Assembly (NCBI GenBank): GCA_028865095.1
Contig: JAGWLA010000001.1
Span: 47,244 to 111,243, forward strand
Length of the DNA: 64,000 nucleotides
Reading direction: 5' to 3'
Source: Patescibacteria group bacterium
GTDB taxonomy: Bacteria > Patescibacteriota > Minisyncoccia > Phycocordibacterales > PALSA-1337
This document shows, one piece after another, positions 1 through 64,000 of the stretch. The notes below the pieces were generated by a model. That model did not search any database and was not told the origin of the DNA. It worked only from the letters and a program-made list of their open reading frames with translations. Positions within the stretch are counted from its first letter, which is position 1, and every line of letters starts with the position of its first letter. Both the position numbers and the translations under genes were made by a program.

Positions 1-2
1 AC

Positions 3-1094
3 GAGGTCGCGTTCCAAGGGAAGCTCTCCGAGCCGTTCAACTTCTCCGGCGGCTCGGGGCGGTCATTCGACTACCGCGGCTATCTGGCGAAAGACGACAT
101 CTATTATGAGATGAAGAGCGCCGTCGTCTCGTCGGATGGCTCGCGCGCGTCGCTGACATCCATCCTCTATGGCCTGAAGCGCTCCTTCGTCGCCCATCTC
201 GAGTCGGCTCTCGGCGAGCCGCATGCAGCCCTCGCGGCTGGGCTGGTGGTAGGGGAGAAGGCTGCTCTCGGCAAGGACTTGCTCGCTGATTTCAGGACGG
301 TCGGGCTCATCCACATCGTCGTGCTCTCGGGCTTCAATATCACCGTCGTCGCGGTGGCCATGCGGCGCATCCTGTCGTTCCTGCCCCGGGTCTGGGGCAT
401 CGTCATCGGCGGAGCGGGCATCGCCCTTTTCGGGATCCTGGTCGGCGGCGGAGCCACCGTAATCCGCTCATGCTTCATGGGGATCGTCGCTCTGGTCGCC
501 GACCTCATCCGGCGGGATTACAGCGTCCATAGAGCGTTGGGGTTCGCCGCGCTGGTGATGCTCATCGAGAGCCCGCTCGTCCTGCTCCATGACCCGTCCT
601 TCCAGCTGTCGTTCTTGGCGACAGTCGGGCTTGTCCTTCTCGCGGGCCCGATCGGCGCCAGGCTCGGCTGGGTCCCGGAGCGTTTCGGCATACGGGAGAC
701 CGTGGCGGCCACCCTCGCCACCCAGGTCTTCGTGTCCCCCTACATCCTCTATATGATGGGGCAGATATCGCTCATAGGCGCAGCCGTCAATATCCTGGTC
801 TTGCCGTTCATCCCCGCTACCATGCTGGCGGTCTTCCTGACCGGAGCAGCCGGCTTCGTCTCGGCCGCCCTGTCGCAGGTCGCCGGCTGGGCGGCGCACC
901 TCCTGCTCTCGTACGAGCTCTTCATGGTCTGGCATTTCGCCCGAGTGCCGTTCGCTGCGGCGTATGTCCCGCCGTTCCCGTTCTGGTGGGTGGCCGTGTT
1001 CTATGCGGCGCTCGCCGGCGGATACCTCGCCATCAAAGCGCGCGCCAAAAAGGGCGGAGACAGGCTTCCGCTTCCGTCTCCGCCCCGCGCGTGA
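3..1094 (+). CDS. comEC: ComEC/Rec2 competence membrane-channel domain, 5'-partial (open frame continues upstream of window)
   Basis: Frame is open from position 3 with no stop before the listed Met. Multi-TM protein with a GLIHIVVLSGFNIT segment typical of the ComEC competence domain. Confidence 0.65.
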   Translation, partial: EVAFQGKLSEPFNFSGGSGRSFDYRGYLAKDDIYYEMKSAVVSSDGSRASLTSILYGLKRSFVAHLESALGEPHAALAAGLVVGEKAALGKDLLADFRTVGLIHIVVLSGFNITVVAVAMRRILSFLPRVWGIVIGGAGIALFGILVGGGATVIRSCFMGIVALVADLIRRDYSVHRALGFAALVMLIESPLVLLHDPSFQLSFLATVGLVLLAGPIGARLGWVPERFGIRETVAATLATQVFVSPYILYMMGQISLIGAAVNILVLPFIPATMLAVFLTGAAGFVSAALSQVAGWAAHLLLSYELFMVWHFARVPFAAAYVPPFPFWWVAVFYAALAGGYLAIKARAKKGGDRLPLPSPPRA

Positions 1095-1109
1095 CGCGCC
1101 TCCCCCGCG

Positions 1110-1718
1110 CTATCCTTGCGCCCGCTTGAAGTTGTCTTCGATGGCTGCCCAGTTCAGGTTGGCGAAGAAGTCGTCTATATAGCGCTTCTTGCCGGACGGC
1201 TGATAGTCGGCCACGTAGGAATGCTCCCACATGTCCAAGCCGAGGATCATCGCGCAGCCGTTGAAGTGGCCGAGATGCTGCTCGTCGACCCAAGAAGTCA
1301 TCAGGCGCCGGTCGGTGCGGTCATACCAAAGGACAGCCCAGCCGATGCCGCGAACGGAAGCGGCCATAGCCTTGAAGCCGGCGATGAATTCATCGAACGG
1401 GGCGCAATCGGCTTCGATGGCCGCGCGGAGGGGGCTCCCTTCGGCGAGGGGAGCCGGCCCTCCTTCGAGCGAGGAGAAATAGACTTCATGATTGCGCATG
1501 CCGTCGTATTCGAAGCTCAGGCGGCGCCGCAGCTCGCCGATGACGTACGCGTTCGCTTCGCGGTCCTTCCGATATTCCACGATCTTGTCTTGGATGGCGT
1601 TAGCGTTCTTGACGTAGCCTTGATAGAGCTTGATGTGCTCTTCGACGGTCGTGGCCGATATGCCGGTGAGGGCGGGGATCTTGAATTCTCGCGGAGTGAA
1701 TTGTCTCATGGTGTTCAT
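1110..1718 (-). CDS. sod: Fe/Mn-family superoxide dismutase
   Basis: C-terminal DMWEHSY motif, GWAVLWYD and NHEVYF segments match Fe/Mn SOD. Start chosen at MNTMRQFT (ATG 1718); the ORF upstream of that looks spurious. Confidence 0.85.
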   Translation of the reverse strand: MNTMRQFTPREFKIPALTGISATTVEEHIKLYQGYVKNANAIQDKIVEYRKDREANAYVIGELRRRLSFEYDGMRNHEVYFSSLEGGPAPLAEGSPLRAAIEADCAPFDEFIAGFKAMAASVRGIGWAVLWYDRTDRRLMTSWVDEQHLGHFNGCAMILGLDMWEHSYVADYQPSGKKRYIDDFFANLNWAAIEDNFKRAQG

Positions 1719-1824
1719 GTGTGATGTTAGCTGTCGATTAATGAGCCGATGGCATAGGTTGATTTTACCTTTTTTTGATGGAGATTTGAAAGCGGCTTGA
1801 GCGTTCCTTGAGGAGCGCCGGCAT

Positions 1825-2748
1825 ATGCTGTCATCGTGCATGGAGAAAGGCGCATCGAATAAAGTGATCGCCATCGCGACGTGCGCGGCTGCGCTCGCCT
1901 CGATCGGCGGCTATGTCTGGCATGCCTCCATACGCCCGCCTGTGCTCGAGATATACGTCTTCGATACGCCGGGCGCCCCATCCGTGCTGGTCAGGACGCC
2001 CGACGATAGGCGCATCCTCATAGACGGCGGTTCGAACGGCTCCGTGGTCAGGGGGCTGACGGAAGCTCTGCCGTTCTATTCCCGGCGGATAGACGCCGTC
2101 GTGCTCACGAGCGCCGACGCGGCGCATGCCGCCGGCCTCGTCGGGGTGACGGAGCGGTATGCGGTCGGCGCGGCGCTCGTGCCATCGCTCGACCCCGTCT
2201 CTCTCGGCCTGGCGAGCTCGACCGACCCCGCCTGTCAGGCGCTCTTCAGCGCGCTCGCCGCGAAGGGAACGCCGGTCAAGCCGGTCTCGGCAGGGCAGAC
2301 GATCGATCTCGGCGGCTCCGTCGCCATGGACGCGCTCTTCCCGGCGCCCGCGGAGAGCTTCGCTTATTCCCGTGCCAGCCCGCCGATGATGCTCGTCGCC
2401 ATACGCTATGGCCGGACCAGCGCCATCCTGGGCGGTTCGGCGAGCGTCAAAATCCAGAAGAGCGTCGCATCACGTCTCGCCCCCGCCGACGTCCTGATCG
2501 TCTCGACGAGCGCTCTGGCGTCGAATCTGGCGCGCGAATTCCTTTCCGCCGCCGCGCCCCGCTTCCTCGTCTACGCGCGCCCCGTCGGGAAGAACGGCGG
2601 GAAAGCCGGAGCTGCGGGCGAGAAGCATGAAGCCGACCCTTTGGCCGGCTTCATGGAAGATCATCGGTTCGATATCAGGGAAGGGGGAACGGTCAGGATC
2701 GTCTCCGACGGGTCCTCCGTCAGGGCCGAAAAAATCGGGCCTATATGA
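1825..2748 (+). CDS. Stand-alone ComEC-type metallo-beta-lactamase-fold domain protein with a degenerate metal-binding motif
   Basis: ILIDGG...IDAVVLTSADAAHAAG aligns to the ComEC MBL domain motif (ILIDAG...LTHPDADHIGG) but HxHxDH is degraded to SADAAH. A GAGGAG Shine-Dalgarno-like sequence lies 8 nt upstream of ATG 1825. Confidence 0.55.
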   Translation: MLSSCMEKGASNKVIAIATCAAALASIGGYVWHASIRPPVLEIYVFDTPGAPSVLVRTPDDRRILIDGGSNGSVVRGLTEALPFYSRRIDAVVLTSADAAHAAGLVGVTERYAVGAALVPSLDPVSLGLASSTDPACQALFSALAAKGTPVKPVSAGQTIDLGGSVAMDALFPAPAESFAYSRASPPMMLVAIRYGRTSAILGGSASVKIQKSVASRLAPADVLIVSTSALASNLAREFLSAAAPRFLVYARPVGKNGGKAGAAGEKHEADPLAGFMEDHRFDIREGGTVRIVSDGSSVRAEKIGPI

Positions 2749-2983
2749 TGCCGGCGTCGCGGAGAGCGCGGAACGCGCCCTTCTTGGCGATGGTGCGGAG
2801 GCCGCGCGCCGAGACCGTGAGGCGGACCGACTTCTTGAGCTCGGGCACGAAGACCGTCTTCTTCTGGAGATTGGGATAGCGGCGCACCGTCCCGCACGGA
2901 TTGAATTGCGTGGCGCGGGTGCGGTTAGAATACCTGCCGCCCGTCATCGAGCCCCTCTTGGTGATGTCGCATATCTTTGCCAT
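2741..2983 (-). CDS. rpmB: 50S ribosomal protein L28
   Basis: MAKICDITKRG...RVSARGLRTIAKKG matches the L28 family. The ORF upstream of this Met is spurious. Confidence 0.85.
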   Translation of the reverse strand: MAKICDITKRGSMTGGRYSNRTRATQFNPCGTVRRYPNLQKKTVFVPELKKSVRLTVSARGLRTIAKKGAFRALRDAGII

Positions 2984-3001
2984 AGTGGGCCATATGCTAT
3001 C

Positions 3002-3658
3002 ATGGGCTGCACGGAATGTAAATACAACCGCATGATAGCCCTCATATACATCGTCATCCTCATATTCTCGGTCATCATCCATGAAGTCTCGCATGGCTAT
3101 ATGGCCGACCGTCTCGGCGACCCGACCGCCCGCCTCTCGGGAAGGCTGACCCTCGACCCGCTCAAGCATATCGACCCCATCGGCTCCGTCATCGTGCCGC
3201 TCGCCACCTATCTTCTCGGAGGATTCGCGTTCGGCTGGGCTAAGCCGGTGCCTTACAATCCTTATAATCTCAAGAACAAGCGCTTGGGCGAGTTCCTGAT
3301 CGCCGCGGCGGGCCCGGCCTCGAATCTCGTCCTGGCGCTGATCTTCGGCCTGGTCATACGGCTCGTCGCGAGCGGGGCCGTCTCTGTGGACGCGGCCGTC
3401 GCGGCTCCTTTCCTGACGGTCGTATCGTACGTGGTCGTCATCAACATAATCTTGGCGATATTCAACCTCATACCGCTGCCGCCTCTCGACGGGTCGAAGC
3501 TCCTATTCTCGATCCTGCCCGCTCAATACGGGCGTGCGCGCTATATCCTGGAAGCGTATGCGCCTTTCTGGGTCCTCATCGTGGTCTTCTTCCTTTGGCA
3601 GCTCGTCAGCCCGGTCATACCTTTCATCTTCAATCTATTCACCGGCATCGGCTCCTGA
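3002..3658 (+). CDS. M50 family (site-2 protease-like) membrane zinc metalloprotease
   Basis: HEVSHG (HExxH) motif inside a TM helix, multi-TM, about 210 aa. Start could be ATG 3002 or 3032. Confidence 0.75.
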   Translation: MGCTECKYNRMIALIYIVILIFSVIIHEVSHGYMADRLGDPTARLSGRLTLDPLKHIDPIGSVIVPLATYLLGGFAFGWAKPVPYNPYNLKNKRLGEFLIAAAGPASNLVLALIFGLVIRLVASGAVSVDAAVAAPFLTVVSYVVVINIILAIFNLIPLPPLDGSKLLFSILPAQYGRARYILEAYAPFWVLIVVFFLWQLVSPVIPFIFNLFTGIGS

Positions 3659-3850
3659 AAGAAGCTCCCTCAGCCTTTCGCTTGCGCAGCTCCTTCTTCC
3701 GTGATATCGTGCTCCCACTGCCGGAAGCGCACGGAGATATCCGTGGACGGCACGAAAACGCAATTACCAGCCCCGTTTGAGTAATCGTCCAGGCCGTCTC
3801 GGCCGACGACGGTGAACCATCAGGCGGGAAGATCGAAAAACGCATTTATC

Positions 3851-4270
3851 ATGCCTACTATAAATCAGCTCACCAAGTCCCATCGCGCTCGTTTCAAGCG
3901 GAAGTCGAAGTCCGTCGCTCTGACGCGCACTTTCAATTCGATCGAGAACCGCCCGAGCTTCTTCCCGGCTCCCTTCAAGCGCGGCGTCTGCGTGAAGGTC
4001 ACCACTAAGACCCCTAAGAAGCCGAACTCCGCCATCCGAAAGATCGCCCGCGTCCGTCTGTCGAACGGCATGGAAGTGACGGCCTATGTCCCGGGCATGG
4101 GGCATAACCTCCAGGAGCACTCCGTCGTCCTGCTCCGCGGCGGCCGCGTCAAAGACGTCGGCCTCCGTTACTCGGTCGTGCGCGGCGTCCTGGACTGCGC
4201 CGGCGTCGAGGCCCGCAGGAAGGGCCGCAGCCAGTACGGCAACAAGAAGCCTAAAGCCGCTAAAGCCTAA
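3851..4270 (+). CDS. rpsL: 30S ribosomal protein S12
   Basis: MPTINQLTK...PKKPNSA...LRGGRVKD is near-identical to the S12 consensus, with a short N-terminal insertion. Confidence 0.96.
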
Positions 4271-4279
4271 TACACCACC

Positions 4280-4750
4280 ATGCGACGCAAACTCAACATC
4301 AAGCGCGAGCTGAAGCCGGACATGACCTATCAGTCGCTCAAGCTCGCCAAATTCACCAACTACGTCATGGAATCGGGCAAGAAGACGGTCGCCCGCGACA
4401 TCGTCGCCGACTGCATGGCCGCCATCAAGGAGCAGGCCAAGGTCGAGAATCCTCTCGAGCTCTTCGAGGAAGCCCTTCGCAACACGGCTCCGGCCATGGA
4501 GGTCCGTTCCCGCCGCGTCGGAGGCGCCAACTACCAGGTCCCTCGCGAGGTCAGGCCCGAGCGCAAGCAGGCGCTTTCCATGAAATGGATCATCGAGGCC
4601 GCCCGTTCCAAGAAGGGCAAGCCTATCGCCTTGAAGCTCGCCGACGAGATCATCGCCGCTTCCAAGAACGAAGGCGAAGCCGTCAAGAAGCGCGAGAACG
4701 TCCACAAGATGGCCGAGGCCAACAAGGCATTCGCCCACTTCGCCTGGTAA
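4280..4750 (+). CDS. rpsG: 30S ribosomal protein S7
   Basis: S7 family sequence directly downstream of rpsL. Confidence 0.95.
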   Translation: MRRKLNIKRELKPDMTYQSLKLAKFTNYVMESGKKTVARDIVADCMAAIKEQAKVENPLELFEEALRNTAPAMEVRSRRVGGANYQVPREVRPERKQALSMKWIIEAARSKKGKPIALKLADEIIAASKNEGEAVKKRENVHKMAEANKAFAHFAW

Positions 4751-4777
4751 TAAGGAGCCGAGAGCAGCGCTCTCCGC

Positions 4778-4807
4778 GGCCCCGCCGACAGATCGATCGG
4801 CGGGGCC
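4778..4807. terminator. GC-rich hairpin (10-bp stem) after rpsG, candidate bidirectional terminator
   Basis: GGCCCCGCCG / CGGCGGGGCC inverted repeat 28 nt after the rpsG stop. No clear U-tract. Confidence 0.4.
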
Positions 4808-4892
4808 GTTGTCGCATCCGATGGCCATAAAGCGCCGCGCCGCGCGATAAAAAAGCTCCTATGAAGGAGCTGGGGTCATCAGGCTGTCTCAT

Positions 4893-5288
4893 TCAGCGCC
4901 TTGTCAGCGCCGTCATGGCGATCGGTCCAGGGCCGCCCATGAGGGTGCCGCCGTCCGACCGCCTGAATTGCTTCCGAGGCAGGCGTATCCACCGGTTTGA
5001 GAGCGGAAGGAATAGCGCCTCGGATGGCACTGATCGCGACACTGCCAACCCTTCGTACTCGAGCTTCTCGAGCGAGCTCTCGACATCGGCGGCTTTCAGC
5101 CGCCCGCGGATGTGGACCTCCATATCTTGCTTGATCGTCCCGATGTCCTCCCATTCCGGACGCAGCACCTCCATGAAGTCGTAGTGGCCTACTTTGACGA
5201 AGCGCTGCGCGTGGAGATATGCGATCAAGCCGACGGCCGATGCCGCGAAGATGGCTAGGTATACGTCAGACGGGTCTATAGCGCTCAT
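4893..5288 (-). CDS. Hypothetical small membrane protein
   Basis: N-terminal TM helix and high GC3 in this frame. No recognisable family. Confidence 0.35.
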   Translation of the reverse strand: MSAIDPSDVYLAIFAASAVGLIAYLHAQRFVKVGHYDFMEVLRPEWEDIGTIKQDMEVHIRGRLKAADVESSLEKLEYEGLAVSRSVPSEALFLPLSNRWIRLPRKQFRRSDGGTLMGGPGPIAMTALTRR

Positions 5289-5424
5289 AGCAATGTTCTC
5301 TGTGCTTATTTGCGGGAAGGGTAGCCCGGAGGCCGGGCTCTGTCAATGCTCAGAGACGCAGTCGACGGCTCGCCCGAAGGCTGCTATGATTGCTGCATAA
5401 CAACGTACGAGCTAATCCAATAAC

Positions 5425-5868
5425 ATGAGCGCGATCAAAAACTATGCGGCAGGCTTCTTCATCCTCGCGGTGGTGGTCTTGGCAGCCATATCCATCCTCG
5501 GCGTCTGGGATATCCTCAAAGGCGATGTCATCACCAAATCATTCCAGACCCTCGGCCTCTTGGCCTTCGTCGCCGCGATCGTCATGATCGCCGGCCGGGC
5601 CATGGATTCGAGGTCGGAGGCGGTCTATGTTCCCAGCCCTGTCTGGGCGAGCCTGCGCAAGGGCACGCTCGGCCTCCTGATCGCGGCAGTATCCATACTC
5701 GCGCTTCTCGGCATACTCTCCATCTGGGACATCATATCCGACCAGAACGTGCTCTTCAGGTCGATCGGTTCCGTCGCTATCCTGGCTTTCTCCGCCCTGA
5801 TCATCGTCGGCACATGCAAGACCATGGAAGGGGACAAGAAAGCCTCGATGCCGCCGGCTTCACAGTGA
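5425..5868 (+). CDS. Hypothetical 4-TM membrane protein with an internal duplication
   Basis: Two repeated halves (ILGVWDILKGD... and ILSIWDIISDQ...), each with two TM helices. Confidence 0.5.
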   Translation: MSAIKNYAAGFFILAVVVLAAISILGVWDILKGDVITKSFQTLGLLAFVAAIVMIAGRAMDSRSEAVYVPSPVWASLRKGTLGLLIAAVSILALLGILSIWDIISDQNVLFRSIGSVAILAFSALIIVGTCKTMEGDKKASMPPASQ

Positions 5869-5882
5869 ACCTTCGTTCACCT

Positions 5883-5888
5883 ATACTG
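5883..5888 (+). promoter_or_regulatory. TATACT -10 box 5 nt upstream of the dinB ATG (leaderless pattern)
   Basis: CCTATACTGTCTGGATG. Confidence 0.4.
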
Positions 5889-5893
5889 TCTGG

Positions 5894-7153
5894 ATGCGCA
5901 GGCATGACCCAGACTTCCCGAAAGCCATAGTGCATATCGACGGAGATTCGTTCTTCGTCTCGTGCGAGCTGACTCGCCGGCCGGAGCTGAAAGGCCGGCC
6001 ATGCGTGACGGGAATGGAGCGGGGGATCGCCACAGCGGCTAACCCGGAGGCCAAAGCCCTCGGCGTCATCAGGGGCATGCGAGTCAGCGACATCCGGCGC
6101 CTCTATCCGGGAACAGTCATCCTCGAGTCCGACTACGGGCTCTATCGCGATATCGCCGGCAAGATGTACGAGATCGTCCGGCGCTACGCTGACGACGTGG
6201 AAGAATACTCGATCGACGAATGCTTCGCTGATCTGACCGGCCTCGACCGCCCGTCCCATACGACTTACGAAGCCATGGCCCGGGCCATCCAGGCCGACCT
6301 TCACCGGGAGCTCGGAGTGACATTCGGCGCCGGCCTCGGGGTCAATAAGGTCACCGCCAAGATCGCCTCTAAATGGCGCAAGCCGGCAGGCTTCACGGTC
6401 ATCCGTCGCGGGGATATCCCGCGCTTCCTCGAGGCTCTGCCTATCGGCAAAGTCTGGGGCATCGGAGGCCGCACGACGGTCTCTCTCCGCAGCCTCGGCA
6501 TCGTCACCGCTCTCGACCTGGCCCGCAAGGACCGGGCCTGGGTGGACGAGCGGTGCGACAAGCCTTTGCGCGAGATATGGGAAGAATTCCAGGGCGCGTG
6601 CGTCAAGCCGGTGGTCGGAGGCTCCGAGCAGCACGGGTTCGCGTCCGTCCAGCGCACCCGCACTTTCTGGCCCGCCACTGCCGACCCGGCGTTCCTTTGG
6701 TCCCAGGTCTCATCGCACGCGGAAGACGCATGCGAGAAGCTGCGCGCCGGCGGCCGGCTCGCGCGCCGCGCTTCGATCATGCTGAAGACCCGAGATTTCT
6801 CGTATCTCAGGAGCGAAGCGGAGCTCCCCGATCCGACGGCCGCTCCCGAAGAGGTCCTTCGGGCCCTTCGGCCGCGCTTCGAGGCGCTCTTCCGCCCTGG
6901 CTTGGCCTATCGGGCGAGCGGCATCTCGCTTCATGGCCTTGCCGTCGAAGAAGCCATGACCGGGAGCTTGTTCGCTCCGCCGGAGCGCCTCAGCAAGTCT
7001 CGCGCCGTCCATGCCGCCGCCGACCGCTTGGCGGCCCGCTTCGGCAAGGGCATCGTTTTCCTCGGATCCAGCTGGCAAGCGGTCAAAGAGGGCAGGAAGA
7101 GCGGGCGGCCGCGGGAGAAGCCGTCGCGGGGAGGGATCAGGTTCCTGGAGTGA
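5894..7153 (+). CDS. dinB: DNA polymerase IV (Y-family translesion polymerase)
   Basis: IVHIDGDSFFVSCE and SIDECFADLTG catalytic motifs of the DinB/UmuC family. Confidence 0.85.
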   Translation: MRRHDPDFPKAIVHIDGDSFFVSCELTRRPELKGRPCVTGMERGIATAANPEAKALGVIRGMRVSDIRRLYPGTVILESDYGLYRDIAGKMYEIVRRYADDVEEYSIDECFADLTGLDRPSHTTYEAMARAIQADLHRELGVTFGAGLGVNKVTAKIASKWRKPAGFTVIRRGDIPRFLEALPIGKVWGIGGRTTVSLRSLGIVTALDLARKDRAWVDERCDKPLREIWEEFQGACVKPVVGGSEQHGFASVQRTRTFWPATADPAFLWSQVSSHAEDACEKLRAGGRLARRASIMLKTRDFSYLRSEAELPDPTAAPEEVLRALRPRFEALFRPGLAYRASGISLHGLAVEEAMTGSLFAPPERLSKSRAVHAAADRLAARFGKGIVFLGSSWQAVKEGRKSGRPREKPSRGGIRFLE

Positions 7154-7174
7154 CCTCCGGCTCTGTCGGCGTGC

Positions 7175-7180
7175 TATACT
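7175..7180 (+). promoter_or_regulatory. TATACT -10 box 6 nt upstream of ATG 7187
   Basis: GCTATACTTTTCCCATG. Confidence 0.35.
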
Positions 7181-7186
7181 TTTCCC

Positions 7187-7459
7187 ATGTCAGACCACCC
7201 GTCTCTCGATGCGATCCGGGAAGAAGAGCGCAAAGTCCGCGCCGCGGTCAAGGAGAGGCTCGTCGGCTATATCCTTGCGGCGTTCGGCTTTGTGGCCGGC
7301 TTGGCCTGGAACAACGCCATCACCGGAGCCATCGACCATTTCTTCCCGAAGGCCGGCAGCGGCGTCATCGCCCAATTCATATATGCCATCGTCCTGACGG
7401 TGGCGGTAGCCGTCGTCGCTTACTACATCTCCCGTCTCTTCGTCGAAGAGAAAAAATAA
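7187..7459 (+). CDS. Hypothetical small 2-TM membrane protein
   Basis: 90 aa with two hydrophobic helices. Confidence 0.5.
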   Translation: MSDHPSLDAIREEERKVRAAVKERLVGYILAAFGFVAGLAWNNAITGAIDHFFPKAGSGVIAQFIYAIVLTVAVAVVAYYISRLFVEEKK

Positions 7460-7508
7460 AAAACCCATCTTTCGATGGGCTGCTGAGCTCACTGGCAGGG
7501 CCGGGCTT

Positions 7509-7916
7509 TTAGGCGGAGCGGGCGTGGTACAGTATGCCGGCGACGACCCATTCCATGGCTCGTGCCCGCTTCTCGGGGGACAGAGCCTCTTCTCCGCTCT
7601 CGCGCTCCTCCTCGATCCCCATCGTGACTTTGATGACGCCGTCGACGATGAGCCGGTAGCGATCAATCCCGAATTCTCGAGCGGTATGGGCGTTCTCGTC
7701 CAAGTGCTTGGTCAGAGCTTTAGCGTCGAGAGTGCTGAAGAACATCGATCCGTCGCTCACTTGAAACCCCCGATAATGTCCCAGGCTCGAATATATGAAG
7801 GCGAGGAATTCGTCGCCAGCGATCCCGTTAAGGTCGATGCTGGTGATGACGAATCCGTGCCCGCAGTCCTTGGACACCTTATCGGTGAGAGTCGGCGCCG
7901 CTGTAGCAGTGCTCAT
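7509..7916 (-). CDS. Hypothetical protein (about 135 aa)
   Basis: Start taken at MSTATAAP. No family recognised. Confidence 0.45.
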   Translation of the reverse strand: MSTATAAPTLTDKVSKDCGHGFVITSIDLNGIAGDEFLAFIYSSLGHYRGFQVSDGSMFFSTLDAKALTKHLDENAHTAREFGIDRYRLIVDGVIKVTMGIEEERESGEEALSPEKRARAMEWVVAGILYHARSA

Positions 7917-8079
7917 AGGAATCTCTTTCTCTTTTATTGGTTGTGAATATGTCGGTTCGCACTGATTTATGACACATTTCTTTTTGTTTTGCAACTGTGG
8001 TCTATGCTTTGCCGATATCGCCTGATATCCTCTGCAGGAGGGAAAAAGATCATGCATGATTGAATTCCGGGCGACGGTA

Positions 8080-8087
8080 TGTATAAT
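8080..8087 (+). promoter_or_regulatory. Extended -10 (TGTATAAT) upstream of the surface-protein gene P1
   Basis: TGTATAAT lies 35 nt upstream of ATG 8123. Confidence 0.35.
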
Positions 8088-8122
8088 GCCGCCATTAATA
8101 CGAATACAAAAACAGAGAATCC

Positions 8123-10393
8123 ATGTCGCAAGATATATCAGTCACGGGAAGAACGGTTGGCAAGAAGGGAAAGGATGGCGGCAGACGCTACGGATCGCTA
8201 TGGACGGCCTATCTGGCAGTCGCGGCTGCCGTCGCAGGGTTCTTAGGGTCGGTGCCGACCGCTGACGCTGCGGTCGCATATGTCCAATCAGCGAGCGGCT
8301 CGGCTTGGGGCGCGTCCGCTTCGGCGACGTTCCCGTCGGCCGTGACCGCCGGCGATATCATCGCCGTGGCGGTCGGCAGGAACTATAGCCCGACCTCGTC
8401 GACCATCGCCGACGACTGCGGCGCGGGCGGAGCGAGCGATGCCTATACCGTCGTCGACGCCCAGGACGGCGTGGCTACGGCCTATGCCGTCGCCGGACGG
8501 ACGGGGGCATGCACGGTGACCTACGCATGGGCGAGCTCGGGCACGTCCGAGACGAACATCGCCGCCCACGAGATCAGCGGCGTCGACGCGACGAATCCTG
8601 TCGATGCCCACGCCAGCTACTGGCAAAGCGGCTATGGCGACTACACGGCGGCCGACTCGATCAGCAGCGGCGCGGTCTCTACGTCGCATGATGGCGACTA
8701 CCTGTTCGGTGCGACTCAGAACGTCAGCCTCCAGAGCGCCTCGGTCGACGCAGGCGCGGGATACGTCCTTCGCCAACGGGTCATGAACTCGCTGACCACC
8801 GCGACCGAGGATCGGGTCCAGCCAGCGGCGGGAAGCGCGGCGGCGACTTTCACCAACGGCGCGTCGTGCAACGGCGGCTGCACCTTCGTCACGTCTCTCA
8901 TAGCCTTTGCCCCGGCGATCTCCGGTCAAGGCCAGAGCCTCCAGATGCCTCCGTCCGTCGCCTCGTTCTCCGCATCTCCCTCGTCCATCGGCCCCGGTTC
9001 GTCCGCGACCCTTTCCTGGGACGTGTCGTCCGCAGACGCGGTGACGATCAGCGGCATCGGGCCGGTGGCGACCTCGACCGGTTCGGTTCAGGTCTCGCCC
9101 GCCACGACGACCGGATATGTCTTGACGGCGACGAACGCGGCCGGCACCACGACGGCGACGGCGTCTGTCGCGGTCGTCAGCGGCGGATCCATCGGCCCGG
9201 TCGACACGTACCTCGACCTTTCGACCAGCACTTCAGGCGCGCATCTGACGGCCGCTCTCCTGAACGCGGGAACCCAGGGCGTCCAGGCGTGGGGCCCCCT
9301 CACGGATTACGGCGTCGCGACGTCGTCGACCGCCGGCATGACCGTCGCCACCAGCCAGCACGGTCTTTTGGCGCCGGTCAAGGTGGGCCCGACCGTCTTT
9401 CCGGCCAGTCACCAGACCCAGAGCATCGCCCTGGACAACGGCTACTACTACGAGAAGGCCGAGCAATACGTCCCCAGCGGCCACCGTTCGACCACGATCG
9501 CCGGCTGGGTGACGCTCGGTCCGCCGGACGCGGGCGTGAACGGCAGCACTTACGATTTGGCCTTCATCTATGGCGCGCCGGCCGGCGACTTCGCCGGGCT
9601 CCAATTGCGGACGGGCGCGCCGACCTACCATCTCTGGATCGAGACCGGCACGCCGACCGTCCATAGCAACCAGATCCTGGTCACGCCTGGCGCCACCTAC
9701 TGGTTCGCTCTCAATGCCGACTATGCTGCCGGCCTCGCCAAGCTGGCGGTCTTCGACGTCTCGGGCAACCAGGTCGGTTCGACCGTCACGGCGCCGCTCC
9801 CCGTCGGGGATACGGTCAGCTCGTTCCTCATCGGCAACGACGAGATAGGCGTCGCCTCCAGCACGACCTATTTCGAGGATATCATGGCTGATTACACGAA
9901 CGCGTCGTTCCCGTTAGGCCCATTGCCGTATGCTGCGCCGACGGTCTCGTCGGTCATGTCGACGCCTGCCACGACTACGGCACAGATCGCTTGGACTACC
10001 AGCTCGGCCGCCTCGTCCCAAGTCGCCTTTGGGACGACGACTGCGTACGGATCGACCACGGCGCAGACGGATCTGTCGCCCCTGGTTACGTCGCACGCGG
10101 TGGCGCTCGGAGGCCTTTCGGCCTGCACGACGTACCACTATCAGGTCGGCTCGGTCGACGCGTTCCTTAACGGCGCCACCAGCACCGATCAGACGTTCAC
10201 GACTGCCGGCTGCTCGTCGGGATCGACTTCGACGACGACCGGCATGTGCAGCCTCGCGAACGGCAACGGCACGGTCTCGGAATCGTCCCTCGATGCCGTC
10301 CTGCTCCCCGCTGTCCTGCCGCCGTCGTGCCCTGCAGGCTATATCTGCATACCGATGTCGTCTCTCTTCCGGATGTCGTCATCGACCCCGTAG
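8123..10393 (+). CDS. Large secreted Ala/Ser/Thr-rich surface protein (P1) with Ig/PKD-like, LamG-like and FN3-like modules
   Basis: Signal-peptide-like N-terminus (AVAAAVAGFLGSVPTADA). Segments LSWDVSSADAVTISG... (Ig-like) and TTAQIAWTT...TTYHYQV (FN3). C-terminal CPAGYIC motif. Confidence 0.7.
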   Translation: MSQDISVTGRTVGKKGKDGGRRYGSLWTAYLAVAAAVAGFLGSVPTADAAVAYVQSASGSAWGASASATFPSAVTAGDIIAVAVGRNYSPTSSTIADDCGAGGASDAYTVVDAQDGVATAYAVAGRTGACTVTYAWASSGTSETNIAAHEISGVDATNPVDAHASYWQSGYGDYTAADSISSGAVSTSHDGDYLFGATQNVSLQSASVDAGAGYVLRQRVMNSLTTATEDRVQPAAGSAAATFTNGASCNGGCTFVTSLIAFAPAISGQGQSLQMPPSVASFSASPSSIGPGSSATLSWDVSSADAVTISGIGPVATSTGSVQVSPATTTGYVLTATNAAGTTTATASVAVVSGGSIGPVDTYLDLSTSTSGAHLTAALLNAGTQGVQAWGPLTDYGVATSSTAGMTVATSQHGLLAPVKVGPTVFPASHQTQSIALDNGYYYEKAEQYVPSGHRSTTIAGWVTLGPPDAGVNGSTYDLAFIYGAPAGDFAGLQLRTGAPTYHLWIETGTPTVHSNQILVTPGATYWFALNADYAAGLAKLAVFDVSGNQVGSTVTAPLPVGDTVSSFLIGNDEIGVASSTTYFEDIMADYTNASFPLGPLPYAAPTVSSVMSTPATTTAQIAWTTSSAASSQVAFGTTTAYGSTTAQTDLSPLVTSHAVALGGLSACTTYHYQVGSVDAFLNGATSTDQTFTTAGCSSGSTSTTTGMCSLANGNGTVSESSLDAVLLPAVLPPSCPAGYICIPMSSLFRMSSSTP

Positions 10394-10480
10394 ATATTTG
10401 ATTATTCCGCTGATTTCTTGTATCCTACGCGTACCAAAGCCGCCGCGCTTTTTTAATTTAATAACCGCTCCCATCATCAT

Positions 10481-12646
10481 ATGAACCGCGATTACCCCCT
10501 GGATCGAGTGCGCAACTTCGGCATCATCGCCCACATCGACGCCGGCAAGACGACCACGTCCGAGCGCATCCTCTATTACACCGGCATGATCCACAAGATC
10601 GGCGAGGTGCACGAAGGCGAGACCACCACCGACTGGATGGAGCAAGAGCGCGAGCGCGGCATCACCATCACCGCGGCCGCCATCACGTGCTTCTGGAATC
10701 CCACGTATCTCCGAGGCGTCAAAGGCCCCGACGGCAAGGACGACGTCTCCAAGAAGGTCCGCTTCAACATCATCGATACGCCGGGCCACATCGACTTCAC
10801 GGTCGAGGTCAAGCGCTCTCTGCGCGTCCTCGACGGGGCCGTGGTCGTCTTCGACGGCGTGGCCGGCGTCGAGCCCCAGTCCGAGACCAACTGGCGCTAT
10901 GCCGACGAGGGCAACGTGCCGCGCCTCTGCTTCATCAACAAGATGGACCGCATGGGCGCCTCTTTCGAGCGCTCCTATCAGTCCATCCTCGAGCGCCTCA
11001 ACAAGCGCGCCGTGCGCTTCCAGCTCCCCATCGGCCTCGAAGCCGCCCATGAAGGCGTCGTCGACCTGATGCGCATGAAAGCCTATACCTTCACGGGGGA
11101 AAAGGGCATCGACGTCGTCGAGAGCGAGATCCCTGCCGACATGCTCGAAGACGCCAAGAAGTATCGCGCCGAGATGATCGAGAAGATCGTCGAGACCGAC
11201 GACGCCGCCATGAGCAAGTTCCTGGAAGGGGGAGAGTTCTCTCTCGACGAGCTCAAGGCGCTGACCCGCAAGGCCGTCATCGCCAACAAGCTCTTCCCGG
11301 TCTTTACCGGGTCGGCCCTCAAGAACGTCGGCGTCCAGCTCGTCCTCGACGCCGTCGTCGACTATCTGCCGTCGCCGCTCGATATCCCTCCGGTGCATGG
11401 CATCAACCCGAACACCGGCGAAGAGGTCATCCGCCATGCCAGCGACAGCGAGCCGTTCTGCGCCCTCGCCTTCAAGCTCCAGAACGACCCGTTCGTCGGC
11501 GCCCTGACCTTCTTCCGCGTCTATTCCGGATCGATCGAAGCGGGCACCTATATATATAATTCCTCCACCGGCAAGAAAGAGCGCCTTGGCCGCATCGTCC
11601 GCCTCCAAGCCGACAAGCGCGAGGAGGTCAAGAAGGTCTATGCCGGCGAGATCGCCGCCGCGGTCGGCCTCAAAGACGCCCTGACGTCGCACACGTTCTG
11701 CGATGAAGCCAACCCCATCGTCCTCGAGCAGATCAAGTTCATGGATCCCGTCATATCGCTCCGCGTGGAGCCCAAGACCAAGGCCGACCAGGAGAAGATG
11801 GGCATGGCCCTCCGCAAGCTCTCCATCGAAGACCCGACCTTCCGCATCAGCACCAATGCCGAGACGGGGGAGACCCTCATCTCGGGCATGGGCGAGCTCC
11901 ATCTCGAGATCATGGTGGACCGCATGAAGCGCGAATTCGGCGTCGAGACCACCGTCGGCGCGCCGCAGGTCGCATATCGCGAGACCATCCTCGGAGAGGC
12001 CGAAGCCGAGAACAAATACATCAAGCAGACCGGCGGCAAGGGCCAATACGGCCACGTCCGCCTGACTCTCCGCCCCATGAAGCCGCTCGTCGAAGGCGAG
12101 AAAGTCCCCAAGAACGTCAAGCGGTATGACGACTTCGAATTCGTCGACTCCATCAAGGGAGGCGTCATCCCCCAGGAATTCATCCCCGCCGTCGAGAAGG
12201 GCGTGCACGAAGCCATGGATCGCGGCATCGTGGCCGGCTATCCCATGGTCAATGTCTCTTGCGAGCTGACGTTCGGCTCGTACCATGACGTCGACTCGTC
12301 CGAGATCGCCTACAAGATCGCCGCGTCGCAGGCGTTCCAGGACGCCGCCAAGCGCGCCAAGCCCGTCATCCTCGAGCCCATCATGAAGCTCGAAGTCGTC
12401 TGCCCGGAGAAATACATCGGCGACGTCAACGGCTCCATCGCTTCCAAGCGCGGCCTCATCGAAGGCCAGAACCAGAAAGGCCAGAACGTCTCCATCATCG
12501 CCAAAGTGCCTCTTTCGGAGATGTTCGGCTATACCACGTCGCTCCGTTCGATGACGTCAGGCCAGGGCTCGGCCCAGCTCGAATTCGACCATTACGACGT
12601 CGTGCCCGCCAACGTCGCCCAGGAGATAGCGGAGAAGAGGAAATAA
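10481..12646 (+). CDS. fusA: Elongation factor G
   Basis: AHIDAGKTTTSERIL, NIIDTPGH and the full EF-G domain order. Confidence 0.96.
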   Translation: MNRDYPLDRVRNFGIIAHIDAGKTTTSERILYYTGMIHKIGEVHEGETTTDWMEQERERGITITAAAITCFWNPTYLRGVKGPDGKDDVSKKVRFNIIDTPGHIDFTVEVKRSLRVLDGAVVVFDGVAGVEPQSETNWRYADEGNVPRLCFINKMDRMGASFERSYQSILERLNKRAVRFQLPIGLEAAHEGVVDLMRMKAYTFTGEKGIDVVESEIPADMLEDAKKYRAEMIEKIVETDDAAMSKFLEGGEFSLDELKALTRKAVIANKLFPVFTGSALKNVGVQLVLDAVVDYLPSPLDIPPVHGINPNTGEEVIRHASDSEPFCALAFKLQNDPFVGALTFFRVYSGSIEAGTYIYNSSTGKKERLGRIVRLQADKREEVKKVYAGEIAAAVGLKDALTSHTFCDEANPIVLEQIKFMDPVISLRVEPKTKADQEKMGMALRKLSIEDPTFRISTNAETGETLISGMGELHLEIMVDRMKREFGVETTVGAPQVAYRETILGEAEAENKYIKQTGGKGQYGHVRLTLRPMKPLVEGEKVPKNVKRYDDFEFVDSIKGGVIPQEFIPAVEKGVHEAMDRGIVAGYPMVNVSCELTFGSYHDVDSSEIAYKIAASQAFQDAAKRAKPVILEPIMKLEVVCPEKYIGDVNGSIASKRGLIEGQNQKGQNVSIIAKVPLSEMFGYTTSLRSMTSGQGSAQLEFDHYDVVPANVAQEIAEKRK

Positions 12647-12707
12647 AGGATGTGGATAAGTCCTCTTGCGCCGATCCGTGCAAGAGCTACAATGTCACCA
12701 CTACCCA

Positions 12708-12738
12708 GGCAGCCGGCGTCCATCGGCTGCCTTTCTCC
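12708..12738 (+). terminator. Intrinsic terminator after fusA
   Basis: GGCAGCCG-loop-CGGCTGCC hairpin followed by TTTCTCC. Confidence 0.5.
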
Positions 12739-12742
12739 GTGG

Positions 12743-12751
12743 TGGTATGAT
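12743..12751 (+). promoter_or_regulatory. Extended -10 (TGgTATGAT) for the surface-protein gene P2
   Basis: Directly downstream of the fusA terminator, about 50 nt upstream of ATG 12805. Confidence 0.35.
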
Positions 12752-12804
12752 ATAGGAGATATAGACAGCATTTATTAAAGTACGCTCGTAGCAAGTTCAT
12801 CATA

Positions 12805-15800
12805 ATGAAAAAATCGACCATATCGTTTATCTCGGCATTCGGCATCATCGCCTCTGCGTTCTTTTTGAGTCTTCCTAGCGCGGTTCAGACTGTGAATGCG
12901 CAAAGCGCCGCTTCGACAAGCCCTGTGCTAGCGATCAGACAGGTGCCCGTGACGCACCCTTTGCTTATCGGCGAAAAACAAGCCCTTTTCGCCTCTTTCA
13001 ATCTGAGCGCAGCCTCTTCCTCTAAGGATGCGATGATATTCCTCTTCAAGATGACCATACCGATGTCGTGGAGCTTTGGCGACAAGAACGGTCATGTCAC
13101 ATTGGCAGATGAGATAAGCAGGCTGTCTAACTGCGGCCTCTATTCTGGGGCTACCAAGCTGGCTTCCGGGCCCAATGGGATCGGTACCCCCGATACGGAG
13201 CAGCTTTTCCTCCTCAATTCTGGATCGGGCTTGACCGTGAAAGCCGGTACGCAGACCCAGATAGATTTCCGCTGCGATTTCTCGTCAGCCGCCATACCAT
13301 CTGGAACGACGTACAAATATGAGTGGACTCTGGATCCGAACTACACGGAAGTATGGTCGCCAGTGAACGGGGCACTTGCAGATTTCGGCCGTCCCATATA
13401 CGCGACCACGCAGACACCGACGATATCGACGGCCGAAGGCGCCTCGTCATATCCGGTCGTCGTCAATATCTATCCGCCAAGCAGCAGCAATTCCTATCAG
13501 GTCGGAAACACCGTCAATTTCGTGGCGCAGGCATCGACAATGACCGCCCCGGTCGCTTTCTCTTGGGATTTCGGTGACGGTCAAAGCGCTACTGCGCAGC
13601 AGATAGGACATACCTATTACAAAGCGGGGGCTTACAAGGCGACGGTCACCGCTACGGATAGCGCTGGCCATATCTCCGCGCCGGTAGTTACCGAAGTCAA
13701 TATAACGCAGGCCGATCAGAGCGGATGTTATTCGTTCACTCGCAATCTCGGCCTCGGGTCGACTGGCTATGACGTCGTCCTTCTCCAGAACTGGCTCATC
13801 GCTCACGGGTTCGACATCCAGGCCATATCGAGCGGTCAGCAGCAAAAAGGATATTTCGGTTATGAGACTTCAGCTGCTCTTCAGAGATACCAGGCTAGCA
13901 TAGGGCTCCCTGCCACGGGATTCTTCGGTTCCATGACCATTTCGGCGATCGGCTCTAGCTGCGTCTCGAACCCGACGGCCCAGTCTTCGGGGTCGGCATC
14001 TGGGGCACAGCTGAGCGCCTCGCTCGATTCCTCATCGCCTCTGTCGAGCACGATCCTGATATCCACGGGCAGCCAGACTCAGGATGTGCCTCTCGAGGTC
14101 TTCGACCTCAGATCGAATGGGGCCACCTCGACTCTTCAGGCATTGAAGATCGACATCAACACGACCGGCCAGCCTTTCCCATCCATATTCAGCAATATAA
14201 CCATCAAGATCGGCGGCCGCACCTACACACCCTCTTCCATGGTCTCAGCGCCAGGCGGGACATACGCTTACGCAGCATTCGAGAACCTCGGAGCCTATCT
14301 TCCGACGAACGAATATGTCCCTGTGACCGTCTATGGGACCGTCGCTCAAGATACGAACGGCTTCCTCGACGGGTCGACCGCGACAGCGAGCCTTTTCACT
14401 GCCAGCACGACGGCAGTAGGCGCGAACGCGGCCCCTGTCCCCGTGGCGAGCTACCTCCCGGTCGTCGGCAACCAGATGACGTTCACCTCGAGCGGCCTCA
14501 TGGTGACCAATACAGCGGTCTCTCTCGGATCCCAGTCGCCCTCATGCGGATCGGGGGCCAGCAACGTCCCGTGCACTCAGCCGGTCACGCTCTCCTTCTC
14601 TCTCACCGCGGGGAACTATCCGATGTATATCGCTGCGAGCGCAATGGGCGCGAGCAGCTGCCCCGTAGGATATACATGCTCCTCTGCGAGCCCCTTCGTC
14701 TTCGCTGGTAAGGCAGTGAATGTCGCCCCAGTCTTCGCTGGCTCTGTCGCTAGCCCGGCCCAATTGCCTGGCGATGGGCCCGGCAGCTATCTGATCCCTG
14801 CCGGCTCGACCCGTTCGTTCACATATTACGGCTCTGTGAGCAATGCTAATTTGGCGGGCGGTTCGTATCTGATCGCCGTCACTGGGATCAAGTTCGGGAC
14901 CTCGACATCGAACCTGTTCGTCGGCACGATCACGTCCGGTCTCGGCAACCTCGCTACCATGATCAATCTCCCGGCCGGCAATAATAACGGCGGAGGGAGC
15001 CCGATCTCCACTTCATCGCTGTCTATCGGCCCGAACGACCAGGTCCGCACCTTCACCAAATCCTTCATGGCGACCCCGTCGTCCGGCTCGGTGCTTCTGG
15101 CCATCGCTGGCGATAACAAATATCTGGCCATGATCAACGGCGTCCCTGTCGCCGTCACCAGCGGCGAGACGGGATTCTACAATCCGAGGATCGTCGACGT
15201 CACTTCCCATATCGTCCAGGGGAACAACACCATCCAGGTCATCGCCGATAACATGCCTGACGGCAATGGGGCATTCCCGTGGAGCACCAACCCGGGCGGC
15301 GTCATCTTCAAAGTCGCCGGCGGCTCTTGCACCTCGAGCGTCTATTGCCTGAACGGCACTGTGTACGCGGTCAGCAACGGGACCGAGGGCATCGACAGGG
15401 GCTCGTCTGCCGTCATACCGTCTAACCAGCTCTATCCTGCCTGGACTTCGATTCCTGGCGCAAGCTGGGTCTGGGATTCCAACCTGATGGGTTCGAGCTC
15501 GAGCCTGCAACCGACGATCAGCCTTACGATGGATTCCGGGAGCGTCATACAGGCGGGCCAGCATATCGACTTCACGTACACAGTCTCGCCCGCAGGGAGA
15601 TACGACGTGGTGTACATACTCGTCCCCAGCGCTACTACTCCGAGGAAATCGACCGGTGTCGGTTCGAATTACGACGCTTCGTGGGGCGGATATAACATAG
15701 GCGGCTTTTCGCCGAATTATTCGATCAGTAGTTTTACACCCTATGGCGGAATATATATTCCGAGCGATATCCCTAACGGCACGTACTCTCTGACGGTGTA

Positions 15801-16290
15801 CTTGGCCGCATCCGGAAGCACCACCGGAGGCAGCGAAAAGGTGCCGACTCTTGCAGCTGCTAATTCAGGGATGTTCACTGTCACATCTGGCACGACAGTC
15901 AACCAGGCTTCTGTCACCTGTCCCGGCGGCTATATCTGCGTCGTCAATGGCCAGACGCTGTCATGCCCGTCAGGATACGCCTGCTCCTACGCATCGTATA
16001 ACTGTCCTTCCGGTTACGTCTGCTATACCTATAACAAGCCGTATTCTTCGCCTGCGCCGGCTCCGACCCCGTCGCCTTCGCCTGCGAAGACGGTGACCAC
16101 GGTCACGAACCCGTCTCCGACGCCAACGCCAACGCCTACGCCGACCACGACGACAACTTCGACGAAACCTTCGCCGACGTCGAGCCCGTCAGGCAGCCCG
16201 TATCCGTCGTCGTCCTCGCAATCGCTCGGGAATGCGGCTACCCAGCCGGCATCGGCATGGCAAGCTTTCCTCCAGCTGTTCGGATTCTGA
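12805..16290 (+). CDS. Giant secreted surface protein (P2) with PKD domain, peptidoglycan-binding domain, Thr/Pro/Ser linker and repeated CPxGYxC motifs
   Basis: Signal peptide MKKSTISFISAFGIIASAFFLSLPSAVQTVNA. PKD-like FSWDFGDGQSA...TATDSAGH. PG_binding_1-like LGLGSTGYDVVLLQNWL...GYFGYETSAALQRYQ. TPSPSPAKT...PTPTPTPTPTTTTT linker. Confidence 0.75.
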   Translation: MKKSTISFISAFGIIASAFFLSLPSAVQTVNAQSAASTSPVLAIRQVPVTHPLLIGEKQALFASFNLSAASSSKDAMIFLFKMTIPMSWSFGDKNGHVTLADEISRLSNCGLYSGATKLASGPNGIGTPDTEQLFLLNSGSGLTVKAGTQTQIDFRCDFSSAAIPSGTTYKYEWTLDPNYTEVWSPVNGALADFGRPIYATTQTPTISTAEGASSYPVVVNIYPPSSSNSYQVGNTVNFVAQASTMTAPVAFSWDFGDGQSATAQQIGHTYYKAGAYKATVTATDSAGHISAPVVTEVNITQADQSGCYSFTRNLGLGSTGYDVVLLQNWLIAHGFDIQAISSGQQQKGYFGYETSAALQRYQASIGLPATGFFGSMTISAIGSSCVSNPTAQSSGSASGAQLSASLDSSSPLSSTILISTGSQTQDVPLEVFDLRSNGATSTLQALKIDINTTGQPFPSIFSNITIKIGGRTYTPSSMVSAPGGTYAYAAFENLGAYLPTNEYVPVTVYGTVAQDTNGFLDGSTATASLFTASTTAVGANAAPVPVASYLPVVGNQMTFTSSGLMVTNTAVSLGSQSPSCGSGASNVPCTQPVTLSFSLTAGNYPMYIAASAMGASSCPVGYTCSSASPFVFAGKAVNVAPVFAGSVASPAQLPGDGPGSYLIPAGSTRSFTYYGSVSNANLAGGSYLIAVTGIKFGTSTSNLFVGTITSGLGNLATMINLPAGNNNGGGSPISTSSLSIGPNDQVRTFTKSFMATPSSGSVLLAIAGDNKYLAMINGVPVAVTSGETGFYNPRIVDVTSHIVQGNNTIQVIADNMPDGNGAFPWSTNPGGVIFKVAGGSCTSSVYCLNGTVYAVSNGTEGIDRGSSAVIPSNQLYPAWTSIPGASWVWDSNLMGSSSSLQPTISLTMDSGSVIQAGQHIDFTYTVSPAGRYDVVYILVPSATTPRKSTGVGSNYDASWGGYNIGGFSPNYSISSFTPYGGIYIPSDIPNGTYSLTVYLAASGSTTGGSEKVPTLAAANSGMFTVTSGTTVNQASVTCPGGYICVVNGQTLSCPSGYACSYASYNCPSGYVCYTYNKPYSSPAPAPTPSPSPAKTVTTVTNPSPTPTPTPTPTTTTTSTKPSPTSSPSGSPYPSSSSQSLGNAATQPASAWQAFLQLFGF

Positions 16291-16319
16291 GATCTCGCGC
16301 GCTTGAAGCATGAAGGCAG

Positions 16320-16346
16320 AAACCCCCGTCCATCGGGGGTTTCTCG
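16320..16346 (+). terminator. Intrinsic terminator of P2, lying inside the 5' end of the track ORF 16310
   Basis: AAACCCCCG-TCCAT-CGGGGGTTT hairpin followed by CTCG. Confidence 0.45.
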
Positions 16347-16351
16347 CATGC

Positions 16352-16357
16352 TATAAT
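16352..16357 (+). promoter_or_regulatory. TATAAT -10 box 6 nt upstream of ATG 16364 (leaderless start of the glycosyltransferase operon)
   Basis: GCTATAATCCGGCCATG. Confidence 0.45.
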
Positions 16358-16363
16358 CCGGCC

Positions 16364-17731
16364 ATGAAACGATTCCTGCCGCCGGCGCTGGTGGCGCTGG
16401 CGAGCGCCGTGACCCATCTCCTCTATTTCGGATATCCGGCGCAAGTGGTGTTCGACGAGACGTACTCAGGCCGGTTCCTCGGCGACATCTCCCGAGGGAC
16501 GTTCTTCTTCGACGTCCATCCGCCCCTCGCCAAGCTCATCGTCTACGCGTTCGGCCTCTTGACGGGGGCTTCATACGGGGCCGACGTCGGCTCCATCGGG
16601 GACGCTTTGCCGCATTCCCTCGTCCTCCTGCGGATCGTGCCGCTGGCGTGCGGCATCCTTCTGCCGCTCGCCGTCTACGGCATCGCCCGGAATATCGGCT
16701 TGTCGCGGGTCGCGGCGTCGCTCGCAGGATTTGCGGCGGCGTTCGAGAGCTCGCTCATCGTGCAATCGAGATTCATCCTCTTCGACAGCATGCTCCTCAT
16801 CTTCGGCTTCGGCGCCATCCTTTGCTGGCAGGAATATCGCAAGCGACGGGCAGGGAAGCGGCTGTCAGGAGCCGGAGCTTCTTTCTTGGCGATGTCGGCG
16901 ATCCTCGCCGCGGGCGCGTTCTCCGTCAAATGGACGGGGCTGGCCTTCCCGGCCCTCATCCTGCTCTTCGAGGGGCGCGAGGCTCTCCGCCTTCCCGCGG
17001 GCACGGCCATGAAGCGCGTCCGAGACCGGGTCGCGGCCGCGGCCCGCTCCATCGCGCCGTTCGTCGCCGCATTCGCCGTCGCCGGGGCGGCGGTGTATGC
17101 CGGCTCATTCGCCGCCGAGCTCGCCCTTGCCTCCGGCCCCGGTACAGGGGACCAGTTCGTCAGCAGGAGCTTCCATCAGGAAAGCTTTCCGGCGCAGCTC
17201 GTCGATCTGAACGTCGCCATGTATCAAGAGAACGCCCACGGCATGTCTTCCCATCCGTATCAAAGCCCGTGGTGGAGCTGGCCGCTCATGCTCCGGCCGA
17301 TATTCTACTGGGTCGGCTCGGGCGCATACATATATCTGTTCGGGGACCCGTTCACGTATTGGATGAGCGCGGCCGCCCTTCTGGCCGTCTTCGGGCATTG
17401 CTTGTCGGCGAAGCGCCGGGCGCAGGGCGCGGACGCTGAGCGCAGGGAAGCGGGGATATTCATCGCCATCGGATTCCTGGCGAACTATGCGCCTTTCGTG
17501 CTCATCACCCGCCCGATGTTCCTCTACCATTATCAGGCGGCGCTCGTCTTCGGCATCCTGGCTTTGGCCTGGGCGGCCGACCTCGTCCCGGCGCGCAAGA
17601 AGCTGGCCGTCGCCGCGACGATCGCGGCAGCCTGCCTCGCGGGCTATATCTATTGGAGCCCGCTCATCTACGGGACGCATCTCGATCAGGCCCAGCTCCA
17701 AGCGCGGATGTGGCTGCCGAGCTGGCGATGA
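16364..17731 (+). CDS. pmt: Protein O-mannosyltransferase (GT39 / PMT family)
   Basis: VVFDETYSGRF matches the PMT loop-1 DE motif (VFDEVHFG). Multi-TM. Start moved to ATG 16364 downstream of the terminator and -10 box. Confidence 0.7.
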   Translation: MKRFLPPALVALASAVTHLLYFGYPAQVVFDETYSGRFLGDISRGTFFFDVHPPLAKLIVYAFGLLTGASYGADVGSIGDALPHSLVLLRIVPLACGILLPLAVYGIARNIGLSRVAASLAGFAAAFESSLIVQSRFILFDSMLLIFGFGAILCWQEYRKRRAGKRLSGAGASFLAMSAILAAGAFSVKWTGLAFPALILLFEGREALRLPAGTAMKRVRDRVAAAARSIAPFVAAFAVAGAAVYAGSFAAELALASGPGTGDQFVSRSFHQESFPAQLVDLNVAMYQENAHGMSSHPYQSPWWSWPLMLRPIFYWVGSGAYIYLFGDPFTYWMSAAALLAVFGHCLSAKRRAQGADAERREAGIFIAIGFLANYAPFVLITRPMFLYHYQAALVFGILALAWAADLVPARKKLAVAATIAAACLAGYIYWSPLIYGTHLDQAQLQARMWLPSWR

Positions 17732-18900
17732 CCATGAAGGAGCGCGACGGGCTACAAGTGGCGGCAGTGATCATCCCGACCTATAACGAGGCCGGGGCCA
17801 TCGGCGCCCTCCTCGAAGAGGTCGCCGGGATCGCCTCCTCGGGCAGCCGGTGGCGGATAGAGGTAATCGTCGTCGACGGATGCTCCGAAGACGGGACGGC
17901 CGGCATCGTCGAGGCCGCTGCCGCGCGCGGCGCGCTCCGCATCCATCTGCTGCGCGAGCCGGAGCGCCAGGGCATCGGCGCGGCGTATTGCCGCGGCTTC
18001 CGATATGCCATCGAAGAGGTCGGCGCCGACGCCGTCATCGAGTTCGACGGCGATCTCCAGCATCCCCCGTCGCATATACCGCAGCTCTTGCAGGCTCTCG
18101 ACGACGGAGCCGATTATGTGGCCGCTTCGCGGCGCATGGAAGGGGGCTCCGAGCCTGCAGGCCGCAGCGCATTCCGAAAGGCTCTCACTTCGCTCGGCGG
18201 CGGGGCGGCGCGCTTCATCCTGTTCTTCCCGCATGCCGCGTTCCGGCAGGTGACCGACCCGACCACCGGCCTCAAAGCGACCCGGGTCGCCGGCTTCGCC
18301 GACTCGCTCTGCCTCGACCCGTCGAGGCTCGTCAGCCGCGGCTTCGGCTATAAGCTCCAGTGGCTGTCCGAGACGCTGCGCCTCGGCGCGCGCTATCGGG
18401 AGATACCGCTCCGCTTCCAGGACCGCCGGGCCGGCCGCTCGAAGTTCGCCCCTCCCGTCATCGCCGATATCCTCTGGACGTGCGCCGTCGTCCGGGCTTC
18501 CGACCCGCGGACGAAGCGCTTCATCAGGTATGCCGCAGCGGGGTCGGCCGGCTATATCGTGAATGCCGCCGCTCTCGCCCTCCTGTATCGCCTTACCGGC
18601 ATCGAAGCCCTGTCCTGGGCCCTTTCCGCCGAGGCGGCCATCATCTGCAATTACGCTCTCAACAACGTCTGGGCATTCGGCGACCGCCGCAAGACGGGCT
18701 TTTCCAGCTGGTTCGGCGGGTTCCTGGCCTTCAATCTCGCCTCTCTCGGAGCCATCGCCATCGAAGGCGTGTTCGGGCCCCTTCTGACGTCGCTTGTCGG
18801 CCCGTCCTATCGCCAGCTCGTCTTGGCTGCGGTCGTCCTCTTCATGGTCGTGCCGTATAACTGGCTCATGTATAGCCGCTTGATATGGAAACAGCGATGA
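17728..18900 (+). CDS. Polyprenol-phosphate mannose synthase (GT2, Ppm1/Dpm1-like) fused to a C-terminal GtrA-like membrane domain
   Basis: IIPTYNE, VIEFDGDLQHPP (compare Dpm1 DADLSHHP) and a C-terminal GtrA-like 4-TM segment (YAAAGSAGYIVNAAALALLY...ICNYALNNVWAF). ATGA overlap with the pmt stop. Confidence 0.8.
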   Translation: MTMKERDGLQVAAVIIPTYNEAGAIGALLEEVAGIASSGSRWRIEVIVVDGCSEDGTAGIVEAAAARGALRIHLLREPERQGIGAAYCRGFRYAIEEVGADAVIEFDGDLQHPPSHIPQLLQALDDGADYVAASRRMEGGSEPAGRSAFRKALTSLGGGAARFILFFPHAAFRQVTDPTTGLKATRVAGFADSLCLDPSRLVSRGFGYKLQWLSETLRLGARYREIPLRFQDRRAGRSKFAPPVIADILWTCAVVRASDPRTKRFIRYAAAGSAGYIVNAAALALLYRLTGIEALSWALSAEAAIICNYALNNVWAFGDRRKTGFSSWFGGFLAFNLASLGAIAIEGVFGPLLTSLVGPSYRQLVLAAVVLFMVVPYNWLMYSRLIWKQR

Positions 18901-20105
18901 ACAAGGCTCGGAAGAGCGCGCCGCTCCTTCTCGCTCTGGCGGGGACTGTCGCCGCTCTCGTCCCGCAATGCCTGATGCGCGGGAGCCAGGCCGCATATAT
19001 GTTCTTCTATGACAAGCTGACGACGTATCCCGGCGACCTCTGGAATTTCTTCGCCAACTACCTGGCCCACGGCCTGCGCTACCCGCCAGAATATCCGGCC
19101 GGCTTGCGCTTCGTCTACGAAGCCGCCGGCTTGTATCGGATCCACAGCTATGAGGCCTTCTTCGCTTTGAATGCAGCCGTCATCGGCGCTTTCGCGGTTG
19201 CGACGACATGGCTCCTCTATCTGATCTTGCGCGAGAGGGCAAGAAGGGAGGGCGGCCGGATCGAGGCTTCGCGCCTGTGGCTTTTCTGGATCCTGGCGCC
19301 GTCGTTCCTGTTCTATGCCGTCTATAACTACGACATCCCGGTCGTCTTCCTCGCGGTCTTAGGCGTCTTCTTTGCTCTGAAGGGGCGTCCGTATGGGGCC
19401 GTGACGGCTCTCGCGGCAGGGACGGTGGTCAAAGTCTTCCCGATCTTCATCCTTCCCGCGCTCATTTGGATGTCGCCGCGCCATCGCCGGCTGCCGCTCG
19501 CGGCGCTCTTCATCGCCATCGTCGTGGCCCTGAATCTCCCGTATGCCCTGACGGACTTCCATTCATGGATATATCCGTATGTCTGGCAGATATCGTCGAA
19601 TCTCACGACCAGCCCGGCGCAGGGGACTTATTGGTGGATCCTCTACCCGCTGACGGGGAAGCTCACCGGCTGGGTCAGCTTAGGGGCTCTCGGCGCGCTC
19701 TATCTCGCCGCTCTTTGGGGCATGTCGGGGCGGCGCTGGCCGGCGGAAGGGGGGTCGGACCGGGCATTCCTGGGCGCCGCTCTCATCGGGATCTCGCTCT
19801 TCCTGCTCACCGACCGCATATATTCGCCGCAGTATGACCTGTATCTGCTCCCGTTCCTGGTCCTGTCTCCTTTCGTCGTCGACAAGAGGCTCTTCTATGC
19901 CGTAGAGATCCCCAATCTGCTGCTGGTGCTTCTCTTGTTCTATCTGCGCGAGCACTATGTCGCGCTGCAGATGCTCTCTTTTATACGCTACGCAGCGCTG
20001 GCGGGCTTGTCTGTCAAGATGTACCGCGATACAAAGGGCAACCTCTGTCAACGGGAATATGGCTCGAGCGGGCCTGCCTTAGAGGGGACACGGTCTCGCC
20101 TGTAA
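18885..20105 (+). CDS. GT-C fold membrane glycosyl (mannosyl) transferase, DUF2029/GT87-like
   Basis: About 10 TM helices and a YSPQYDLYLLPFL motif. Overlaps the preceding gene by 16 nt. Confidence 0.5.
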   Translation: METAMNKARKSAPLLLALAGTVAALVPQCLMRGSQAAYMFFYDKLTTYPGDLWNFFANYLAHGLRYPPEYPAGLRFVYEAAGLYRIHSYEAFFALNAAVIGAFAVATTWLLYLILRERARREGGRIEASRLWLFWILAPSFLFYAVYNYDIPVVFLAVLGVFFALKGRPYGAVTALAAGTVVKVFPIFILPALIWMSPRHRRLPLAALFIAIVVALNLPYALTDFHSWIYPYVWQISSNLTTSPAQGTYWWILYPLTGKLTGWVSLGALGALYLAALWGMSGRRWPAEGGSDRAFLGAALIGISLFLLTDRIYSPQYDLYLLPFLVLSPFVVDKRLFYAVEIPNLLLVLLLFYLREHYVALQMLSFIRYAALAGLSVKMYRDTKGNLCQREYGSSGPALEGTRSRL

Positions 20106-20135
20106 AGGCCTCTTTACATGCAGAGGGCTAACTAC

Positions 20136-20156
20136 AGGGCTATTTGCCCTATTTTA
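20136..20156 (+). terminator. Hairpin plus T-rich tract after the GT-C gene
   Basis: AGGGC-TATTT-GCCCT followed by ATTTTATG...TTTTGCTTTTGTTTTTTT. Confidence 0.4.
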
Positions 20157-20211
20157 TGCACCCATCATTTTGCTTTTGTTTTTTTAGGCTAGCTATATAC
20201 TTTGTGGCGTA

Positions 20212-23200
20212 TCATGATCCTCTTGGCACAAAATCATCGGAGCATGAGCCTCATGCGTTTGGCGTATGTATCAGTGGCGGCGGTGCTCCTGTTTTTTGTT
20301 TCGGCGCAGATGGCTCGCGCCGACACGTCTTCCGGCCTCATAGGATGGTGGCAGTTCGATGAAGGGTCGGGCAGCACCACCGCCGATTCCAGCGGCTTCG
20401 GCAACGACCTGACGGTCTCCGGCCCTGCATGGGTCTCGGGCCAATCGGGGCAGGCGCTCTCGTTCAACGGCACAAGCGATGTCCTCGATCTCGGGAAGCC
20501 GATCCTTCCCGCGCTGCCGTTGGCGAGCTCGACGACGTTCTCGGCGTGGGTCAAGACCGTCGACCCTGTGCATTGGGCTGGCATCGTGTCGCAGTATAAG
20601 ACTCTCGGCGGCGCATATATCATCCTCCGGGTCAGGCTCGATAACGGCGCCGCCGATTTCACCTTCAAGGATGTCAACGCGAACGAGGTCGAAGCGGTCG
20701 GCACGACCGACCTGCGGGACGGTTCCTGGCATCTCGTCACGGGCGTGATCGACCGTTCGAACAGGCTGGCGCATGTCTACGTGGATGGCGCCGAAGAGGG
20801 GACGCCCGCGCCCGACACGACCAACATCGACATGTCGTTCCCATCGCCGAACAGGGACCTCCAGATCGGCGCCAACCAGACGGGTTTCTTCTCCGGGTCG
20901 ATCGACGATGTCAGGGTGTACGATCGCGCCCTGTCGGCCACGGATGTCGCCGAGCTCCATGCCAATGCCGGCCCTCCTATGCTCACGCTGCAGTCCGCCT
21001 CGCCGGTCAGCTCGACCACGGCGACCCTCAACGCCACGATCATCTCGACCGGCAGCAGCACGGTGACGGTCCGCGGCTTCGAATATGGGGCGACGACGAC
21101 ATATGGAAGCCTCCTCTCGGAGACCGGGAGCTACGGGACCGGGTCGTTCGCTCTGGGCGCGTCGGCGCTGGCGTGCGGCACGACCTATTACACCCGCGCC
21201 TTCGCGACGAACCAGTACGGCACCGCTTCGAGCACGGGCGGCAGCTTCACGACCTCCGCGTGCCCGATGACGCTGCCGGCTGTCGAGAGCTCGTCGACCG
21301 TCTCTGACATCACCCAGTCGTCGGCCACCCTCAACGGCGCCATCGTCTCGAGCGGGAACGGCACGATCACTCAGCACGGGTTCGTATATGGCACGGCTTC
21401 GAACCTCTCGGGCACGGTCGCCACGACGACGGGCGGCCAGTTCGTCGGCACGGGCCCCTTCATATCGTCCTCGGCTCGGCAGATCGCCGGCCTCTCATGC
21501 AACACGACGTACTATTTCGAGGCGTATGCCACTAATGCCATGGGCACGAGCTACGGCTCGATCCTGTCGTTCCAGACCGGGGCATGCTCATCCGGGGGCT
21601 ATTCCGTGTATTACGTCGACCAGGCGTCCGGCAATGACGCGAACGCATGCTCGATAACGTCGAAATGCGCCACCATCGGAGAGGGCATATCGAAGCTTCA
21701 TGCGGGCGACACGCTCGTCATAAGCTCGGGCACGTATCATGAATATATCAACAATTCCATCCCGTCCGGCATCAATTGGGATTCGCCGACGACCGTCGAG
21801 GCCGCTCCGGGCGCGACGGTCGTGCTGGCGCCGACCCTCGCGCAGAACCCGTACCGCGCTCTCTATTTCAGCGGGGCCGGGGTATCGTATATCGTCGTCA
21901 GCGGGCTTACGCTCGATGCGACGAACGTGCAATATGAAGCCGTGAAGGTGACGACGGGGGCCAACCATGTGCGCCTTTCCAATATGGAGATAAAGAATGC
22001 CCCGACTATGGGCATCCTCATGACCGATGACGGTACCTCGTACAACGAGGTCATCGATTCGTATATCCATGACAACGGGAATGATCCGGGCGGCAACGGC
22101 CTCCTGCACGAGATCTATCTTTCGACCAATGCGAATATCATCGACGGCAACACCCTCGATTGCGGGGCGCTCAATCCGGGAGGGAAGGGCATACAGCTCT
22201 ATGGTTCGACGGGCATGAATGACAATATATTCCGCAACAATGTCATCAGAGACTGCTCGACGGGCATAGGCGTATTCGGAGGCACCGGCAACCTTGTCTA
22301 TAACAACATCCTCTACCACCTTCTGATCGGGGTCCAGCTCCAGGGATACGAGGCGCTCGATGGTGCCGGGGTGTATAACAATACGATCTATGACATGTAC
22401 CAGACGGTGGATGGCGGCGGCGTCGGCATCAATGCGGTGAATTCAGGCCTCGGCACGAGCCATGTCAACATCGAGAACAATATCGTGTACCTTTCGTCTT
22501 CGACGCCGGTCATCAATAACAGCGTCGGAGGGGTCACTTCCAACAATCTGACCTCTAACCCCGGCTTCACCGATCCGGCCGCCCATGATTTCAGCATCTC
22601 TTCGACCAGCCCCGCCGTCGATGCGGGCGTGCCGGTGAACGGCGTCGCCGTCGACATCCTTGGCGTGAACCGTCCGCAAGGCTCCGCATACGACATCGGC
22701 GCATATGAATATTTCAGCTCCTCGAACGTGACGGCTCCTACCGTCGGCCAGTCGACGATAACGAGCATCACTGAGTCGTCGGCGTATCTGACGTCCTCTA
22801 TATCGTCGATCGGGGGCAGCGCTGCCACGGCGAGAGGGTTCGTGTTCGGCAGCACGACCGTGTATGAGGCCGGCACAAGCACGGAAGCGGGAAGCTTCCA
22901 GGCCGGCGGGTTCTCTGTCGCATTGAACGGCCTTGCATGCGGCGCTTCGTATCATGTGCGCGCATACGCGGCGAATGTCGCCGGCGTTTCATATGGCTCT
23001 GACGCGACATTCACGACGAGCCAGTGCGCTTCTCCCGATTCCTCGACGACTGACCAGACAGGCGGCGGCTCGACAGGCGGCGGCGGAGGAGGAGGCGGAG
23101 GAGGCGGCGGCTCGACAGGCGGCGGAGGCGGAGGAGGCGCTGCGTACAACGCGCCTACGGCGACGGTCCTTTCCCCTACGTCGGCGCTCGTCTCCTGGAA

Positions 23201-23984
23201 TACGTACATGCCTTCTTACGGCAAAGTCTATTACGGACGATCTGCGGGGTCATACACGGCCGCAACTTCATCCGCAGAGATCGTCACTGCCCATTCCTTC
23301 ATCTTGTCCGGCCTCGTCCCGAATACGCTGTACCACTACTACATATCCTCTACCGTTCCGGGCGGCGCTATAAGCGCTTCGCCCGACCATGCTTTCACGA
23401 CGGCGACCGGTACAGCGGCCGGGGCGGCGCTCCCCGCGCCCGTACCCGGCTGTCCTGCCGGAATGGTCTGTACGCCTATACCGGGATATTCCGCAGCGTC
23501 AGAGCAGAATTTCACCCGCGATCTCACGATCGGTTCCCGGGGAAGCGACGTGAGCGCTCTTCAGGATATCCTCATCTCGGCGGGCCATCTGGCGCAGAAC
23601 CTCAAGACCGGCTACTTCGGGCCTCTTACGCAGTCGGCCCTGGCAAAATATCAGTCCGCGAACGGCATCGTGCCGGCATCGGGGTACTTCGGGCCGATCA
23701 CCCGAGGCTTCTTGGGAGGGGCATCGGCAGCTTCGCCCGCTCCGGCGCGGTCGGCATCGCCGTCTTTCTCGAGAGATCTCACTGTCGGTTCGAGAGGCTC
23801 AGACGTCACCATTCTCCAGGCCATCCTTATAGGACAAGGGTTCTTGGAATCCCGTTATGCTACCGGCTACTTTGGGCCTCTTACGCAGTCGGCCCTGGCA
23901 AAATATCAGTCCGCGAACGGCATCGTGCCGGCATCGGGGTACTTCGGGCCGATCACCAGGAATCGGCTGACATCGTCGCATTGA
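20212..23984 (+). CDS. Giant secreted surface protein (P3): LamG-like lectin domain, FN3 repeats, right-handed beta-helix, poly-Gly linker, two tandem peptidoglycan-binding domains
   Basis: Signal peptide MRLAYVSVAAVLLFFVSAQMARA. LamG-like GLIGWWQFDEGSG...DDVRVYDRALS. Beta-helix repeats (NNVIRDCSTGIGVFGG...). GGGSTGGGGGGGGGGGGSTGGGGGGG linker. Two PG-binding repeats at the C-terminus. Start could be 20202 (GTG), 20212 or 20241. Confidence 0.75.
23611..23955 (+). repeat. Two copies of a 93-bp near-identical direct repeat (1 mismatch) about 250 bp apart, duplicating the PG-binding domain
   Basis: GGCTACTTCGGGCCTCTTACGCAGTCGGCCCTGGCAAAATATCAGTCCGCGAACGGCATCGTGCCGGCATCGGGGTACTTCGGGCCGATCACC occurs at 23611-23703 and 23863-23955. 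Confidence 0.8.
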
Positions 23985-24159
23985 GTCCTCTCTGAAGAGG
24001 CCGTTGCTTGCGCAAGCATAGCCTCTATGCTATCCTCTACCTCGCGCGCCTCACGGCGTTTTATAAGTCGCTATTAACAGATTCATCTTTGGCTCTCGCC
24101 GTACGGCTATCACGCCCGGACGATGCGGGCCAAAGCTCTGAAGCAATAATACAAATAAC

Positions 24160-25347
24160 ATGGCAGCAGAATTCAATCGCACCAAGCCCCACGTCAACGT
24201 GGGCACCATCGGCCACATCGACCACGGCAAGTCCACTTTGACCGCCGCGCTCGTAGCCGTCCAGTCCAAGAAGGGCATGGCCAAGGAGAAGGCCTATGCC
24301 GAGATCACCAAGGGAGGCACCGTCCGCGACGCCACCAAGACCGTCACCATCTCTCTGTCACACGTCGAGTACGAGTCCGATAAGAGGCACTATGCCCACA
24401 TCGACGCTCCTGGCCACGCCGACTACATAAAGAACATGATCACCGGCGCCGCCCAGATGGACGGAGCCATCCTCGTCGTGTCCGCTACCGACGGCGTCAT
24501 GCCCCAGACCCGCGAGCACGTCCTCCTGGCCTACCAGGTCGGCGTCCCCAAGATCGTCGTCTTCCTCAACAAGTGCGACCTCGTTCCGGAGAAGGACCTT
24601 ATCGACCTGGTCGAGGAGGAAGTGCGTGAGCTCCTCACCAAGAACCACTATGACGGCAAAGGCGCCCCGGTCATCCGCGGCTCCGCTACCGGCGCTATCG
24701 AAGGCAAGGCCGAGTGGGTCGCCAAGATCGACGAGCTCATGAACGCCCTCGACACCTATATCCCCGACCCGGTCCGCGAGACCGACAAGCCGTTCCTGAT
24801 GCCGATCGAGGACATCTTCTCGATCGAAGGCCGCGGCACCGTCGTCACCGGCCGCATCGAGCGCGGCCAGGTCAAGGTCGGCGAGGAAGTCGAGATCGTC
24901 GGCTTCAAGGACACGACCAAGACCACCATCACCGGCATCGAGATGTTCAATAAGTCCCTGAAAGAGGGCATCGCGGGCGACAACGCCGGCTTGCTCCTTC
25001 GCGGCACCGCCAAGGACGACGTGTCCCGCGGCCAGGTCCTGGCCAAGCCGGGCTCCGTCAAGCCGCACACCGAGTTCGAGGCCGAGGTCTACATCCTCAA
25101 GAAGGAGGAGGGAGGCCGCCACACCCCGTTCTTCACCGGCTATAAGCCCCAGTTCTATATCCGCACGACCGACGTCACCGGCGAGGTGACCCTCCCCGAG
25201 AAGGTGGAGATGGTCATGCCGGGAGACACGGTGACCTTCAAGGTCAAGCTCGTCGCCCCGGTCGCCCTTGAAGACAAGCAGCGCTTCGCCGTCCGCGAAG
25301 GAGGCAAGACCGTCGGCGCCGGCGTCGTCACCAAGGTCGTCGCATAG
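24160..25347 (+). CDS. tuf: Elongation factor Tu
   Basis: [25 protein letters not shown]. Confidence 0.97.
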
Positions 25348-25379
25348 CCCGAACGATAGAGAACGATCATCCACTACCG

Positions 25380-25766
25380 ATGGCAACTCCCAAAGACACA
25401 GCTAAGAAAGAGGCCGCAACGAAGGCGCCCCGCGCCCGCAAGGCCAAGGAAGCGGGAGAGGCTCCTCACCTCCGGATCCGCGTCCGCGCGTACGAGCATA
25501 AGATCCTCGATGCGTCGCTCCGCCAGATCATGGACACCGCCGCCCGGTATGACGCCGAAGTCAACGGCCCCGTGCCTCTGCCGACCGAGATCAAGAAGTA
25601 CACGGTCAACCGCTCCTCGTTCATAGACAAGAATTCCCGCGAGCAGTTCGAGATGCGCGTCCATAAGCGCTTGATCGACATCGTCAACCCCAATCCGAAA
25701 GTGATCGAAGCCCTGACCAACCTCAGCTTGCCGTCCGGCGTGAACATAGACGTCAAGATGATGTAA
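25380..25766 (+). CDS. rpsJ: 30S ribosomal protein S10 (with a Lys/Ala-rich N-terminal extension)
   Basis: LRIRVRAYEHKILDAS...GPVPLPTE matches S10. Confidence 0.93.
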   Translation: MATPKDTAKKEAATKAPRARKAKEAGEAPHLRIRVRAYEHKILDASLRQIMDTAARYDAEVNGPVPLPTEIKKYTVNRSSFIDKNSREQFEMRVHKRLIDIVNPNPKVIEALTNLSLPSGVNIDVKMM

Positions 25767-25799
25767 TACCGACGGCGCCGCCGTGCCGACCATAATCCC

Positions 25800-26411
25800 A
25801 TGAAATTCATCCTCGGAAGAAAGCTGAATATGACGCAGATATACGGCCAGGACGGCTCCGCCACTCCTGTCACCGCGGTCGCCGTGCGCGGCAACGTCGT
25901 CACCCAGGTCCGCACCAAGGACAAGGACGGCTATGAAGCCGTCCAGATAGGCGAGGGAAGCCGCGCCGCCGGCCGCATCGCCAAAGCCCAGATCGGCCAA
26001 TGGAAGGACCTCGGCTCGTTCGCCGTGGTCAAGGAGTTCCGCGCCGCCGCGCCGTCCCTCAAAGCGGGCGACAAAGTCGACGCGTCTCTGTTCAAGGCCG
26101 GCGATACCGTCGCCGTCTCTGCGATCTCCAAGGGCAAGGGCTTCCAGGGCGTGGTCAAGCGCCACGGCTTCGGCGGCGGCCCTCGCTCGCACGGCCAGAA
26201 GCATTCCGAGCGCGAGCCGGGATCGATCGGCGGCGGCCTCCGCACCCGCGTGCCGGTAGGGACCCGCATGGCCGGCCGCATGGGCTCCGACCGCATCACG
26301 GTCAAGAACCTCACCGTCGTCCATGTTGACCTCGACGACAGCATCCTGTATGTTTCCGGAGCAGTGCCCGGCCGCCGCGGCACCCTCGTCGAGATCGTCT
26401 CGGAAGAATAA
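25800..26411 (+). CDS. rplC: 50S ribosomal protein L3
   Basis: MKFILGRKLNMTQIY matches the L3 N-terminus. Confidence 0.93.
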   Translation: MKFILGRKLNMTQIYGQDGSATPVTAVAVRGNVVTQVRTKDKDGYEAVQIGEGSRAAGRIAKAQIGQWKDLGSFAVVKEFRAAAPSLKAGDKVDASLFKAGDTVAVSAISKGKGFQGVVKRHGFGGGPRSHGQKHSEREPGSIGGGLRTRVPVGTRMAGRMGSDRITVKNLTVVHVDLDDSILYVSGAVPGRRGTLVEIVSEE

Positions 26412-26436
26412 GCTAAGCGGCCGCATATATACACAC

Positions 26437-27087
26437 ATGGAAGCCCCCGTATACAACCAATCAGGAAAGAAGACCGGCATGGTCGCGCTGCCGGAGAGCG
26501 TCTTCGGCGTCCCGTGGAACGCCGACCTCGTCCATGAGGTCGTGCGCCTCATGAACGCCAATTCCCGCTCGTCCGTCGCCAATGCCAAGACCCGCGGGGA
26601 AGTGCGCGGCGGCGGCAAGAAGCCATGGAGGCAGAAGGGCACCGGCCGGGCCCGCCACGGGTCGAGGCGCTCCCCGATATGGGTGGGCGGCGGCGTGACC
26701 CATGGCCCCCGCGCGGAGAAGGAATACGGGCGCAAGATCAACCGCAAGGCCCGCCAAGCGGCCCTTCGCGCGGTCCTGTCCCGCAAGCTCAAGGACGGCG
26801 AGATCATATTCCTCGATTCCATCAGCTTCTCCTCTCCCAAGTCGAAGGACGCCAAAGCCGTCTTGGCCGCCCTCGCAGGGATCAAGGGCTACGAGAAGCT
26901 CGCCGTCAAGAAGACGAACGCGGCCCTGATCGCCCTGCCTGCCAAGACCGAGGCCGTCATCAAGAGCTTCCGCAATTTCGGCAACGTCTCCGTCGAAGAG
27001 TTCCGCACTATCAACCCCGTCTCCGTCCTCGGCCACTCTTTCCTGGTCATCGCCGATCCGGAGGCGTCCTTGAAGCCCCTCTCTTAA
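26437..27087 (+). CDS. rplD: 50S ribosomal protein L4
   Basis: L4 family. Start at MEAPVYNQ; the extended ORF from 26323 overlaps rplC and is unlikely. Confidence 0.9.
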   Translation: MEAPVYNQSGKKTGMVALPESVFGVPWNADLVHEVVRLMNANSRSSVANAKTRGEVRGGGKKPWRQKGTGRARHGSRRSPIWVGGGVTHGPRAEKEYGRKINRKARQAALRAVLSRKLKDGEIIFLDSISFSSPKSKDAKAVLAALAGIKGYEKLAVKKTNAALIALPAKTEAVIKSFRNFGNVSVEEFRTINPVSVLGHSFLVIADPEASLKPLS

Positions 27088-27091
27088 TACC

Positions 27092-27574
27092 ATGCCTCTC
27101 TTCGGATTCAGAAAAGACAAGAAGCACGAGCAGAGCCACATCCAGGCGCAGGCCGAGCTCTCCAAGAAGTCCCTCTCGGGAGGGAAGAGGAAGCCTCGCG
27201 CCGCCCGCTCCGTCGCGGCCCCCGCCACAGTATCCTCGAAAGTCGTCACCAAGGACCCCGGCGCCGCCAAGATCGGCCCGGCCGCTCCCGTCGGAGGCTT
27301 TTCCGGCGCGGCTGCCATCGTCCGCCCGCGCATCACCGAGAAGTCCGGCATATTGAGCCAGGGCGGAGTCTATACCTTCGAGATATCGGCATCCGCCACC
27401 AAGGGCACCGTCGCTGCGGCTGTCGCCTCCCTTTATAAGGTCTCTCCCGTCAAGGTCGCTATCATCAACGGCCCGGCCAAGAAAGTGTTCATCCGCGGCC
27501 ATAGGGGCGTCGTGCCGGGCATCCGCAAGGCCGTCGTCACCGTCAAGAAGGGAGAAAAGATCGATTTCATATAA
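27092..27574 (+). CDS. rplW: 50S ribosomal protein L23 (with a long N-terminal extension)
   Basis: C-terminal ~95 aa match L23 (RPRITEKS...VKKGEKIDF). N-terminal ~65 aa are low-complexity and the start is uncertain. Confidence 0.85.
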   Translation: MPLFGFRKDKKHEQSHIQAQAELSKKSLSGGKRKPRAARSVAAPATVSSKVVTKDPGAAKIGPAAPVGGFSGAAAIVRPRITEKSGILSQGGVYTFEISASATKGTVAAAVASLYKVSPVKVAIINGPAKKVFIRGHRGVVPGIRKAVVTVKKGEKIDFI

Positions 27575-27578
27575 ACCA

Positions 27579-28433
27579 ATGAAGACCTACCGCCCCACCA
27601 CAAAGTCCCGCCGGCACATGACCACCCTGCCGTTCAAGCAGTATCTCACCGCGTCCGAGCCGTATAAGCCGCTCACTTCGGGCTTCAAGCGCGATGTCGG
27701 CAGGAACGCCCATGGCCGCATCACCGTCCGCCACAAGGGCGCAGGGCATAAGAAGCTCTACCGCGCCGTCGACTTCTTGTACGACAAGCGGGACATCCCG
27801 GCGACGGTCCAGACCGTCGAATATGATCCTTTCCGCACAGGCTATATCGGCCTCGTCGCCTATCGCGACGGCGCCAAGCGCTATATCCTCCTGCCCAAGT
27901 CCATGAAGGTCGGCAGCACCTTCATCGTCTCCGAGAAGGCCCCTATCGAGACCGGCAACCGCTTGCCGCTCAAGAACATCCCGGTGGGCACATTCGTGTA
28001 CAACATCGAGATCAAGCCGGGCTCCGGAGCCAAGATGGTCCGTTCCGCAGGCTCGTTCGGCCAGGTCGTCGCCAATGACGCCGGCTACACCCATATCAAG
28101 ATGCCGTCGACCGAGGTCCGCAAGGTCCACGAAGACGCCTGGGCCTCCATCGGCGCCGTCTCCAACGAAGAGAATCGCCTCGTCCATATCGGCAAGGCCG
28201 GCCGCTCGCGCTGGATGGGCATCCGCCCGACCGTCCGCGGCACCGCCCAGAACCCTGTCGACCATCCGTACGGCGGAGGCGAGCAGCGCCAGGGCCGCGG
28301 CTTGCGCCGCCTGAAGACCGCGTGGGGCAAGCCCGCCGGCAAGGGCCAGAAGACGCGCACCCCGAAGAAGTATTCGAACGTATTCATCGTATCCCGCAGG
28401 CAGCCGGGAAGGTTGATGCGCAAGAACAGCTAG
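27579..28433 (+). CDS. rplB: 50S ribosomal protein L2
   Basis: L2 family signature, including GRNAHGRITVRHKGGGHK-like and PVDHPYGGGE segments. Confidence 0.96.
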   Translation: MKTYRPTTKSRRHMTTLPFKQYLTASEPYKPLTSGFKRDVGRNAHGRITVRHKGAGHKKLYRAVDFLYDKRDIPATVQTVEYDPFRTGYIGLVAYRDGAKRYILLPKSMKVGSTFIVSEKAPIETGNRLPLKNIPVGTFVYNIEIKPGSGAKMVRSAGSFGQVVANDAGYTHIKMPSTEVRKVHEDAWASIGAVSNEENRLVHIGKAGRSRWMGIRPTVRGTAQNPVDHPYGGGEQRQGRGLRRLKTAWGKPAGKGQKTRTPKKYSNVFIVSRRQPGRLMRKNS

Positions 28434-28590
28434 CCATCCTCGATGACAGCCGCCGCCGACAGCTCCTCCAAGGGGCATCACCCCACATTCTCGTTCATCG
28501 CCAGGAACCTCAAAAGCCTGGTCGAGATGTTCATAGAGATGATCGTCGGCACCAAATAACGGGGCGCGGGAGGTTATCCGCACTGCGAAG

Positions 28591-28611
28591 GGGCGGCTAT
28601 GCCGCCTTTTT
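28591..28611 (+). terminator. Intrinsic terminator after rplB
   Basis: GGCGGC-TAT-GCCGCC followed by TTTTT. Confidence 0.55.
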
Positions 28612-28613
28612 GA

Positions 28614-28619
28614 TATACT
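28614..28619 (+). promoter_or_regulatory. TATACT -10 box 7 nt upstream of ATG 28627 (HlyD gene)
   Basis: GATATACTTGAGGGCATG. Confidence 0.4.
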
Positions 28620-28626
28620 TGAGGGC

Positions 28627-38794: not shown

Positions 38795-39432
38795 CTTTTT
38801 TCGTCGAGCCGGGCGGTGACGACCAGCCTCTGGTCGTATGTCCTCTTGTCGGGCACCCATGCGCCGCCGCAGGTGATGAGCTCGATATATGAGCCTACGG
38901 CGCCGGCGGGGCCGGAGAGGACGTATGAAGGGAGGCCGCCGTATCCGTAGGAAGCCACATCCGTGACCGTGAAGGAGAGCTTCGCGCCGGACCGGGTCAC
39001 GACCTCTATGGCGTCGCCGCGCCGCGCCCCGCTCAGCTTCTTGAAGACGCCGGCGAGGCCGAGGCCGTTGTCCACGTGCCCGTCGATGATCGCCGTCCCT
39101 TCTTTGCCGGGGATCGCGGAATGGTCATACCATGCGACGCTGGTGAAATCGTCGGGCGTCCCTATGCTCCCCGAAGCCGTGGTCCCGACGTCTTCGAAGG
39201 GGGCGTCGATGCCGAGCGAGGGGATGATCAGCCTCGAAGGGTATGCCTCGAGCGTCGCCGCCGGCACTTTCTTCTCTGCAGCCGTCGCGGAGAGGACGTC
39301 CTGGGCCGCTGACCCGTCTAACGACCCGTCAGGCCGGTATATCGCCGCATACGAGAGGGTGCGCGCGAACACGACCGCCGCAGCGATCGTGAGCGCGCCG
39401 ACCGCGTATGTCGTTTTTCGCATCCGAGCCAT
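38791..39432 (-). CDS. srt: Sortase (class E/F-like cysteine transpeptidase)
   Basis: N-terminal TM anchor, catalytic His in TAIIDGHVD, TLxTC-like ELITCGG, conserved Arg in RLVVTARL. Confidence 0.8.
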   Translation of the reverse strand: MARMRKTTYAVGALTIAAAVVFARTLSYAAIYRPDGSLDGSAAQDVLSATAAEKKVPAATLEAYPSRLIIPSLGIDAPFEDVGTTASGSIGTPDDFTSVAWYDHSAIPGKEGTAIIDGHVDNGLGLAGVFKKLSGARRGDAIEVVTRSGAKLSFTVTDVASYGYGGLPSYVLSGPAGAVGSYIELITCGGAWVPDKRTYDQRLVVTARLDEKR

Positions 39433-39435
39433 GCT

Positions 39436-39903
39436 TTATGCCCGCTGCCGCCAGCTCTCGCGGGCGAGCGCGCCTACCACATATGAGGCTCCGGCCGCCA
39501 TCACCAATCCCGAGACGAGAAGGATGAGCCATTGCCTCGATGCGTCGCCGCCGGCGCCGGTATTGGGAGCGCTCGCGGGGATGAGGACCGAAGCGGCATA
39601 CCCGAGCGCGACGCCGGCGGTGCCGTTCGGGTCATGCACCGCGCTCCCGCCGTACAGGCCGATAGCGGGATCGTAGTAGACGCCGTTCCCGTAGTAATAG
39701 ATCTTCGATGCGGCAGCCGCATCCGACTGGAGGTAGTACCACCCGGCCGGAAGCGCGGAGGAATTCGACGCATTGACCTCCTGCCCGCTCGCATTATAGA
39801 GGGCCGGCATGAGGGCTTGGACTTGCGCGTCGGCGGCTGCGGCTCCCGCGAGCGCCGTCACTGCGAGGAGCCCGTTCACGATGAAGTAATAGGGTGTTCT
39901 CAT
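39436..39903 (-). CDS. Small secreted Tyr/Gly/Ala-rich protein with a C-terminal sorting-signal-like tail (candidate sortase substrate)
   Basis: Signal peptide MRTPYYFIVNGLLAVTALAGAAAADA. C-terminus SAPNTGAGGDASRQ, then the hydrophobic WLILLVSGLVMAAGASYVVGAL, then the basic ARESWRQRA. Immediately upstream of the sortase gene. Confidence 0.5.
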   Translation of the reverse strand: MRTPYYFIVNGLLAVTALAGAAAADAQVQALMPALYNASGQEVNASNSSALPAGWYYLQSDAAAASKIYYYGNGVYYDPAIGLYGGSAVHDPNGTAGVALGYAASVLIPASAPNTGAGGDASRQWLILLVSGLVMAAGASYVVGALARESWRQRA

Positions 39904-40020
39904 GGTGTTGTTCGTGCGATTAGGCGGATAATCCTATGTGCTGGCTTCTTTAGAGGCTGACGGGGCTGCGGCCGATTTCTTACATCGGCGGGCGCGCGGA
40001 TGCGGGCGCCGTGCCCGGCG

Positions 40021-41841
40021 TCAGATCACCGGCGCAGTGGTGAGGCCGAATTCTCCGGTCTCCTGGCTGTTCCCGTTCGCGTCGACCGACTTTATGATGA
40101 AGCGATAGGACGTGCCTGCGGAAAGCCCGGAGACGGTCACTTCATGGCTAGCGGCCAGCGACGGATCGACGACCGCTTGGGTGGAGCTCGCTCCGATGAC
40201 GACCGGAGAGGACGTCGAGTAGTAGACCTCGGAATCCGCGTCATCGGCGGTATCCCACGTGAGCTTGACCGAGCCGGTCCCTACGAGAGCCATGGCGTTC
40301 GATATCGTCGGGCTGGTCGAAGCGGTCGTAGTGGCCGCTGCCGCCGTCGAGAAGCTTATCTCGGAAGACGTGGCGGCTCCGGCGGCATCAGACGATCGCA
40401 CCGCGACATAGTACAGCGTCGAAGGGGAGAGGCCGGTCAGGACGATCGAATGGTTGGTGATCGAGGAAGGGTCGCTCGCAGAGAGCGTCCCCGCGCCTCC
40501 GATGACCGGCGACGAGGTCGAATAATAGGCCGTCGAATCGGAGCTCTGGTCGGTGCTCCAGCCGATGGCCGCGGTCGAGGTGCCGATGGCCGAAGCGTTG
40601 AGGCCGCTGATGACCGGAACGGATGCGGTGCTCGAAGCGGCCGTCACTTCGATGGCCGTGCTCGACGACGTCGTCAGGCCGGAAGCGTCCTTAGCGGTGA
40701 AGGTCACGGTGTAAGTCCCGGTCGCGGCGTATTCATGAGAGAACGTCGACGTCTGGAGATACACGGGCTGTCGGGCTACGAGAGCCATGAATCGCATGGC
40801 CGGCTGGTCGCCCCAGTCGACGCTGTATGACAGCGGCTGGTCCTGCGGGTCATACGCGTCGACCGACCATGTGCCTTGTTCGCCTGCAGTCAGGGAGCCT
40901 GGTCCGGCGACCGATGTTATGACCGGAGGCTTGGCGTTAGCCGGCGTAGGCGTGACGAACGATATCTCCGATGACGTGCTCATGGCGCCGTTCGGGCCTT
41001 TCGAGCCGACGACCGCGAAGTAGGTCGTGGCGCTCTGCAGGCCGGTCAAGCGGACGGCGTGGTAGAAGACATCGCCGACATGCTCGATCTGCGGCGCGCC
41101 GGACGTGTCGACAGGCGAGGAGGTCCCGTACCAGACCTCGCTATCCGAGCGCTCGTTCGTCTTCCATGCGATGGTCGCCGAAGAGGGACGCGTAGACGTG
41201 GCGCTCAAGCCCGATATGACGGGTCCCGAAGAAGAGGACGCTATGTTCACGGTCACCGACGACGTCGTGGTCAGGCCGGCGCTGTCCTTGACCGTGAAGG
41301 TCACGGTGTAGACGCCGGGCGACGAGTATTCATGGGAGAAGGAGGCGGTCTGGACGAAGACCGGCTGCGCGGCCAGGAACGCCATCCAGCGTGGGCTCTC
41401 GCCCCAGTCGACCGAGTAGCTAAGGGTCCCATTCTGCGGATCAGAAGCGCTCACCGTCCAGGTGCCGGTCTGGCCTGGCTGAAGGACGGTCGGCGACGAT
41501 ATCCCGCTGATGACCGGCGGAAGGGCTGATGTCGGCGTGGTAGGCCCGGGCGTCTGGCTGCCGTCATCGCTTCCGGCGCTGTCATCGTCCCCGTCGGCTT
41601 TTTGGCCGTCGGCCGACAGCGGCTGACCGTTCGATGCGGCTATGGAGAAAGAAGGGTGGTTCTTATTCCACCCCGGCGCGATGGCGTGCCCGAGAGCGCG
41701 GCCGTTATCTTCGCCCTTAGTCGCCGCGAAGGCGGCGAGCGAAGGCGATGCCAGCGCGAGGACGGATGCTATGGCTCCTGCGATGGCGAGGCCCTTTGCG
41801 GTCACTGATCGGTGCTTATCTCGATGTGATTGATTCATCAT
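40021..41841 (-). CDS. Large secreted surface protein (P4) with three FN3 and two PKD-like repeat modules
   Basis: Signal peptide. Repeated ISGLSA...WKTN/WSTD...YFAV/YYVAV FN3 modules and two YSVDWG...FSHEY...YTVTFT PKD-like modules. Confidence 0.7.
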   Translation of the reverse strand: MMNQSHRDKHRSVTAKGLAIAGAIASVLALASPSLAAFAATKGEDNGRALGHAIAPGWNKNHPSFSIAASNGQPLSADGQKADGDDDSAGSDDGSQTPGPTTPTSALPPVISGISSPTVLQPGQTGTWTVSASDPQNGTLSYSVDWGESPRWMAFLAAQPVFVQTASFSHEYSSPGVYTVTFTVKDSAGLTTTSSVTVNIASSSSGPVISGLSATSTRPSSATIAWKTNERSDSEVWYGTSSPVDTSGAPQIEHVGDVFYHAVRLTGLQSATTYFAVVGSKGPNGAMSTSSEISFVTPTPANAKPPVITSVAGPGSLTAGEQGTWSVDAYDPQDQPLSYSVDWGDQPAMRFMALVARQPVYLQTSTFSHEYAATGTYTVTFTAKDASGLTTSSSTAIEVTAASSTASVPVISGLNASAIGTSTAAIGWSTDQSSDSTAYYSTSSPVIGGAGTLSASDPSSITNHSIVLTGLSPSTLYYVAVRSSDAAGAATSSEISFSTAAAATTTASTSPTISNAMALVGTGSVKLTWDTADDADSEVYYSTSSPVVIGASSTQAVVDPSLAASHEVTVSGLSAGTSYRFIIKSVDANGNSQETGEFGLTTAPVI

Positions 41842-42137
41842 GTTATGTTATTGGTATCTGGTTTAACGTTGGTAATTGATAATGCTCCTATGAAGGTCTT
41901 TCCTATGCGGCTCTTTTCCCTATGCGCGCGCCGCCCCTATGCGGCACCGCGCGCAGCTCCGGCGGTTCGCGGCCGTGCGTATCGGGAGACGGGCCTCTCG
42001 ATCGTTTCTTACAGCGCGGACATGTCCCTTGCCGCGTGGACAAGCTCGGAAGGCCGTTGTATGTTTAAGGGACGGAAGCACTCGCTCGCGGTCGCATTGA
42101 CAAGAGCTGTAAGAGATATCCTCGTTATCCGTCTTCA

Positions 42138-42674
42138 ATGATGAACCACTCTCATATGAGCTCGCGCTTCACTGCCCGTTACGAGGCCGACGCGGATTCG
42201 GTGTTCCGTTTCTGCTTCTTGAGGGTGTCCGACCGCGAGCTGGCGCTGGACATCACCCAAGAGACCTTCGGGCGGTTTTGGAGGAGCTTGAGCGGGGGAG
42301 AGGATATCGCGAACGAAAGGGCTTTCTTGTTCACCGTGGCCCATCGGCTGGTGATAGATTGGTATCGCCGCAAGAAGGCGGCCCGGCTCGAAGACCTGAC
42401 GGGCGCGGACGGCGAGCCGTATGACCCGCCCGACGAGAAGACGCTCGACAGCCTCGGCCTCGAGGCGGAGGGCAGGTTCCTCGCCGATGCGATATCCAAG
42501 ATCGACGGCTCCAATCGGCACGCCGTCTATCTCCGCTTCATCGAAGGGCTGTCGCCCCCGGAGATCGGGGAGGTGCTCGGCATATCGACGGGCGCAGCAT
42601 CGGTCAGGGTGAGCAGGGGATTGGCAGAGCTTAAGAAGATAACGGGATACGACGACATCGACGAACATGAATAA
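42138..42674 (+). CDS. ECF (sigma-70 family group IV) sigma factor
   Basis: Region 2 (AFLFTVAHRLVIDWYRRKK) and region 4 HTH (LSPPEIGEVLGISTGAASVRVSRG). Confidence 0.8.
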   Translation: MMNHSHMSSRFTARYEADADSVFRFCFLRVSDRELALDITQETFGRFWRSLSGGEDIANERAFLFTVAHRLVIDWYRRKKAARLEDLTGADGEPYDPPDEKTLDSLGLEAEGRFLADAISKIDGSNRHAVYLRFIEGLSPPEIGEVLGISTGAASVRVSRGLAELKKITGYDDIDEHE

Positions 42675-43773
42675 CACACGGATGAAAGGGAAAAGCTTCG
42701 AGAAGGCCTTGCGGCAATTCAAGAAGGTTGGCATGACCGATGCCGAGAAGGCCGCCGTCCTGCGCCGCTCGACGGCGGGGGGCGACGGTTTCTTGCCGCC
42801 TGCGCATCCGGCCGCGCCGCGCCGGAAGCCGATCCGGAGCCCGTGGACGGTATACTCCGTGGCTCTCTGGATGAGAGAGCGGCGCGAATGGTCGTACGCT
42901 CTCGCGGCAGTCGCCGTCGTCAGCCTCTCGACGGGAGGGGTGGCATTCGCGGCCCAAGGCGCTCTGCCGGGGGACGCGCTCTATCCAGTGAAAGTCGACG
43001 TCACGGAGCCTCTGCAGACGGCCCTGACGTTCTCGGCCGAAGGCAAGGCCCAGCTCGCCGCCGATCTCGCCGTCGAGCGCATGAAGGAGGCCCAGGCGCT
43101 GGCCTCCAAAGGACAGCTCGACGCCTCGAAGCAGCAGGAGATACAAGCCCTTTTCGATGCCCATACAGCCGCCCTCTCGATGAGCCTGGCGACGATCAAG
43201 GCGTCGGATCCTTCCGCGGCCAAGAGCATCGCTGCCCGGTTCCAATCCGATATGCTCGACCAGGCGCAGGAGCTCGACAGGATATCCGGGGCGACATCGA
43301 GCCTCCCCGTCCTTGCTCGTGTCCCGACCGAAGCCCGCCCCGAATCTCCTTCTCGCGCCGCCCCGTCAGCCTCTCCGGCGCCGTCGCCAATCGAGGCCGC
43401 AGAGCAGGAGGAGCGGCTCCCGTCGCCGGCCGTCCGCGTGCTCTACGTGGCCCCCTCGCCCTCGCCTTTCTCTTCTCCGACGCCTCTCCCTTCTCCGGCT
43501 CTTCAGCCCGCCGTCGCACCTTCTCCTTCGCCGACCCCGTCTCCTTCGCCGACCCCGTCTCCGAGCCCGCGAGGCAAAGAAGGAGCCGACCAAGGCGACC
43601 AGGCATCCGCTCAAGCCCTGTCGGAGGCGGCGAAGCGCGCCGCCGCGGCTTTCGGAGAAGGGGATGCCCTGATCAGCGGCGACCATCATGCGGATGACCA
43701 TGCGGGTGACGGCGCGGATAACGGCGGCCATCGCTGGCCGGGGCATGTCGATCTCCGCGAAAGAGGCGATTGA
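42667..43773 (+). CDS. Anti-sigma factor-like membrane protein (single TM, periplasmic DUF5667-like domain, Pro/Ser-rich tail)
   Basis: 8-nt overlap with the sigma factor gene. TM helix WSYALAAVAVVSLSTGGVAFA. Low-complexity tail SPSPTPSPSPTPSPSP. Confidence 0.6.
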   Translation: MNNTRMKGKSFEKALRQFKKVGMTDAEKAAVLRRSTAGGDGFLPPAHPAAPRRKPIRSPWTVYSVALWMRERREWSYALAAVAVVSLSTGGVAFAAQGALPGDALYPVKVDVTEPLQTALTFSAEGKAQLAADLAVERMKEAQALASKGQLDASKQQEIQALFDAHTAALSMSLATIKASDPSAAKSIAARFQSDMLDQAQELDRISGATSSLPVLARVPTEARPESPSRAAPSASPAPSPIEAAEQEERLPSPAVRVLYVAPSPSPFSSPTPLPSPALQPAVAPSPSPTPSPSPTPSPSPRGKEGADQGDQASAQALSEAAKRAAAAFGEGDALISGDHHADDHAGDGADNGGHRWPGHVDLRERGD

Positions 43774-43854
43774 TCGGCCTTTGCACCAATTGTCTTTCCC
43801 GTTCGTACTCAATGGATATAAGGTCGCATTATCAGCCTTTACCATGCTTATTTC

Positions 43855-44226
43855 ATGCACATGAAAGCCTCTATCAAGATATACATGGCGATCGGCGCCA
43901 TAGCGGCATCCGCCGCGGCCCTCGCCCCGGCTCTCGCCGATGCGGCGACAGCCCCGTATGTGAATACGTACCAGATCCCCGGCGGGGGAGTGAGAGTGGA
44001 TATGAGCCTTCCTTCGGATTATGCCGGCCAGGTATCCACGGTCTATAGCGGCGGGAAGTGGGAGACGTTCTCCACGACCACTCCGCTCACCGCCGCCGAT
44101 CAGGCCGCTCTAGAGAAGCAGGCCCAAGCCCGCTTCCAGGTGCTGCAGCAGCTTTTCGCCGACCAGCAGAAGCTGTTCGACCAGCAACAGCAGCTCATGC
44201 AGAGCATGTTCAACGCTTCCTGGTAG
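43855..44226 (+). CDS. Small secreted Gln-rich hypothetical protein
   Basis: Signal peptide AIGAIAASAAALAPALADA and a C-terminal Q-rich coiled segment. Confidence 0.45.
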   Translation: MHMKASIKIYMAIGAIAASAAALAPALADAATAPYVNTYQIPGGGVRVDMSLPSDYAGQVSTVYSGGKWETFSTTTPLTAADQAALEKQAQARFQVLQQLFADQQKLFDQQQQLMQSMFNASW

Positions 44227-44244
44227 GCGTGCTAGGATGGGGCC

Positions 44245-44634
44245 ATGGATGCCCATGAATTCGAAGCGCTCGTGGCCGACGCCGGGTTCGGATCGGTGCC
44301 GGAGCGATACCGCGGCCTGATCTCCAATGCCGCTCTGACCATCGAGGACGACGTCTCCGAGGAGATGCGCCGAGACATGGGATTGCGGGAGGACGAGACG
44401 CTTCTCGGTCTCTATCAGGGCGTGCCGCTCACGGCTCGCGGGGACGGCTACGGCATCGGCGGCAGCCTTCCCGACAAGATCACGCTTTTCAGGCTGCCTA
44501 TCCTCGAGGCGGCCCGTCAGGACGGCGTGCCCGTGCGCCGCGTCATCGACGAGACCGTCTGGCATGAGGTGGCGCATCATTTCGGCTTGGATGAGGATGC
44601 CGTGAGGCGCAGGGAAGCGGAAAGAGGCCGATAA
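44245..44634 (+). CDS. Zincin-like metallopeptidase-fold protein (DUF1025-like)
   Basis: C-terminal ETVWHEVAHHFGLDE (HExxH). Confidence 0.55.
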   Translation: MDAHEFEALVADAGFGSVPERYRGLISNAALTIEDDVSEEMRRDMGLREDETLLGLYQGVPLTARGDGYGIGGSLPDKITLFRLPILEAARQDGVPVRRVIDETVWHEVAHHFGLDEDAVRRREAERGR

Positions 44635-44654
44635 GCCCGCCGTCGCTCGCGATG

Positions 44655-44683
44655 TTGACTCCCAGACAGCGGTCTGCTAGTAT
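44655..44683 (+). promoter_or_regulatory. Sigma-70-type promoter TTGACT-N17-TAGTAT driving the rpsZ-...-map segment
   Basis: TTGACTCCCAGACAGCGGTCTGCTAGTAT, followed by a ~110-nt leader containing the hairpin TCCGCCGGATGGCGGA. Confidence 0.45.
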
Positions 44684-44797
44684 CCAGATACCTCATATAT
44701 ACCCTGTATTGCGAGGCGAAGCGATTGGAAGCATGTCCGCCGGATGGCGGAAAGCTGACCGATCCCATTTTCATTGCCGAAAGGCGCACGAAGCCAC

Positions 44798-44983
44798 ATG
44801 GCCAAGACATCAGTCATCGTCAGATCCCAGAAGAAGCCGAAATTCAAGTCGCGCGTGGTGCGCCGCTGCTTCCGTTGCGGCCGCAAGCATGGCTACATGA
44901 GGGATTTCGACCTCTGCCGCATCTGCTTCAGGGAATTCGCGAACGAGGGAGCCATCCCCGGCATCAAGAAGTCTTCCTGGTAG
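44798..44983 (+). CDS. rpsZ: 30S ribosomal protein S14 type Z (zinc-binding)
   Basis: 61 aa with CxxC...CxxC (RCFRCGR...CRIC). Start at MAKTSVIVR. Confidence 0.9.
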   Translation: MAKTSVIVRSQKKPKFKSRVVRRCFRCGRKHGYMRDFDLCRICFREFANEGAIPGIKKSSW

Positions 44984-45002
44984 CCGCCTTATCGATACCA
45001 TC

Positions 45003-45395
45003 ATGATCTCCGACCCCATATCAGACCTCATCATCCGCATCAAGAACGCTTCCAGCGCCAAGCTGGCTGCTATCGAAGTCCCTTATACGAAGTTCGTCGA
45101 GAACGTCGCTCAAGCCCTCAAGAAGGCCGGCTATCTCGCCGCCGTCGAGAAGAAGGGCAAGGACGTCCAGAAGAGCCTCGAGCTCGGCCTCGTCTACCTT
45201 TCCGGCGACGCCCGGGTCCATGACGTCGAGCGCCTGTCCAAGCCGTCCCGCCGCATGTATTGGAAATCGTCGGACATCCGTTCGTACAAGAGCGGCTACG
45301 GCAACGCCTTCTTGTCCACTCCCAAGGGCGTGCTGGCCGATGTCGAGGCCAAGAAGCTCAAAGTCGGGGGAGAGGTCCTGTTCCGCATCTGGTAA
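45003..45395 (+). CDS. rpsH: 30S ribosomal protein S8
   Basis: MISDPISDLIIRIKNA matches the S8 N-terminus. Confidence 0.95.
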   Translation: MISDPISDLIIRIKNASSAKLAAIEVPYTKFVENVAQALKKAGYLAAVEKKGKDVQKSLELGLVYLSGDARVHDVERLSKPSRRMYWKSSDIRSYKSGYGNAFLSTPKGVLADVEAKKLKVGGEVLFRIW

Positions 45396-45404
45396 TACAC
45401 ACAC

Positions 45405-45938
45405 ATGTCTCGCCTCGCAAAAAAGCCCATCATGATCCCGTCCAAGACCGAAGCTTCTTACTCCGGGGGAACTTTCACCGTGAAGGGCCCGCTCGGCTCT
45501 CTGACCAAGGAATTCCGCCCGCATGTCGGCGTGACCGTCGCCGACGGCGCCATCGCCCTGTCTTTGCTCCGCGATTCGCTCGAGGCCAAAGCCCTTATCG
45601 GCACGTATGCCGCCCATATCAGGAACATGCTCGCCGGCGTCAATAAGGCCTACGAGAAGAAGCTCATCGTCGAAGGCATCGGGTATAAGGCCGACGTCAA
45701 AGGCGCGGAGCTCGTCCTGGCGGTCGGCTTCTCGCATCCGGTCGCTCTCGCCATCCCGGAGGGGATCAAGGTCACTTCCGAGAAGAGCACCCTGACGGTC
45801 TCCGGGATCGACAAAGAGCGCGTCGGCAAGTTCGCCGCCGAGATCCGGGCGGTCAAGAAGCCCGAGCCGTATCTCGGCAAGGGCATCAGATATGCCGACG
45901 AGGTCATCCGCAGGAAGCAGGGCAAGAAAGCCGCATAA
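45405..45938 (+). CDS. rplF: 50S ribosomal protein L6
   Basis: L6 family. Confidence 0.93.
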   Translation: MSRLAKKPIMIPSKTEASYSGGTFTVKGPLGSLTKEFRPHVGVTVADGAIALSLLRDSLEAKALIGTYAAHIRNMLAGVNKAYEKKLIVEGIGYKADVKGAELVLAVGFSHPVALAIPEGIKVTSEKSTLTVSGIDKERVGKFAAEIRAVKKPEPYLGKGIRYADEVIRRKQGKKAA

Positions 45939-45944
45939 CATACG

Positions 45945-46292
45945 ATGAATACCATAGAAACAAAGCAAGCAATATTCGCGCGCCGCAAGGCCAGGGTCCG
46001 CGCCAAGCTCCACGGCACCGCCGAGCGCCCCCGCTTGGCCGTCTTCAAGTCCCACCGCTACATATACGCCCAGCTCATCGACGACGATAAGGGGACGACG
46101 CTCGCGGCTGCCGATACCCGCTCCTACAAGGGCAAGCCGGTCGAGAAGGCCAAGGCGCTCGGCGTCGATATCGCCAAGAAGGCGAAAGCCGCCAAGATCG
46201 GCAAAGCGGTGTTCGACCGCTCGGGCTACCTCTACGCCGGCAAGGTCAAGATCGTAGCCGATGCGGCCAGGGAAGGAGGCCTTGAATTTTAA
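45945..46292 (+). CDS. rplR: 50S ribosomal protein L18
   Basis: L18 family. Confidence 0.9.
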
Positions 46293-47005
46293 TGACCATA
46301 TCACACATGCCACACGACGACACACAGAAGAATAACGTGACGACGGCGCCGGCCTCCGCGCCTGTCGCGGCTGCAGCCGCCGCCGCTCCTACTGCTCCGG
46401 CGCATGTCGGAAAGATCACTCCCGGTCGCCGTCTCCGCGATTCGGCGCGCCCTGGAGCTCGCGGTCCGGCTGGCCGCAATTCCCGCGGAGGGCGCCCGGG
46501 AAGCCAGTCCCGCGACCGGATCAAGCCGGAGTTCGACTCCAAGATCATCGATATTCGCCGCGTCACCCGCGTCACCGCCGGCGGCCGCCGCATGAACTTC
46601 AGCGTGGCGGTCGTGGCAGGAGACAGGAAGGGCAGGGTCGGCGTCGGCCTCGGCAAGGGCAATGACACCGCCGGCGCCGTCGAGAAGGCCACCCGCGAGG
46701 CCAAGAAGCACATGATCAAGGTGCCTCTGACCGCCGCCATGACCATCCCGCACGCCGTCGAAGCCAAGTATTCCAGCGCCCGCGTCATGATATTCCCGGC
46801 CCGCGGCCGCGGCGTGGTGGCAGGAAGCTCCGCCCGCTCTGTCATCGAGCTCGCCGGCATCAAGGACGTCTGCGCCAAATTCATGTCCGGCAGCAAGAAC
46901 GGCCTCAATAACGCCAAAGCCACCGTCGAAGCCCTCTCCCGCCTCATCAAGTCATCGCGCGCCGAGCTCCGCGGCACGGCAGCTCCGAAAGCGCCCCGCT
47001 CATAA
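46292..47005 (+). CDS. rpsE: 30S ribosomal protein S5 (with a ~70-aa Ala/Pro/Arg-rich N-terminal extension)
   Basis: S5 dsRBD and C-terminal domain (RVTRVTAGGRRMNF...). TAATG overlap with the rplR stop. Confidence 0.92.
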   Translation: MTISHMPHDDTQKNNVTTAPASAPVAAAAAAAPTAPAHVGKITPGRRLRDSARPGARGPAGRNSRGGRPGSQSRDRIKPEFDSKIIDIRRVTRVTAGGRRMNFSVAVVAGDRKGRVGVGLGKGNDTAGAVEKATREAKKHMIKVPLTAAMTIPHAVEAKYSSARVMIFPARGRGVVAGSSARSVIELAGIKDVCAKFMSGSKNGLNNAKATVEALSRLIKSSRAELRGTAAPKAPRS

Positions 47006-47012
47006 TACCGCC

Positions 47013-47453
47013 ATGCAGACCAATCATCTCAAAAGGATCCACCCCAACAAGAAGCGCATGACCGTCGCTCGCGGCGGCAAGCGCGGCAAGACTTCCGGCC
47101 GCGGAGGCAAAGGCCAGTCCGCTCGCGCGGGCAACAAGCGCCGCCCGGAATGGCGCGATATCATCAAGAAGCTCCCCAAGCTGCGCGGCCGCGGCGTCAA
47201 CCCGCACAAGCCCATCAGCGATAAGCCCGCCATCGTCGATCTGGCCATGCTCGAGTCGTCCTTCGAGAAAGGGCATGAGGTCACCCCGGCCATCCTTCTC
47301 GAGAAGGGGATCGTCGTCACCGCTTCCGGCCGCACCCCGGCCGTCAAGATACTCGGCGACGGCGAGATAACGAAGGCCTTGAAGATATCCGGCTGCGCCG
47401 CCTCGGCTTCGGCCAAGGCCAAGATCGAGAAGGCCGGCGGATCGTTGTCCTAG
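47013..47453 (+). CDS. rplO: 50S ribosomal protein L15
   Basis: L15 family. Directly follows rpsE with no L30 gene between. Confidence 0.92.
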   Translation: MQTNHLKRIHPNKKRMTVARGGKRGKTSGRGGKGQSARAGNKRRPEWRDIIKKLPKLRGRGVNPHKPISDKPAIVDLAMLESSFEKGHEVTPAILLEKGIVVTASGRTPAVKILGDGEITKALKISGCAASASAKAKIEKAGGSLS

Positions 47454-47464
47454 CGCGCACCCCG

Positions 47465-48760
47465 ATGCTCCAGAATTTCCTTACAAAACTGGCGGTCGCA
47501 TTCAAAGACCAGACGCTGCGCCGCCGGATCGGTTTCACCGTCGGCGCCCTCGTCGTCTTCCGCGTCTTGGCGGCCATCCCCATACCGAGCGTCAATCCCG
47601 CCACCCTCAACAGCCTCCTCAACTCGAGCCAGTTCTTCGGCTTCCTGAACATCTTCTCGGGCGGCGGCCTTTCCAACCTTTCCATCGTCATGCTCGGCGT
47701 CGGCCCGTTCATCACGGCGTCGATCATCGTCCAGGTCCTGACCATGGTCTTCCCGAGCTGGAAGTCGCTCATGCATGAAGAAGGGGATGCTGGCAGGGCC
47801 AAGCTCTCCCAGTATTCGCGCCTTCTGGCGGTGCCGCTGGCTCTCGTCCAGGCCGTCGGGTTCCTCATCCTCTTCCAGTCCGAGGGCGTCCTTCCGCACC
47901 TCCCGGCTTTCGCGTTCATCGTCAATGCCATCATCGTGGCGGCGGGCTCCATCCTCCTCACTTGGATCGGCGAGCTGGTGTCGGAATTCGGCATCGGCAA
48001 CGGCGTGTCGCTCATCATCTTCGCCGGCATCGTCTCCCGCTTGCCGGTGGCGTTCAGCCAGAATTACCAGAAGCTCATCTCTTCGGGGATGGCCAATCTG
48101 CCGTTCTATGTCATCGTCCTGGCCATCGCCGTCGCCGCAGTGGCGGGCGTCATATACGTGACCGAGGCCGAGCGCTCGGTGCCGGTCACCTACGCCAAGC
48201 AGGTCCGCGGCAACAAGGTCTACGGCGGCGCCTCGACCTATCTCCCGCTCCGCCTCAACCAGTCGGGCGTCATCCCCATCATATTCGCCCTTTCCATACT
48301 GCTCTTCCCGCAGGTCATATTCGGGGCGCTCGCCAAGTGGACGGCCCATCCGCTCATCGCTTCCTGGTCGCACTCGCTGGCCCTCTTGCTCACGCCCCCG
48401 TCCTGGCCGTACGGCATCCTCTATTTCTTCATGGTGGTCCTCTTCACCTATTTCTACACGGCAGTGACCTTCGACCCTGTGCTCATATCCGAGAATCTCC
48501 AGCGCTCGGGGGCTTTCATCCCCGGCGTGCGCCCGGGCGAGCACACCCGCGACTACCTCGGAGCGATCGTCACCAGGATCACCCTCGTCGGAGCGGTCTT
48601 CCTCGGCTCGGTGGCGGTATTGCCCCTCATCATCCAGGCATTCTCCCCGGATAGCACCCAATCTTTCGCCGTCGGCGGCACAGCCCTCCTCATCGTGGTG
48701 GCCGTGGTCCTCGACCTCCTCAAGAAGATCGACGCCCAAGTGGCGATGAGGGAATATTAG
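47465..48760 (+). CDS. secY: Preprotein translocase subunit SecY
   Basis: 10 TM helices with SecY family motifs. Confidence 0.95.
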   Translation: MLQNFLTKLAVAFKDQTLRRRIGFTVGALVVFRVLAAIPIPSVNPATLNSLLNSSQFFGFLNIFSGGGLSNLSIVMLGVGPFITASIIVQVLTMVFPSWKSLMHEEGDAGRAKLSQYSRLLAVPLALVQAVGFLILFQSEGVLPHLPAFAFIVNAIIVAAGSILLTWIGELVSEFGIGNGVSLIIFAGIVSRLPVAFSQNYQKLISSGMANLPFYVIVLAIAVAAVAGVIYVTEAERSVPVTYAKQVRGNKVYGGASTYLPLRLNQSGVIPIIFALSILLFPQVIFGALAKWTAHPLIASWSHSLALLLTPPSWPYGILYFFMVVLFTYFYTAVTFDPVLISENLQRSGAFIPGVRPGEHTRDYLGAIVTRITLVGAVFLGSVAVLPLIIQAFSPDSTQSFAVGGTALLIVVAVVLDLLKKIDAQVAMREY

Positions 48761-48768
48761 CCGCAGAG

Positions 48769-48793
48769 AGCCGCGCGCCGCGCGGCTTTTTTT
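48769..48793 (+). terminator. Intrinsic terminator after secY
   Basis: GCCGCGCG-CCG-CGCGCGGC hairpin followed by TTTTTTT. Confidence 0.6.
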
Positions 48794-48795
48794 GT

Positions 48796-48801
48796 TATAA
48801 T
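48796..48801 (+). promoter_or_regulatory. TATAAT -10 box 9 nt upstream of the adk ATG
   Basis: TTGTTATAATCGCCGCATCATG. Confidence 0.45.
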
Positions 48802-48810
48802 CGCCGCATC

Positions 48811-49419
48811 ATGACGAAACCGCAATCATATATATTCATAGGAAGGGCAGGATCGGGGAAAGGGACGCAGGGGAAGCTTTTGGTAGAGGCTCTGAAAAAG
48901 GCCGACCCCGGGCGCTCCGACCTCTACATCGAGACGGGAGCAGAGTTCCGGAAATTCATGCAGGGGGAGCAATACACGGCCAAGCTGAGCAAGCGGCTGG
49001 TGGAATCGGGAGGGCTCATGCCCGAATTCATGCCCGTGTATCTGTGGGGCAAGCTCCTCGTCGAGGCATATACGGGAGAGCAGCATATCGTCTTCGACGG
49101 CACGCCGCGCAAGCTGCTCGAAGCGCAGGTGCTGGACCAGATGTTCCCGTTCTACGGCCTCGAGATGCCATGGGTCATATATCTCGACGTCGAGCATGAA
49201 GAGTCGGCCAAGCGCCTCTCGCTCCGGGCGCAGAAAGGCGGCCGGAAGGACGACGGGCCGGAAGCCATCGAGAAAAGGCGCGTCGCATACGAGCGCGACG
49301 TCAAGCCGACGGTCGACTGGTACCGCGCCAATCCCAACGTCCGCTTCTTGGACATCGACGGAGAGCGCTCGATAGAGGAGATACACGCCGATATTGTGAA
49401 AAAAGTGGGATTGGCGTAA
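48811..49419 (+). CDS. adk: Adenylate kinase
   Basis: P-loop GRAGSGKGTQ and AMP-binding/LID segments. Confidence 0.9.
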   Translation: MTKPQSYIFIGRAGSGKGTQGKLLVEALKKADPGRSDLYIETGAEFRKFMQGEQYTAKLSKRLVESGGLMPEFMPVYLWGKLLVEAYTGEQHIVFDGTPRKLLEAQVLDQMFPFYGLEMPWVIYLDVEHEESAKRLSLRAQKGGRKDDGPEAIEKRRVAYERDVKPTVDWYRANPNVRFLDIDGERSIEEIHADIVKKVGLA

Positions 49420-49428
49420 TGTAACGCC

Positions 49429-50196
49429 ATGATCCGGCTCAAGACAAAGGAAGATATCGCCCTCCTCCGCGAGGGCGGGGCGCGGCATGCCGCCATCATG
49501 CGAGAGCTCGCTGCCATGGTGAAGCCGGGGCTTCGCGCCGACGAGCTCGAAGCCAAGGCCGAAGCGCTCATCGCGGCCGGCGGCGACCAATCGGCTTTCA
49601 AAGGCTATCGGCCGGAAGGGGCGGAGCGCCCGTTCCCGGCGTCCCTCTGCGTCTCGGTCAACGAAGAGGTCGTCCATGGCATACCGAACGAGAGCGACAA
49701 GACGCTCAAGGAGGGCGACATAGTCACCCTCGACCTCGGCCTCGTGCATAAGGGCATGATCACCGACATGGCCGTGACCGTGCCGGTGGGGAAGATCGCG
49801 CCGGAGCTCGCCGCGCTGCTCGATTGCACCCGCCGGGCCCTGAACGCGGGCATCAAAGCCGCCCGGGGCGGCAAGCGGGTCGGCGACGTGAGCGCGGCCA
49901 TCGAGAGGGTCGGCGTCGCGGGCGGGTTCGGCATCGTGGAAGAGCTCGCGGGCCACGGCGTCGGCTACCATGTCCATGAGGACCCGTTCGTGCCCAATTA
50001 CGGCGAGCCGGGCAAAGGGCCGGTCCTGAAGCCCGGCTTGGTCATCGCCATCGAGCCCATATTCAATCTCGGCGAGCGCTTCGTGGAGCTCGGCCCGGAC
50101 GGCTATACGTACGTCGCGACGGACGGGAAGCCGAGCGCCCACTTCGAGCACACCGTCCTCATCACCAAAGGGGGAGCCGAGGTGCTGACCGCTTGA
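49429..50196 (+). CDS. map: Methionine aminopeptidase type I
   Basis: Pita-bread fold, metal ligands in the D..D..H..E..E pattern. Confidence 0.92.
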   Translation: MIRLKTKEDIALLREGGARHAAIMRELAAMVKPGLRADELEAKAEALIAAGGDQSAFKGYRPEGAERPFPASLCVSVNEEVVHGIPNESDKTLKEGDIVTLDLGLVHKGMITDMAVTVPVGKIAPELAALLDCTRRALNAGIKAARGGKRVGDVSAAIERVGVAGGFGIVEELAGHGVGYHVHEDPFVPNYGEPGKGPVLKPGLVIAIEPIFNLGERFVELGPDGYTYVATDGKPSAHFEHTVLITKGGAEVLTA

Positions 50197-50202
50197 TCTG
50201 CT

Positions 50203-50208
50203 ATAATC
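50203..50208 (+). promoter_or_regulatory. TATAAT -10 box 12 nt upstream of the ndk ATG
   Basis: GCTATAATCAACCTCACTACCATG. Confidence 0.4.
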
Positions 50209-50220
50209 AACCTCACTACC

Positions 50221-50838
50221 ATGACCCACCGGACGAAGCACCCCAAGCACGAGCGCACGCTCGTCGTCATAAAGCCCGACGGCATCCAGCGCTCCCTTAT
50301 CGGCGAGATCATCAAGCGCTATGAGCGGATCGGCCTGAAGCTCGTCGGCGTGAAGATGCTCGTGCCCAGCGCCGAATTCGTGGAGAAACACTATACGCTC
50401 GACCCCGAATGGCGCATGAAGACCGGCTTGAAGACCCTCAAAGGCTATGCCGACAAGGGCTTGAAGCCGCCCATCGACGACCCGCTGGAGATCACCCGCA
50501 TATTGCTCAAGCGCCTCTCCGACTATCTGACCAAAGGCCCCGTTATCGCCATGGTCTGGCAGGGCGCCCATGCCGTGGAGATCGTCCGCAAGGTCACCGG
50601 CGGCACGGAGCCGTTGGCATCGGCCGATATCGGCACCATCCGCGGCGATTTCGCCCTCGATTCCTATCAGATGAGCGACGGGGACAGCCGTTCGGTGCGC
50701 AACCTCGTCCACGCCTCGGGCTCCGCCAAGGAAGCGGAAGACGAGATCGCCCATTGGTTCTCGGAAGCGGAGCTCTTCGACTATCATCTGCTCGTCGAGC
50801 AGATGATATACGGCCCTTCGCTTGACGGCATCCTTTGA
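50221..50838 (+). CDS. ndk: Nucleoside diphosphate kinase (long form with an insertion)
   Basis: ERTLVVIKPDG and NLVHASGSAKEAEDEIAHWF active-site region. Confidence 0.88.
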   Translation: MTHRTKHPKHERTLVVIKPDGIQRSLIGEIIKRYERIGLKLVGVKMLVPSAEFVEKHYTLDPEWRMKTGLKTLKGYADKGLKPPIDDPLEITRILLKRLSDYLTKGPVIAMVWQGAHAVEIVRKVTGGTEPLASADIGTIRGDFALDSYQMSDGDSRSVRNLVHASGSAKEAEDEIAHWFSEAELFDYHLLVEQMIYGPSLDGIL

Positions 50839-50851
50839 GGAGGACTACAAT
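50822..50851 (+). promoter_or_regulatory. Sigma-70-type promoter TTGACG-N18-TACAAT inside the 3' end of ndk, driving the candidate sRNA
   Basis: CTTGACGGCATCCTTTGAGGAGGACTACAAT. Confidence 0.45.
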
Positions 50852-50858
50852 ATACCCA

Positions 50859-51009
50859 GGGTGCGGGAGTAAACCCTATAAAATCTTTTACGGGAGACCG
50901 CATTCATCGGCATCTTGGTGCCGGCGAGAGGTCACCCACCTGGTATAACCAGGTTGACTCCCGCACACCTACGAAGGACGCCTGCATCCGAACGGACGCA
51001 GGCGCTTTT
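50859..51009 (+). ncRNA. Candidate structured small RNA (~150 nt): multi-hairpin fold closed by a 10-11 bp stem, then an intrinsic terminator
   Basis: GGGUGCGGGAGU (50859-50870) pairs with ACUCCCGCAC within 50957-50969, enclosing three hairpins (including CGGCA-UCUUGG-UGCCG and CCUGG-UAUAA-CCAGG). Terminator CGCCUGC-loop-GCAGGCG + CUUUU at 50979-51009. No matching known RNA family identified. Confidence 0.4.
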
Positions 51010-51055
51010 CGCGCCTCATCGGGCGTCCTGATGGCTTTCTGCGCCGCCTCTCGGG

Positions 51056-51061
51056 TATAAT
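51056..51061 (+). promoter_or_regulatory. TATAAT -10 box 6 nt upstream of ATG 51068 (leaderless)
   Basis: GGGTATAATGGGCCGATG. Confidence 0.45.
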
Positions 51062-51067
51062 GGGCCG

Positions 51068-52447
51068 ATGAGCGGCGATCGAGCATCGAGGCTGACGTTC
51101 GTGACGGGCGTAGGAACCGTGACCGGCGCCAATTTCCTGCTCGAAACGCCTGCAGGCTCGAAGGTCCTCGTCGACTGCGGCATGGTCCAAGGAGAGAAGG
51201 TGGCTCAAAAGGAGAATGCGGAAGCGTTCCCGTACGACCTCGCTTCCGTCTCCGCCCTGGTCGTCACCCATGCCCATCTCGACCACGTCGGCCGCATCCC
51301 CAAGCTCGTCAAGGATGGGTACCGAGGGCCGATATATTCGACGCCCCAGACGCTCGAGCTGGGGCGGCTCGTCCTCGAAGATGCCGTCGGCATCATCGCC
51401 GACGAAGCCCGCCGGAACGGGACCGAGCCTCTCTATTCCGCCGAAGACGTGGCCCGGATATTCCCTCAATGGAAGACGGTCGGCTACCATGAGAAGCTTT
51501 CCGTCGCGGCCGACGTATCCGTCTATCTCAAAGACGCCGGCCACATACTCGGATCGGCGATGGTCGAGGCTACGGTGGCCGGCGGCCCGAAGGTCCTCTT
51601 CACCGGGGACCTTGGGAACTCCCCGCACCCGCTCCTCCGCGACACCGAGCCCGTCGGAGACGTCGATTATATGGTCATGGAGAGTGTCTATGGGGACCGC
51701 AACCATGAATCGCGCGACGACAGGACGTCCAAGCTCCGCTCGGCGATCGACGAGACCATGAAGAAAGGAGGGACTCTCGTCATACCGTCGTTCGCCCTCG
51801 ACCGCAGCCAAGTGCTGCTCTACGAGCTCAACATGCTCGTCAGGGAAGGGAAAGCGCCGTCGGTGCCGGTCTTCTTCGATTCGCCTATGGCGGAGAAAGC
51901 CACGGCGGTATATGCCGCCAGCACGGGCCTCTTCAACGACGCCGCCAAAGCGAAGATCGCGGCGGGCGACAAGCTGTTCTCATTCCCGCATTTGAAGTTC
52001 GTCGAAGACCAGAGGGAGTCGCGGGCCATCGACGGCCTGAAGCAGGCCAAGATCATCATGGCCGGGGCGGGCATGTCGGTAGGCGGCAGGGTCATCAACC
52101 ATGAGCTCCACTATCTCTCCGACCCTAAGAGCACCATCCTTCTGGTCGGCTACCAGTCGCCCGGGTCGCTCGGCAGGGAATTGGCCGACGGGGCCAAGAA
52201 GGTCCGCATCCATGGCGAGGAGGTCGAGGTCAAAGCGGCGGTCGAGACGCTCTACGGTTTCTCCGCCCACAAGGACAGCGACCACCTGGTGGAGTTCGTC
52301 TCCACTGCGACGGACCGGCTGAAGCAGGTCTTCGTGGCTATGGGAGAGCCGGGCGCGTCCATGCACCTCGCTCAGCGCTTGAACGACGAGCTGGGCGCGC
52401 ATGCGGTCGTTCCGGAGCGGGGGACCGCGTATACGCTGGAAGCGTAG
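51068..52447 (+). CDS. RNA-metabolising metallo-beta-lactamase / beta-CASP family ribonuclease (RNase J-like)
   Basis: VTHAHLDHVGRIP (HxHxDH), beta-CASP motifs, C-terminal His. Confidence 0.75.
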   Translation: MSGDRASRLTFVTGVGTVTGANFLLETPAGSKVLVDCGMVQGEKVAQKENAEAFPYDLASVSALVVTHAHLDHVGRIPKLVKDGYRGPIYSTPQTLELGRLVLEDAVGIIADEARRNGTEPLYSAEDVARIFPQWKTVGYHEKLSVAADVSVYLKDAGHILGSAMVEATVAGGPKVLFTGDLGNSPHPLLRDTEPVGDVDYMVMESVYGDRNHESRDDRTSKLRSAIDETMKKGGTLVIPSFALDRSQVLLYELNMLVREGKAPSVPVFFDSPMAEKATAVYAASTGLFNDAAKAKIAAGDKLFSFPHLKFVEDQRESRAIDGLKQAKIIMAGAGMSVGGRVINHELHYLSDPKSTILLVGYQSPGSLGRELADGAKKVRIHGEEVEVKAAVETLYGFSAHKDSDHLVEFVSTATDRLKQVFVAMGEPGASMHLAQRLNDELGAHAVVPERGTAYTLEA

Positions 52448-52596
52448 GAAGGCTGCAAGAAGGCGCGAGGAAAAGCGTTCGAGGAAACTTTCGGAGGCCG
52501 ATGCCAGCAGGCAGAGGCCGAGAACGAGACGCGGGCCCCTGCAGGGGCCCGACGTCGTTTTCCGAGAACGTTATTTCCTCGCGCCTTCCCGCGCCT

Positions 52597-52950
52597 TTAC
52601 GCTTTCACCGAGGCGACGATCTTCTTGAAGGCTTCCGGCTTGGAAGCGGCGAGCTCGGCCAATATCTTGCGGTCGATGGCGATGCCCTGCTTCTTGGCGG
52701 CGCCGATCCACTTGCTGTAGGAGAGCTTCGGGTCGATGGCGCGCAAGCCGGCATTGATCCTGACGTTCCAGAGGCGGCGGAAGTCGCCCTTCTTGTCCCT
52801 GCGATGGGCGAAGGAATAGGCGCCCGCATGGGCGAGGGCTTCGTTGGCGGCGCGCTCGGTGTTCGAGCGGCGGAAGCGGAAGCCTTTGGCCTGGCGGAGG
52901 ACGCTGCGGCGGTTCTTAAGGGCGTTGACTGCTTTCTTGACGCGGGTCAT
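52597..52950 (-). CDS. rplT: 50S ribosomal protein L20
   Basis: MTRVKKAVNALKNRRSVLRQAKGFR matches the L20 N-terminus. Confidence 0.93.
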   Translation of the reverse strand: MTRVKKAVNALKNRRSVLRQAKGFRFRRSNTERAANEALAHAGAYSFAHRRDKKGDFRRLWNVRINAGLRAIDPKLSYSKWIGAAKKQGIAIDRKILAELAASKPEAFKKIVASVKA

Positions 52951-52980
52951 GGGAGTGAGATGAGAGGATTAGGCGCGGTA

Positions 52981-53172
52981 TTAAACGGTGGCGAGGAAAC
53001 GGCTCTTGGCTTTGTTGGCCATATGGACGGTAGCCAGCCGGCGCTTCGATCCGGAGACGCGGGTGCGCTCCTTGGCGTTGAAATGGTTCTGGCCGGGCTT
53101 GCGCGACAGGATCTTGCCGTTCTTGGTGACCTTGAAGCGCTTCAGATATGATTTTGTTGATTTGATGGACAT
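52981..53172 (-). CDS. rpmI: 50S ribosomal protein L35
   Basis: 63 aa basic protein (MSIKSTKSYLKRFKVTKNGK) matching the L35 family. Confidence 0.88.
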   Translation of the reverse strand: MSIKSTKSYLKRFKVTKNGKILSRKPGQNHFNAKERTRVSGSKRRLATVHMANKAKSRFLATV

Positions 53173-53184
53173 GGTATGTGTCTG

Positions 53185-53694
53185 TTATTTCTTCTCGACG
53201 TATATCGTCAGCCCCTTCGGTCCTTTGACGGCGTCCTGGGCCACCCTATATTCGACGGTGATGAGCTTCAGGATGCGCTCCAGGCGCTCTTTCAGGAAAT
53301 TGATGTCCATATACTTGGAGCGGCCGACGAGGAAGAGGTCGATCTTGACCCGGTTGCCTTCGGAGAGCCATTCGGACACCTTCTTGGCTTTCAGGGTGAG
53401 GTCGTGCTCGCCGGTGCCGATCTTGATCTGGATGCTCTTGACCTCGGTGGTCTGGGTCTTGGCCCGGGCGGATTTGACCTTCTTCTTCTCGTCGTAAAGG
53501 AACTTGCCGTAATCCATGATCTTGGCCACGGGAGGGACGGCGGTCGGCGATATCTCTATCAGGTCGAGGCCGCGGGTGCGGGCTTCTTCGAGGGCCTTGC
53601 TAAGAGGCAGGACGCCGAGGTTCTCCCCTTCGGCGGCGATGACCCGGAGCTCGGGGGCCTTGATCTGATGGTTGATTTTGACGCGGATAGCCAA
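53185..53694 (-). CDS. infC: Translation initiation factor IF-3
   Basis: INHQIKAPELRVIAAEGENLGV matches the IF-3 N-domain, with an IF-3 C-domain. Start codon uncertain (IF-3 often uses a non-ATG start). Confidence 0.9.
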   Translation of the reverse strand: MAIRVKINHQIKAPELRVIAAEGENLGVLPLSKALEEARTRGLDLIEISPTAVPPVAKIMDYGKFLYDEKKKVKSARAKTQTTEVKSIQIKIGTGEHDLTLKAKKVSEWLSEGNRVKIDLFLVGRSKYMDINFLKERLERILKLITVEYRVAQDAVKGPKGLTIYVEKK

Positions 53695-53771
53695 TGTGGA
53701 CGATATATGGGTTACAGGGGGTATTTATAGCACGAGAGACGGCCATAGCGCAAGGGGAAGGGCCTGCGCGC

Positions 53772-54872
53772 TCACAGGAACTTCCGGACGAGCTTGATGG
53801 CGTATTCGGGGAGCTTTTCGATGAAGAAGCGGGCTTTCCATTCATGCGGAAGGACCTCTTTGGACACGCTCATATCCCTGACGAAATGGGCGGCGAGCTC
53901 TTCGGCGAAGCGCGAGCTCGTGGAGACCATGTTGGCCTCGAAGTTATACAGCAGGCTGACGTTGTCGAGGTTGAGGGAGCCGACCGCTGCCCATTCGTCG
54001 TCGATGACGACGGTCTTGCCGTGGATGATGTCGCGCCCGTTGCCGTGGTGGCCCGGATAGAGGAATATGCGGGCGCCCGATTCGAGCAGGGACGAGAAGA
54101 AAGAGCGGGCGGCGATGTCCAGGGCGGGGTAATGGTCGGAGCGCTCGGGGATGATGATGCGCACGTCCACGCCGCGGTGGGCGGCCAGCTTGATGACGCG
54201 GAGCAGGCGATGGGTGGGCACGAAGTAGGGGGTGGTGACGTACAGATAGCGCTCGGCTCCGCGGATGGCCTCGACCAGCTCGCGGTATATGCGCCGCTTG
54301 CCGGGGGCGGGATAGTTGGTGACGTAGCGGAATTCGAGGTCGCGCGCGGGGCGGTCCTTGGGCAAGGGGCGGGTCTTGGCCGCCCGGGCCCACATCCGGT
54401 CGAAGGCGCTCTGCATGGAGCGGACCACCGGCCCTTCGAAGCGGGCGTTCGTGTCGCGCCAGTTCTTCATGCTGTCGCGCACGCATATGCTCCCGGTGTA
54501 GCCGACCGCGCCGTCGATGACCATGGTGCGCCGGTGGTTGCGCAGGAACCATGAGCGGATGTCCGGCACTTTGAAGTAGCCGGGGATGAGGGTGCGCCAG
54601 AAGAGGAGCTCGATGCCCTTGCGGCGCAGGTCTTCGGCGATGCTCGACCCCCAGAAAGTGAAGCTGCCGGCCGCATCCCAGAGGAAGCGCACTTTGACGC
54701 CGGCGGCGGCGCGCTCGGCGCAGACGTCGATGAGCTTGTTGCCGAAGTCGTCGGCATAGAAGATGAACTGCTCGAGGACGATGGACTTCTTGGCGGCGGC
54801 GCAATCGGCGAGCATGGCCGCCCAGGCGTCTTCGTTGGAGGCATAGAGCTCCCAGGCGGTTCTTTGTTCCAT
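53772..54872 (-). CDS. cls: Phospholipase D family protein (cardiolipin synthase-like), two HKD-type motifs
   Basis: HGKTVVIDDEWAAVGSLNLDNVS (HKD) and HRRTMVIDGAVGYTGSICV (first motif, with K replaced by R). Start at MEQRTAW. Confidence 0.65.
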   Translation of the reverse strand: MEQRTAWELYASNEDAWAAMLADCAAAKKSIVLEQFIFYADDFGNKLIDVCAERAAAGVKVRFLWDAAGSFTFWGSSIAEDLRRKGIELLFWRTLIPGYFKVPDIRSWFLRNHRRTMVIDGAVGYTGSICVRDSMKNWRDTNARFEGPVVRSMQSAFDRMWARAAKTRPLPKDRPARDLEFRYVTNYPAPGKRRIYRELVEAIRGAERYLYVTTPYFVPTHRLLRVIKLAAHRGVDVRIIIPERSDHYPALDIAARSFFSSLLESGARIFLYPGHHGNGRDIIHGKTVVIDDEWAAVGSLNLDNVSLLYNFEANMVSTSSRFAEELAAHFVRDMSVSKEVLPHEWKARFFIEKLPEYAIKLVRKFL

Positions 54873-54953
54873 GGGGGCAAGTATATAGCATCGCCCGGCA
54901 AATAAAAGCCCCGATCCATTGGAGGATCGGGGTGAGGGGAGGCGGCGCAAGAA

Positions 54954-55163
54954 TCAATAGAGCGCCGGCGAACCGAACCCATCGGCCAGAACGATGCTGG
55001 ACCAGATGAGAGCGGCGATGGCTACGGCAATGACGGGAACGGCCAGGACTAACAGCGCGGTGACAGCTTCCCGCTTCTTCCAGAAAGGAATGCGGGGAAC
55101 GGCAGGAGCGCGGCGCCCAGGCGTTGCCACGTGATGCGGCAGGAAAAGAGCGATAGTTTTCAT
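54954..55163 (-). CDS. Hypothetical small membrane protein
   Basis: 69 aa with a C-terminal TM helix. Weak support. Confidence 0.3.
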   Translation of the reverse strand: MKTIALFLPHHVATPGRRAPAVPRIPFWKKREAVTALLVLAVPVIAVAIAALIWSSIVLADGFGSPALY

Positions 55164-55249
55164 AGGACTGGTATAATACTGACACAGTAGGTTATTTTGT
55201 CAATGCTCTTTTCCGGATTACCTGTGGACAAATATGCTACGATATCGCC

Positions 55250-55696
55250 ATGCCCGCCCTCATCGATCATAAGAAAGCCCGCTTCAACTACGAGATCCTC
55301 GAGACATTCGATGCCGGGGTGGAGCTTTCGGGCACGGAGGTCAAATCATTGAAGAAAGGGCAGGGCGCGCTCGACGGCGCCCATGTCATCGTCAGAGGGG
55401 GAGAGGCCTATGCCGTAGGGATGTTCGTCCCGCCGTACCAGGAGAAGAACGCGCCCGCCGGCTATGACCCGCGGCGGAACCGGCGGCTCCTGCTTTCCCG
55501 TAAGGAGATCGCGCGGCTCGCGTCTCTGGAGGGTGGCAGAGGTTTGACAATAGTGCCAATTTCAGTGTACACTAAGGGACCTCTGGTCAAGATCTCGGTA
55601 GCGGTGGTGCGCGGCAAGAAGGCTCATGACAAGCGCGAGTCCATCAAGCGCCGCGAATCGGACCGCGAGATCTCCAGAGCGATGAAGGATCGTTGA
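55250..55696 (+). CDS. smpB: SsrA-binding protein SmpB
   Basis: NYEILETFDAGVELSGTEVKSL...NRRLLL matches SmpB. Confidence 0.92.
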   Translation: MPALIDHKKARFNYEILETFDAGVELSGTEVKSLKKGQGALDGAHVIVRGGEAYAVGMFVPPYQEKNAPAGYDPRRNRRLLLSRKEIARLASLEGGRGLTIVPISVYTKGPLVKISVAVVRGKKAHDKRESIKRRESDREISRAMKDR

Positions 55697-55705
55697 AAGA
55701 CCAAT

Positions 55706-56068
55706 GGGGATGATCGGCATAGACAATCGCCGGCGTCCGTTCGTGCGGCTCGAGCTCCGATGACTCGTAAATCCGTCGGAAACTCCGAAATGCCAACGTC
55801 AAATCGCCGTATTTCTCGGCACGCGACTTCGCATTCGCCCTCGCTTAAGTAGGGCGCGTCTCCTCGAGGGGATCCATACCTTGAGGCTGATGTCATAACC
55901 CGGATGTAGGGCAGGGCGCCTTCTCACCGCCCGGCCCGAAACAATGAGATCGCGGCCATGCGTTCTGCTCGATCTTCGAGCATGTCCGTCAGACTTAAGA
56001 TCGCGCTACAGCCGTAGAGTCGTCCGGTTCGCCTCGATTGCACGCGGGTTCGATTCCCGCCATCTCCA
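55706..56068 (+). ncRNA. ssrA: tmRNA (SsrA), immediately downstream of smpB
   Basis: 5' GGGGAUG acceptor pairs with 3' CAUCUCC + A. tRNA-like T-arm GGGUUCGAUUCCC. Resume region AAAUGCC AAC GUC... gives the predicted tag ANVKSPYFSARDFAFALA ending at UAA. CCA is not encoded. Confidence 0.8.
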
Positions 56069-56079
56069 CAACGACAAAA

Positions 56080-56109
56080 ATGACCCGCACTGCCGTGGGT
56101 CATTTTTTG
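56080..56109 (+). terminator. Intrinsic terminator after tmRNA
   Basis: ATGACCCGC-ACTGC-CGTGGGTCAT hairpin followed by TTTTTT. Confidence 0.6.
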
Positions 56110-56224
56110 GCGTCTGTGTGTACAGATGGCGGGATGAAGAAGGCCGGAGCGATGCCGAGCCAGCAGGCGAGGCCGCGAGGCGGGGTCGCGGCCGAGCGAG
56201 GCTGGCCGAGCGAGAGCCGTGACC

Positions 56225-56246
56225 GATTCCCGCCATCTCCACAACA
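56225..56246 (+). repeat. Second direct copy of the tmRNA 3'-terminal 22 bp (CGATTCCCGCCATCTCCACAAC), plus an inverted partial copy at 56125-56135
   Basis: Exact 22-bp match to 56051-56072. AGATGGCGGGA at 56125-56135 is the reverse complement of TCCCGCCATCT. Confidence 0.75.
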
Positions 56247-56324
56247 CAAAAAAAACGCACGAACAGTGCTATACTAGGGAAGTCCTCGCGGACTTTTAAT
56301 ATAGGCAGATAACAATATATCCAT

Positions 56325-56546
56325 ATGAACCCGAACGAAGGATCCAATAACACCAACGGCTCGAATACGTGCTCGTGCAAGTGCGGCCATCACAAGCTCA
56401 TGCCGATCGCGGTCATGCTCATCGCCCTCGACATCCTCCTGGCCAATTTCGGCGTCTACAGCTGGTACGTGGCCACCATCATCTGGCCGATCCTGCTCAT
56501 CGTCGCCGCTTCAGGCAAGCTCTGCAAGTGCTGCGGGTGCAAATAA
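56325..56546 (+). CDS. Small Cys-rich membrane protein (CSCKCGHH ... 2 TM ... CKCCGCK)
   Basis: 73 aa with two hydrophobic helices flanked by Cys clusters. TATACT-like box upstream at 56268-56275. Confidence 0.45.
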   Translation: MNPNEGSNNTNGSNTCSCKCGHHKLMPIAVMLIALDILLANFGVYSWYVATIIWPILLIVAASGKLCKCCGCK

Positions 56547-56567
56547 GCGCTGCAAGGTAGACCTCTC

Positions 56568-57839
56568 ATGACCACGCCAGAGCTCGTCGCATTCATCAAG
56601 GAACAGAAAGCCAAGGGCGTGCCGCGCGAAGCGATATCGGCCATGCTCTCGGGGCAAGGCTGGACGGTCGCCGACATCGAAGAGGGGATGGCGACCGCCG
56701 AGCCGGCGCCAGCCCCGTCATCGTTGCCGCCTGTCCCGCCCGCTCCGGCGGCCCCTGCCATGCGGCCGGCTATGCCGAGCGCTCGGGCTCTCTCGCCGCT
56801 CTCGTCGAGGCATGCCCACGGCGCGAAGCTCTTCGCGGCGATCATCGCCGCCATCGTCGTCTGCCTCGGCGGAGCGGGCGCGTATGCGTACTATCAGCTG
56901 GTGGTCGCGCCGACGCCCTCGGCATCGGAGCTCATAAGCCAGGGCATGGCGAACACATTGGGCAATATAAGCTCGGCCCGCTTCGAGGCGACCACCACGG
57001 GGACGGTCTCGGGCGCGTCCATCGCGGGGAATCCGCCGTTCTCGTCCTCGTTCTCTTTCGAGGCGGCGGGATCCTTCAGCGGCTCCGTCGTCGACGGCGC
57101 CCCTTACAACAAGCTGTCGTCCGACATCAAGGCACATGCGACGTTCGATGTAGGGACGAGCACCGGCTCTCTGGCCGTCGATGCCAAGGCCATCGTCATC
57201 GGGAAAGACTCGTATCTCTATATCAACGACGCTTCGGTCTCGTACCGTTCGTCCGACCCGAAGCAGGCGTTCGTCCAGGGGATGGTCGGAGCGGTGAACG
57301 GCTTCCTGCCCTCGTTCGAAGGGAAGTGGATACTGGCTCCGGCCGCCTCTTCGACGGTCGCCCAGCCGGCATTCGATGCGGCTGATGTGGCGGCGATGCA
57401 GAGCTATATCAAAAGCTTGGGCTATGTGCGCTCGGCTTCCGTCGTCGGGAGCGATTCGATCGGCGGAGTCCCGTCATATCATGTCGCGGCCTCTCTTCAG
57501 GATGACGGAGGGTTCGCTTCTCTCGTGCGCTCGCTCATGGTGAAGCGCGAGCCGTCGCTCGCCACCACCCCGGCATTCGAGAAGGGCATGGCGAGCTTCA
57601 AAGCGGCGTCGGAACAGCCGATCAGCCTCGATCTGTGGGTAGGGAAGGCTGACGGGCGCATCCATCGGATATCGCTGTCGGGGATCTCCTATGCGGACGC
57701 TTCTACGGGAGCGGCCGTATCGTTCGATACCGACATCGAGCTCGATCAGCAGGGCCAGCCGGTGGACATAGCCGCTCCTCAAGGCGCAGTGACCATGCAG
57801 GCGCTCATCCAGAGCATGTTCGGCGGCCGGCCTCTATGA
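56568..57839 (+). CDS. Hypothetical membrane-anchored protein (N-terminal soluble domain, Pro-rich linker, TM, large extracytoplasmic domain)
   Basis: TM helix AAIIAAIVVCLGGAGAYAYYQLVV. No family recognised. Confidence 0.5.
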   Translation: MTTPELVAFIKEQKAKGVPREAISAMLSGQGWTVADIEEGMATAEPAPAPSSLPPVPPAPAAPAMRPAMPSARALSPLSSRHAHGAKLFAAIIAAIVVCLGGAGAYAYYQLVVAPTPSASELISQGMANTLGNISSARFEATTTGTVSGASIAGNPPFSSSFSFEAAGSFSGSVVDGAPYNKLSSDIKAHATFDVGTSTGSLAVDAKAIVIGKDSYLYINDASVSYRSSDPKQAFVQGMVGAVNGFLPSFEGKWILAPAASSTVAQPAFDAADVAAMQSYIKSLGYVRSASVVGSDSIGGVPSYHVAASLQDDGGFASLVRSLMVKREPSLATTPAFEKGMASFKAASEQPISLDLWVGKADGRIHRISLSGISYADASTGAAVSFDTDIELDQQGQPVDIAAPQGAVTMQALIQSMFGGRPL

Positions 57840-58450
57840 GCGGCTTCTTGCACATGCTGACCGATCCGCGGGCCCTCATCGCGGCCCTCGGCATGACGGG
57901 CGTCATCATAGCGGTCTTCGCGGAGACGGGCCTGTTCGTCGGATTCTTCCTGCCTGGCGACTCGCTGCTCTTCACCGCCGGCTTCTTGGCGTCGCAGGGA
58001 TATATGCCCGTCGGCTGGCTCTTCATCGGGGCTTTTGCGGCCGCGGTCGCGGGCGATGCCCTCGGCTATGCCTTCGGCGCCAAAGCGGGGCCGGCCCTCT
58101 TCGTCAAAGACGATTCGCTCTTCTTCGACCGGAAGCATATCGCTCGGGCGGAGCATTTCTATGAGAGATACGGGAAGAAAGCCGTCATATTGGCCCGGTT
58201 CGTGCCGATCGTCAGGACATTCGCGCCTATCGTGGCGGGCATCGGTTCCATGCGCTATCGGACCTTTCTGACATTCAATGTCATCGGGGGGCTCGCCTGG
58301 ACGGCGCTGATGGTCTTCTCGGGATACGGGCTCGGCTCGGTCATCCCTGACCCGGACCGCTATGTCATGCCGGCGGTGGCCCTCATCGTCATCGTCTCCG
58401 TCATCCCGGTGATCAGGGAAGCTTTGCTCCGGAGGAGAGGCGACCGGTAG
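57836..58450 (+). CDS. dedA: DedA family membrane protein
   Basis: GLFVGFFLPGDSLLFTAGF and ARFVPIVRTFAPIVAG motifs. 4-nt overlap with the preceding gene. Confidence 0.8.
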   Translation: MSGFLHMLTDPRALIAALGMTGVIIAVFAETGLFVGFFLPGDSLLFTAGFLASQGYMPVGWLFIGAFAAAVAGDALGYAFGAKAGPALFVKDDSLFFDRKHIARAEHFYERYGKKAVILARFVPIVRTFAPIVAGIGSMRYRTFLTFNVIGGLAWTALMVFSGYGLGSVIPDPDRYVMPAVALIVIVSVIPVIREALLRRRGDR

Positions 58451-58519
58451 GGCATCGTCGTTTGACTTGAGTTTGGCGGCGTTGTACATTTATCGCGAAC
58501 GAAAGCGAATCATTGAAAT

Positions 58520-59077
58520 ATGAATGCATATATCGTCGGTATGGCGCTCGGCGCCGCGGCGATGGCCGCGCTCTTCCGGGTCGGCCATCAATTCAGAAAA
58601 GCGCTCACGCGCCCTTGCCCGACATGCGGGAGGCTCATATTCAAGGCTGCGCTGCATTACCTTTCGGTCAGCGCCGAGTCTCATATCCCTCGCAGGTGGT
58701 GGATCTATTGCGATACCGTCACCATCCGCCTCTGCGCGATGAGGCATATCAACATCAAGACCGACACGCGGTGGATCTCTGTCTGGGCATGGTATTGGCG
58801 CAAGCTATTCCATCCTGACCATTTCATCATGACTCCGTATAAGGCGGACTGTCTGAAAGCCAAGGATGGATATGGCCGGTCGATGCCCCCGGCGAGCCGG
58901 CTGAAGATCCGCATCAAGACCCTCGGCATCCCCGGATCTGACGGCTTCGGCCAGGCGCTGAAGCCCGTCCGCCATGCGGATAGCCTGAGCGTCTCGCCGA
59001 GGATGGCGTTCTTCCGCGAGCAGCTCCGTCGTCGCGAAGGGACCCATCGCCTCGGCGATCATGGCGATCCGCGATGA
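58520..59077 (+). CDS. Hypothetical protein with N-terminal TM and a CPTCGR zinc-ribbon-like motif (weak)
   Basis: Moderate GC3 bias. Competes with a minus-strand ORF 58805-59464. Low confidence that it is coding. Confidence 0.25.
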   Translation: MNAYIVGMALGAAAMAALFRVGHQFRKALTRPCPTCGRLIFKAALHYLSVSAESHIPRRWWIYCDTVTIRLCAMRHINIKTDTRWISVWAWYWRKLFHPDHFIMTPYKADCLKAKDGYGRSMPPASRLKIRIKTLGIPGSDGFGQALKPVRHADSLSVSPRMAFFREQLRRREGTHRLGDHGDPR

Positions 59078-59181
59078 ACGCGCCCCTCCGATCTTTTGTC
59101 TTTTGCGCTTACGCGGCCGGCTCGGCCGCTTTTTTGTTGCCTGCCCGCCGTGCCCGGCGGCTTTCAATTCCGGCCGGATTC

Positions 59182-59189
59182 TGTATAAT
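59182..59189 (+). promoter_or_regulatory. Extended -10 (TGTATAAT) 6 nt upstream of the ftsH ATG (leaderless)
   Basis: CTGTATAATCCATCCATG. Confidence 0.5.
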
Positions 59190-59195
59190 CCATCC

Positions 59196-61136
59196 ATGCC
59201 TCCTCTATCCTCGAACGGCCGTTCCGGCCGCCCGCAGCGCTCGGGCGGGAAGGACAGCCGTCCTCCCAATCGCTTTTTCCGGCCTCGCTGGGGCTTCCTC
59301 AACATCGTGGCCACGGTGGTGCTCATATTCCTGCTCATATCGGGCATATATGCCGAATACGCGGGCCAGTCGCAGGCGGTGCCGACCGTGCCGCTTTCGA
59401 CCATCGCCCAAGGCGTCAAAGACGGGTCGGTCTCTGCGCTCGTCATCCAGGACACGACCGTCACCGCTACCTACGCCGACAAGTCGCAGAAGAACGCCCA
59501 GATAGAGCCGAACTCGTCCCTGACCGGCTCGCTCGAGCGCTTCGGGGTGACCGCGGCCGAGCTGGCTTCGACCACGGTCTCCGCGTCCCAGCCCAGCGGG
59601 CTCTTGTACTGGACCGAGCAGCTGGCGCCGTTCATCATCCCGCTGGTCGGCTTGATCCTCTTCGTGTGGCTCATATCGCGCCAGATGCGGGGAGCGGGCA
59701 TGGCCGCGCTGTCGTTCGGGCAGTCGAAGGCGCGCGTCACCCTTCCCGAGGACCAGAAGCAGCGGGTCACGTTCAAAGACGTGGCGGGAGCCAAGGAAGC
59801 CAAGCAGGAGCTGTCGGAGATCGTCGACTTCCTGAAGAACCCGAAGAAATTCCTCGACATCGGCGCCGTCATCCCGAAGGGCGTCCTGCTCATGGGCGCT
59901 CCGGGCACGGGCAAGACCTTGCTCGCCCGGGCGGTCGCCGGCGAGGCGGGCGTGGCTTTCTTCTCGATATCGGGCTCCGAATTCGTGGAGATGTTCGTCG
60001 GCGTGGGAGCGAGCCGGGTGCGCGACCTCTTCAAGATGGCCAAGGAAGTGGCGCCGGCCATCGTCTTCGTGGACGAGATCGACGCCGTGGGCCGCGCCCG
60101 CGGGGGAGGCTTCGGCGGCTCGAACGACGAGCGCGAGCAGACCCTGAACCAGATCCTGGTGGAGATGGACGGCTTCGAGCCGAACGAGAAGGTCATCGTC
60201 ATGGCGGCCACCAACCGGCCCGACGTCCTCGATCCGGCCCTCCTGCGGCCGGGGCGCTTCGACCGCCGGGTAGTCATCGACCTGCCCGACCGGAGCGACC
60301 GCGAGGAGATCATGAAGATCCACGTCTCCAAGAAGCAGCTGGCCGAGGACGTCAACCTCAAGGTCTTGGCCGAGCGCACGCCCGGCTTCTCCGGCGCCGA
60401 CCTCGCCTCTCTCACCAACGAGGCGGCCATCCTGGCGGCCCGCGAAGGGCGGACGTCCATCGGCCAGTTCGATTTCATACGCTCGATAGAAAAGGTCATG
60501 CTCGGCCCGGAGCGCAAGAGCCATGTCCTGTCTCCCCATGAGAAGGAGATCACCGCTTACCATGAGGCGGGCCACGCGATCATCGCCTCGGTCCTGCCGA
60601 ACGCCGACCCGGTCCATAAGATATCCATCATCTCCCGCGGCCGGGCGGCGGGTTACACCCTCAAGCTGCCGTTCGAAGACCGCAAGCTCCAGTCCCGCAA
60701 GGAGTTCCTGGACGACATCGCCGTGTCGCTCGGCGGCTACGTCGCGGAGATGGCCATGTTCGACGACTTGACGACGGGCGCATCGAACGACCTCCAAGTG
60801 TCGACGGCCCTCGCCCGCAGCATGGTGACCCAATACGGCATGTCCGACAAGATCGGGCCGGTGGCTCTCGAGAGCTCGCAGGGAAGGGCGATGTTCGGCA
60901 TGGGCGTCGGCGACAAGGAATATTCGGAGAAGATGGCGGCGGAGATCGACAGCGAGGTCAACCGCATCATGACGGAAGCCCGCGCCACTGCGGAGAAAGC
61001 CTTGAAAGGGCATACGAAAGCCTTCGAAGCGGTGGCCAAGCGCCTGATCGAGGCGGAGACGATCGAGCGGGAAGAGTACGAGGCCCTTCTCGCCGCCAAC
61101 GGCATCATGGTCAGGAAAGAGGCGAAAGCGGCGTGA
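59196..61136 (+). CDS. ftsH: ATP-dependent zinc metalloprotease FtsH
   Basis: AAA Walker [14 protein letters not shown], second region of homology, HEAGHA zinc site. Start at MPPLSSNG; the track ORF upstream from 59061 is not coding. Confidence 0.93.
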
Positions 61137-61182
61137 GCCGGGCGCTTCCTTTCGCCGCCGTTTTGGTCTAAGCTATCAGCGA

Positions 61183-61256
61183 CCGCCCCTAGCTCAGTTG
61201 GTTAGAGCATCGAGCTTATACCTCGAGGGTCCTTGGTTCGAATCCAAGGGGGCGGA
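61183..61256 (+). tRNA. tRNA-Ile with anticodon UAU (reads AUA)
   Basis: Cloverleaf: acceptor CCGCCCC/GGGGCGG, U8, D-arm GCUC-AGUUGGUUA-GAGC, anticodon stem UCGAG/CUCGA, loop CUUAUAC (U33, anticodon UAU, A37), variable loop GGGUC, T-arm CUUGG-UUCGAAU-CCAAG, discriminator A. CCA not encoded. Confidence 0.8.
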
Positions 61257-61266
61257 CAGCATAGAG

Positions 61267-63579
61267 CTACTCGAAATGGATGGTATCGCCGTATGATGCG
61301 GCGCCGGCCGCCAGGGAAGGGTAGCGGGAAAGGGACCGGTCCTCGTCGACGAGGCGGGCCGCTTCGGCGCGGGCGGCTTCGACGAGCCGGAGGTTCTTCA
61401 AGGCGTCCATGGCCAGGTCCGACACGCCCCACTGGCGCGCTCCGGAGAGCTGGCCGGGGCCGCGCTGCTGCATGTCCGCTTCGGCCAGCTCGAAGCCGTT
61501 CTTGGCGGTCTTGAGCGCTTTCAGGCGCTCGACGGACTTCTCGCTGGTGGCCTCGGCGAAGCAGTAGCAATACGCCTGGTGCGAGCTGCGCATGACCCGG
61601 CCGCGGAGCTGATGGAGCTGGGCCAGGCCGAAGCGCTCGGCTCCTTCGATGACGATGACGGTGGCGTTGGGCACGTTGACGCCGACCTCGACGACCGAGG
61701 TCGAGCAGAGGATGCGGATGCGCCCGTCGGCGAACTCCTTCATGGCCCGGTCCTTCTCCGCCGGCTTCATCTTGCCGTGGAGGATGCCGATCACATATTC
61801 GGGGAAGACGCTCTCTTTGAGGCGGGCGGCCTCTTCCTTGACCGACCGGGCCACCACGGCGGCTTCCTTGTCGGGGTCGGGCTCGTCGATGCGGGGGCAT
61901 ATGACGTACGCTTGCCGGCCTTCCCGCAATTCCTGCCGGATCCTCTCATATGTCTCGTCGCGCTTGGACGGATAGACGATCTCGGTGACGATCGGCTTCC
62001 TGCCGGCGGGCGATTCGTCGAGGAGGGTGAGGTCGAGGTCGCCGTACAAGGTGAGCGCCAGAGTGCGGGGGATGGGGGTGGCGGTCATGGAGAGGAGGTG
62101 GGGGACCGGAGGGCGGAAAGGCTCCTCAGGGAACGGGTGTCGCGCCTGCTGGCGCGCACCCTCGTTCTCGGACGCCTTCGCGTCCTCCGAAAGTCCCTTC
62201 GAAGCCTTTCCGCCCCCTGGTCCCTCGTCCCCCTTCTTGACCAGCTTCGCCCGCTGCTTCGTGCCGAAGCGGTGCTGCTCGTCGATGACGACGAACGCAA
62301 GGTGCTTGAACCGGACGGCTTTCTGGATGAGGGCATGGGTGCCCACGACCGCCGCGATCTCGCCATTCTCGATCCACGACAGGAGCTGGCTCCGCGATAT
62401 GTCGGTCCATCCTTTCGGGTTGACCTTCGACGGGAAGATCCGGCAGCCGGACGAGGTGATGAGGGCGATGCGGATGGGCAGGTAGGAGAAATACCGGATG
62501 AACGACTCGAATTGCTGGGCGGCCAGGATCTCGGTAGGGCACATGTACGCCATCTGGAGCGAGCCGAACTTCTGGCGGGCCCGCGCCCCGTTCGCGCCGA
62601 CGACGCTCGGCGGGGTGGTGATCGCCGCGAAGGCCGCCGCCGCGGCCACGGCTGTCTTGCCGGAGCCGACGTCGCCTTCGAGCAGGCGGGCCATGGCTTC
62701 GCCGCGGCCGAAATCCTTGAGGATGGCGTCCACGGCGCGCCGCTGGGCGGCTGTCATCTCGAACGGGAAGCGCCGGACGAATTCGTCGACCTGGCGGCGC
62801 TCCGGCTCGATGACGAACGCCGGGTCGGCGCGATAGGCGGCCCGCGCCCTCTGGCGGGCGAGCTGGATCAGGAATATCTCCTCGAACGCGAAGCGCTTGC
62901 GCGCCGCCTCGGCGTCCTCTTTCTTCATGGGCATATGGATCCAGATGAGGGCGGTGCGGAGGCTCGGCAGCTTGTAGCGGACGAGGATGTGGCCGGGCAG
63001 CGGGTCGTCGATGCCGTCGAGGATGCCGCTCTTGAAGAGCTTGTCGACGGCGTGATATATCCAGGCCGAGCTCACGCCGCGCGATTCGGGATAGACGGGG
63101 TAGAGGCTGTGGGCGGCCCCTTCGTCCCCGAAGAGGGAATCGCCGACGCCGGTCGGCAGCTTGTTCACGACCTCGATCTTGGGATTGGAGAGATAGAGCT
63201 CGCCGGTGCCGCGCCGCTCGGAGACCTTGCCCTCGATGCGCACGGCGGCGCCCTCGGGGGTCATCGAGGCGAGGTACGGCTGGTTGAACCAGACGCAATG
63301 GATGCGGCCGGTCTCGTCCTCGACCGTGCCGTCGGCCATGGCCACTTTGGTCTTGAAGCCCTTGGAAGCCTTGAGACCGGTGATCTTGCCGAAGATGACG
63401 GCGGTGTCGCCTTTGCCGAGGCTGTCGATGCTGCGCGACGCCACGGCATCGCCGTAGCGGGACGGGAAATGGTAGAGGAGGTCGCGGACCGAGGCTATGC
63501 CGAGGCGGGCCAGGGCGTCGCGCTGGGGCGGGGTGAGGCGGAAGCGGTCGGTGACGGGGGTGTCGAGAGTGAGCGCCAT
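61267..63579 (-). CDS. recG: ATP-dependent DNA helicase RecG
   Basis: Wedge/OB N-terminal domain and SF2 helicase motifs (GDVGSGKT, VIDEQHRFG, MTATPIPRTL). About 40-aa low-complexity insertion between motifs II and III. Confidence 0.9.
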   Translation of the reverse strand: MALTLDTPVTDRFRLTPPQRDALARLGIASVRDLLYHFPSRYGDAVASRSIDSLGKGDTAVIFGKITGLKASKGFKTKVAMADGTVEDETGRIHCVWFNQPYLASMTPEGAAVRIEGKVSERRGTGELYLSNPKIEVVNKLPTGVGDSLFGDEGAAHSLYPVYPESRGVSSAWIYHAVDKLFKSGILDGIDDPLPGHILVRYKLPSLRTALIWIHMPMKKEDAEAARKRFAFEEIFLIQLARQRARAAYRADPAFVIEPERRQVDEFVRRFPFEMTAAQRRAVDAILKDFGRGEAMARLLEGDVGSGKTAVAAAAAFAAITTPPSVVGANGARARQKFGSLQMAYMCPTEILAAQQFESFIRYFSYLPIRIALITSSGCRIFPSKVNPKGWTDISRSQLLSWIENGEIAAVVGTHALIQKAVRFKHLAFVVIDEQHRFGTKQRAKLVKKGDEGPGGGKASKGLSEDAKASENEGARQQARHPFPEEPFRPPVPHLLSMTATPIPRTLALTLYGDLDLTLLDESPAGRKPIVTEIVYPSKRDETYERIRQELREGRQAYVICPRIDEPDPDKEAAVVARSVKEEAARLKESVFPEYVIGILHGKMKPAEKDRAMKEFADGRIRILCSTSVVEVGVNVPNATVIVIEGAERFGLAQLHQLRGRVMRSSHQAYCYCFAEATSEKSVERLKALKTAKNGFELAEADMQQRGPGQLSGARQWGVSDLAMDALKNLRLVEAARAEAARLVDEDRSLSRYPSLAAGAASYGDTIHFE

Positions 63580-63588
63580 GCGGACATT

Positions 63589-64000
63589 CTACACGATTCG
63601 GAAGATATTGCCTCCGCGGCCGGGCGCGCCGCGGAGGGCGATGAAGCCTTCGCGCTCGAGGGCGCCGAGGGCCTTGCGGACGGCGCCGGCCGGCCACCGT
63701 CCCGCGAACGCCCGCGCCAAGGCGCTCTCTGCGGCGGGCCCGGCGAGGAGCCGCTTCAGGAGGGCGGCGCGGAGCTGGCGGTTCGACCCTTCGAAAGCGC
63801 CCTGCTTCTTGTGGTGGGCGCTCCGGCGGGAAGGGTTGGGCATGGCGCCCTTCAGGTGCGAGCCGTAGTCCATGAGGGCCCAGTACCATTCCCGGGCGTT
63901 ATCCTTGAACGGCCCGCGGCGGACCGCATCCTTCAAGGTCCGCTCGATGATCGGCATGAGGGCGGCGTCGGGCACCGCCCGCCGCGCTCTGGGGAAGAAA
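63589..64000 (-). CDS. HhH-GPD superfamily DNA glycosylase-like protein, 3' portion (gene continues beyond window end)
   Basis: Frame is open to the window edge. NAREWYWALMDYGSHL resembles the helix after the HhH-GPD motif in Nth/MutY-like proteins. No Fe-S cysteine cluster is seen. Confidence 0.35.
   Translation of the reverse strand, partial: FFPRARRAVPDAALMPIIERTLKDAVRRGPFKDNAREWYWALMDYGSHLKGAMPNPSRRSAHHKKQGAFEGSNRQLRAALLKRLLAGPAAESALARAFAGRWPAGAVRKALGALEREGFIALRGAPGRGGNIFRIV

Follow-up and report, generated by a model that had tools for sequence, protein, structure and literature searches.

Within the 64-kb stretch of a Patescibacteria (CPR) genome analysed here (the window), the genes adk, map and ndk (ndk at 50221-50838) lie 5' of a small-RNA element, and the next gene 3' of it, at 51068-52447, encodes a beta-CASP metallo-hydrolase. 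This neighbour was described as RNase J-like in a previous reading of the DNA from its letters alone (the sequence-only reading) and is instead a CPSF-type beta-CASP nuclease, outside the RNase J family. It has a TATAAT of its own at 51056-51061, ending 7 nt before the ATG.

On the plus strand, a promoter scan found a -35 hexamer TTGACG (50822-50827) and a -10 hexamer TACAAT (50846-50851), and this TTGACG-N18-TACAAT arrangement (50822-50851) was the sole sigma-70-like site in 2 kb, against an expectation of 0.3. The -35 hexamer falls within the last codons of ndk (LDGIL), and a -35 element inside the final ndk codons was also seen in some relatives. Across 68 homologues, cTTGc is conserved at positions -35 to -31 relative to the start of the RNA model, and TAnAAT at -12 to -7 relative to its first nucleotide, followed by a C-A start; this promoter spacing and the CA start place the predicted +1 at A50858, the first base of the closing helix. 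An intrinsic terminator lies at 50979-51009 (+), formed by the hairpin CGCCUGC...GCAGGCG followed by C and UUUU, with the hairpin at 50979-51005 reaching -18.2 kcal/mol and UUUU at 51006-51009 coming next. Its absence from the scanner's list is explained by a T-run of only four T. In 57 of the 68 homologues a hairpin at least as stable as -6 kcal/mol, with a T-run after it, occurs approximately 8 nt past the closing helix. Between closing helix and terminator runs a purine-rich single-stranded linker, ACGAAGGA (50971-50978, +), and an A-rich linker is conserved at this place in the 68 homologues, with the consensus AnnAAARAC by position counts. The predicted primary transcript therefore comprises a 6S-like core of 113 nt (50858-50970), the linker and the terminator, and extends over 152 nt (50858-51009, +), compared with a 6S norm of approximately 160-200 nt; predicted transcripts across the family range from 141 to 220 nt, with a median of 168. 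By computation, then, the element is shown to be a gene in its own right, whose sigma-70-type promoter is conserved and which ends in an intrinsic terminator. The promoter and the terminator that the sequence-only reading had proposed were both recovered and are conserved in relatives, and its broader claim of a discrete structured small RNA of about 150 nt, with its own promoter, in the gap between ndk and the beta-CASP gene is supported at the level of the predicted transcript.

With a folding energy of -77 kcal/mol, compared with -46.9 +/- 4.0 kcal/mol for dinucleotide shuffles (z = -7.6), the 156-nt stretch as a whole forms a closing helix, a large asymmetric bubble, with 21 nt single-stranded on its 5' side and a small hairpin on its 3' side, and an apical arm. 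The pairing of GGGUGCGGGAGU (50859-50870) with ACUCCCGCAC (50957-50966) that had been proposed as a closing stem was confirmed, and it grows to 13 bp with one bulged A. In this closing, or 'downstream', helix the 5' strand is AGGGUGCGGGAGU (50858-50870, +) and the 3' strand ACUCCCGCAC-A-CCU (50957-50970, +), both taken from the minimum free energy (MFE) fold and backed by compensatory changes. The 5' central bubble (50871-50891, +) is 21 nt long, A/U-rich and unpaired in both the MFE and centroid folds, contains zero pairs of the covariation-supported consensus structure, and varies between 20 and 28 nt across the family. The apical, or 'upstream', arm GGG-A-GACC ... GGUC-A-CCC (50892-50937, +) is seen in the fold, covaries in helices 4-6 and corresponds to Rfam 6S positions 59-132; it is interrupted by a conserved A.A mismatch and by an internal loop, and has a tip of 7 bp with the loop CUUG at 50914-50917. 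The 3' central bubble (50938-50956, +) contains an invariant ACCU and the hairpin ACCUGGU-AUA-ACCAGGU (50938-50954), and ends in UG. Only two elements, the arm at 50892-50937 and the hairpin at 50938-50954, are therefore enclosed by the closing helix, in place of the three internal hairpins and cloverleaf-like four-way junction first suggested.

A covariance model built from 16 relatives (R1) matched the window at 50858-50971 with 89 bits, and a model rebuilt from 68 (R2) matched it at 50858-50969 with 87 bits; the 64-kb window holds one copy of the element. Searches with R1 and R2 found the element on the ndk strand in 72 to 74 of 80 ndk-anchored Patescibacteria loci, and two of the ndk loci without a model match end at the ndk gene. 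The closest 80 ndk loci in the genome collection were all from Patescibacteria, Paceibacterota or Parcubacteria metagenome-assembled genomes, bar a few with another or no taxon label. A separate metagenome scan used a core pattern with no condition on neighbouring genes and matched at least 120 stretches, from which 80 loci were taken; among these listed matches, 73 of the 80 were full-length R2 matches. In the alignment of 68 sequences (A3), 92.4% of cells were standard-paired, compared with 70.4% after shuffling (none of 500 shuffles reached the observed value), and pairing dropped to 34-50% when partners were slid by 1-3 columns. Compensatory changes on both sides were present in 29 of the 32 pairs of these 68 sequences. 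An independent metagenome sample (A4), drawn from the matches listed, gave a similar pattern (91.2% paired versus 67.4% shuffled), and all 12 closing-helix pairs showed compensatory changes in both A3 and A4. A check for covariation had been proposed for a closing stem and three hairpins; covariation was found for the closing stem and the apical arm (helices 4-6), and the three-hairpin layout did not hold. A gene on the minus strand folds equally well, yet was rejected on the basis of weak model scores there (at most 25 bits in relatives, versus up to 134 on the plus strand) and of the promoter and terminator, which point to the plus strand.

At gathering thresholds, the only Rfam matches in the window were one tmRNA and one tRNA, both away from the element, and none fell on the element in 20 ndk-linked loci. 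Under permissive Rfam settings the best match at the element was 6S/SsrS RNA (RF00013), at 27.6 bits against a gathering score of 46.4, with E = 8e-4 for the 451 nt searched; the match runs from position 39 to position 148 of the 187 in the model. The same family matched exactly at the element in four relatives (L001, 25.5 bits; L054, 22.1; L009, 20.8; L052, 20.2). One other family touched the element, a partial rsmX overlap in a single relative (L062, 24.8 bits, E = 1.6), and RF00013 was the sole recurrent family match at this permissive level. In the alignment to RF00013, the model's AgCCgAaaauuuu in the 5' bubble is set against ACCCUAUAAAAUC in the window, GGG-a-gccc on the 5' side of the arm against GGG-A-GACC, gggc-a-CCCACCUgg on its 3' side against GGUC-A-CCCACCUGG, and CaGGuU in the 3' part of the hairpin against CCAGGUU. 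These aligned stretches coincide with the positions that the model writes in upper case as its most conserved, and include the A.A mismatch past three G-C pairs. Rfam and ARAGORN bore out the sequence-only reading in its exclusion of SRP RNA, tmRNA and RNase P RNA, and the same holds for tRNA: SRP RNA, RNase P RNA and riboswitch families had no Rfam match at the element even at E <= 10, and ARAGORN reported nothing there, the window's tmRNA and tRNA lying elsewhere. Its judgement that the element was not an obvious known housekeeping RNA did not stand, since 6S RNA had been overlooked, RF00013 being the best match and the core being common to certified 6S RNAs. The covariance-model check itself gave a divided outcome, with no assignment at the gathering score and a recurrent sub-threshold match to 6S RNA.

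Among the metagenome matches listed, seven R2-verified members that are not linked to ndk are Rfam-certified 6S RNAs (L103, L138, L154, L107, L093, L094 and L091), matching RF00013 globally over positions 1-187 at 55-79 bits. R2 scored the same seven RNAs at 42-57 bits (E <= 1.5e-5), and intermediate R2-verified members scored 40.1 bits (L145) and 23.8 bits (L135) against RF00013. Since members at 20-28, 40 and 55-79 bits are joined by one CPR-derived model, the Rfam scores form a continuum from 20 to 79 bits. The R2 E-values of the bridging loci overstate independence, as these loci were pre-selected by the CPR-derived core pattern, which fixes 22 core bases; what stands as independent is the exact match of accepted 6S RNAs to this pattern. 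In a joint alignment (A5), the window RNA lines up collinearly with the interior of the certified 6S RNAs over approximately 115 nt. Among the 22 invariant columns of this alignment are GGGAG, CACCC, CACCCACCU and, in the apical loop CUUGG, UGG; CCCACCU is likewise invariant in the family and in the certified 6S RNAs. Distances between elements in the certified RNAs, all of which are detected by R2, are equal to those in the window RNA. The certified RNAs are 158-163 nt long and sit in other genomic contexts, and they keep an outer closing helix (UCCCUGCGGUG ... CACGG..GCGGGGA, approximately 25 nt per side) that the window RNA does not have. At the level of sequence, these comparisons establish that the window RNA is homologous to 6S RNA.

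The likeness extends to the architecture of 6S/SsrS RNAs of the Bacillus subtilis 6S-1 and Aquifex aeolicus type, with which the window RNA has in common the closing helix, central bubble, apical arm and own promoter, the A/U-rich unpaired 5' bubble and small 3'-bubble hairpin, the GGG-A-G / C-A-CCC clamp at the upstream fork, the CCCACCU(G/A)G hairpin element, and CCnAYA 13 nt from the fork. In B. subtilis 6S-1 and A. aeolicus 6S RNA, a hairpin already formed in the 3' bubble is a typical trait (PMC8876501). Escherichia coli 6S RNA (ssrS, b2911) shares the general logic of the window RNA but, at 183 nt, has long arms, and its 3' bubble lacks structure while the RNA is free. The window RNA differs from these 6S/SsrS RNAs (approximately 160-185 nt) in its 113-nt core without the outer closing helix and in ending in an intrinsic terminator joined by the conserved A-rich linker. 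In E. coli the '-10-like' start of the 3' bubble reads ACCUUG (A131-G136), compared with ACCUGG in the window and an invariant ACCU(G/A)G in the family, and ssrS adjoins the 5-formyltetrahydrofolate cyclo-ligase gene (fau/ygfA), whereas the window RNA adjoins ndk.

Within the 5' bubble of the window RNA, CCUAUA occupies 50875-50880, and the predicted product-RNA start lies opposite U50879, 13 nt 5' of the apical arm. The corresponding family motif is C-C-U-A-Y-A, and 41 of 68 members carry CUAYA, the Y of which sits 13 nt before GGGAG in 26 of these 41 and 12-17 nt before it in 39. By inspection of A5, three certified 6S RNAs (L103, L093 and L138) have CC(U/A)AUA at the same distance from the arm, and E. 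coli 6S RNA has CCGAUA at its product-RNA start (U44), where the window RNA has CCUAUA. A start opposite Y would give a product beginning 5'-(A/G)UAGG... (5'-AUAGG... in the window). As sequence, this signature fits two features reported to be conserved among 6S RNAs, GG at positions 4/5 of the product RNA and an adenine adjoining the start site on the template (PMC8414754).

The reading preferred here, to which a probability of roughly 0.85 is attached, is that positions 50858-51009 on the plus strand encode a shortened SsrS/6S RNA of the source Patescibacteria/CPR bacterium, with sequestration of sigma-70 RNA polymerase and templating of product RNAs as its probable functions, by analogy with characterised 6S RNAs. 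6S RNA is a widespread bacterial RNA that holds RNA polymerase by mimicking an open promoter. By this analogy, the window RNA would imitate an open promoter and fill the active-site cleft of the sigma-70 (sigma-A) holoenzyme, the housekeeping form of the polymerase, with the apical arm in the role of upstream duplex, the 5' bubble strand in that of template and the closing helix in that of downstream duplex, and transcription would be damped under nutrient scarcity. Once nutrients improve and NTPs return, RNA synthesis by the polymerase would begin opposite U50879 and proceed towards the 5' end of the RNA, giving a predicted short product RNA, 5'-AUAGGGUUUACUC..., that begins 5'-AUAGGGUUUAC, is complementary from 50879 back to approximately 50860 and is written out as 5'-AUAGGGUUUACUCCC. 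This product would invade and unzip the 13-bp closing helix, and the enzyme would thereby be released. With a core of 113 nt, a closing arm of 13 bp and an apical arm of approximately 21 bp-equivalents, the window RNA is shorter than described 6S RNAs, and a -35-like contact may consequently be missing.

An alternative explanation, judged improbable, is that the RNA derives from 6S RNA and has shifted in function, such that with its short arms it would no longer trap the sigma-70 holoenzyme and may instead bind core polymerase in the manner of Ms1, bind another protein, or work without product-RNA release. The lost distal closing helix and short arms would agree with such a shift, as would the otherwise unexplained conservation of the apical CUUG loop and of the A-rich linker. 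Constrained folding of 68 members, simulating the product-RNA-bound state, likewise predicted no conserved, family-wide rearrangement; collapse-helix-like pairing appeared in 13 of the 68 and an extended 3' hairpin in six. In the same simulation, the window RNA itself was able to form CGGGAG/CUCCCG. However, the invariant parts of the RNA correspond to those by which canonical 6S RNA forms its bubble facing the polymerase and sets its product-RNA start. Moreover, 6S-1 RNAs cut down to the bubble and two short arms have an approximately 10-fold lower affinity for polymerase, which would favour a shift, yet still run the whole cycle in vitro, from polymerase binding through the templating of product RNA to release, which argues against one (PMC8876501). 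As for Ms1, it too is a 6S-like rod with a bubble, and it associates with RNA polymerase; it binds the core enzyme, is approximately twice as long and is restricted to Actinobacteria, and no similarity of its sequence to the window RNA was seen.

A second alternative is that the element belongs to an unrelated, novel class of small RNA and that its likeness to 6S RNA reflects convergence on a helix-bubble-helix shape. Such a reading could draw on the Rfam gathering score not being reached and on the literature searched holding no link between 6S RNA and CPR bacteria. The family's own model also misses E. coli 6S RNA, in that a search of the E. coli ssrS locus with R2 left ssrS undetected, with a best score of 7.4 bits falling elsewhere in the locus. 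Against convergence, the invariant core is identical in sequence to that of certified 6S RNAs, including the spacing, the A.A mismatch and the CCnAYA motif, and Rfam scores run continuously among members verified by one model, so that a novel class appears highly improbable.

The genomic neighbourhood bears on whether the element could act in cis. The order ndk, RNA, an optional membrane ORF and beta-CASP gene is strongly conserved in relatives; the beta-CASP gene directly follows the RNA in the window and approximately 20 other relatives, and a conserved membrane ORF of approximately 125 aa intervenes in approximately 37 of 60. Among the metagenome matches listed, ndk lies upstream in 40 of the 73 R2-verified members and the beta-CASP gene downstream in 32, while approximately 20 have neither nearby despite sufficiently long flanks. 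Other contexts among these matches are aspS-RNA (L105, L160, L157 and L152) and pheT-RNA-rarA (L138, L103, L154 and L093, four of the certified 6S RNAs); none of pheT, rarA and aspS is present in the window. A cis-acting element, whether an attenuating leader or riboswitch of the beta-CASP gene or a structured 3' UTR of ndk, would account for the conserved gene order and for a terminator placed after the structure, but is extremely improbable given that the RNA has a conserved promoter of its own, from which transcription is predicted to begin where the closing helix begins, that this helix is fully separate from the terminator with no competing anti-terminator pairing seen, that the beta-CASP gene in the window has its own TATAAT, that the gene immediately downstream differs between relatives and that members occur in the other contexts described above.

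A shortened 6S RNA thus remains the preferred reading, and on this reading the conserved place of the gene beside a CPSF-type beta-CASP ribonuclease might reflect a dedicated 3' processing or turnover of the RNA, by analogy with RNase J1, which acts on the B. subtilis 6S RNAs (PMC10578484). No paper in the literature searched ties 6S RNA to Patescibacteria, CPR or Parcubacteria, and the RNA is accordingly a truncated 6S RNA in a lineage for which that literature holds no report. 6S RNA has been described as nearly universal in bacteria. Standard annotation leaves these CPR genomes without a 6S gene because the Rfam threshold misses the clade, and together with the missing literature link this indicates a clade-conserved, truncated form of a known RNA class and not a new class. 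The truncated form fills this gap in annotation, and the more than 140 sequences assembled could extend the 6S seed alignment. The finding reveals no new mechanism, and its interest is moderate, lying in annotation and in a natural minimal 6S RNA. The truncated B. subtilis 6S-1 RNAs were engineered in the laboratory (PMC8876501), whereas the window RNA is a natural form with clade-wide conservation and provides a counterpart to them for asking which parts serve polymerase capture and release. The chances appear evenly balanced that such a naturally minimised 6S RNA, consisting of a 113-nt core without the distal closing helix, a short apical arm and an A-rich linker to the terminator, is in use throughout a clade of ultra-small CPR bacteria (Paceibacteria-like Patescibacteria). 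If this is true, 6S RNA would need neither long arms nor the -35-like contact in vivo, and global control of RNA polymerase of the 6S type would persist in some of the most reduced bacterial genomes.

The gene downstream of the 6S-like RNA (window 51068-52447, + strand) had been labelled RNase J-like in the sequence-only reading, a label that does not survive comparison with family models: its product best matched CPSF-type beta-CASP models, namely Cas14 (MBL/beta-CASP) at 385 bits and aCPSF1 at 312 bits, both under the respective model's cut-off, with only 25 bits against the RNase J family model. A TATAAT at 51056-51061 has its end 7 nt ahead of the ATG of this beta-CASP gene, which suggests that the mRNA is leaderless. 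In most relatives, a conserved predicted membrane protein of ~125-145 aa with the motif ..YDIFMHILGGIGIGL.. sits between the 6S-like RNA and the beta-CASP gene, as at the homologous loci L004 (3886-4428) and L010 (3648-4093) and about 35 further loci; this ORF is missing from the window. On the other side of the RNA, ndk (50221-50838, + strand) encodes 205 aa, relative to ~140 aa for the usual NDK enzyme, and the Pfam NDK domain matched it in two separate stretches; the product therefore carries an internal insertion, a form kept among CPR relatives at 67-78% identity.

Between the closing helix of the 6S-like RNA and its terminator lies a single-stranded linker (50971-50978), which is conserved and A-rich at the equivalent position in 68 homologues (consensus AnnAAARAC) and could be a processing or protein-binding site. 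In B. subtilis, RNase J1 both matures and degrades the 6S RNAs (PMC10578484).

At the homologous locus L054, the covariance model of the family (R2) matched a second, more divergent copy at 45 bits (2851-2962, + strand), which lies ~340 nt 3' of the first (2390-2512) and carries its own terminator; the two may represent a paralogue pair comparable to 6S-1/6S-2. Rfam-certified short 6S RNAs (~160 nt) were present in four metagenome loci, L138 (7059-7219), L103 (7338-7500), L154 (4868-5030) and L093 (4949-5110), each with a rarA-like gene immediately 3' and, in the first three, pheT 5'. A position near rarA is also reported for the 6S RNA of lactic acid bacteria (PMC8414754).

Other RNA genes were annotated across the window and loci. 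A DUF3800-IX RNA (1533-1601, - strand; 55 bits, above the gathering score) lies close to the 6S-like RNA of the R2-matched metagenome locus L135, and a 5'-truncated RNase P RNA occupies the edge of the homologous locus L041 (1-237, + strand). Within the window, Rfam identified a full-length tmRNA gene at 55706-56071 (+ strand, 106 bits), which ARAGORN, unlike Rfam, did not report over the same window. The window also encodes a tRNA-Ile with anticodon UAU (61183-61257, + strand), a rare means of reading AUA in bacteria, which may bear on the presence or absence of TilS in this lineage.

Follow-up and report, generated by a model that had tools for sequence, protein, structure and literature searches.

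A conserved folded unit between repeats of the tmRNA 3' end in Patescibacteria, possibly a miniature integrative element

Direct repeats of the 3' ends of tRNA and tmRNA genes are routinely taken for the footprints of islands or prophages. [quoted passage not shown] An initial annotation interpreted this as an att-like scar, left by a largely deleted element, or as a MITE-like structure. Is the DNA between the repeats such a remnant, or is it an entity in its own right?

The tmRNA 3' end and its copies in the window

The features of the locus are as follows.

55250-55696, + strand: smpB (SsrA-binding protein), a 148-aa ORF directly 5' of ssrA
55706-56071, + strand: ssrA, one-piece tmRNA (Rfam RF00023, 106.2 bits, E=1.7e-40, full-length model match 1-374)
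[quoted passage not shown]
56071-56113, + strand: terminator-like hairpin T1, stem 56076-56107, -20.2 kcal/mol
56119-56134, + strand: inverted copy of the ssrA 3' end, TGTACAGATGGCGGGA, 16 nt, 88% complementary to both direct copies
56135-56223, + strand: interior, purine-rich and G+C-rich, with conserved blocks, non-coding
56224-56245, + strand: direct repeat copy 2, pairing with the inverted copy through 11 continuous base pairs
56119-56245, + strand: folded unit proper (inverted copy through copy 2), a closing helix with hairpins inside it, MFE -70.7 kcal/mol
56278-56297, + strand: small hairpin followed by TTTT, -9.1 kcal/mol, 33 nt after copy 2
56325-56546, + strand: next gene, an ORF for a 73-aa Cys-rich membrane protein, outside the unit

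ARAGORN did not detect a tmRNA at 55706-56071. The tag given by the Rfam alignment is ANVKSPYFSARDFAFALA. The last base of the acceptor 3' strand is 56067; the discriminator, A56068, is probably the mature 3' end of the tmRNA. The gene lacks CCA, having CAA at 56069-56071 instead, and because CCA is not encoded the repeated 22-mer takes in 18 nt at the end of the mature tmRNA and 4 nt of trailer. Exact-protein look-ups with the window's SmpB and with the Cys-rich ORF matched no record, and a Pfam search with the 73-aa Cys-rich protein gave no match. A protein 100% identical to the window's SmpB is on record, annotated as SmpB with PF01668; after this record, further relatives are at most 82% identical. 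Judged by sequence similarity, the best SmpB relatives of the window are Patescibacteria (CPR) of the Paceibacteria/Parcubacteria type.

The direct repeat is genuine. The 22-mer CGATTCCCGCCATCTCCACAAC occurs exactly twice in the window; with up to three mismatches allowed there were 2 matches against 0.02 expected, a count reached in 0 of 100 shuffles. The repeat begins at the C of TT/CGATT in the T-loop and extends 4 nt beyond the discriminator, and similarity between the two copies reaches 30 nt at 90%. Copy 1 lies where the initial annotation had placed it. Copy 2, which had been assigned to 56225-56246, is at 56224-56245, 173 nt downstream of copy 1 and separated from it by 151 nt. The inverted 11-mer is likewise present, but its coordinates had been set one base too high: its exact part is 56124-56134, and it belongs to a longer, 16-nt copy, which is the complement of the acceptor 3' strand and the T-stem 3' strand. 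The annotation's description of the intervening DNA as about 150 bp, GC-rich and non-coding agrees with what was found, as the 151 nt are 66–72% G+C and hold no conserved ORF; the ORFs that are present are not kept in frame in the closest homologue. A coding interior was rejected, the frame across copy 2 reading RFPPSPQ in the window and DSRHLHQ in that homologue's locus, L162 (loci of relatives are given L numbers).

T1 lies between direct copy 1 and the inverted copy. It is preceded by A5 and followed by T6, and hence reads as a terminator on either strand; a homologue with compensatory changes is found in L162. The conserved blocks of the interior are CCGGAGC, GCGAGGCGG, two copies of CGAGCGAG 14 nt apart, and CCGTGAC. 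The region 56110-56255 folds far better than its shuffles, with z values of -5.6 (+ strand) and -6.5 (- strand). The hairpin at 56278-56297 may be a second terminator, as in L166, where a clear terminator stands immediately after copy 2, or it may be part of the leader of the next gene. Since the region lies inside a long contig, and since the same layout appears in independent assemblies of relatives, the arrangement is not an assembly artefact. The window holds a single copy of the unit, and no further copies were found in its 64 kb.

Recurrence, patchy presence and conserved folding

The ssrA flanks of 30-odd CPR relatives, located through SmpB, were compared; a scan of JGI metagenomes with SmpB contributed at least about 8 useful relatives among the matches listed. 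The synteny group of the window has the gene order L20-L35-IF3-PLD-smpB, and the genes downstream of the ssrA locus differ between relatives. The layout of the unit recurred in at least eight Paceibacteria-like lineages and in none of about 40 non-CPR ssrA loci. The shared order is the ssrA 3' end, a terminator hairpin, an inverted copy, a purine-rich interior and a second direct copy starting from (TT)CGATT. In every lineage the inverted copy derives from the ssrA 3' end of that same genome. The unit is complete in L162 (SmpB 79% identical to that of the window), L166/L167 (76%) and L086/L087 (65%), and the lineages across which it is conserved have an SmpB only 55–79% identical to that of the window. 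Contig ends cut through it in L163, L003 and L169, so that just a part can be seen; L004 has a run of N where copy 2 is expected, and L007 has a degenerate copy 2. Breakage of several contigs and scaffolds within the unit is as expected of repeated DNA. Copy 2 ends in CCA in L162 and L086, whereas copy 1 does not.

Three variants were distinguished. In variant A (the window and L162) the inverted copy is contiguous. In variant B (L086, L166, L163 and L003) a 9-bp hairpin, H1, interrupts the inverted copy, and another, small one, H3, stands before copy 2. Variant C comprises L004 and L007. The motifs GGC.GAGC(C)AT.TG near the left end and CC(T/G)GT(G/A)AC adjoining copy 2 are common to the variants. 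Phage- or TA-like genes (HTH_3, Gp49-like) were observed just past the unit in L004.

Presence of the unit is patchy. It is absent from L161, L165, L172, L254, L001, L083, L085 and L002, and some of these empty loci are close relatives of loci that carry it: the SmpB of L161 is 91% identical to that of L166, and the SmpB of L165 is 87% identical to that of L162. In L172 and L254, which belong to the synteny group of the window, the whole unit is missing, terminator included, and ssrA runs directly into a promoter-like flank similar to the flank that follows copy 2 in L086 and L162. As far as the sequences indicate, this empty-site pattern fits insertion from repeat to repeat. L161 keeps the T1 of L166 and is missing only the stretch from the inverted copy through the second terminator; retention of T1 means that the difference between these two loci is not a clean repeat-to-repeat excision. 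The variants track synteny groups, so that vertical descent with repeated loss is also possible.

Where the unit is present, its sequence is held to about the same extent as the tmRNA itself. From the T-arm through copy 2 (206 nt), window and L162 are 78.6% identical; their interiors are 79% identical (z=9.3), as compared with 82% for the tmRNA, while the DNA beyond copy 2 is unalignable (z -0.3). In the comparison of L086 with L166 the interior is 77% identical (z 6.2) and the flank gives a z of 0.0. This conservation in sequence, and that in fold described below, extends across lineages over a unit of about 150–180 nt. A neutral deletion scar would not be expected to behave in this way, and the proposal that the locus is what remains of a largely deleted element is not supported.

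The fold is conserved by compensation. The variant B consensus (L086 against L166) contains 41 pairs, 10 of them compensatory and none broken; three pairs have one-sided changes, all of them G-U on the plus strand. Column shuffles gave 3.2+-1.5 compensatory pairs, with 0 of 300 reaching 10, and the consensus energy was -56.5 kcal/mol as compared with -16 kcal/mol for the shuffles. Hairpin H1 is 100% paired in four lineages, with five of its nine pairs compensatory. The evidence for the variant of the window is weaker. The consensus of window and L162 contains 31 pairs with 6 compensatory, a number also reached by 17 of 300 shuffles, and an energy of -41.4 kcal/mol against -21.3+-3.4 kcal/mol for column shuffles; the closing helix is clear and the internal fold weakly supported. 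The plus strand folds better than the minus strand in both cases (-56.5 against -50.3 and -41.4 against -31.7 kcal/mol). A minus-strand antisense RNA was rejected, since the terminator beyond copy 2 in L166 would block it and the plus strand folds better.

The inverted copy covaries with the ssrA of its own lineage in eight lineages, tracking the T-stem versions CCCGC, CTCTC, CCCTC, CCGCC and CCCCC. When inverted copy and ssrA were aligned as a helix, 89.6% of cells were paired and 4 of 12 pairs were compensatory, a score reached in 0 of 500 shuffles; at position 1:72, position 72 is unpaired in six of the eight lineages. The unit qualifies as a conserved structured element, as RNA or as single-stranded DNA, with helices that compensatory substitutions maintain across homologues. 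The idea of a retroviral-type primer-binding site was rejected, because the inverted copy complements the trailer of the gene and not CCA, and because position 72 is usually unpaired. No family in Rfam 15 matched the unit at or above its gathering score, and known ribozymes and sRNAs were rejected on these results. The window, L162, L086 and L163 gave hits to tmRNA_permuted, all below its gathering score of 47 (24.6–31 bits); a T-arm, together with whatever hairpin closes the acceptor strand, is enough to explain them.

A covariance model built from variant B identified a homologue away from ssrA, at L003:1425-1552 (- strand; 41 bits, E=3e-8), with no match above 18 bits in 795 kb of control loci. 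This homologue immediately follows a tRNA-Ile(TAT) gene, and the 3' end of that tRNA plus trailer is copied both in the inverted segments, ATGCCCGG and GGACTCGAA, and in the direct repeat, which is 45 nt long and exact. The unit folds with the same architecture of closing helix, H1, P3, P4 and H3 (z -6.7), and its H3, GAAGCTGTAAGCTTC, is identical to the H3 of L086. A diverged second unit follows in tandem, and then a truncated third, with periods of 148 and 161 nt. The unit behind tRNA-Ile in L003 indicates a single family at two t(m)RNA genes, dressed locally in the sequence of each gene and able to stack. No unit was found at other tRNA genes in the CPR loci examined, including the tRNA-Ile(TAT) of L006, nor behind the tRNA-Ile(TAT) of the window (61183-61257, with recG 10 nt downstream).

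Islands at the same site and the origin of the unit

The end of ssrA is also occupied by larger elements in relatives. The locus L088, whose SmpB is 94% identical to that of the unit-bearing L004, is collinear with it up to the last base of ssrA. Beyond this point it encodes a 538-aa large serine recombinase (Resolvase, Recombinase and Zn_ribbon_recom domains), on the reverse strand and overlapping the ssrA end. Homologues occupy the equivalent position in L022 and in ten places of one Parcubacteria population (L244-L253), and these island recombinases are DsiB/CcrB-like. No second ssrA copy that could be an attR was found within 10 kb of L250, L244 or the other islands, the best match being 15 of 22; the L088 and L022 loci end inside their islands. 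In the window no recombinase lies between or adjoining the repeats, whose neighbours are smpB and the 73-aa membrane protein. A tblastn search of the window with the L088 recombinase found nothing, and none of the 20 window proteins checked has an integrase or tyrosine recombinase domain.

Viral DNA was also surveyed. The ssrA 19-mer is carried by 71 IMG/VR viral contigs, and in four of them (L201, L205, L215 and L236) identity with ssrA starts at CGATT, the same base as in the window. The inverted copy was present in none of the 71. Scans of viral contigs with the type A and type B interior motifs gave 0 matches, and a scan with the type C motif gave 6 unrelated AT-rich matches, about the number expected by chance.

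The interpretation of the repeat as an att-type duplication is borne out by its match to Dehalococcoides repeats, by these four viral contigs, by the recombinase islands at the site and by the empty relatives. The initial annotation had set a trace of mobile DNA against a conserved structured trailer, to be distinguished through the ssrA 3' flanks of relatives. Those flanks do contain a conserved, structured, duplicated trailer, which goes against the mobile interpretation, but they also contain evidence of mobile DNA, namely tandem tRNA copies, patchy presence and recombinase islands at the same site.

Set beside the anatomy, conservation, covariation, patchy presence, second target gene, tandem units and islands at the site in relatives, all of which were observed, the account that we tentatively favour makes the unit a miniature, non-autonomous, structured integrative element that targets t(m)RNA 3' ends. 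Quite possibly it works like a CIME or a MITE and is not a decayed island. As to the recombination mechanism, the enzyme and the present mobility of the window copy, we infer the following. Entry would be through recombination at the ssrA T-loop or beside it, whether site-specific or by short homology of the Campbell type. Catalysis would be provided in trans, the DsiB/CcrB-like large serine recombinases of relatives being candidates by location only. The incoming unit would supply a strong terminator as well as an ssrA 3' end of its own, leaving the second copy 173 nt downstream; with both supplied, the gene would stay intact, and as the right end of the unit re-creates the target, further units could stack in tandem. 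The closing helix in the window stops short of the T-loop, and the window copy may therefore be fixed. The fold may be of use to either party: to the element as a recombination substrate, to the host as a terminator, insulator or RNA. Against a mobile element stand the lack of a recombinase in or near the unit and the single copy in the 64-kb window, with none at its tRNA-Ile. The T1 kept in L161, the agreement of variants with synteny groups, the negative scans of viral contigs and the weakly supported internal fold of the window variant also count against it. Moreover, the standard att model leaves the inverted copy and its covariation with the host gene unexplained, and a double-stranded circle of 150–180 bp is a poor recombination substrate. 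We regard it as unlikely, though worth stating, that the units form an undescribed class, tiny (150–180 nt) and protein-less, at t(m)RNA 3' ends and with sense and antisense target copies that pair. In such a class the pairing would give a fold competent for recombination or functional in some other way, by analogy with integron cassettes or the hairpin attP of CTXphi, or the element might be RNA-guided or RNA-mediated; since each unit would restore its target, tandem arrays could grow at the tRNA and tmRNA genes of CPR bacteria.

The main rival, which we consider doubtful, is a host-encoded structured RNA in the ssrA 3' trailer, produced by read-through past T1. This would be a closed multi-branch RNA with a tRNA-minihelix-like end, released by RNase P/RNase Z, or else an insulator or processing module, and the direct repeat would exist because the RNA needs a tmRNA-like 3' end. 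Such an RNA would account for a conserved fold with compensatory pairs in which the one-sided changes are all G-U on the plus strand, for the better folding of that strand and for an interior as conserved as the tmRNA. The second terminator after copy 2 in L166 also points to it, the difference between L161 and L166 being exactly the unit plus that terminator, as do the CCA that ends copy 2 in L162 and L086 and a distribution that fits vertical descent. However, ssrA is separated from the unit by a good intrinsic terminator (T5-T6) with no space for a promoter, close relatives do without the unit, and its hairpins are almost purely Watson-Crick and match no Rfam family. Tandem diverged units behind a tRNA gene would also be odd for an RNA linked to tmRNA. 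A trailer RNA and a mobile element are not exclusive readings, as the RNA is compatible with a mobile origin.

Other explanations fare less well. It is improbable that the unit arose by local, unselected rearrangement, in which template-switching during replication, at the terminator hairpin, drew the palindrome on into ssrA and made the inverted copy, slippage duplicated the 3' end and gene conversion keeps the three copies alike. The three copies do change in concert, and in L004, L007, L086 and L163 the palindrome is continuous from the T-loop via trailer and terminator to the inverted copy, lineage-specific trailer bases included; such events nevertheless leave unexplained both the homologous interior of the ssrA- and tRNA-Ile-linked units and the covarying inserted hairpins. 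A neutral scar, consisting of the attL and attR left after deletion of most of a larger island, is very improbable. It has in its favour the att-type repeat, the recombinase islands at the same site in relatives and the phage-/TA-like genes beyond the unit in L004. Independent deletions would not, however, converge on 150–180 nt with the same size and layout in at least eight lineages, nor would they produce compensatory changes in the fold or interiors 77–79% identical beside flanking intergenic DNA with z of about 0; by the sequence comparisons, conservation largely refutes the neutral scar. Group I introns are known in tmRNA T-loops, and an intron-like T-loop insertion might be considered on these grounds, as might a piece of a permuted (two-piece) tmRNA, given the sub-threshold tmRNA_permuted hits over T-arm, acceptor strand, loop and inverted copy. 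Both are scarcely credible: the unit comes after a full one-piece tmRNA that has its tag and T-arm, gave no hit to an intron family and falls far short of the size of a group I or group II core.

What is usually read as a footprint is, at this locus, a conserved folded unit of about 170 nt, found at two target genes and in distant CPR lineages. Should the unit prove mobile, it would rank with the smallest site-specific integrative elements known and offer a tractable model of how target mimicry, through a sense plus an antisense copy, directs insertion. Should it prove to be an RNA, it would be a new structured RNA linked to tmRNA and tRNA, in a phylum whose non-coding RNAs are barely charted. 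In practice, the units break metagenome contigs at ssrA, and they can mislead both tmRNA annotation and programs that find islands through displaced tRNA fragments.

Comparison with known systems

The unit shares features with several systems. It resembles, by analogy, a tRNA minihelix or a 3'-trailer sRNA, in that its closing helix corresponds to the tmRNA acceptor and T-stem 3' strand with the discriminator, in that CCA is present in L162 and L086, and in that it is part of the trailer of a strongly transcribed RNA gene. It differs in having no T-loop, in having A3-U70 in most copies and not G3-U70, and in the terminator upstream.

MITEs, PATEs and REP/BIME sequences form another group of small elements, PATEs and REP/BIME deriving from IS200/IS605-type elements. 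The likeness to them is again one of analogy, and would consist in small size, non-coding sequence, inverted-repeat or hairpin ends and an enzyme acting in trans. In contrast to a MITE, the unit has no short target-site duplication, its ends copy the 3' end of the neighbouring gene, and it is strictly linked to t(m)RNA 3' ends and not dispersed in the 64-kb window. The MITE-like alternative of the initial annotation came nearer the mark than its deletion scar, but the combination that defines a MITE (terminal inverted repeats, a short duplication and many dispersed copies) was not found, the 16-nt inverted repeat notwithstanding.

Integron attC sites carry the boxes RYYYAAC...GTTRRRY and have an IntI integrase nearby. 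In outline, attC, cassette arrays and the CTXphi attP can be likened to the unit: a hairpin stem reproduces the target, the fold is strand-specific, structure is conserved while sequence varies, and small, often ORF-less pieces stack in tandem beside the target. The unit, however, has no R/L boxes at its stem ends (by eye) and no link to IntI or Xer. Its repeat is 19–45 nt and not 6–7, and in the window variant the presumed crossover, in the T-loop, lies outside the stem. The resemblance to attC, an analogy, is functional only.

The genomic islands at ssrA in Dehalococcoides have 20-bp repeats, target the ssrA 3' end and accrete in tandem downstream of it, and their recombinase, DsiB, is a large serine recombinase of the CcrB/SCC type (PMC3146451). 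As in the window, the target is the ssrA 3' end and the boundary of the repeat lies in the T-loop; as in the CPR relatives, a homologous recombinase abuts ssrA on the reverse strand. A recombinase of this type, about 520–540 aa and abutting attL, is absent from the window and present in L088, L022 and L244-L253. The Dehalococcoides islands differ from the window unit in being kilobases long and in carrying a recombinase and cargo genes, whereas the unit occupies 173 nt without an ORF; conversely, the unit has an inverted copy of its target and a conserved fold, unlike these islands.

A CIME is an att-flanked element that has lost its integration and transfer genes (PMC6323972). The window corresponds to this description in keeping both an attL-like and an attR-like copy with no genes inside. 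CIMEs are nonetheless decayed ICEs or IMEs of kilobase size without conserved structure. The window unit is 10–100x smaller and, unlike them, belongs to a family whose sequence and fold are conserved across distant lineages and at two target genes.

Contig ends and the site behind ssrA

Assemblies tend to break at the site where ssrA is joined by the unit, the short, folded, ORF-less DNA found at t(m)RNA 3' ends. [quoted passage not shown] The contig of a further relative, L164, ends at 3413, 3 nt past ssrA. This tendency suggests that the site contains repeats or varies between strains.

The tmRNA gene and its neighbours

ARAGORN did not call the tmRNA gene of the window, nor those of three relatives (L162, L165 and L088), despite Rfam tmRNA scores of ~97-109 bits for the window's gene and for those of L162 and L163. 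For these CPR genomes, automated annotation of tmRNA is therefore unreliable. A sigma70-like motif lies upstream of the gene and may be the ssrA promoter. Gene content between ssrA and ftsH varies between lineages; in the window neither of the two ORFs listed below had a Pfam match.

Features around ssrA in the window
55544-55573: TTGACA-18-TACACT, 10/12, in the 3' portion of smpB, ~130 nt before ssrA
55706-56071: tmRNA gene
56325-56546: 73-aa Cys-rich membrane ORF (CSCKC...CKCCGCK)
56568-57839: 423-aa ORF, next after the Cys-rich ORF

A tRNA-Ile gene as second target

In L003 the unit family has a second target, a tRNA-Ile gene whose TAT (UAU) anticodon is unusual in bacteria.

tRNA-Ile(TAT) genes
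Window 61183-61257: right after ftsH
L003 1575-1647: right after ftsH
L006 1416-1489

Other sequences and islands behind ssrA

Two unit-less relatives, L165 (~3340-3420) and L083 (~1151-1238), have in common a conserved sequence of ~75 nt directly 3' of ssrA, GAGCCTCTGGGAGG.TAAATACCCT...GACAGAATAGCGGTTTCAAA.CCGCT, which differs from the unit and may be another trailer element or a structured terminator. In more distant CPR relatives, small GIY-YIG-like ORFs, recognized by eye, follow ssrA (L005, ~5410-5660; L006, ~5155-5395). The ssrA trailer of L005 has an inverted copy (CACTCGACTCGCT / AGCGAGTCGAGTG), and GAGCGAG-type repeats are also present in this locus.

Just past the unit of L004, a Yonathbacteria genome, lie genes that may be left over from an island adjoining it. 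In a Gottesmanbacteria genome (L022) an island is integrated at ssrA, and the position of a LOOT RNA beside its recombinase suggests that islands can carry this orphan RNA as cargo.

Island and island-like features
L004 5086-6454, reverse strand: DUF6941, Xre-type HTH and Gp49-like (toxin-type) genes
L022 6839-6953: LOOT RNA (RF03000, 66 bits), just past the island's large serine recombinase

Follow-up and report, generated by a model that had tools for sequence, protein, structure and literature searches.

The window analyzed here, a 64,000-nt stretch of DNA with a G+C content of ~62%, carries a single tRNA gene by ARAGORN: a tRNA-Ile with anticodon tat, called at 61183-61257 (+). The gene occupies the 130-nt gap separating the convergent ftsH and recG genes (Table 1). 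It starts 46 nt after the ftsH stop codon and lies on the same strand, whereas recG is convergent with it and reaches its own stop codon 10 nt past the tRNA 3′ end. Farther upstream of ftsH are smpB, tmRNA, a secreted protein without assigned function, and a DedA-family protein. The remainder of the window comprises EF-G, EF-Tu, and a large ribosomal-protein cluster extending up to secY, with transporters and surface proteins interspersed. This gene content identifies the window as core chromosome and not a mobile element, and base composition around the tRNA region is unremarkable.

Table 1. Positions of the features discussed, in window coordinates except for the tRNA-Ser(ACT) genes, which are given in the coordinates of the related locus named
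Feature	Position	Strand	Evidence or annotation
tRNA-Ile(UAU), 74 nt to discriminator A73	61183-61256	+	ARAGORN and Rfam RF00005
Anticodon loop C32-U33-U34-A35-U36-A37-C38	61215-61221	+	Sequence; invariant in 22 homologs
ftsH	59061-61136	+	Pfam Peptidase_M41, AAA, FtsH_ext
recG	61267-63579	-	Pfam RecG_wedge, DEAD, Helicase_C, RecG_dom3_C
185-aa ORF upstream of ftsH	58520-59077		Appears spurious
423-aa ORF upstream of ftsH	56568-57839		Membrane-anchored, Ala/Ser-rich, without family match
tmRNA	55706-56071	+	Rfam, 106 bits
EF-Tu/S10, ribosomal proteins, secY cluster	24160-48760		Broken up by unrelated genes
Cluster insert	28627-32144		HlyD, ABC ATPase, MacB-type permease
Cluster insert	32582-33898		Ornithine/DAP-type decarboxylase
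Cluster insert	40021-41841		606-aa PKD/fibronectin surface protein, on the opposite strand; one of four large proteins
Cluster insert	42138-43773		Sigma factor and DUF5667 protein
Large protein	8123-10393		One of four (606-1260 aa)
Large protein	12805-16290		One of four (606-1260 aa); peptidoglycan-binding domain in addition
Large protein	20202-23984		One of four (606-1260 aa); peptidoglycan-binding domain in addition
tRNA-Ser(ACT), locus L004	4101-4188		Class II
tRNA-Ser(ACT), locus L011	7500-7589		Class II
tRNA-Ser(ACT), locus L012	56-145		Class II
tRNA-Ser(ACT), locus L014	1252-1340		Class II
tRNA-Ser(ACT), locus L017	877-966		Class II
tRNA-Ser(ACT), locus L025	8194-8281		Class II

Several other features of the window were recorded. 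The tmRNA gene, directly after smpB, was overlooked by ARAGORN, although the program finds tmRNAs in several relatives; its tag, read by eye as ANVKSPYFSARDFAFALA, resembles the tags of relatives. The four unrelated inserts of the ribosomal-protein cluster are listed in Table 1, and translation from the first start codon would give the ribosomal proteins S19 (345 aa) and L23 (160 aa) long extra segments at the N-terminus. Four large proteins carrying PKD, fibronectin-III, laminin-G, or purple-acid-phosphatase-N domains form a probable cell-surface set that is dense for a small genome.

In form, the tRNA-Ile(UAU) is an ordinary tRNA. Its sequence divides as CCGCCCC-TA-GCTC-AGTTGGTTA-GAGC-A-TCGAG-CTTATAC-CTCGA-GGGTC-CTTGG-TTCGAAT-CCAAG-GGGGCGG-A, giving a 7-bp acceptor stem with C1-G72 as its first pair, U8 and A9, a D-stem GCUC/GAGC, an anticodon stem UCGAG/CUCGA, a 5-nt variable loop, a T-arm loop UUCGAAU, and discriminator A73. 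No CCA is encoded; CAG follows A73. The Rfam tRNA model RF00005 scores 68.3 bits (E = 8.9e-13; gathering score 29), covers its whole length, and flags no non-canonical pairs. The first-pass annotation had described a clean tRNA-Ile with a TAT anticodon and had proposed ARAGORN as a check: ARAGORN returns exactly that call, Rfam agrees, and the anticodon reads directly from the sequence at 61217-61219. A scan for promoters and terminators around the gene found no consensus sites.

We placed the window phylogenetically with RecG, which also served as the anchor for retrieving related loci from a species-level genome collection. Its closest relatives, at 50 to 75% identity, are without exception metagenome-assembled Patescibacteria bins, labeled Parcubacteria, Paceibacteria, Minisyncoccia, Taylorbacteria, Nomurabacteria, Adlerbacteria, or Lloydbacteria. 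The window therefore derives from a high-G+C member of the Paceibacteria, an ultra-small bacterium of the candidate phyla radiation.

The tRNA gene is widely conserved among these relatives. A tRNA-Ile(tat) lies close to recG in 21 of 30 Paceibacteria loci from related genome bins; the remaining nine, all devoid of ftsH, either stop at recG or are no longer syntenic. Wherever ftsH is near recG (14 of 14 related loci), the tRNA lies between the two, and seven of these 14 share the arrangement of the window, with the tRNA on the strand of ftsH and at most 125 nt from the ftsH 3′ end.

Sequence variation among the homologs follows the cloverleaf. We aligned 22 homologs (21 distinct sequences) and scored them on cloverleaf pairs. 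All 441 sequence-by-pair cells hold standard pairs, and 15 of the 21 pairs show both-sided, compensatory changes. The covariation score is 0.736, against 0.187 for column shuffles and at most 0.15 when the partners are slid. Invariant positions include U8, A9, the entire D-stem, G53, T54, T55, C56, and A73, as well as all seven positions of the anticodon loop CUUAUAC. The tRNA-Ile(UAU) is thus a real gene under structural selection across the class.

The same survey of related loci brought up a second unusual tRNA outside the window. Six Paceibacteria loci hold a well-formed class II tRNA-Ser with anticodon ACT, and thus with A34, adjacent to or not far from the usual tRNA-Ser(GCT) (Table 1); its loop, TTACTAA, is conserved and its stems carry compensatory changes. 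Apart from Arg-ACG, bacteria very rarely use anticodons that start with A, and tRNADB-CE lists only three for serine. If A34 were deaminated to inosine, this tRNA would also read the arginine codon AGA.

We next compared the tRNA with what is known of isoleucine identity. The E. coli IleRS identity elements described by Nureki et al. in 1994 are reportedly A73, C4-G69, U12-A23, C29-G41, and A38. Among the homologs, A73, U12-A23, A35, U36, and A37 are invariant, and C4-G69 occurs in 20 of the 21 distinct sequences; in contrast, every homolog has C at position 38, and the 29-41 pair shows free variation (G-C in the window). Three of the E. coli elements are thus present and two are absent, under rules that may not transfer to Patescibacteria. 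What reading within the AUN box requires is in place: A35 and U36, together with A37, the site of t6A, in a loop (CTTATAC) identical in all 22 homologs. Identity-element analysis, to which the first-pass annotation had left its isotype call exposed, gives a mixed picture: A73, U12-A23, C4-G69, and A37 fit isoleucine, whereas A38 and C29-G41 are missing. A BLAST comparison with all E. coli genomes was set aside as an isotype test; it placed tRNA-Val and tRNA-Arg on top at 73 to 84% identity, a level of generic tRNA similarity.

The meaning of the codon itself was read from protein alignments. We aligned recG from 29 Paceibacteria with 40 outgroup RecG proteins from other phyla and tallied the outgroup residues facing each codon. 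Positions with ATA (399 codons) face isoleucine, leucine, valine, and methionine at fractions of 0.33, 0.21, 0.15, and 0.05; the corresponding values are 0.34, 0.19, 0.16, and 0.05 for ATC (675 codons) and 0.32, 0.18, 0.15, and 0.04 for ATT (484 codons). ATG (470 codons) differs clearly, at 0.12, 0.16, 0.09, and 0.36. Because the ATA profile matches those of ATC and ATT and is unlike that of ATG, we conclude that AUA codes for isoleucine in this lineage.

AUA is also a frequently used codon. Across 26 confident genes of the window (12,005 codons), isoleucine is encoded by 539 ATC, 116 ATA, and 4 ATT codons, so that AUA supplies 18% of isoleucine codons and AUU 0.6% at ~62% G+C; over all called ORFs, ATA reaches ~11 per 1000 codons. 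Apart from ATA, codons of the form NTA hardly occur (CTA 4, TTA 9, GTA 34). The first-pass annotation had suggested inspecting AUA usage in highly expressed genes; that AUA is common here is an outcome it had not anticipated. ATA makes up 15.7% of isoleucine codons in ribosomal-protein and elongation-factor genes and 19.1% in other genes, a difference that is not significant, and we therefore dropped the idea of expression-level selection against AUA.

Related loci follow the same tendency. Among high-G+C relatives (L002, L003, and L024; GC3 0.65 to 0.77), ATA accounts for 20 to 23% of isoleucine codons and ATT for 6 to 14%; among low-G+C relatives (L004, L006-L009, L011, and L012; GC3 0.24 to 0.45), the shares are 38 to 49% for ATA, up to 44 per 1000 codons, and 24 to 42% for ATT. 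An Anaerolineae control (L031; GC3 0.78) gives 2% ATA and 18% ATT. Some Bacteroidota loci, presumably equipped with TilS, are ATA-rich as well, so high ATA usage alone does not prove a special decoder. The persistence of AUA at high G+C may have a mutational component: AUU would be easily turned into AUC by a transition under G+C pressure, whereas the ways out of AUA would be limited to a transversion and a nonsynonymous step to AUG. AUA would then persist because it is hard to leave and is served by a cognate tRNA of its own.

Third-position T in the window depends on context in a way that simple G+C pressure does not explain. Counted over all genes, TAT makes up 54% of tyrosine codons and CAT 55% of histidine codons, but T is scarce elsewhere, with ATT at 0.6%, GTT at 2%, AGT at 0.3%, GGT at 3%, and CGT at 3% of their families.

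We then looked for the components of the lysidine system. A six-frame scan of the window for the PP-loop motif SGGxDS returned only a chance SGGKDS in the FtsH N-terminus and no TilS-like ORF; the same scan of 80 related loci found no TilS, its one hit being a TtcA-like ORF from Clostridia. In tblastn, neither TilS nor IleRS of E. coli matched anything in the window or in the related loci (~1.2 Mb of a single genomic neighborhood), and no tRNA with a CAU anticodon occurs in the window or the related loci, which cover one region of the genome. A protein-database search with E. coli TilS brought up only Enterobacteria among the matches listed.

In most bacteria, tilS lies just 5′ of hpt-ftsH. 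Upstream of the window ftsH, neither tilS nor hpt is present, and neither the window nor any of the related loci has a TilS homolog near ftsH. Two ORFs at this site were considered as TilS and rejected: the 423-aa ORF and the 185-aa ORF, for the properties given in Table 1. Both solutions to AUA decoding are thus linked to ftsH, which may be coincidence: the UAU tRNA follows ftsH immediately on its 3′ side, in the same orientation, at 59061-61256 in the window and likewise in L003, L004, L008, L009, L011, L012, and L025.

Complete genomes provide a broader view. PMC13011429, a 2026 study of tRNA introns, lists in its Table S2 per-amino-acid tRNA counts from tRNAscan-SE 2.0 and ARAGORN for 95 complete Patescibacteria genomes, without anticodons; the counts relevant here are given in that paper and not discussed. 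We cross-tabulated the tRNAscan-SE "Ile" count against the ARAGORN "Met" count, on the assumption that ARAGORN "Met" takes in every CAT tRNA and that tRNAscan-SE "Ile" omits the CAT-anticodon Ile2. The two counts are reciprocal: 40 genomes have at least two Ile and at most two CAT genes, 50 have one Ile and at least three CAT genes, five have at least two Ile and at least three CAT genes, and none has one Ile and at most two CAT genes. The two-Ile, few-CAT pattern describes 14 to 15 of 20 Paceibacteria, all Microgenomatia and Dojkabacteria, and half of the ABY1 genomes, whereas the one-Ile, three-CAT pattern prevails in Saccharimonadia (34 of 36), JAEDAM01 (7 of 7), and Gracilibacteria (3 of 5). 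Paceibacteria are a mixed class, with the canonical pattern in 5 of their 20 complete genomes.

We infer that the second "Ile" gene in these genomes is the UAU tRNA, a reading that the 21 TAT genes found directly support. On that reading, genomes with a UAU tRNA would lack a third CAU tRNA about 9 times in 10, and TilS would therefore be left without a substrate. The reciprocal pattern across the 95 genomes argues that the UAU tRNA replaces the lysidine-dependent tRNA, and the lysidine system has likely been lost in the source genome. Of the explanations that the first-pass annotation offered, absence of tilS is the most probable.

Three other accounts of the locus were weighed. One is that the gene is an artefact or a non-functional copy, through a sequencing error at position 34, decay to a pseudogene, or import on a phage or other mobile element; tRNA-Ile(UAU) genes are indeed known on phages. 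Against this account stand an identical anticodon loop in 21 independent assemblies, perfect pairing with many compensatory changes, a stable chromosomal slot between ftsH and recG, and the unremarkable base composition of the region. Invariance and covariation together rule out sequencing error, pseudogene, and recent import, and with them the prospect, raised in the first-pass annotation, that the anticodon is really CAT: the 21 independently assembled relatives share TAT in an invariant loop. We give this account almost no weight, and equally little to a second, in which AUA has been reassigned and the tRNA carries another amino acid, for example methionine as in many mitochondria. The ARAGORN isotype label does derive from the anticodon alone, and the tRNA body has no informative nearest E. 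coli isotype, its best matches being tRNA-Val and tRNA-Arg. Reassignment is nevertheless hard to reconcile with ATA-aligned residues that are the same as those for ATC and ATT and clearly unlike those for ATG, or with the fit of A73, C4-G69, U12-A23, and A37 to the isoleucine identity set.

The third account deserves more consideration, though we regard it as unlikely: tilS and a tRNA-Ile2(CAU) would also be present, and the tRNA-Ile(UAU) would be an extra reader of AUA, a role suggested for it in Lactobacillus casei, Cyanothece, and Ferrimonas. Both systems do coexist in some bacteria (PMC3575796), and 5 of the 95 complete Patescibacteria genomes combine at least two Ile with at least three CAT genes. 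Against this stand the 40 of 45 genomes with at least two Ile genes that have no more than two CAT genes, and in two of the five exceptions tRNAscan-SE labels two tRNAs as elongator Met. Small genomes of ~0.5 to 1 Mb would also seldom be expected to keep redundant systems, and the usual site of tilS by ftsH holds no homolog in the window or the related loci.

We therefore favor replacement over redundancy. In our judgment, the Paceibacteria member sampled here probably has a functional tRNA-Ile(UAU) that decodes AUA through a Watson-Crick U34-A pair and serves as its main, and probably only, AUA decoder in place of tRNA-Ile2(CAU) and TilS. By analogy with Mycoplasma mobile and a Bacillus subtilis tilS-deletion suppressor, U34 is probably unmodified, which would give strong binding to A and weak binding to G. 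In both organisms, the cognate ribosome allows an unmodified U34 to bind strongly to AUA but only weakly to AUG (PMC3575796; PMC3919564). The first-pass annotation had offered a specialized U34 modification as one way to avoid AUG misreading; nothing here supports it, and U34 is unmodified in both of the bacterial cases studied by experiment. AUG would be kept from being read as isoleucine by competition from tRNA-Met, with the ribosome or the invariant C32/C38 loop possibly contributing; C32 and C38 are candidates for tuning an anticodon made up entirely of A and U.

Such a tRNA would also place demands on its synthetase. E. coli IleRS tolerates U34 poorly, with ~1% efficiency (PMC3575796). 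Acceptance is achieved in M. mobile by a Trp-to-Arg change in the synthetase and in Bifidobacterium and Neorickettsia by a eukaryote-type enzyme (PMC3575796); the residue that contacts the wobble position is Trp905 in E. coli numbering, and Arg or Lys in its place would mark a U34-adapted enzyme. The isoleucyl-tRNA synthetase of the present lineage would accordingly have to accept U34, either as a bacterial-type enzyme with a basic wobble-contact residue or as a eukaryote-type enzyme.

The locus can be compared with several known systems. The closest parallel is the tRNA-Ile2(UAU) of M. mobile (Taniguchi et al. 2013, PMC3575796), in which an encoded UAU anticodon likewise reads AUA as isoleucine in a reduced genome and the lysidine pathway appears to have been replaced and not supplemented. 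In M. mobile, however, the unmodified U34, the Trp-to-Arg synthetase, and ribosomal rejection of AUG have been demonstrated experimentally; M. mobile is also an isolated case in its phylum and has a very different G+C content, while the tRNA described here is common to a large part of a phylum-level radiation and occurs in this window at ~62% G+C. Species of Bifidobacterium and Neorickettsia without tilS are a further comparison (PMC3575796; PMC8450103), and Bifidobacterium is similarly G+C-rich, but these organisms belong to unrelated phyla and own a eukaryote-type isoleucyl-tRNA synthetase.

The B. subtilis suppressor (Kohrer et al. 2013, PMC3919564) carries tRNA-Ile1 with G34 changed to U and establishes that an unmodified U34 suffices for reading AUA with little misreading of AUG, the mechanism we assume here. 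It is, however, a laboratory mutant of the major isoleucine tRNA; the tRNA-Ile(UAU) of Paceibacteria is natural and anciently conserved, with a signature of its own in C32, C38, and an invariant D-arm. The canonical tRNA-Ile2(CAU) with TilS-made lysidine reaches the same end, decoding AUA as isoleucine without reading AUG, but from a C34 anticodon and with an essential enzyme. An archaeal counterpart exists in the tRNA-Ile3(UAU) of Nanoarchaeum equitans and Korarchaeum cryptofilum (PMC8450103): in these deep-branching organisms with small genomes, some of them symbiotic, a UAU tRNA likewise takes the place of a CAU tRNA and the enzyme that modifies it, although in another domain and with agmatidine and TiaS, not lysidine and TilS, as the system replaced.

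Bacterial tRNA-Ile(UAU) is an established kind of tRNA; what is new is a large Patescibacteria lineage of members, and the interest lies in this phylogenetic breadth together with unusually heavy AUA use at high G+C. The species known in 2013 to combine a missing tilS with a tRNA-Ile(UAU) numbered nine, from three clades (PMC3575796). A figure of ~98% is quoted for the annotated genomes that have tilS, and recent papers continue to treat the bacterial UAU tRNA as an exception, a 2026 preprint speaking of "rare cases". The first-pass annotation had likewise called a UAU tRNA-Ile rare, which is correct for bacteria as a whole and among sequenced cultured ones (17 of 4036 genomes, tRNAscan-SE 2.0 survey; PMC8450103) but not for this lineage, given its presence in 21 of 30 Paceibacteria loci. 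Our literature search found no paper tying lysidine, tilS, or UAU decoding to the candidate phyla radiation or Patescibacteria. Taniguchi et al. also reported 371 distinct TAT-anticodon tRNA genes of unassigned origin in metagenomes and proposed that UAU decoding is the primitive state (PMC3575796).

A wider reading of these data is tentative, and we place it somewhat short of even odds: lysidine-free AUA decoding may be standard in most Paceibacteria, Microgenomatia, Dojkabacteria, ABY1, and WWE3 (~40 of the 95 complete genomes), with lysidine kept in Saccharimonadia, Absconditabacteria-like lineages, and some Gracilibacteria, and with the C32/C38 loop, the synthetase, and perhaps the ribosome co-adapted against AUG misreading. 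How AUA (Ile) is told apart from AUG (Met) is a classic question of genetic decoding, and TilS, regarded as near-universal and essential in bacteria, has for that reason been seen as a possible antibiotic target. If the wider reading is true, the view that lysidine use is almost universal in bacteria would not hold for a sizeable share of bacterial diversity, and Patescibacteria would be a likely source for the hundreds of unassigned metagenomic TAT-anticodon tRNA genes. Pipelines for annotation and for estimating genome completeness that expect tRNA-Ile2(CAU) and tilS would mark such genomes as incomplete for something they never needed. A rare exception would turn into a major alternative for AUA decoding, and a single phylum holding both systems could be used to study how one replaces the other, its internal split offering a natural system in which to test the proposal of Taniguchi et al. 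that UAU decoding is primitive.
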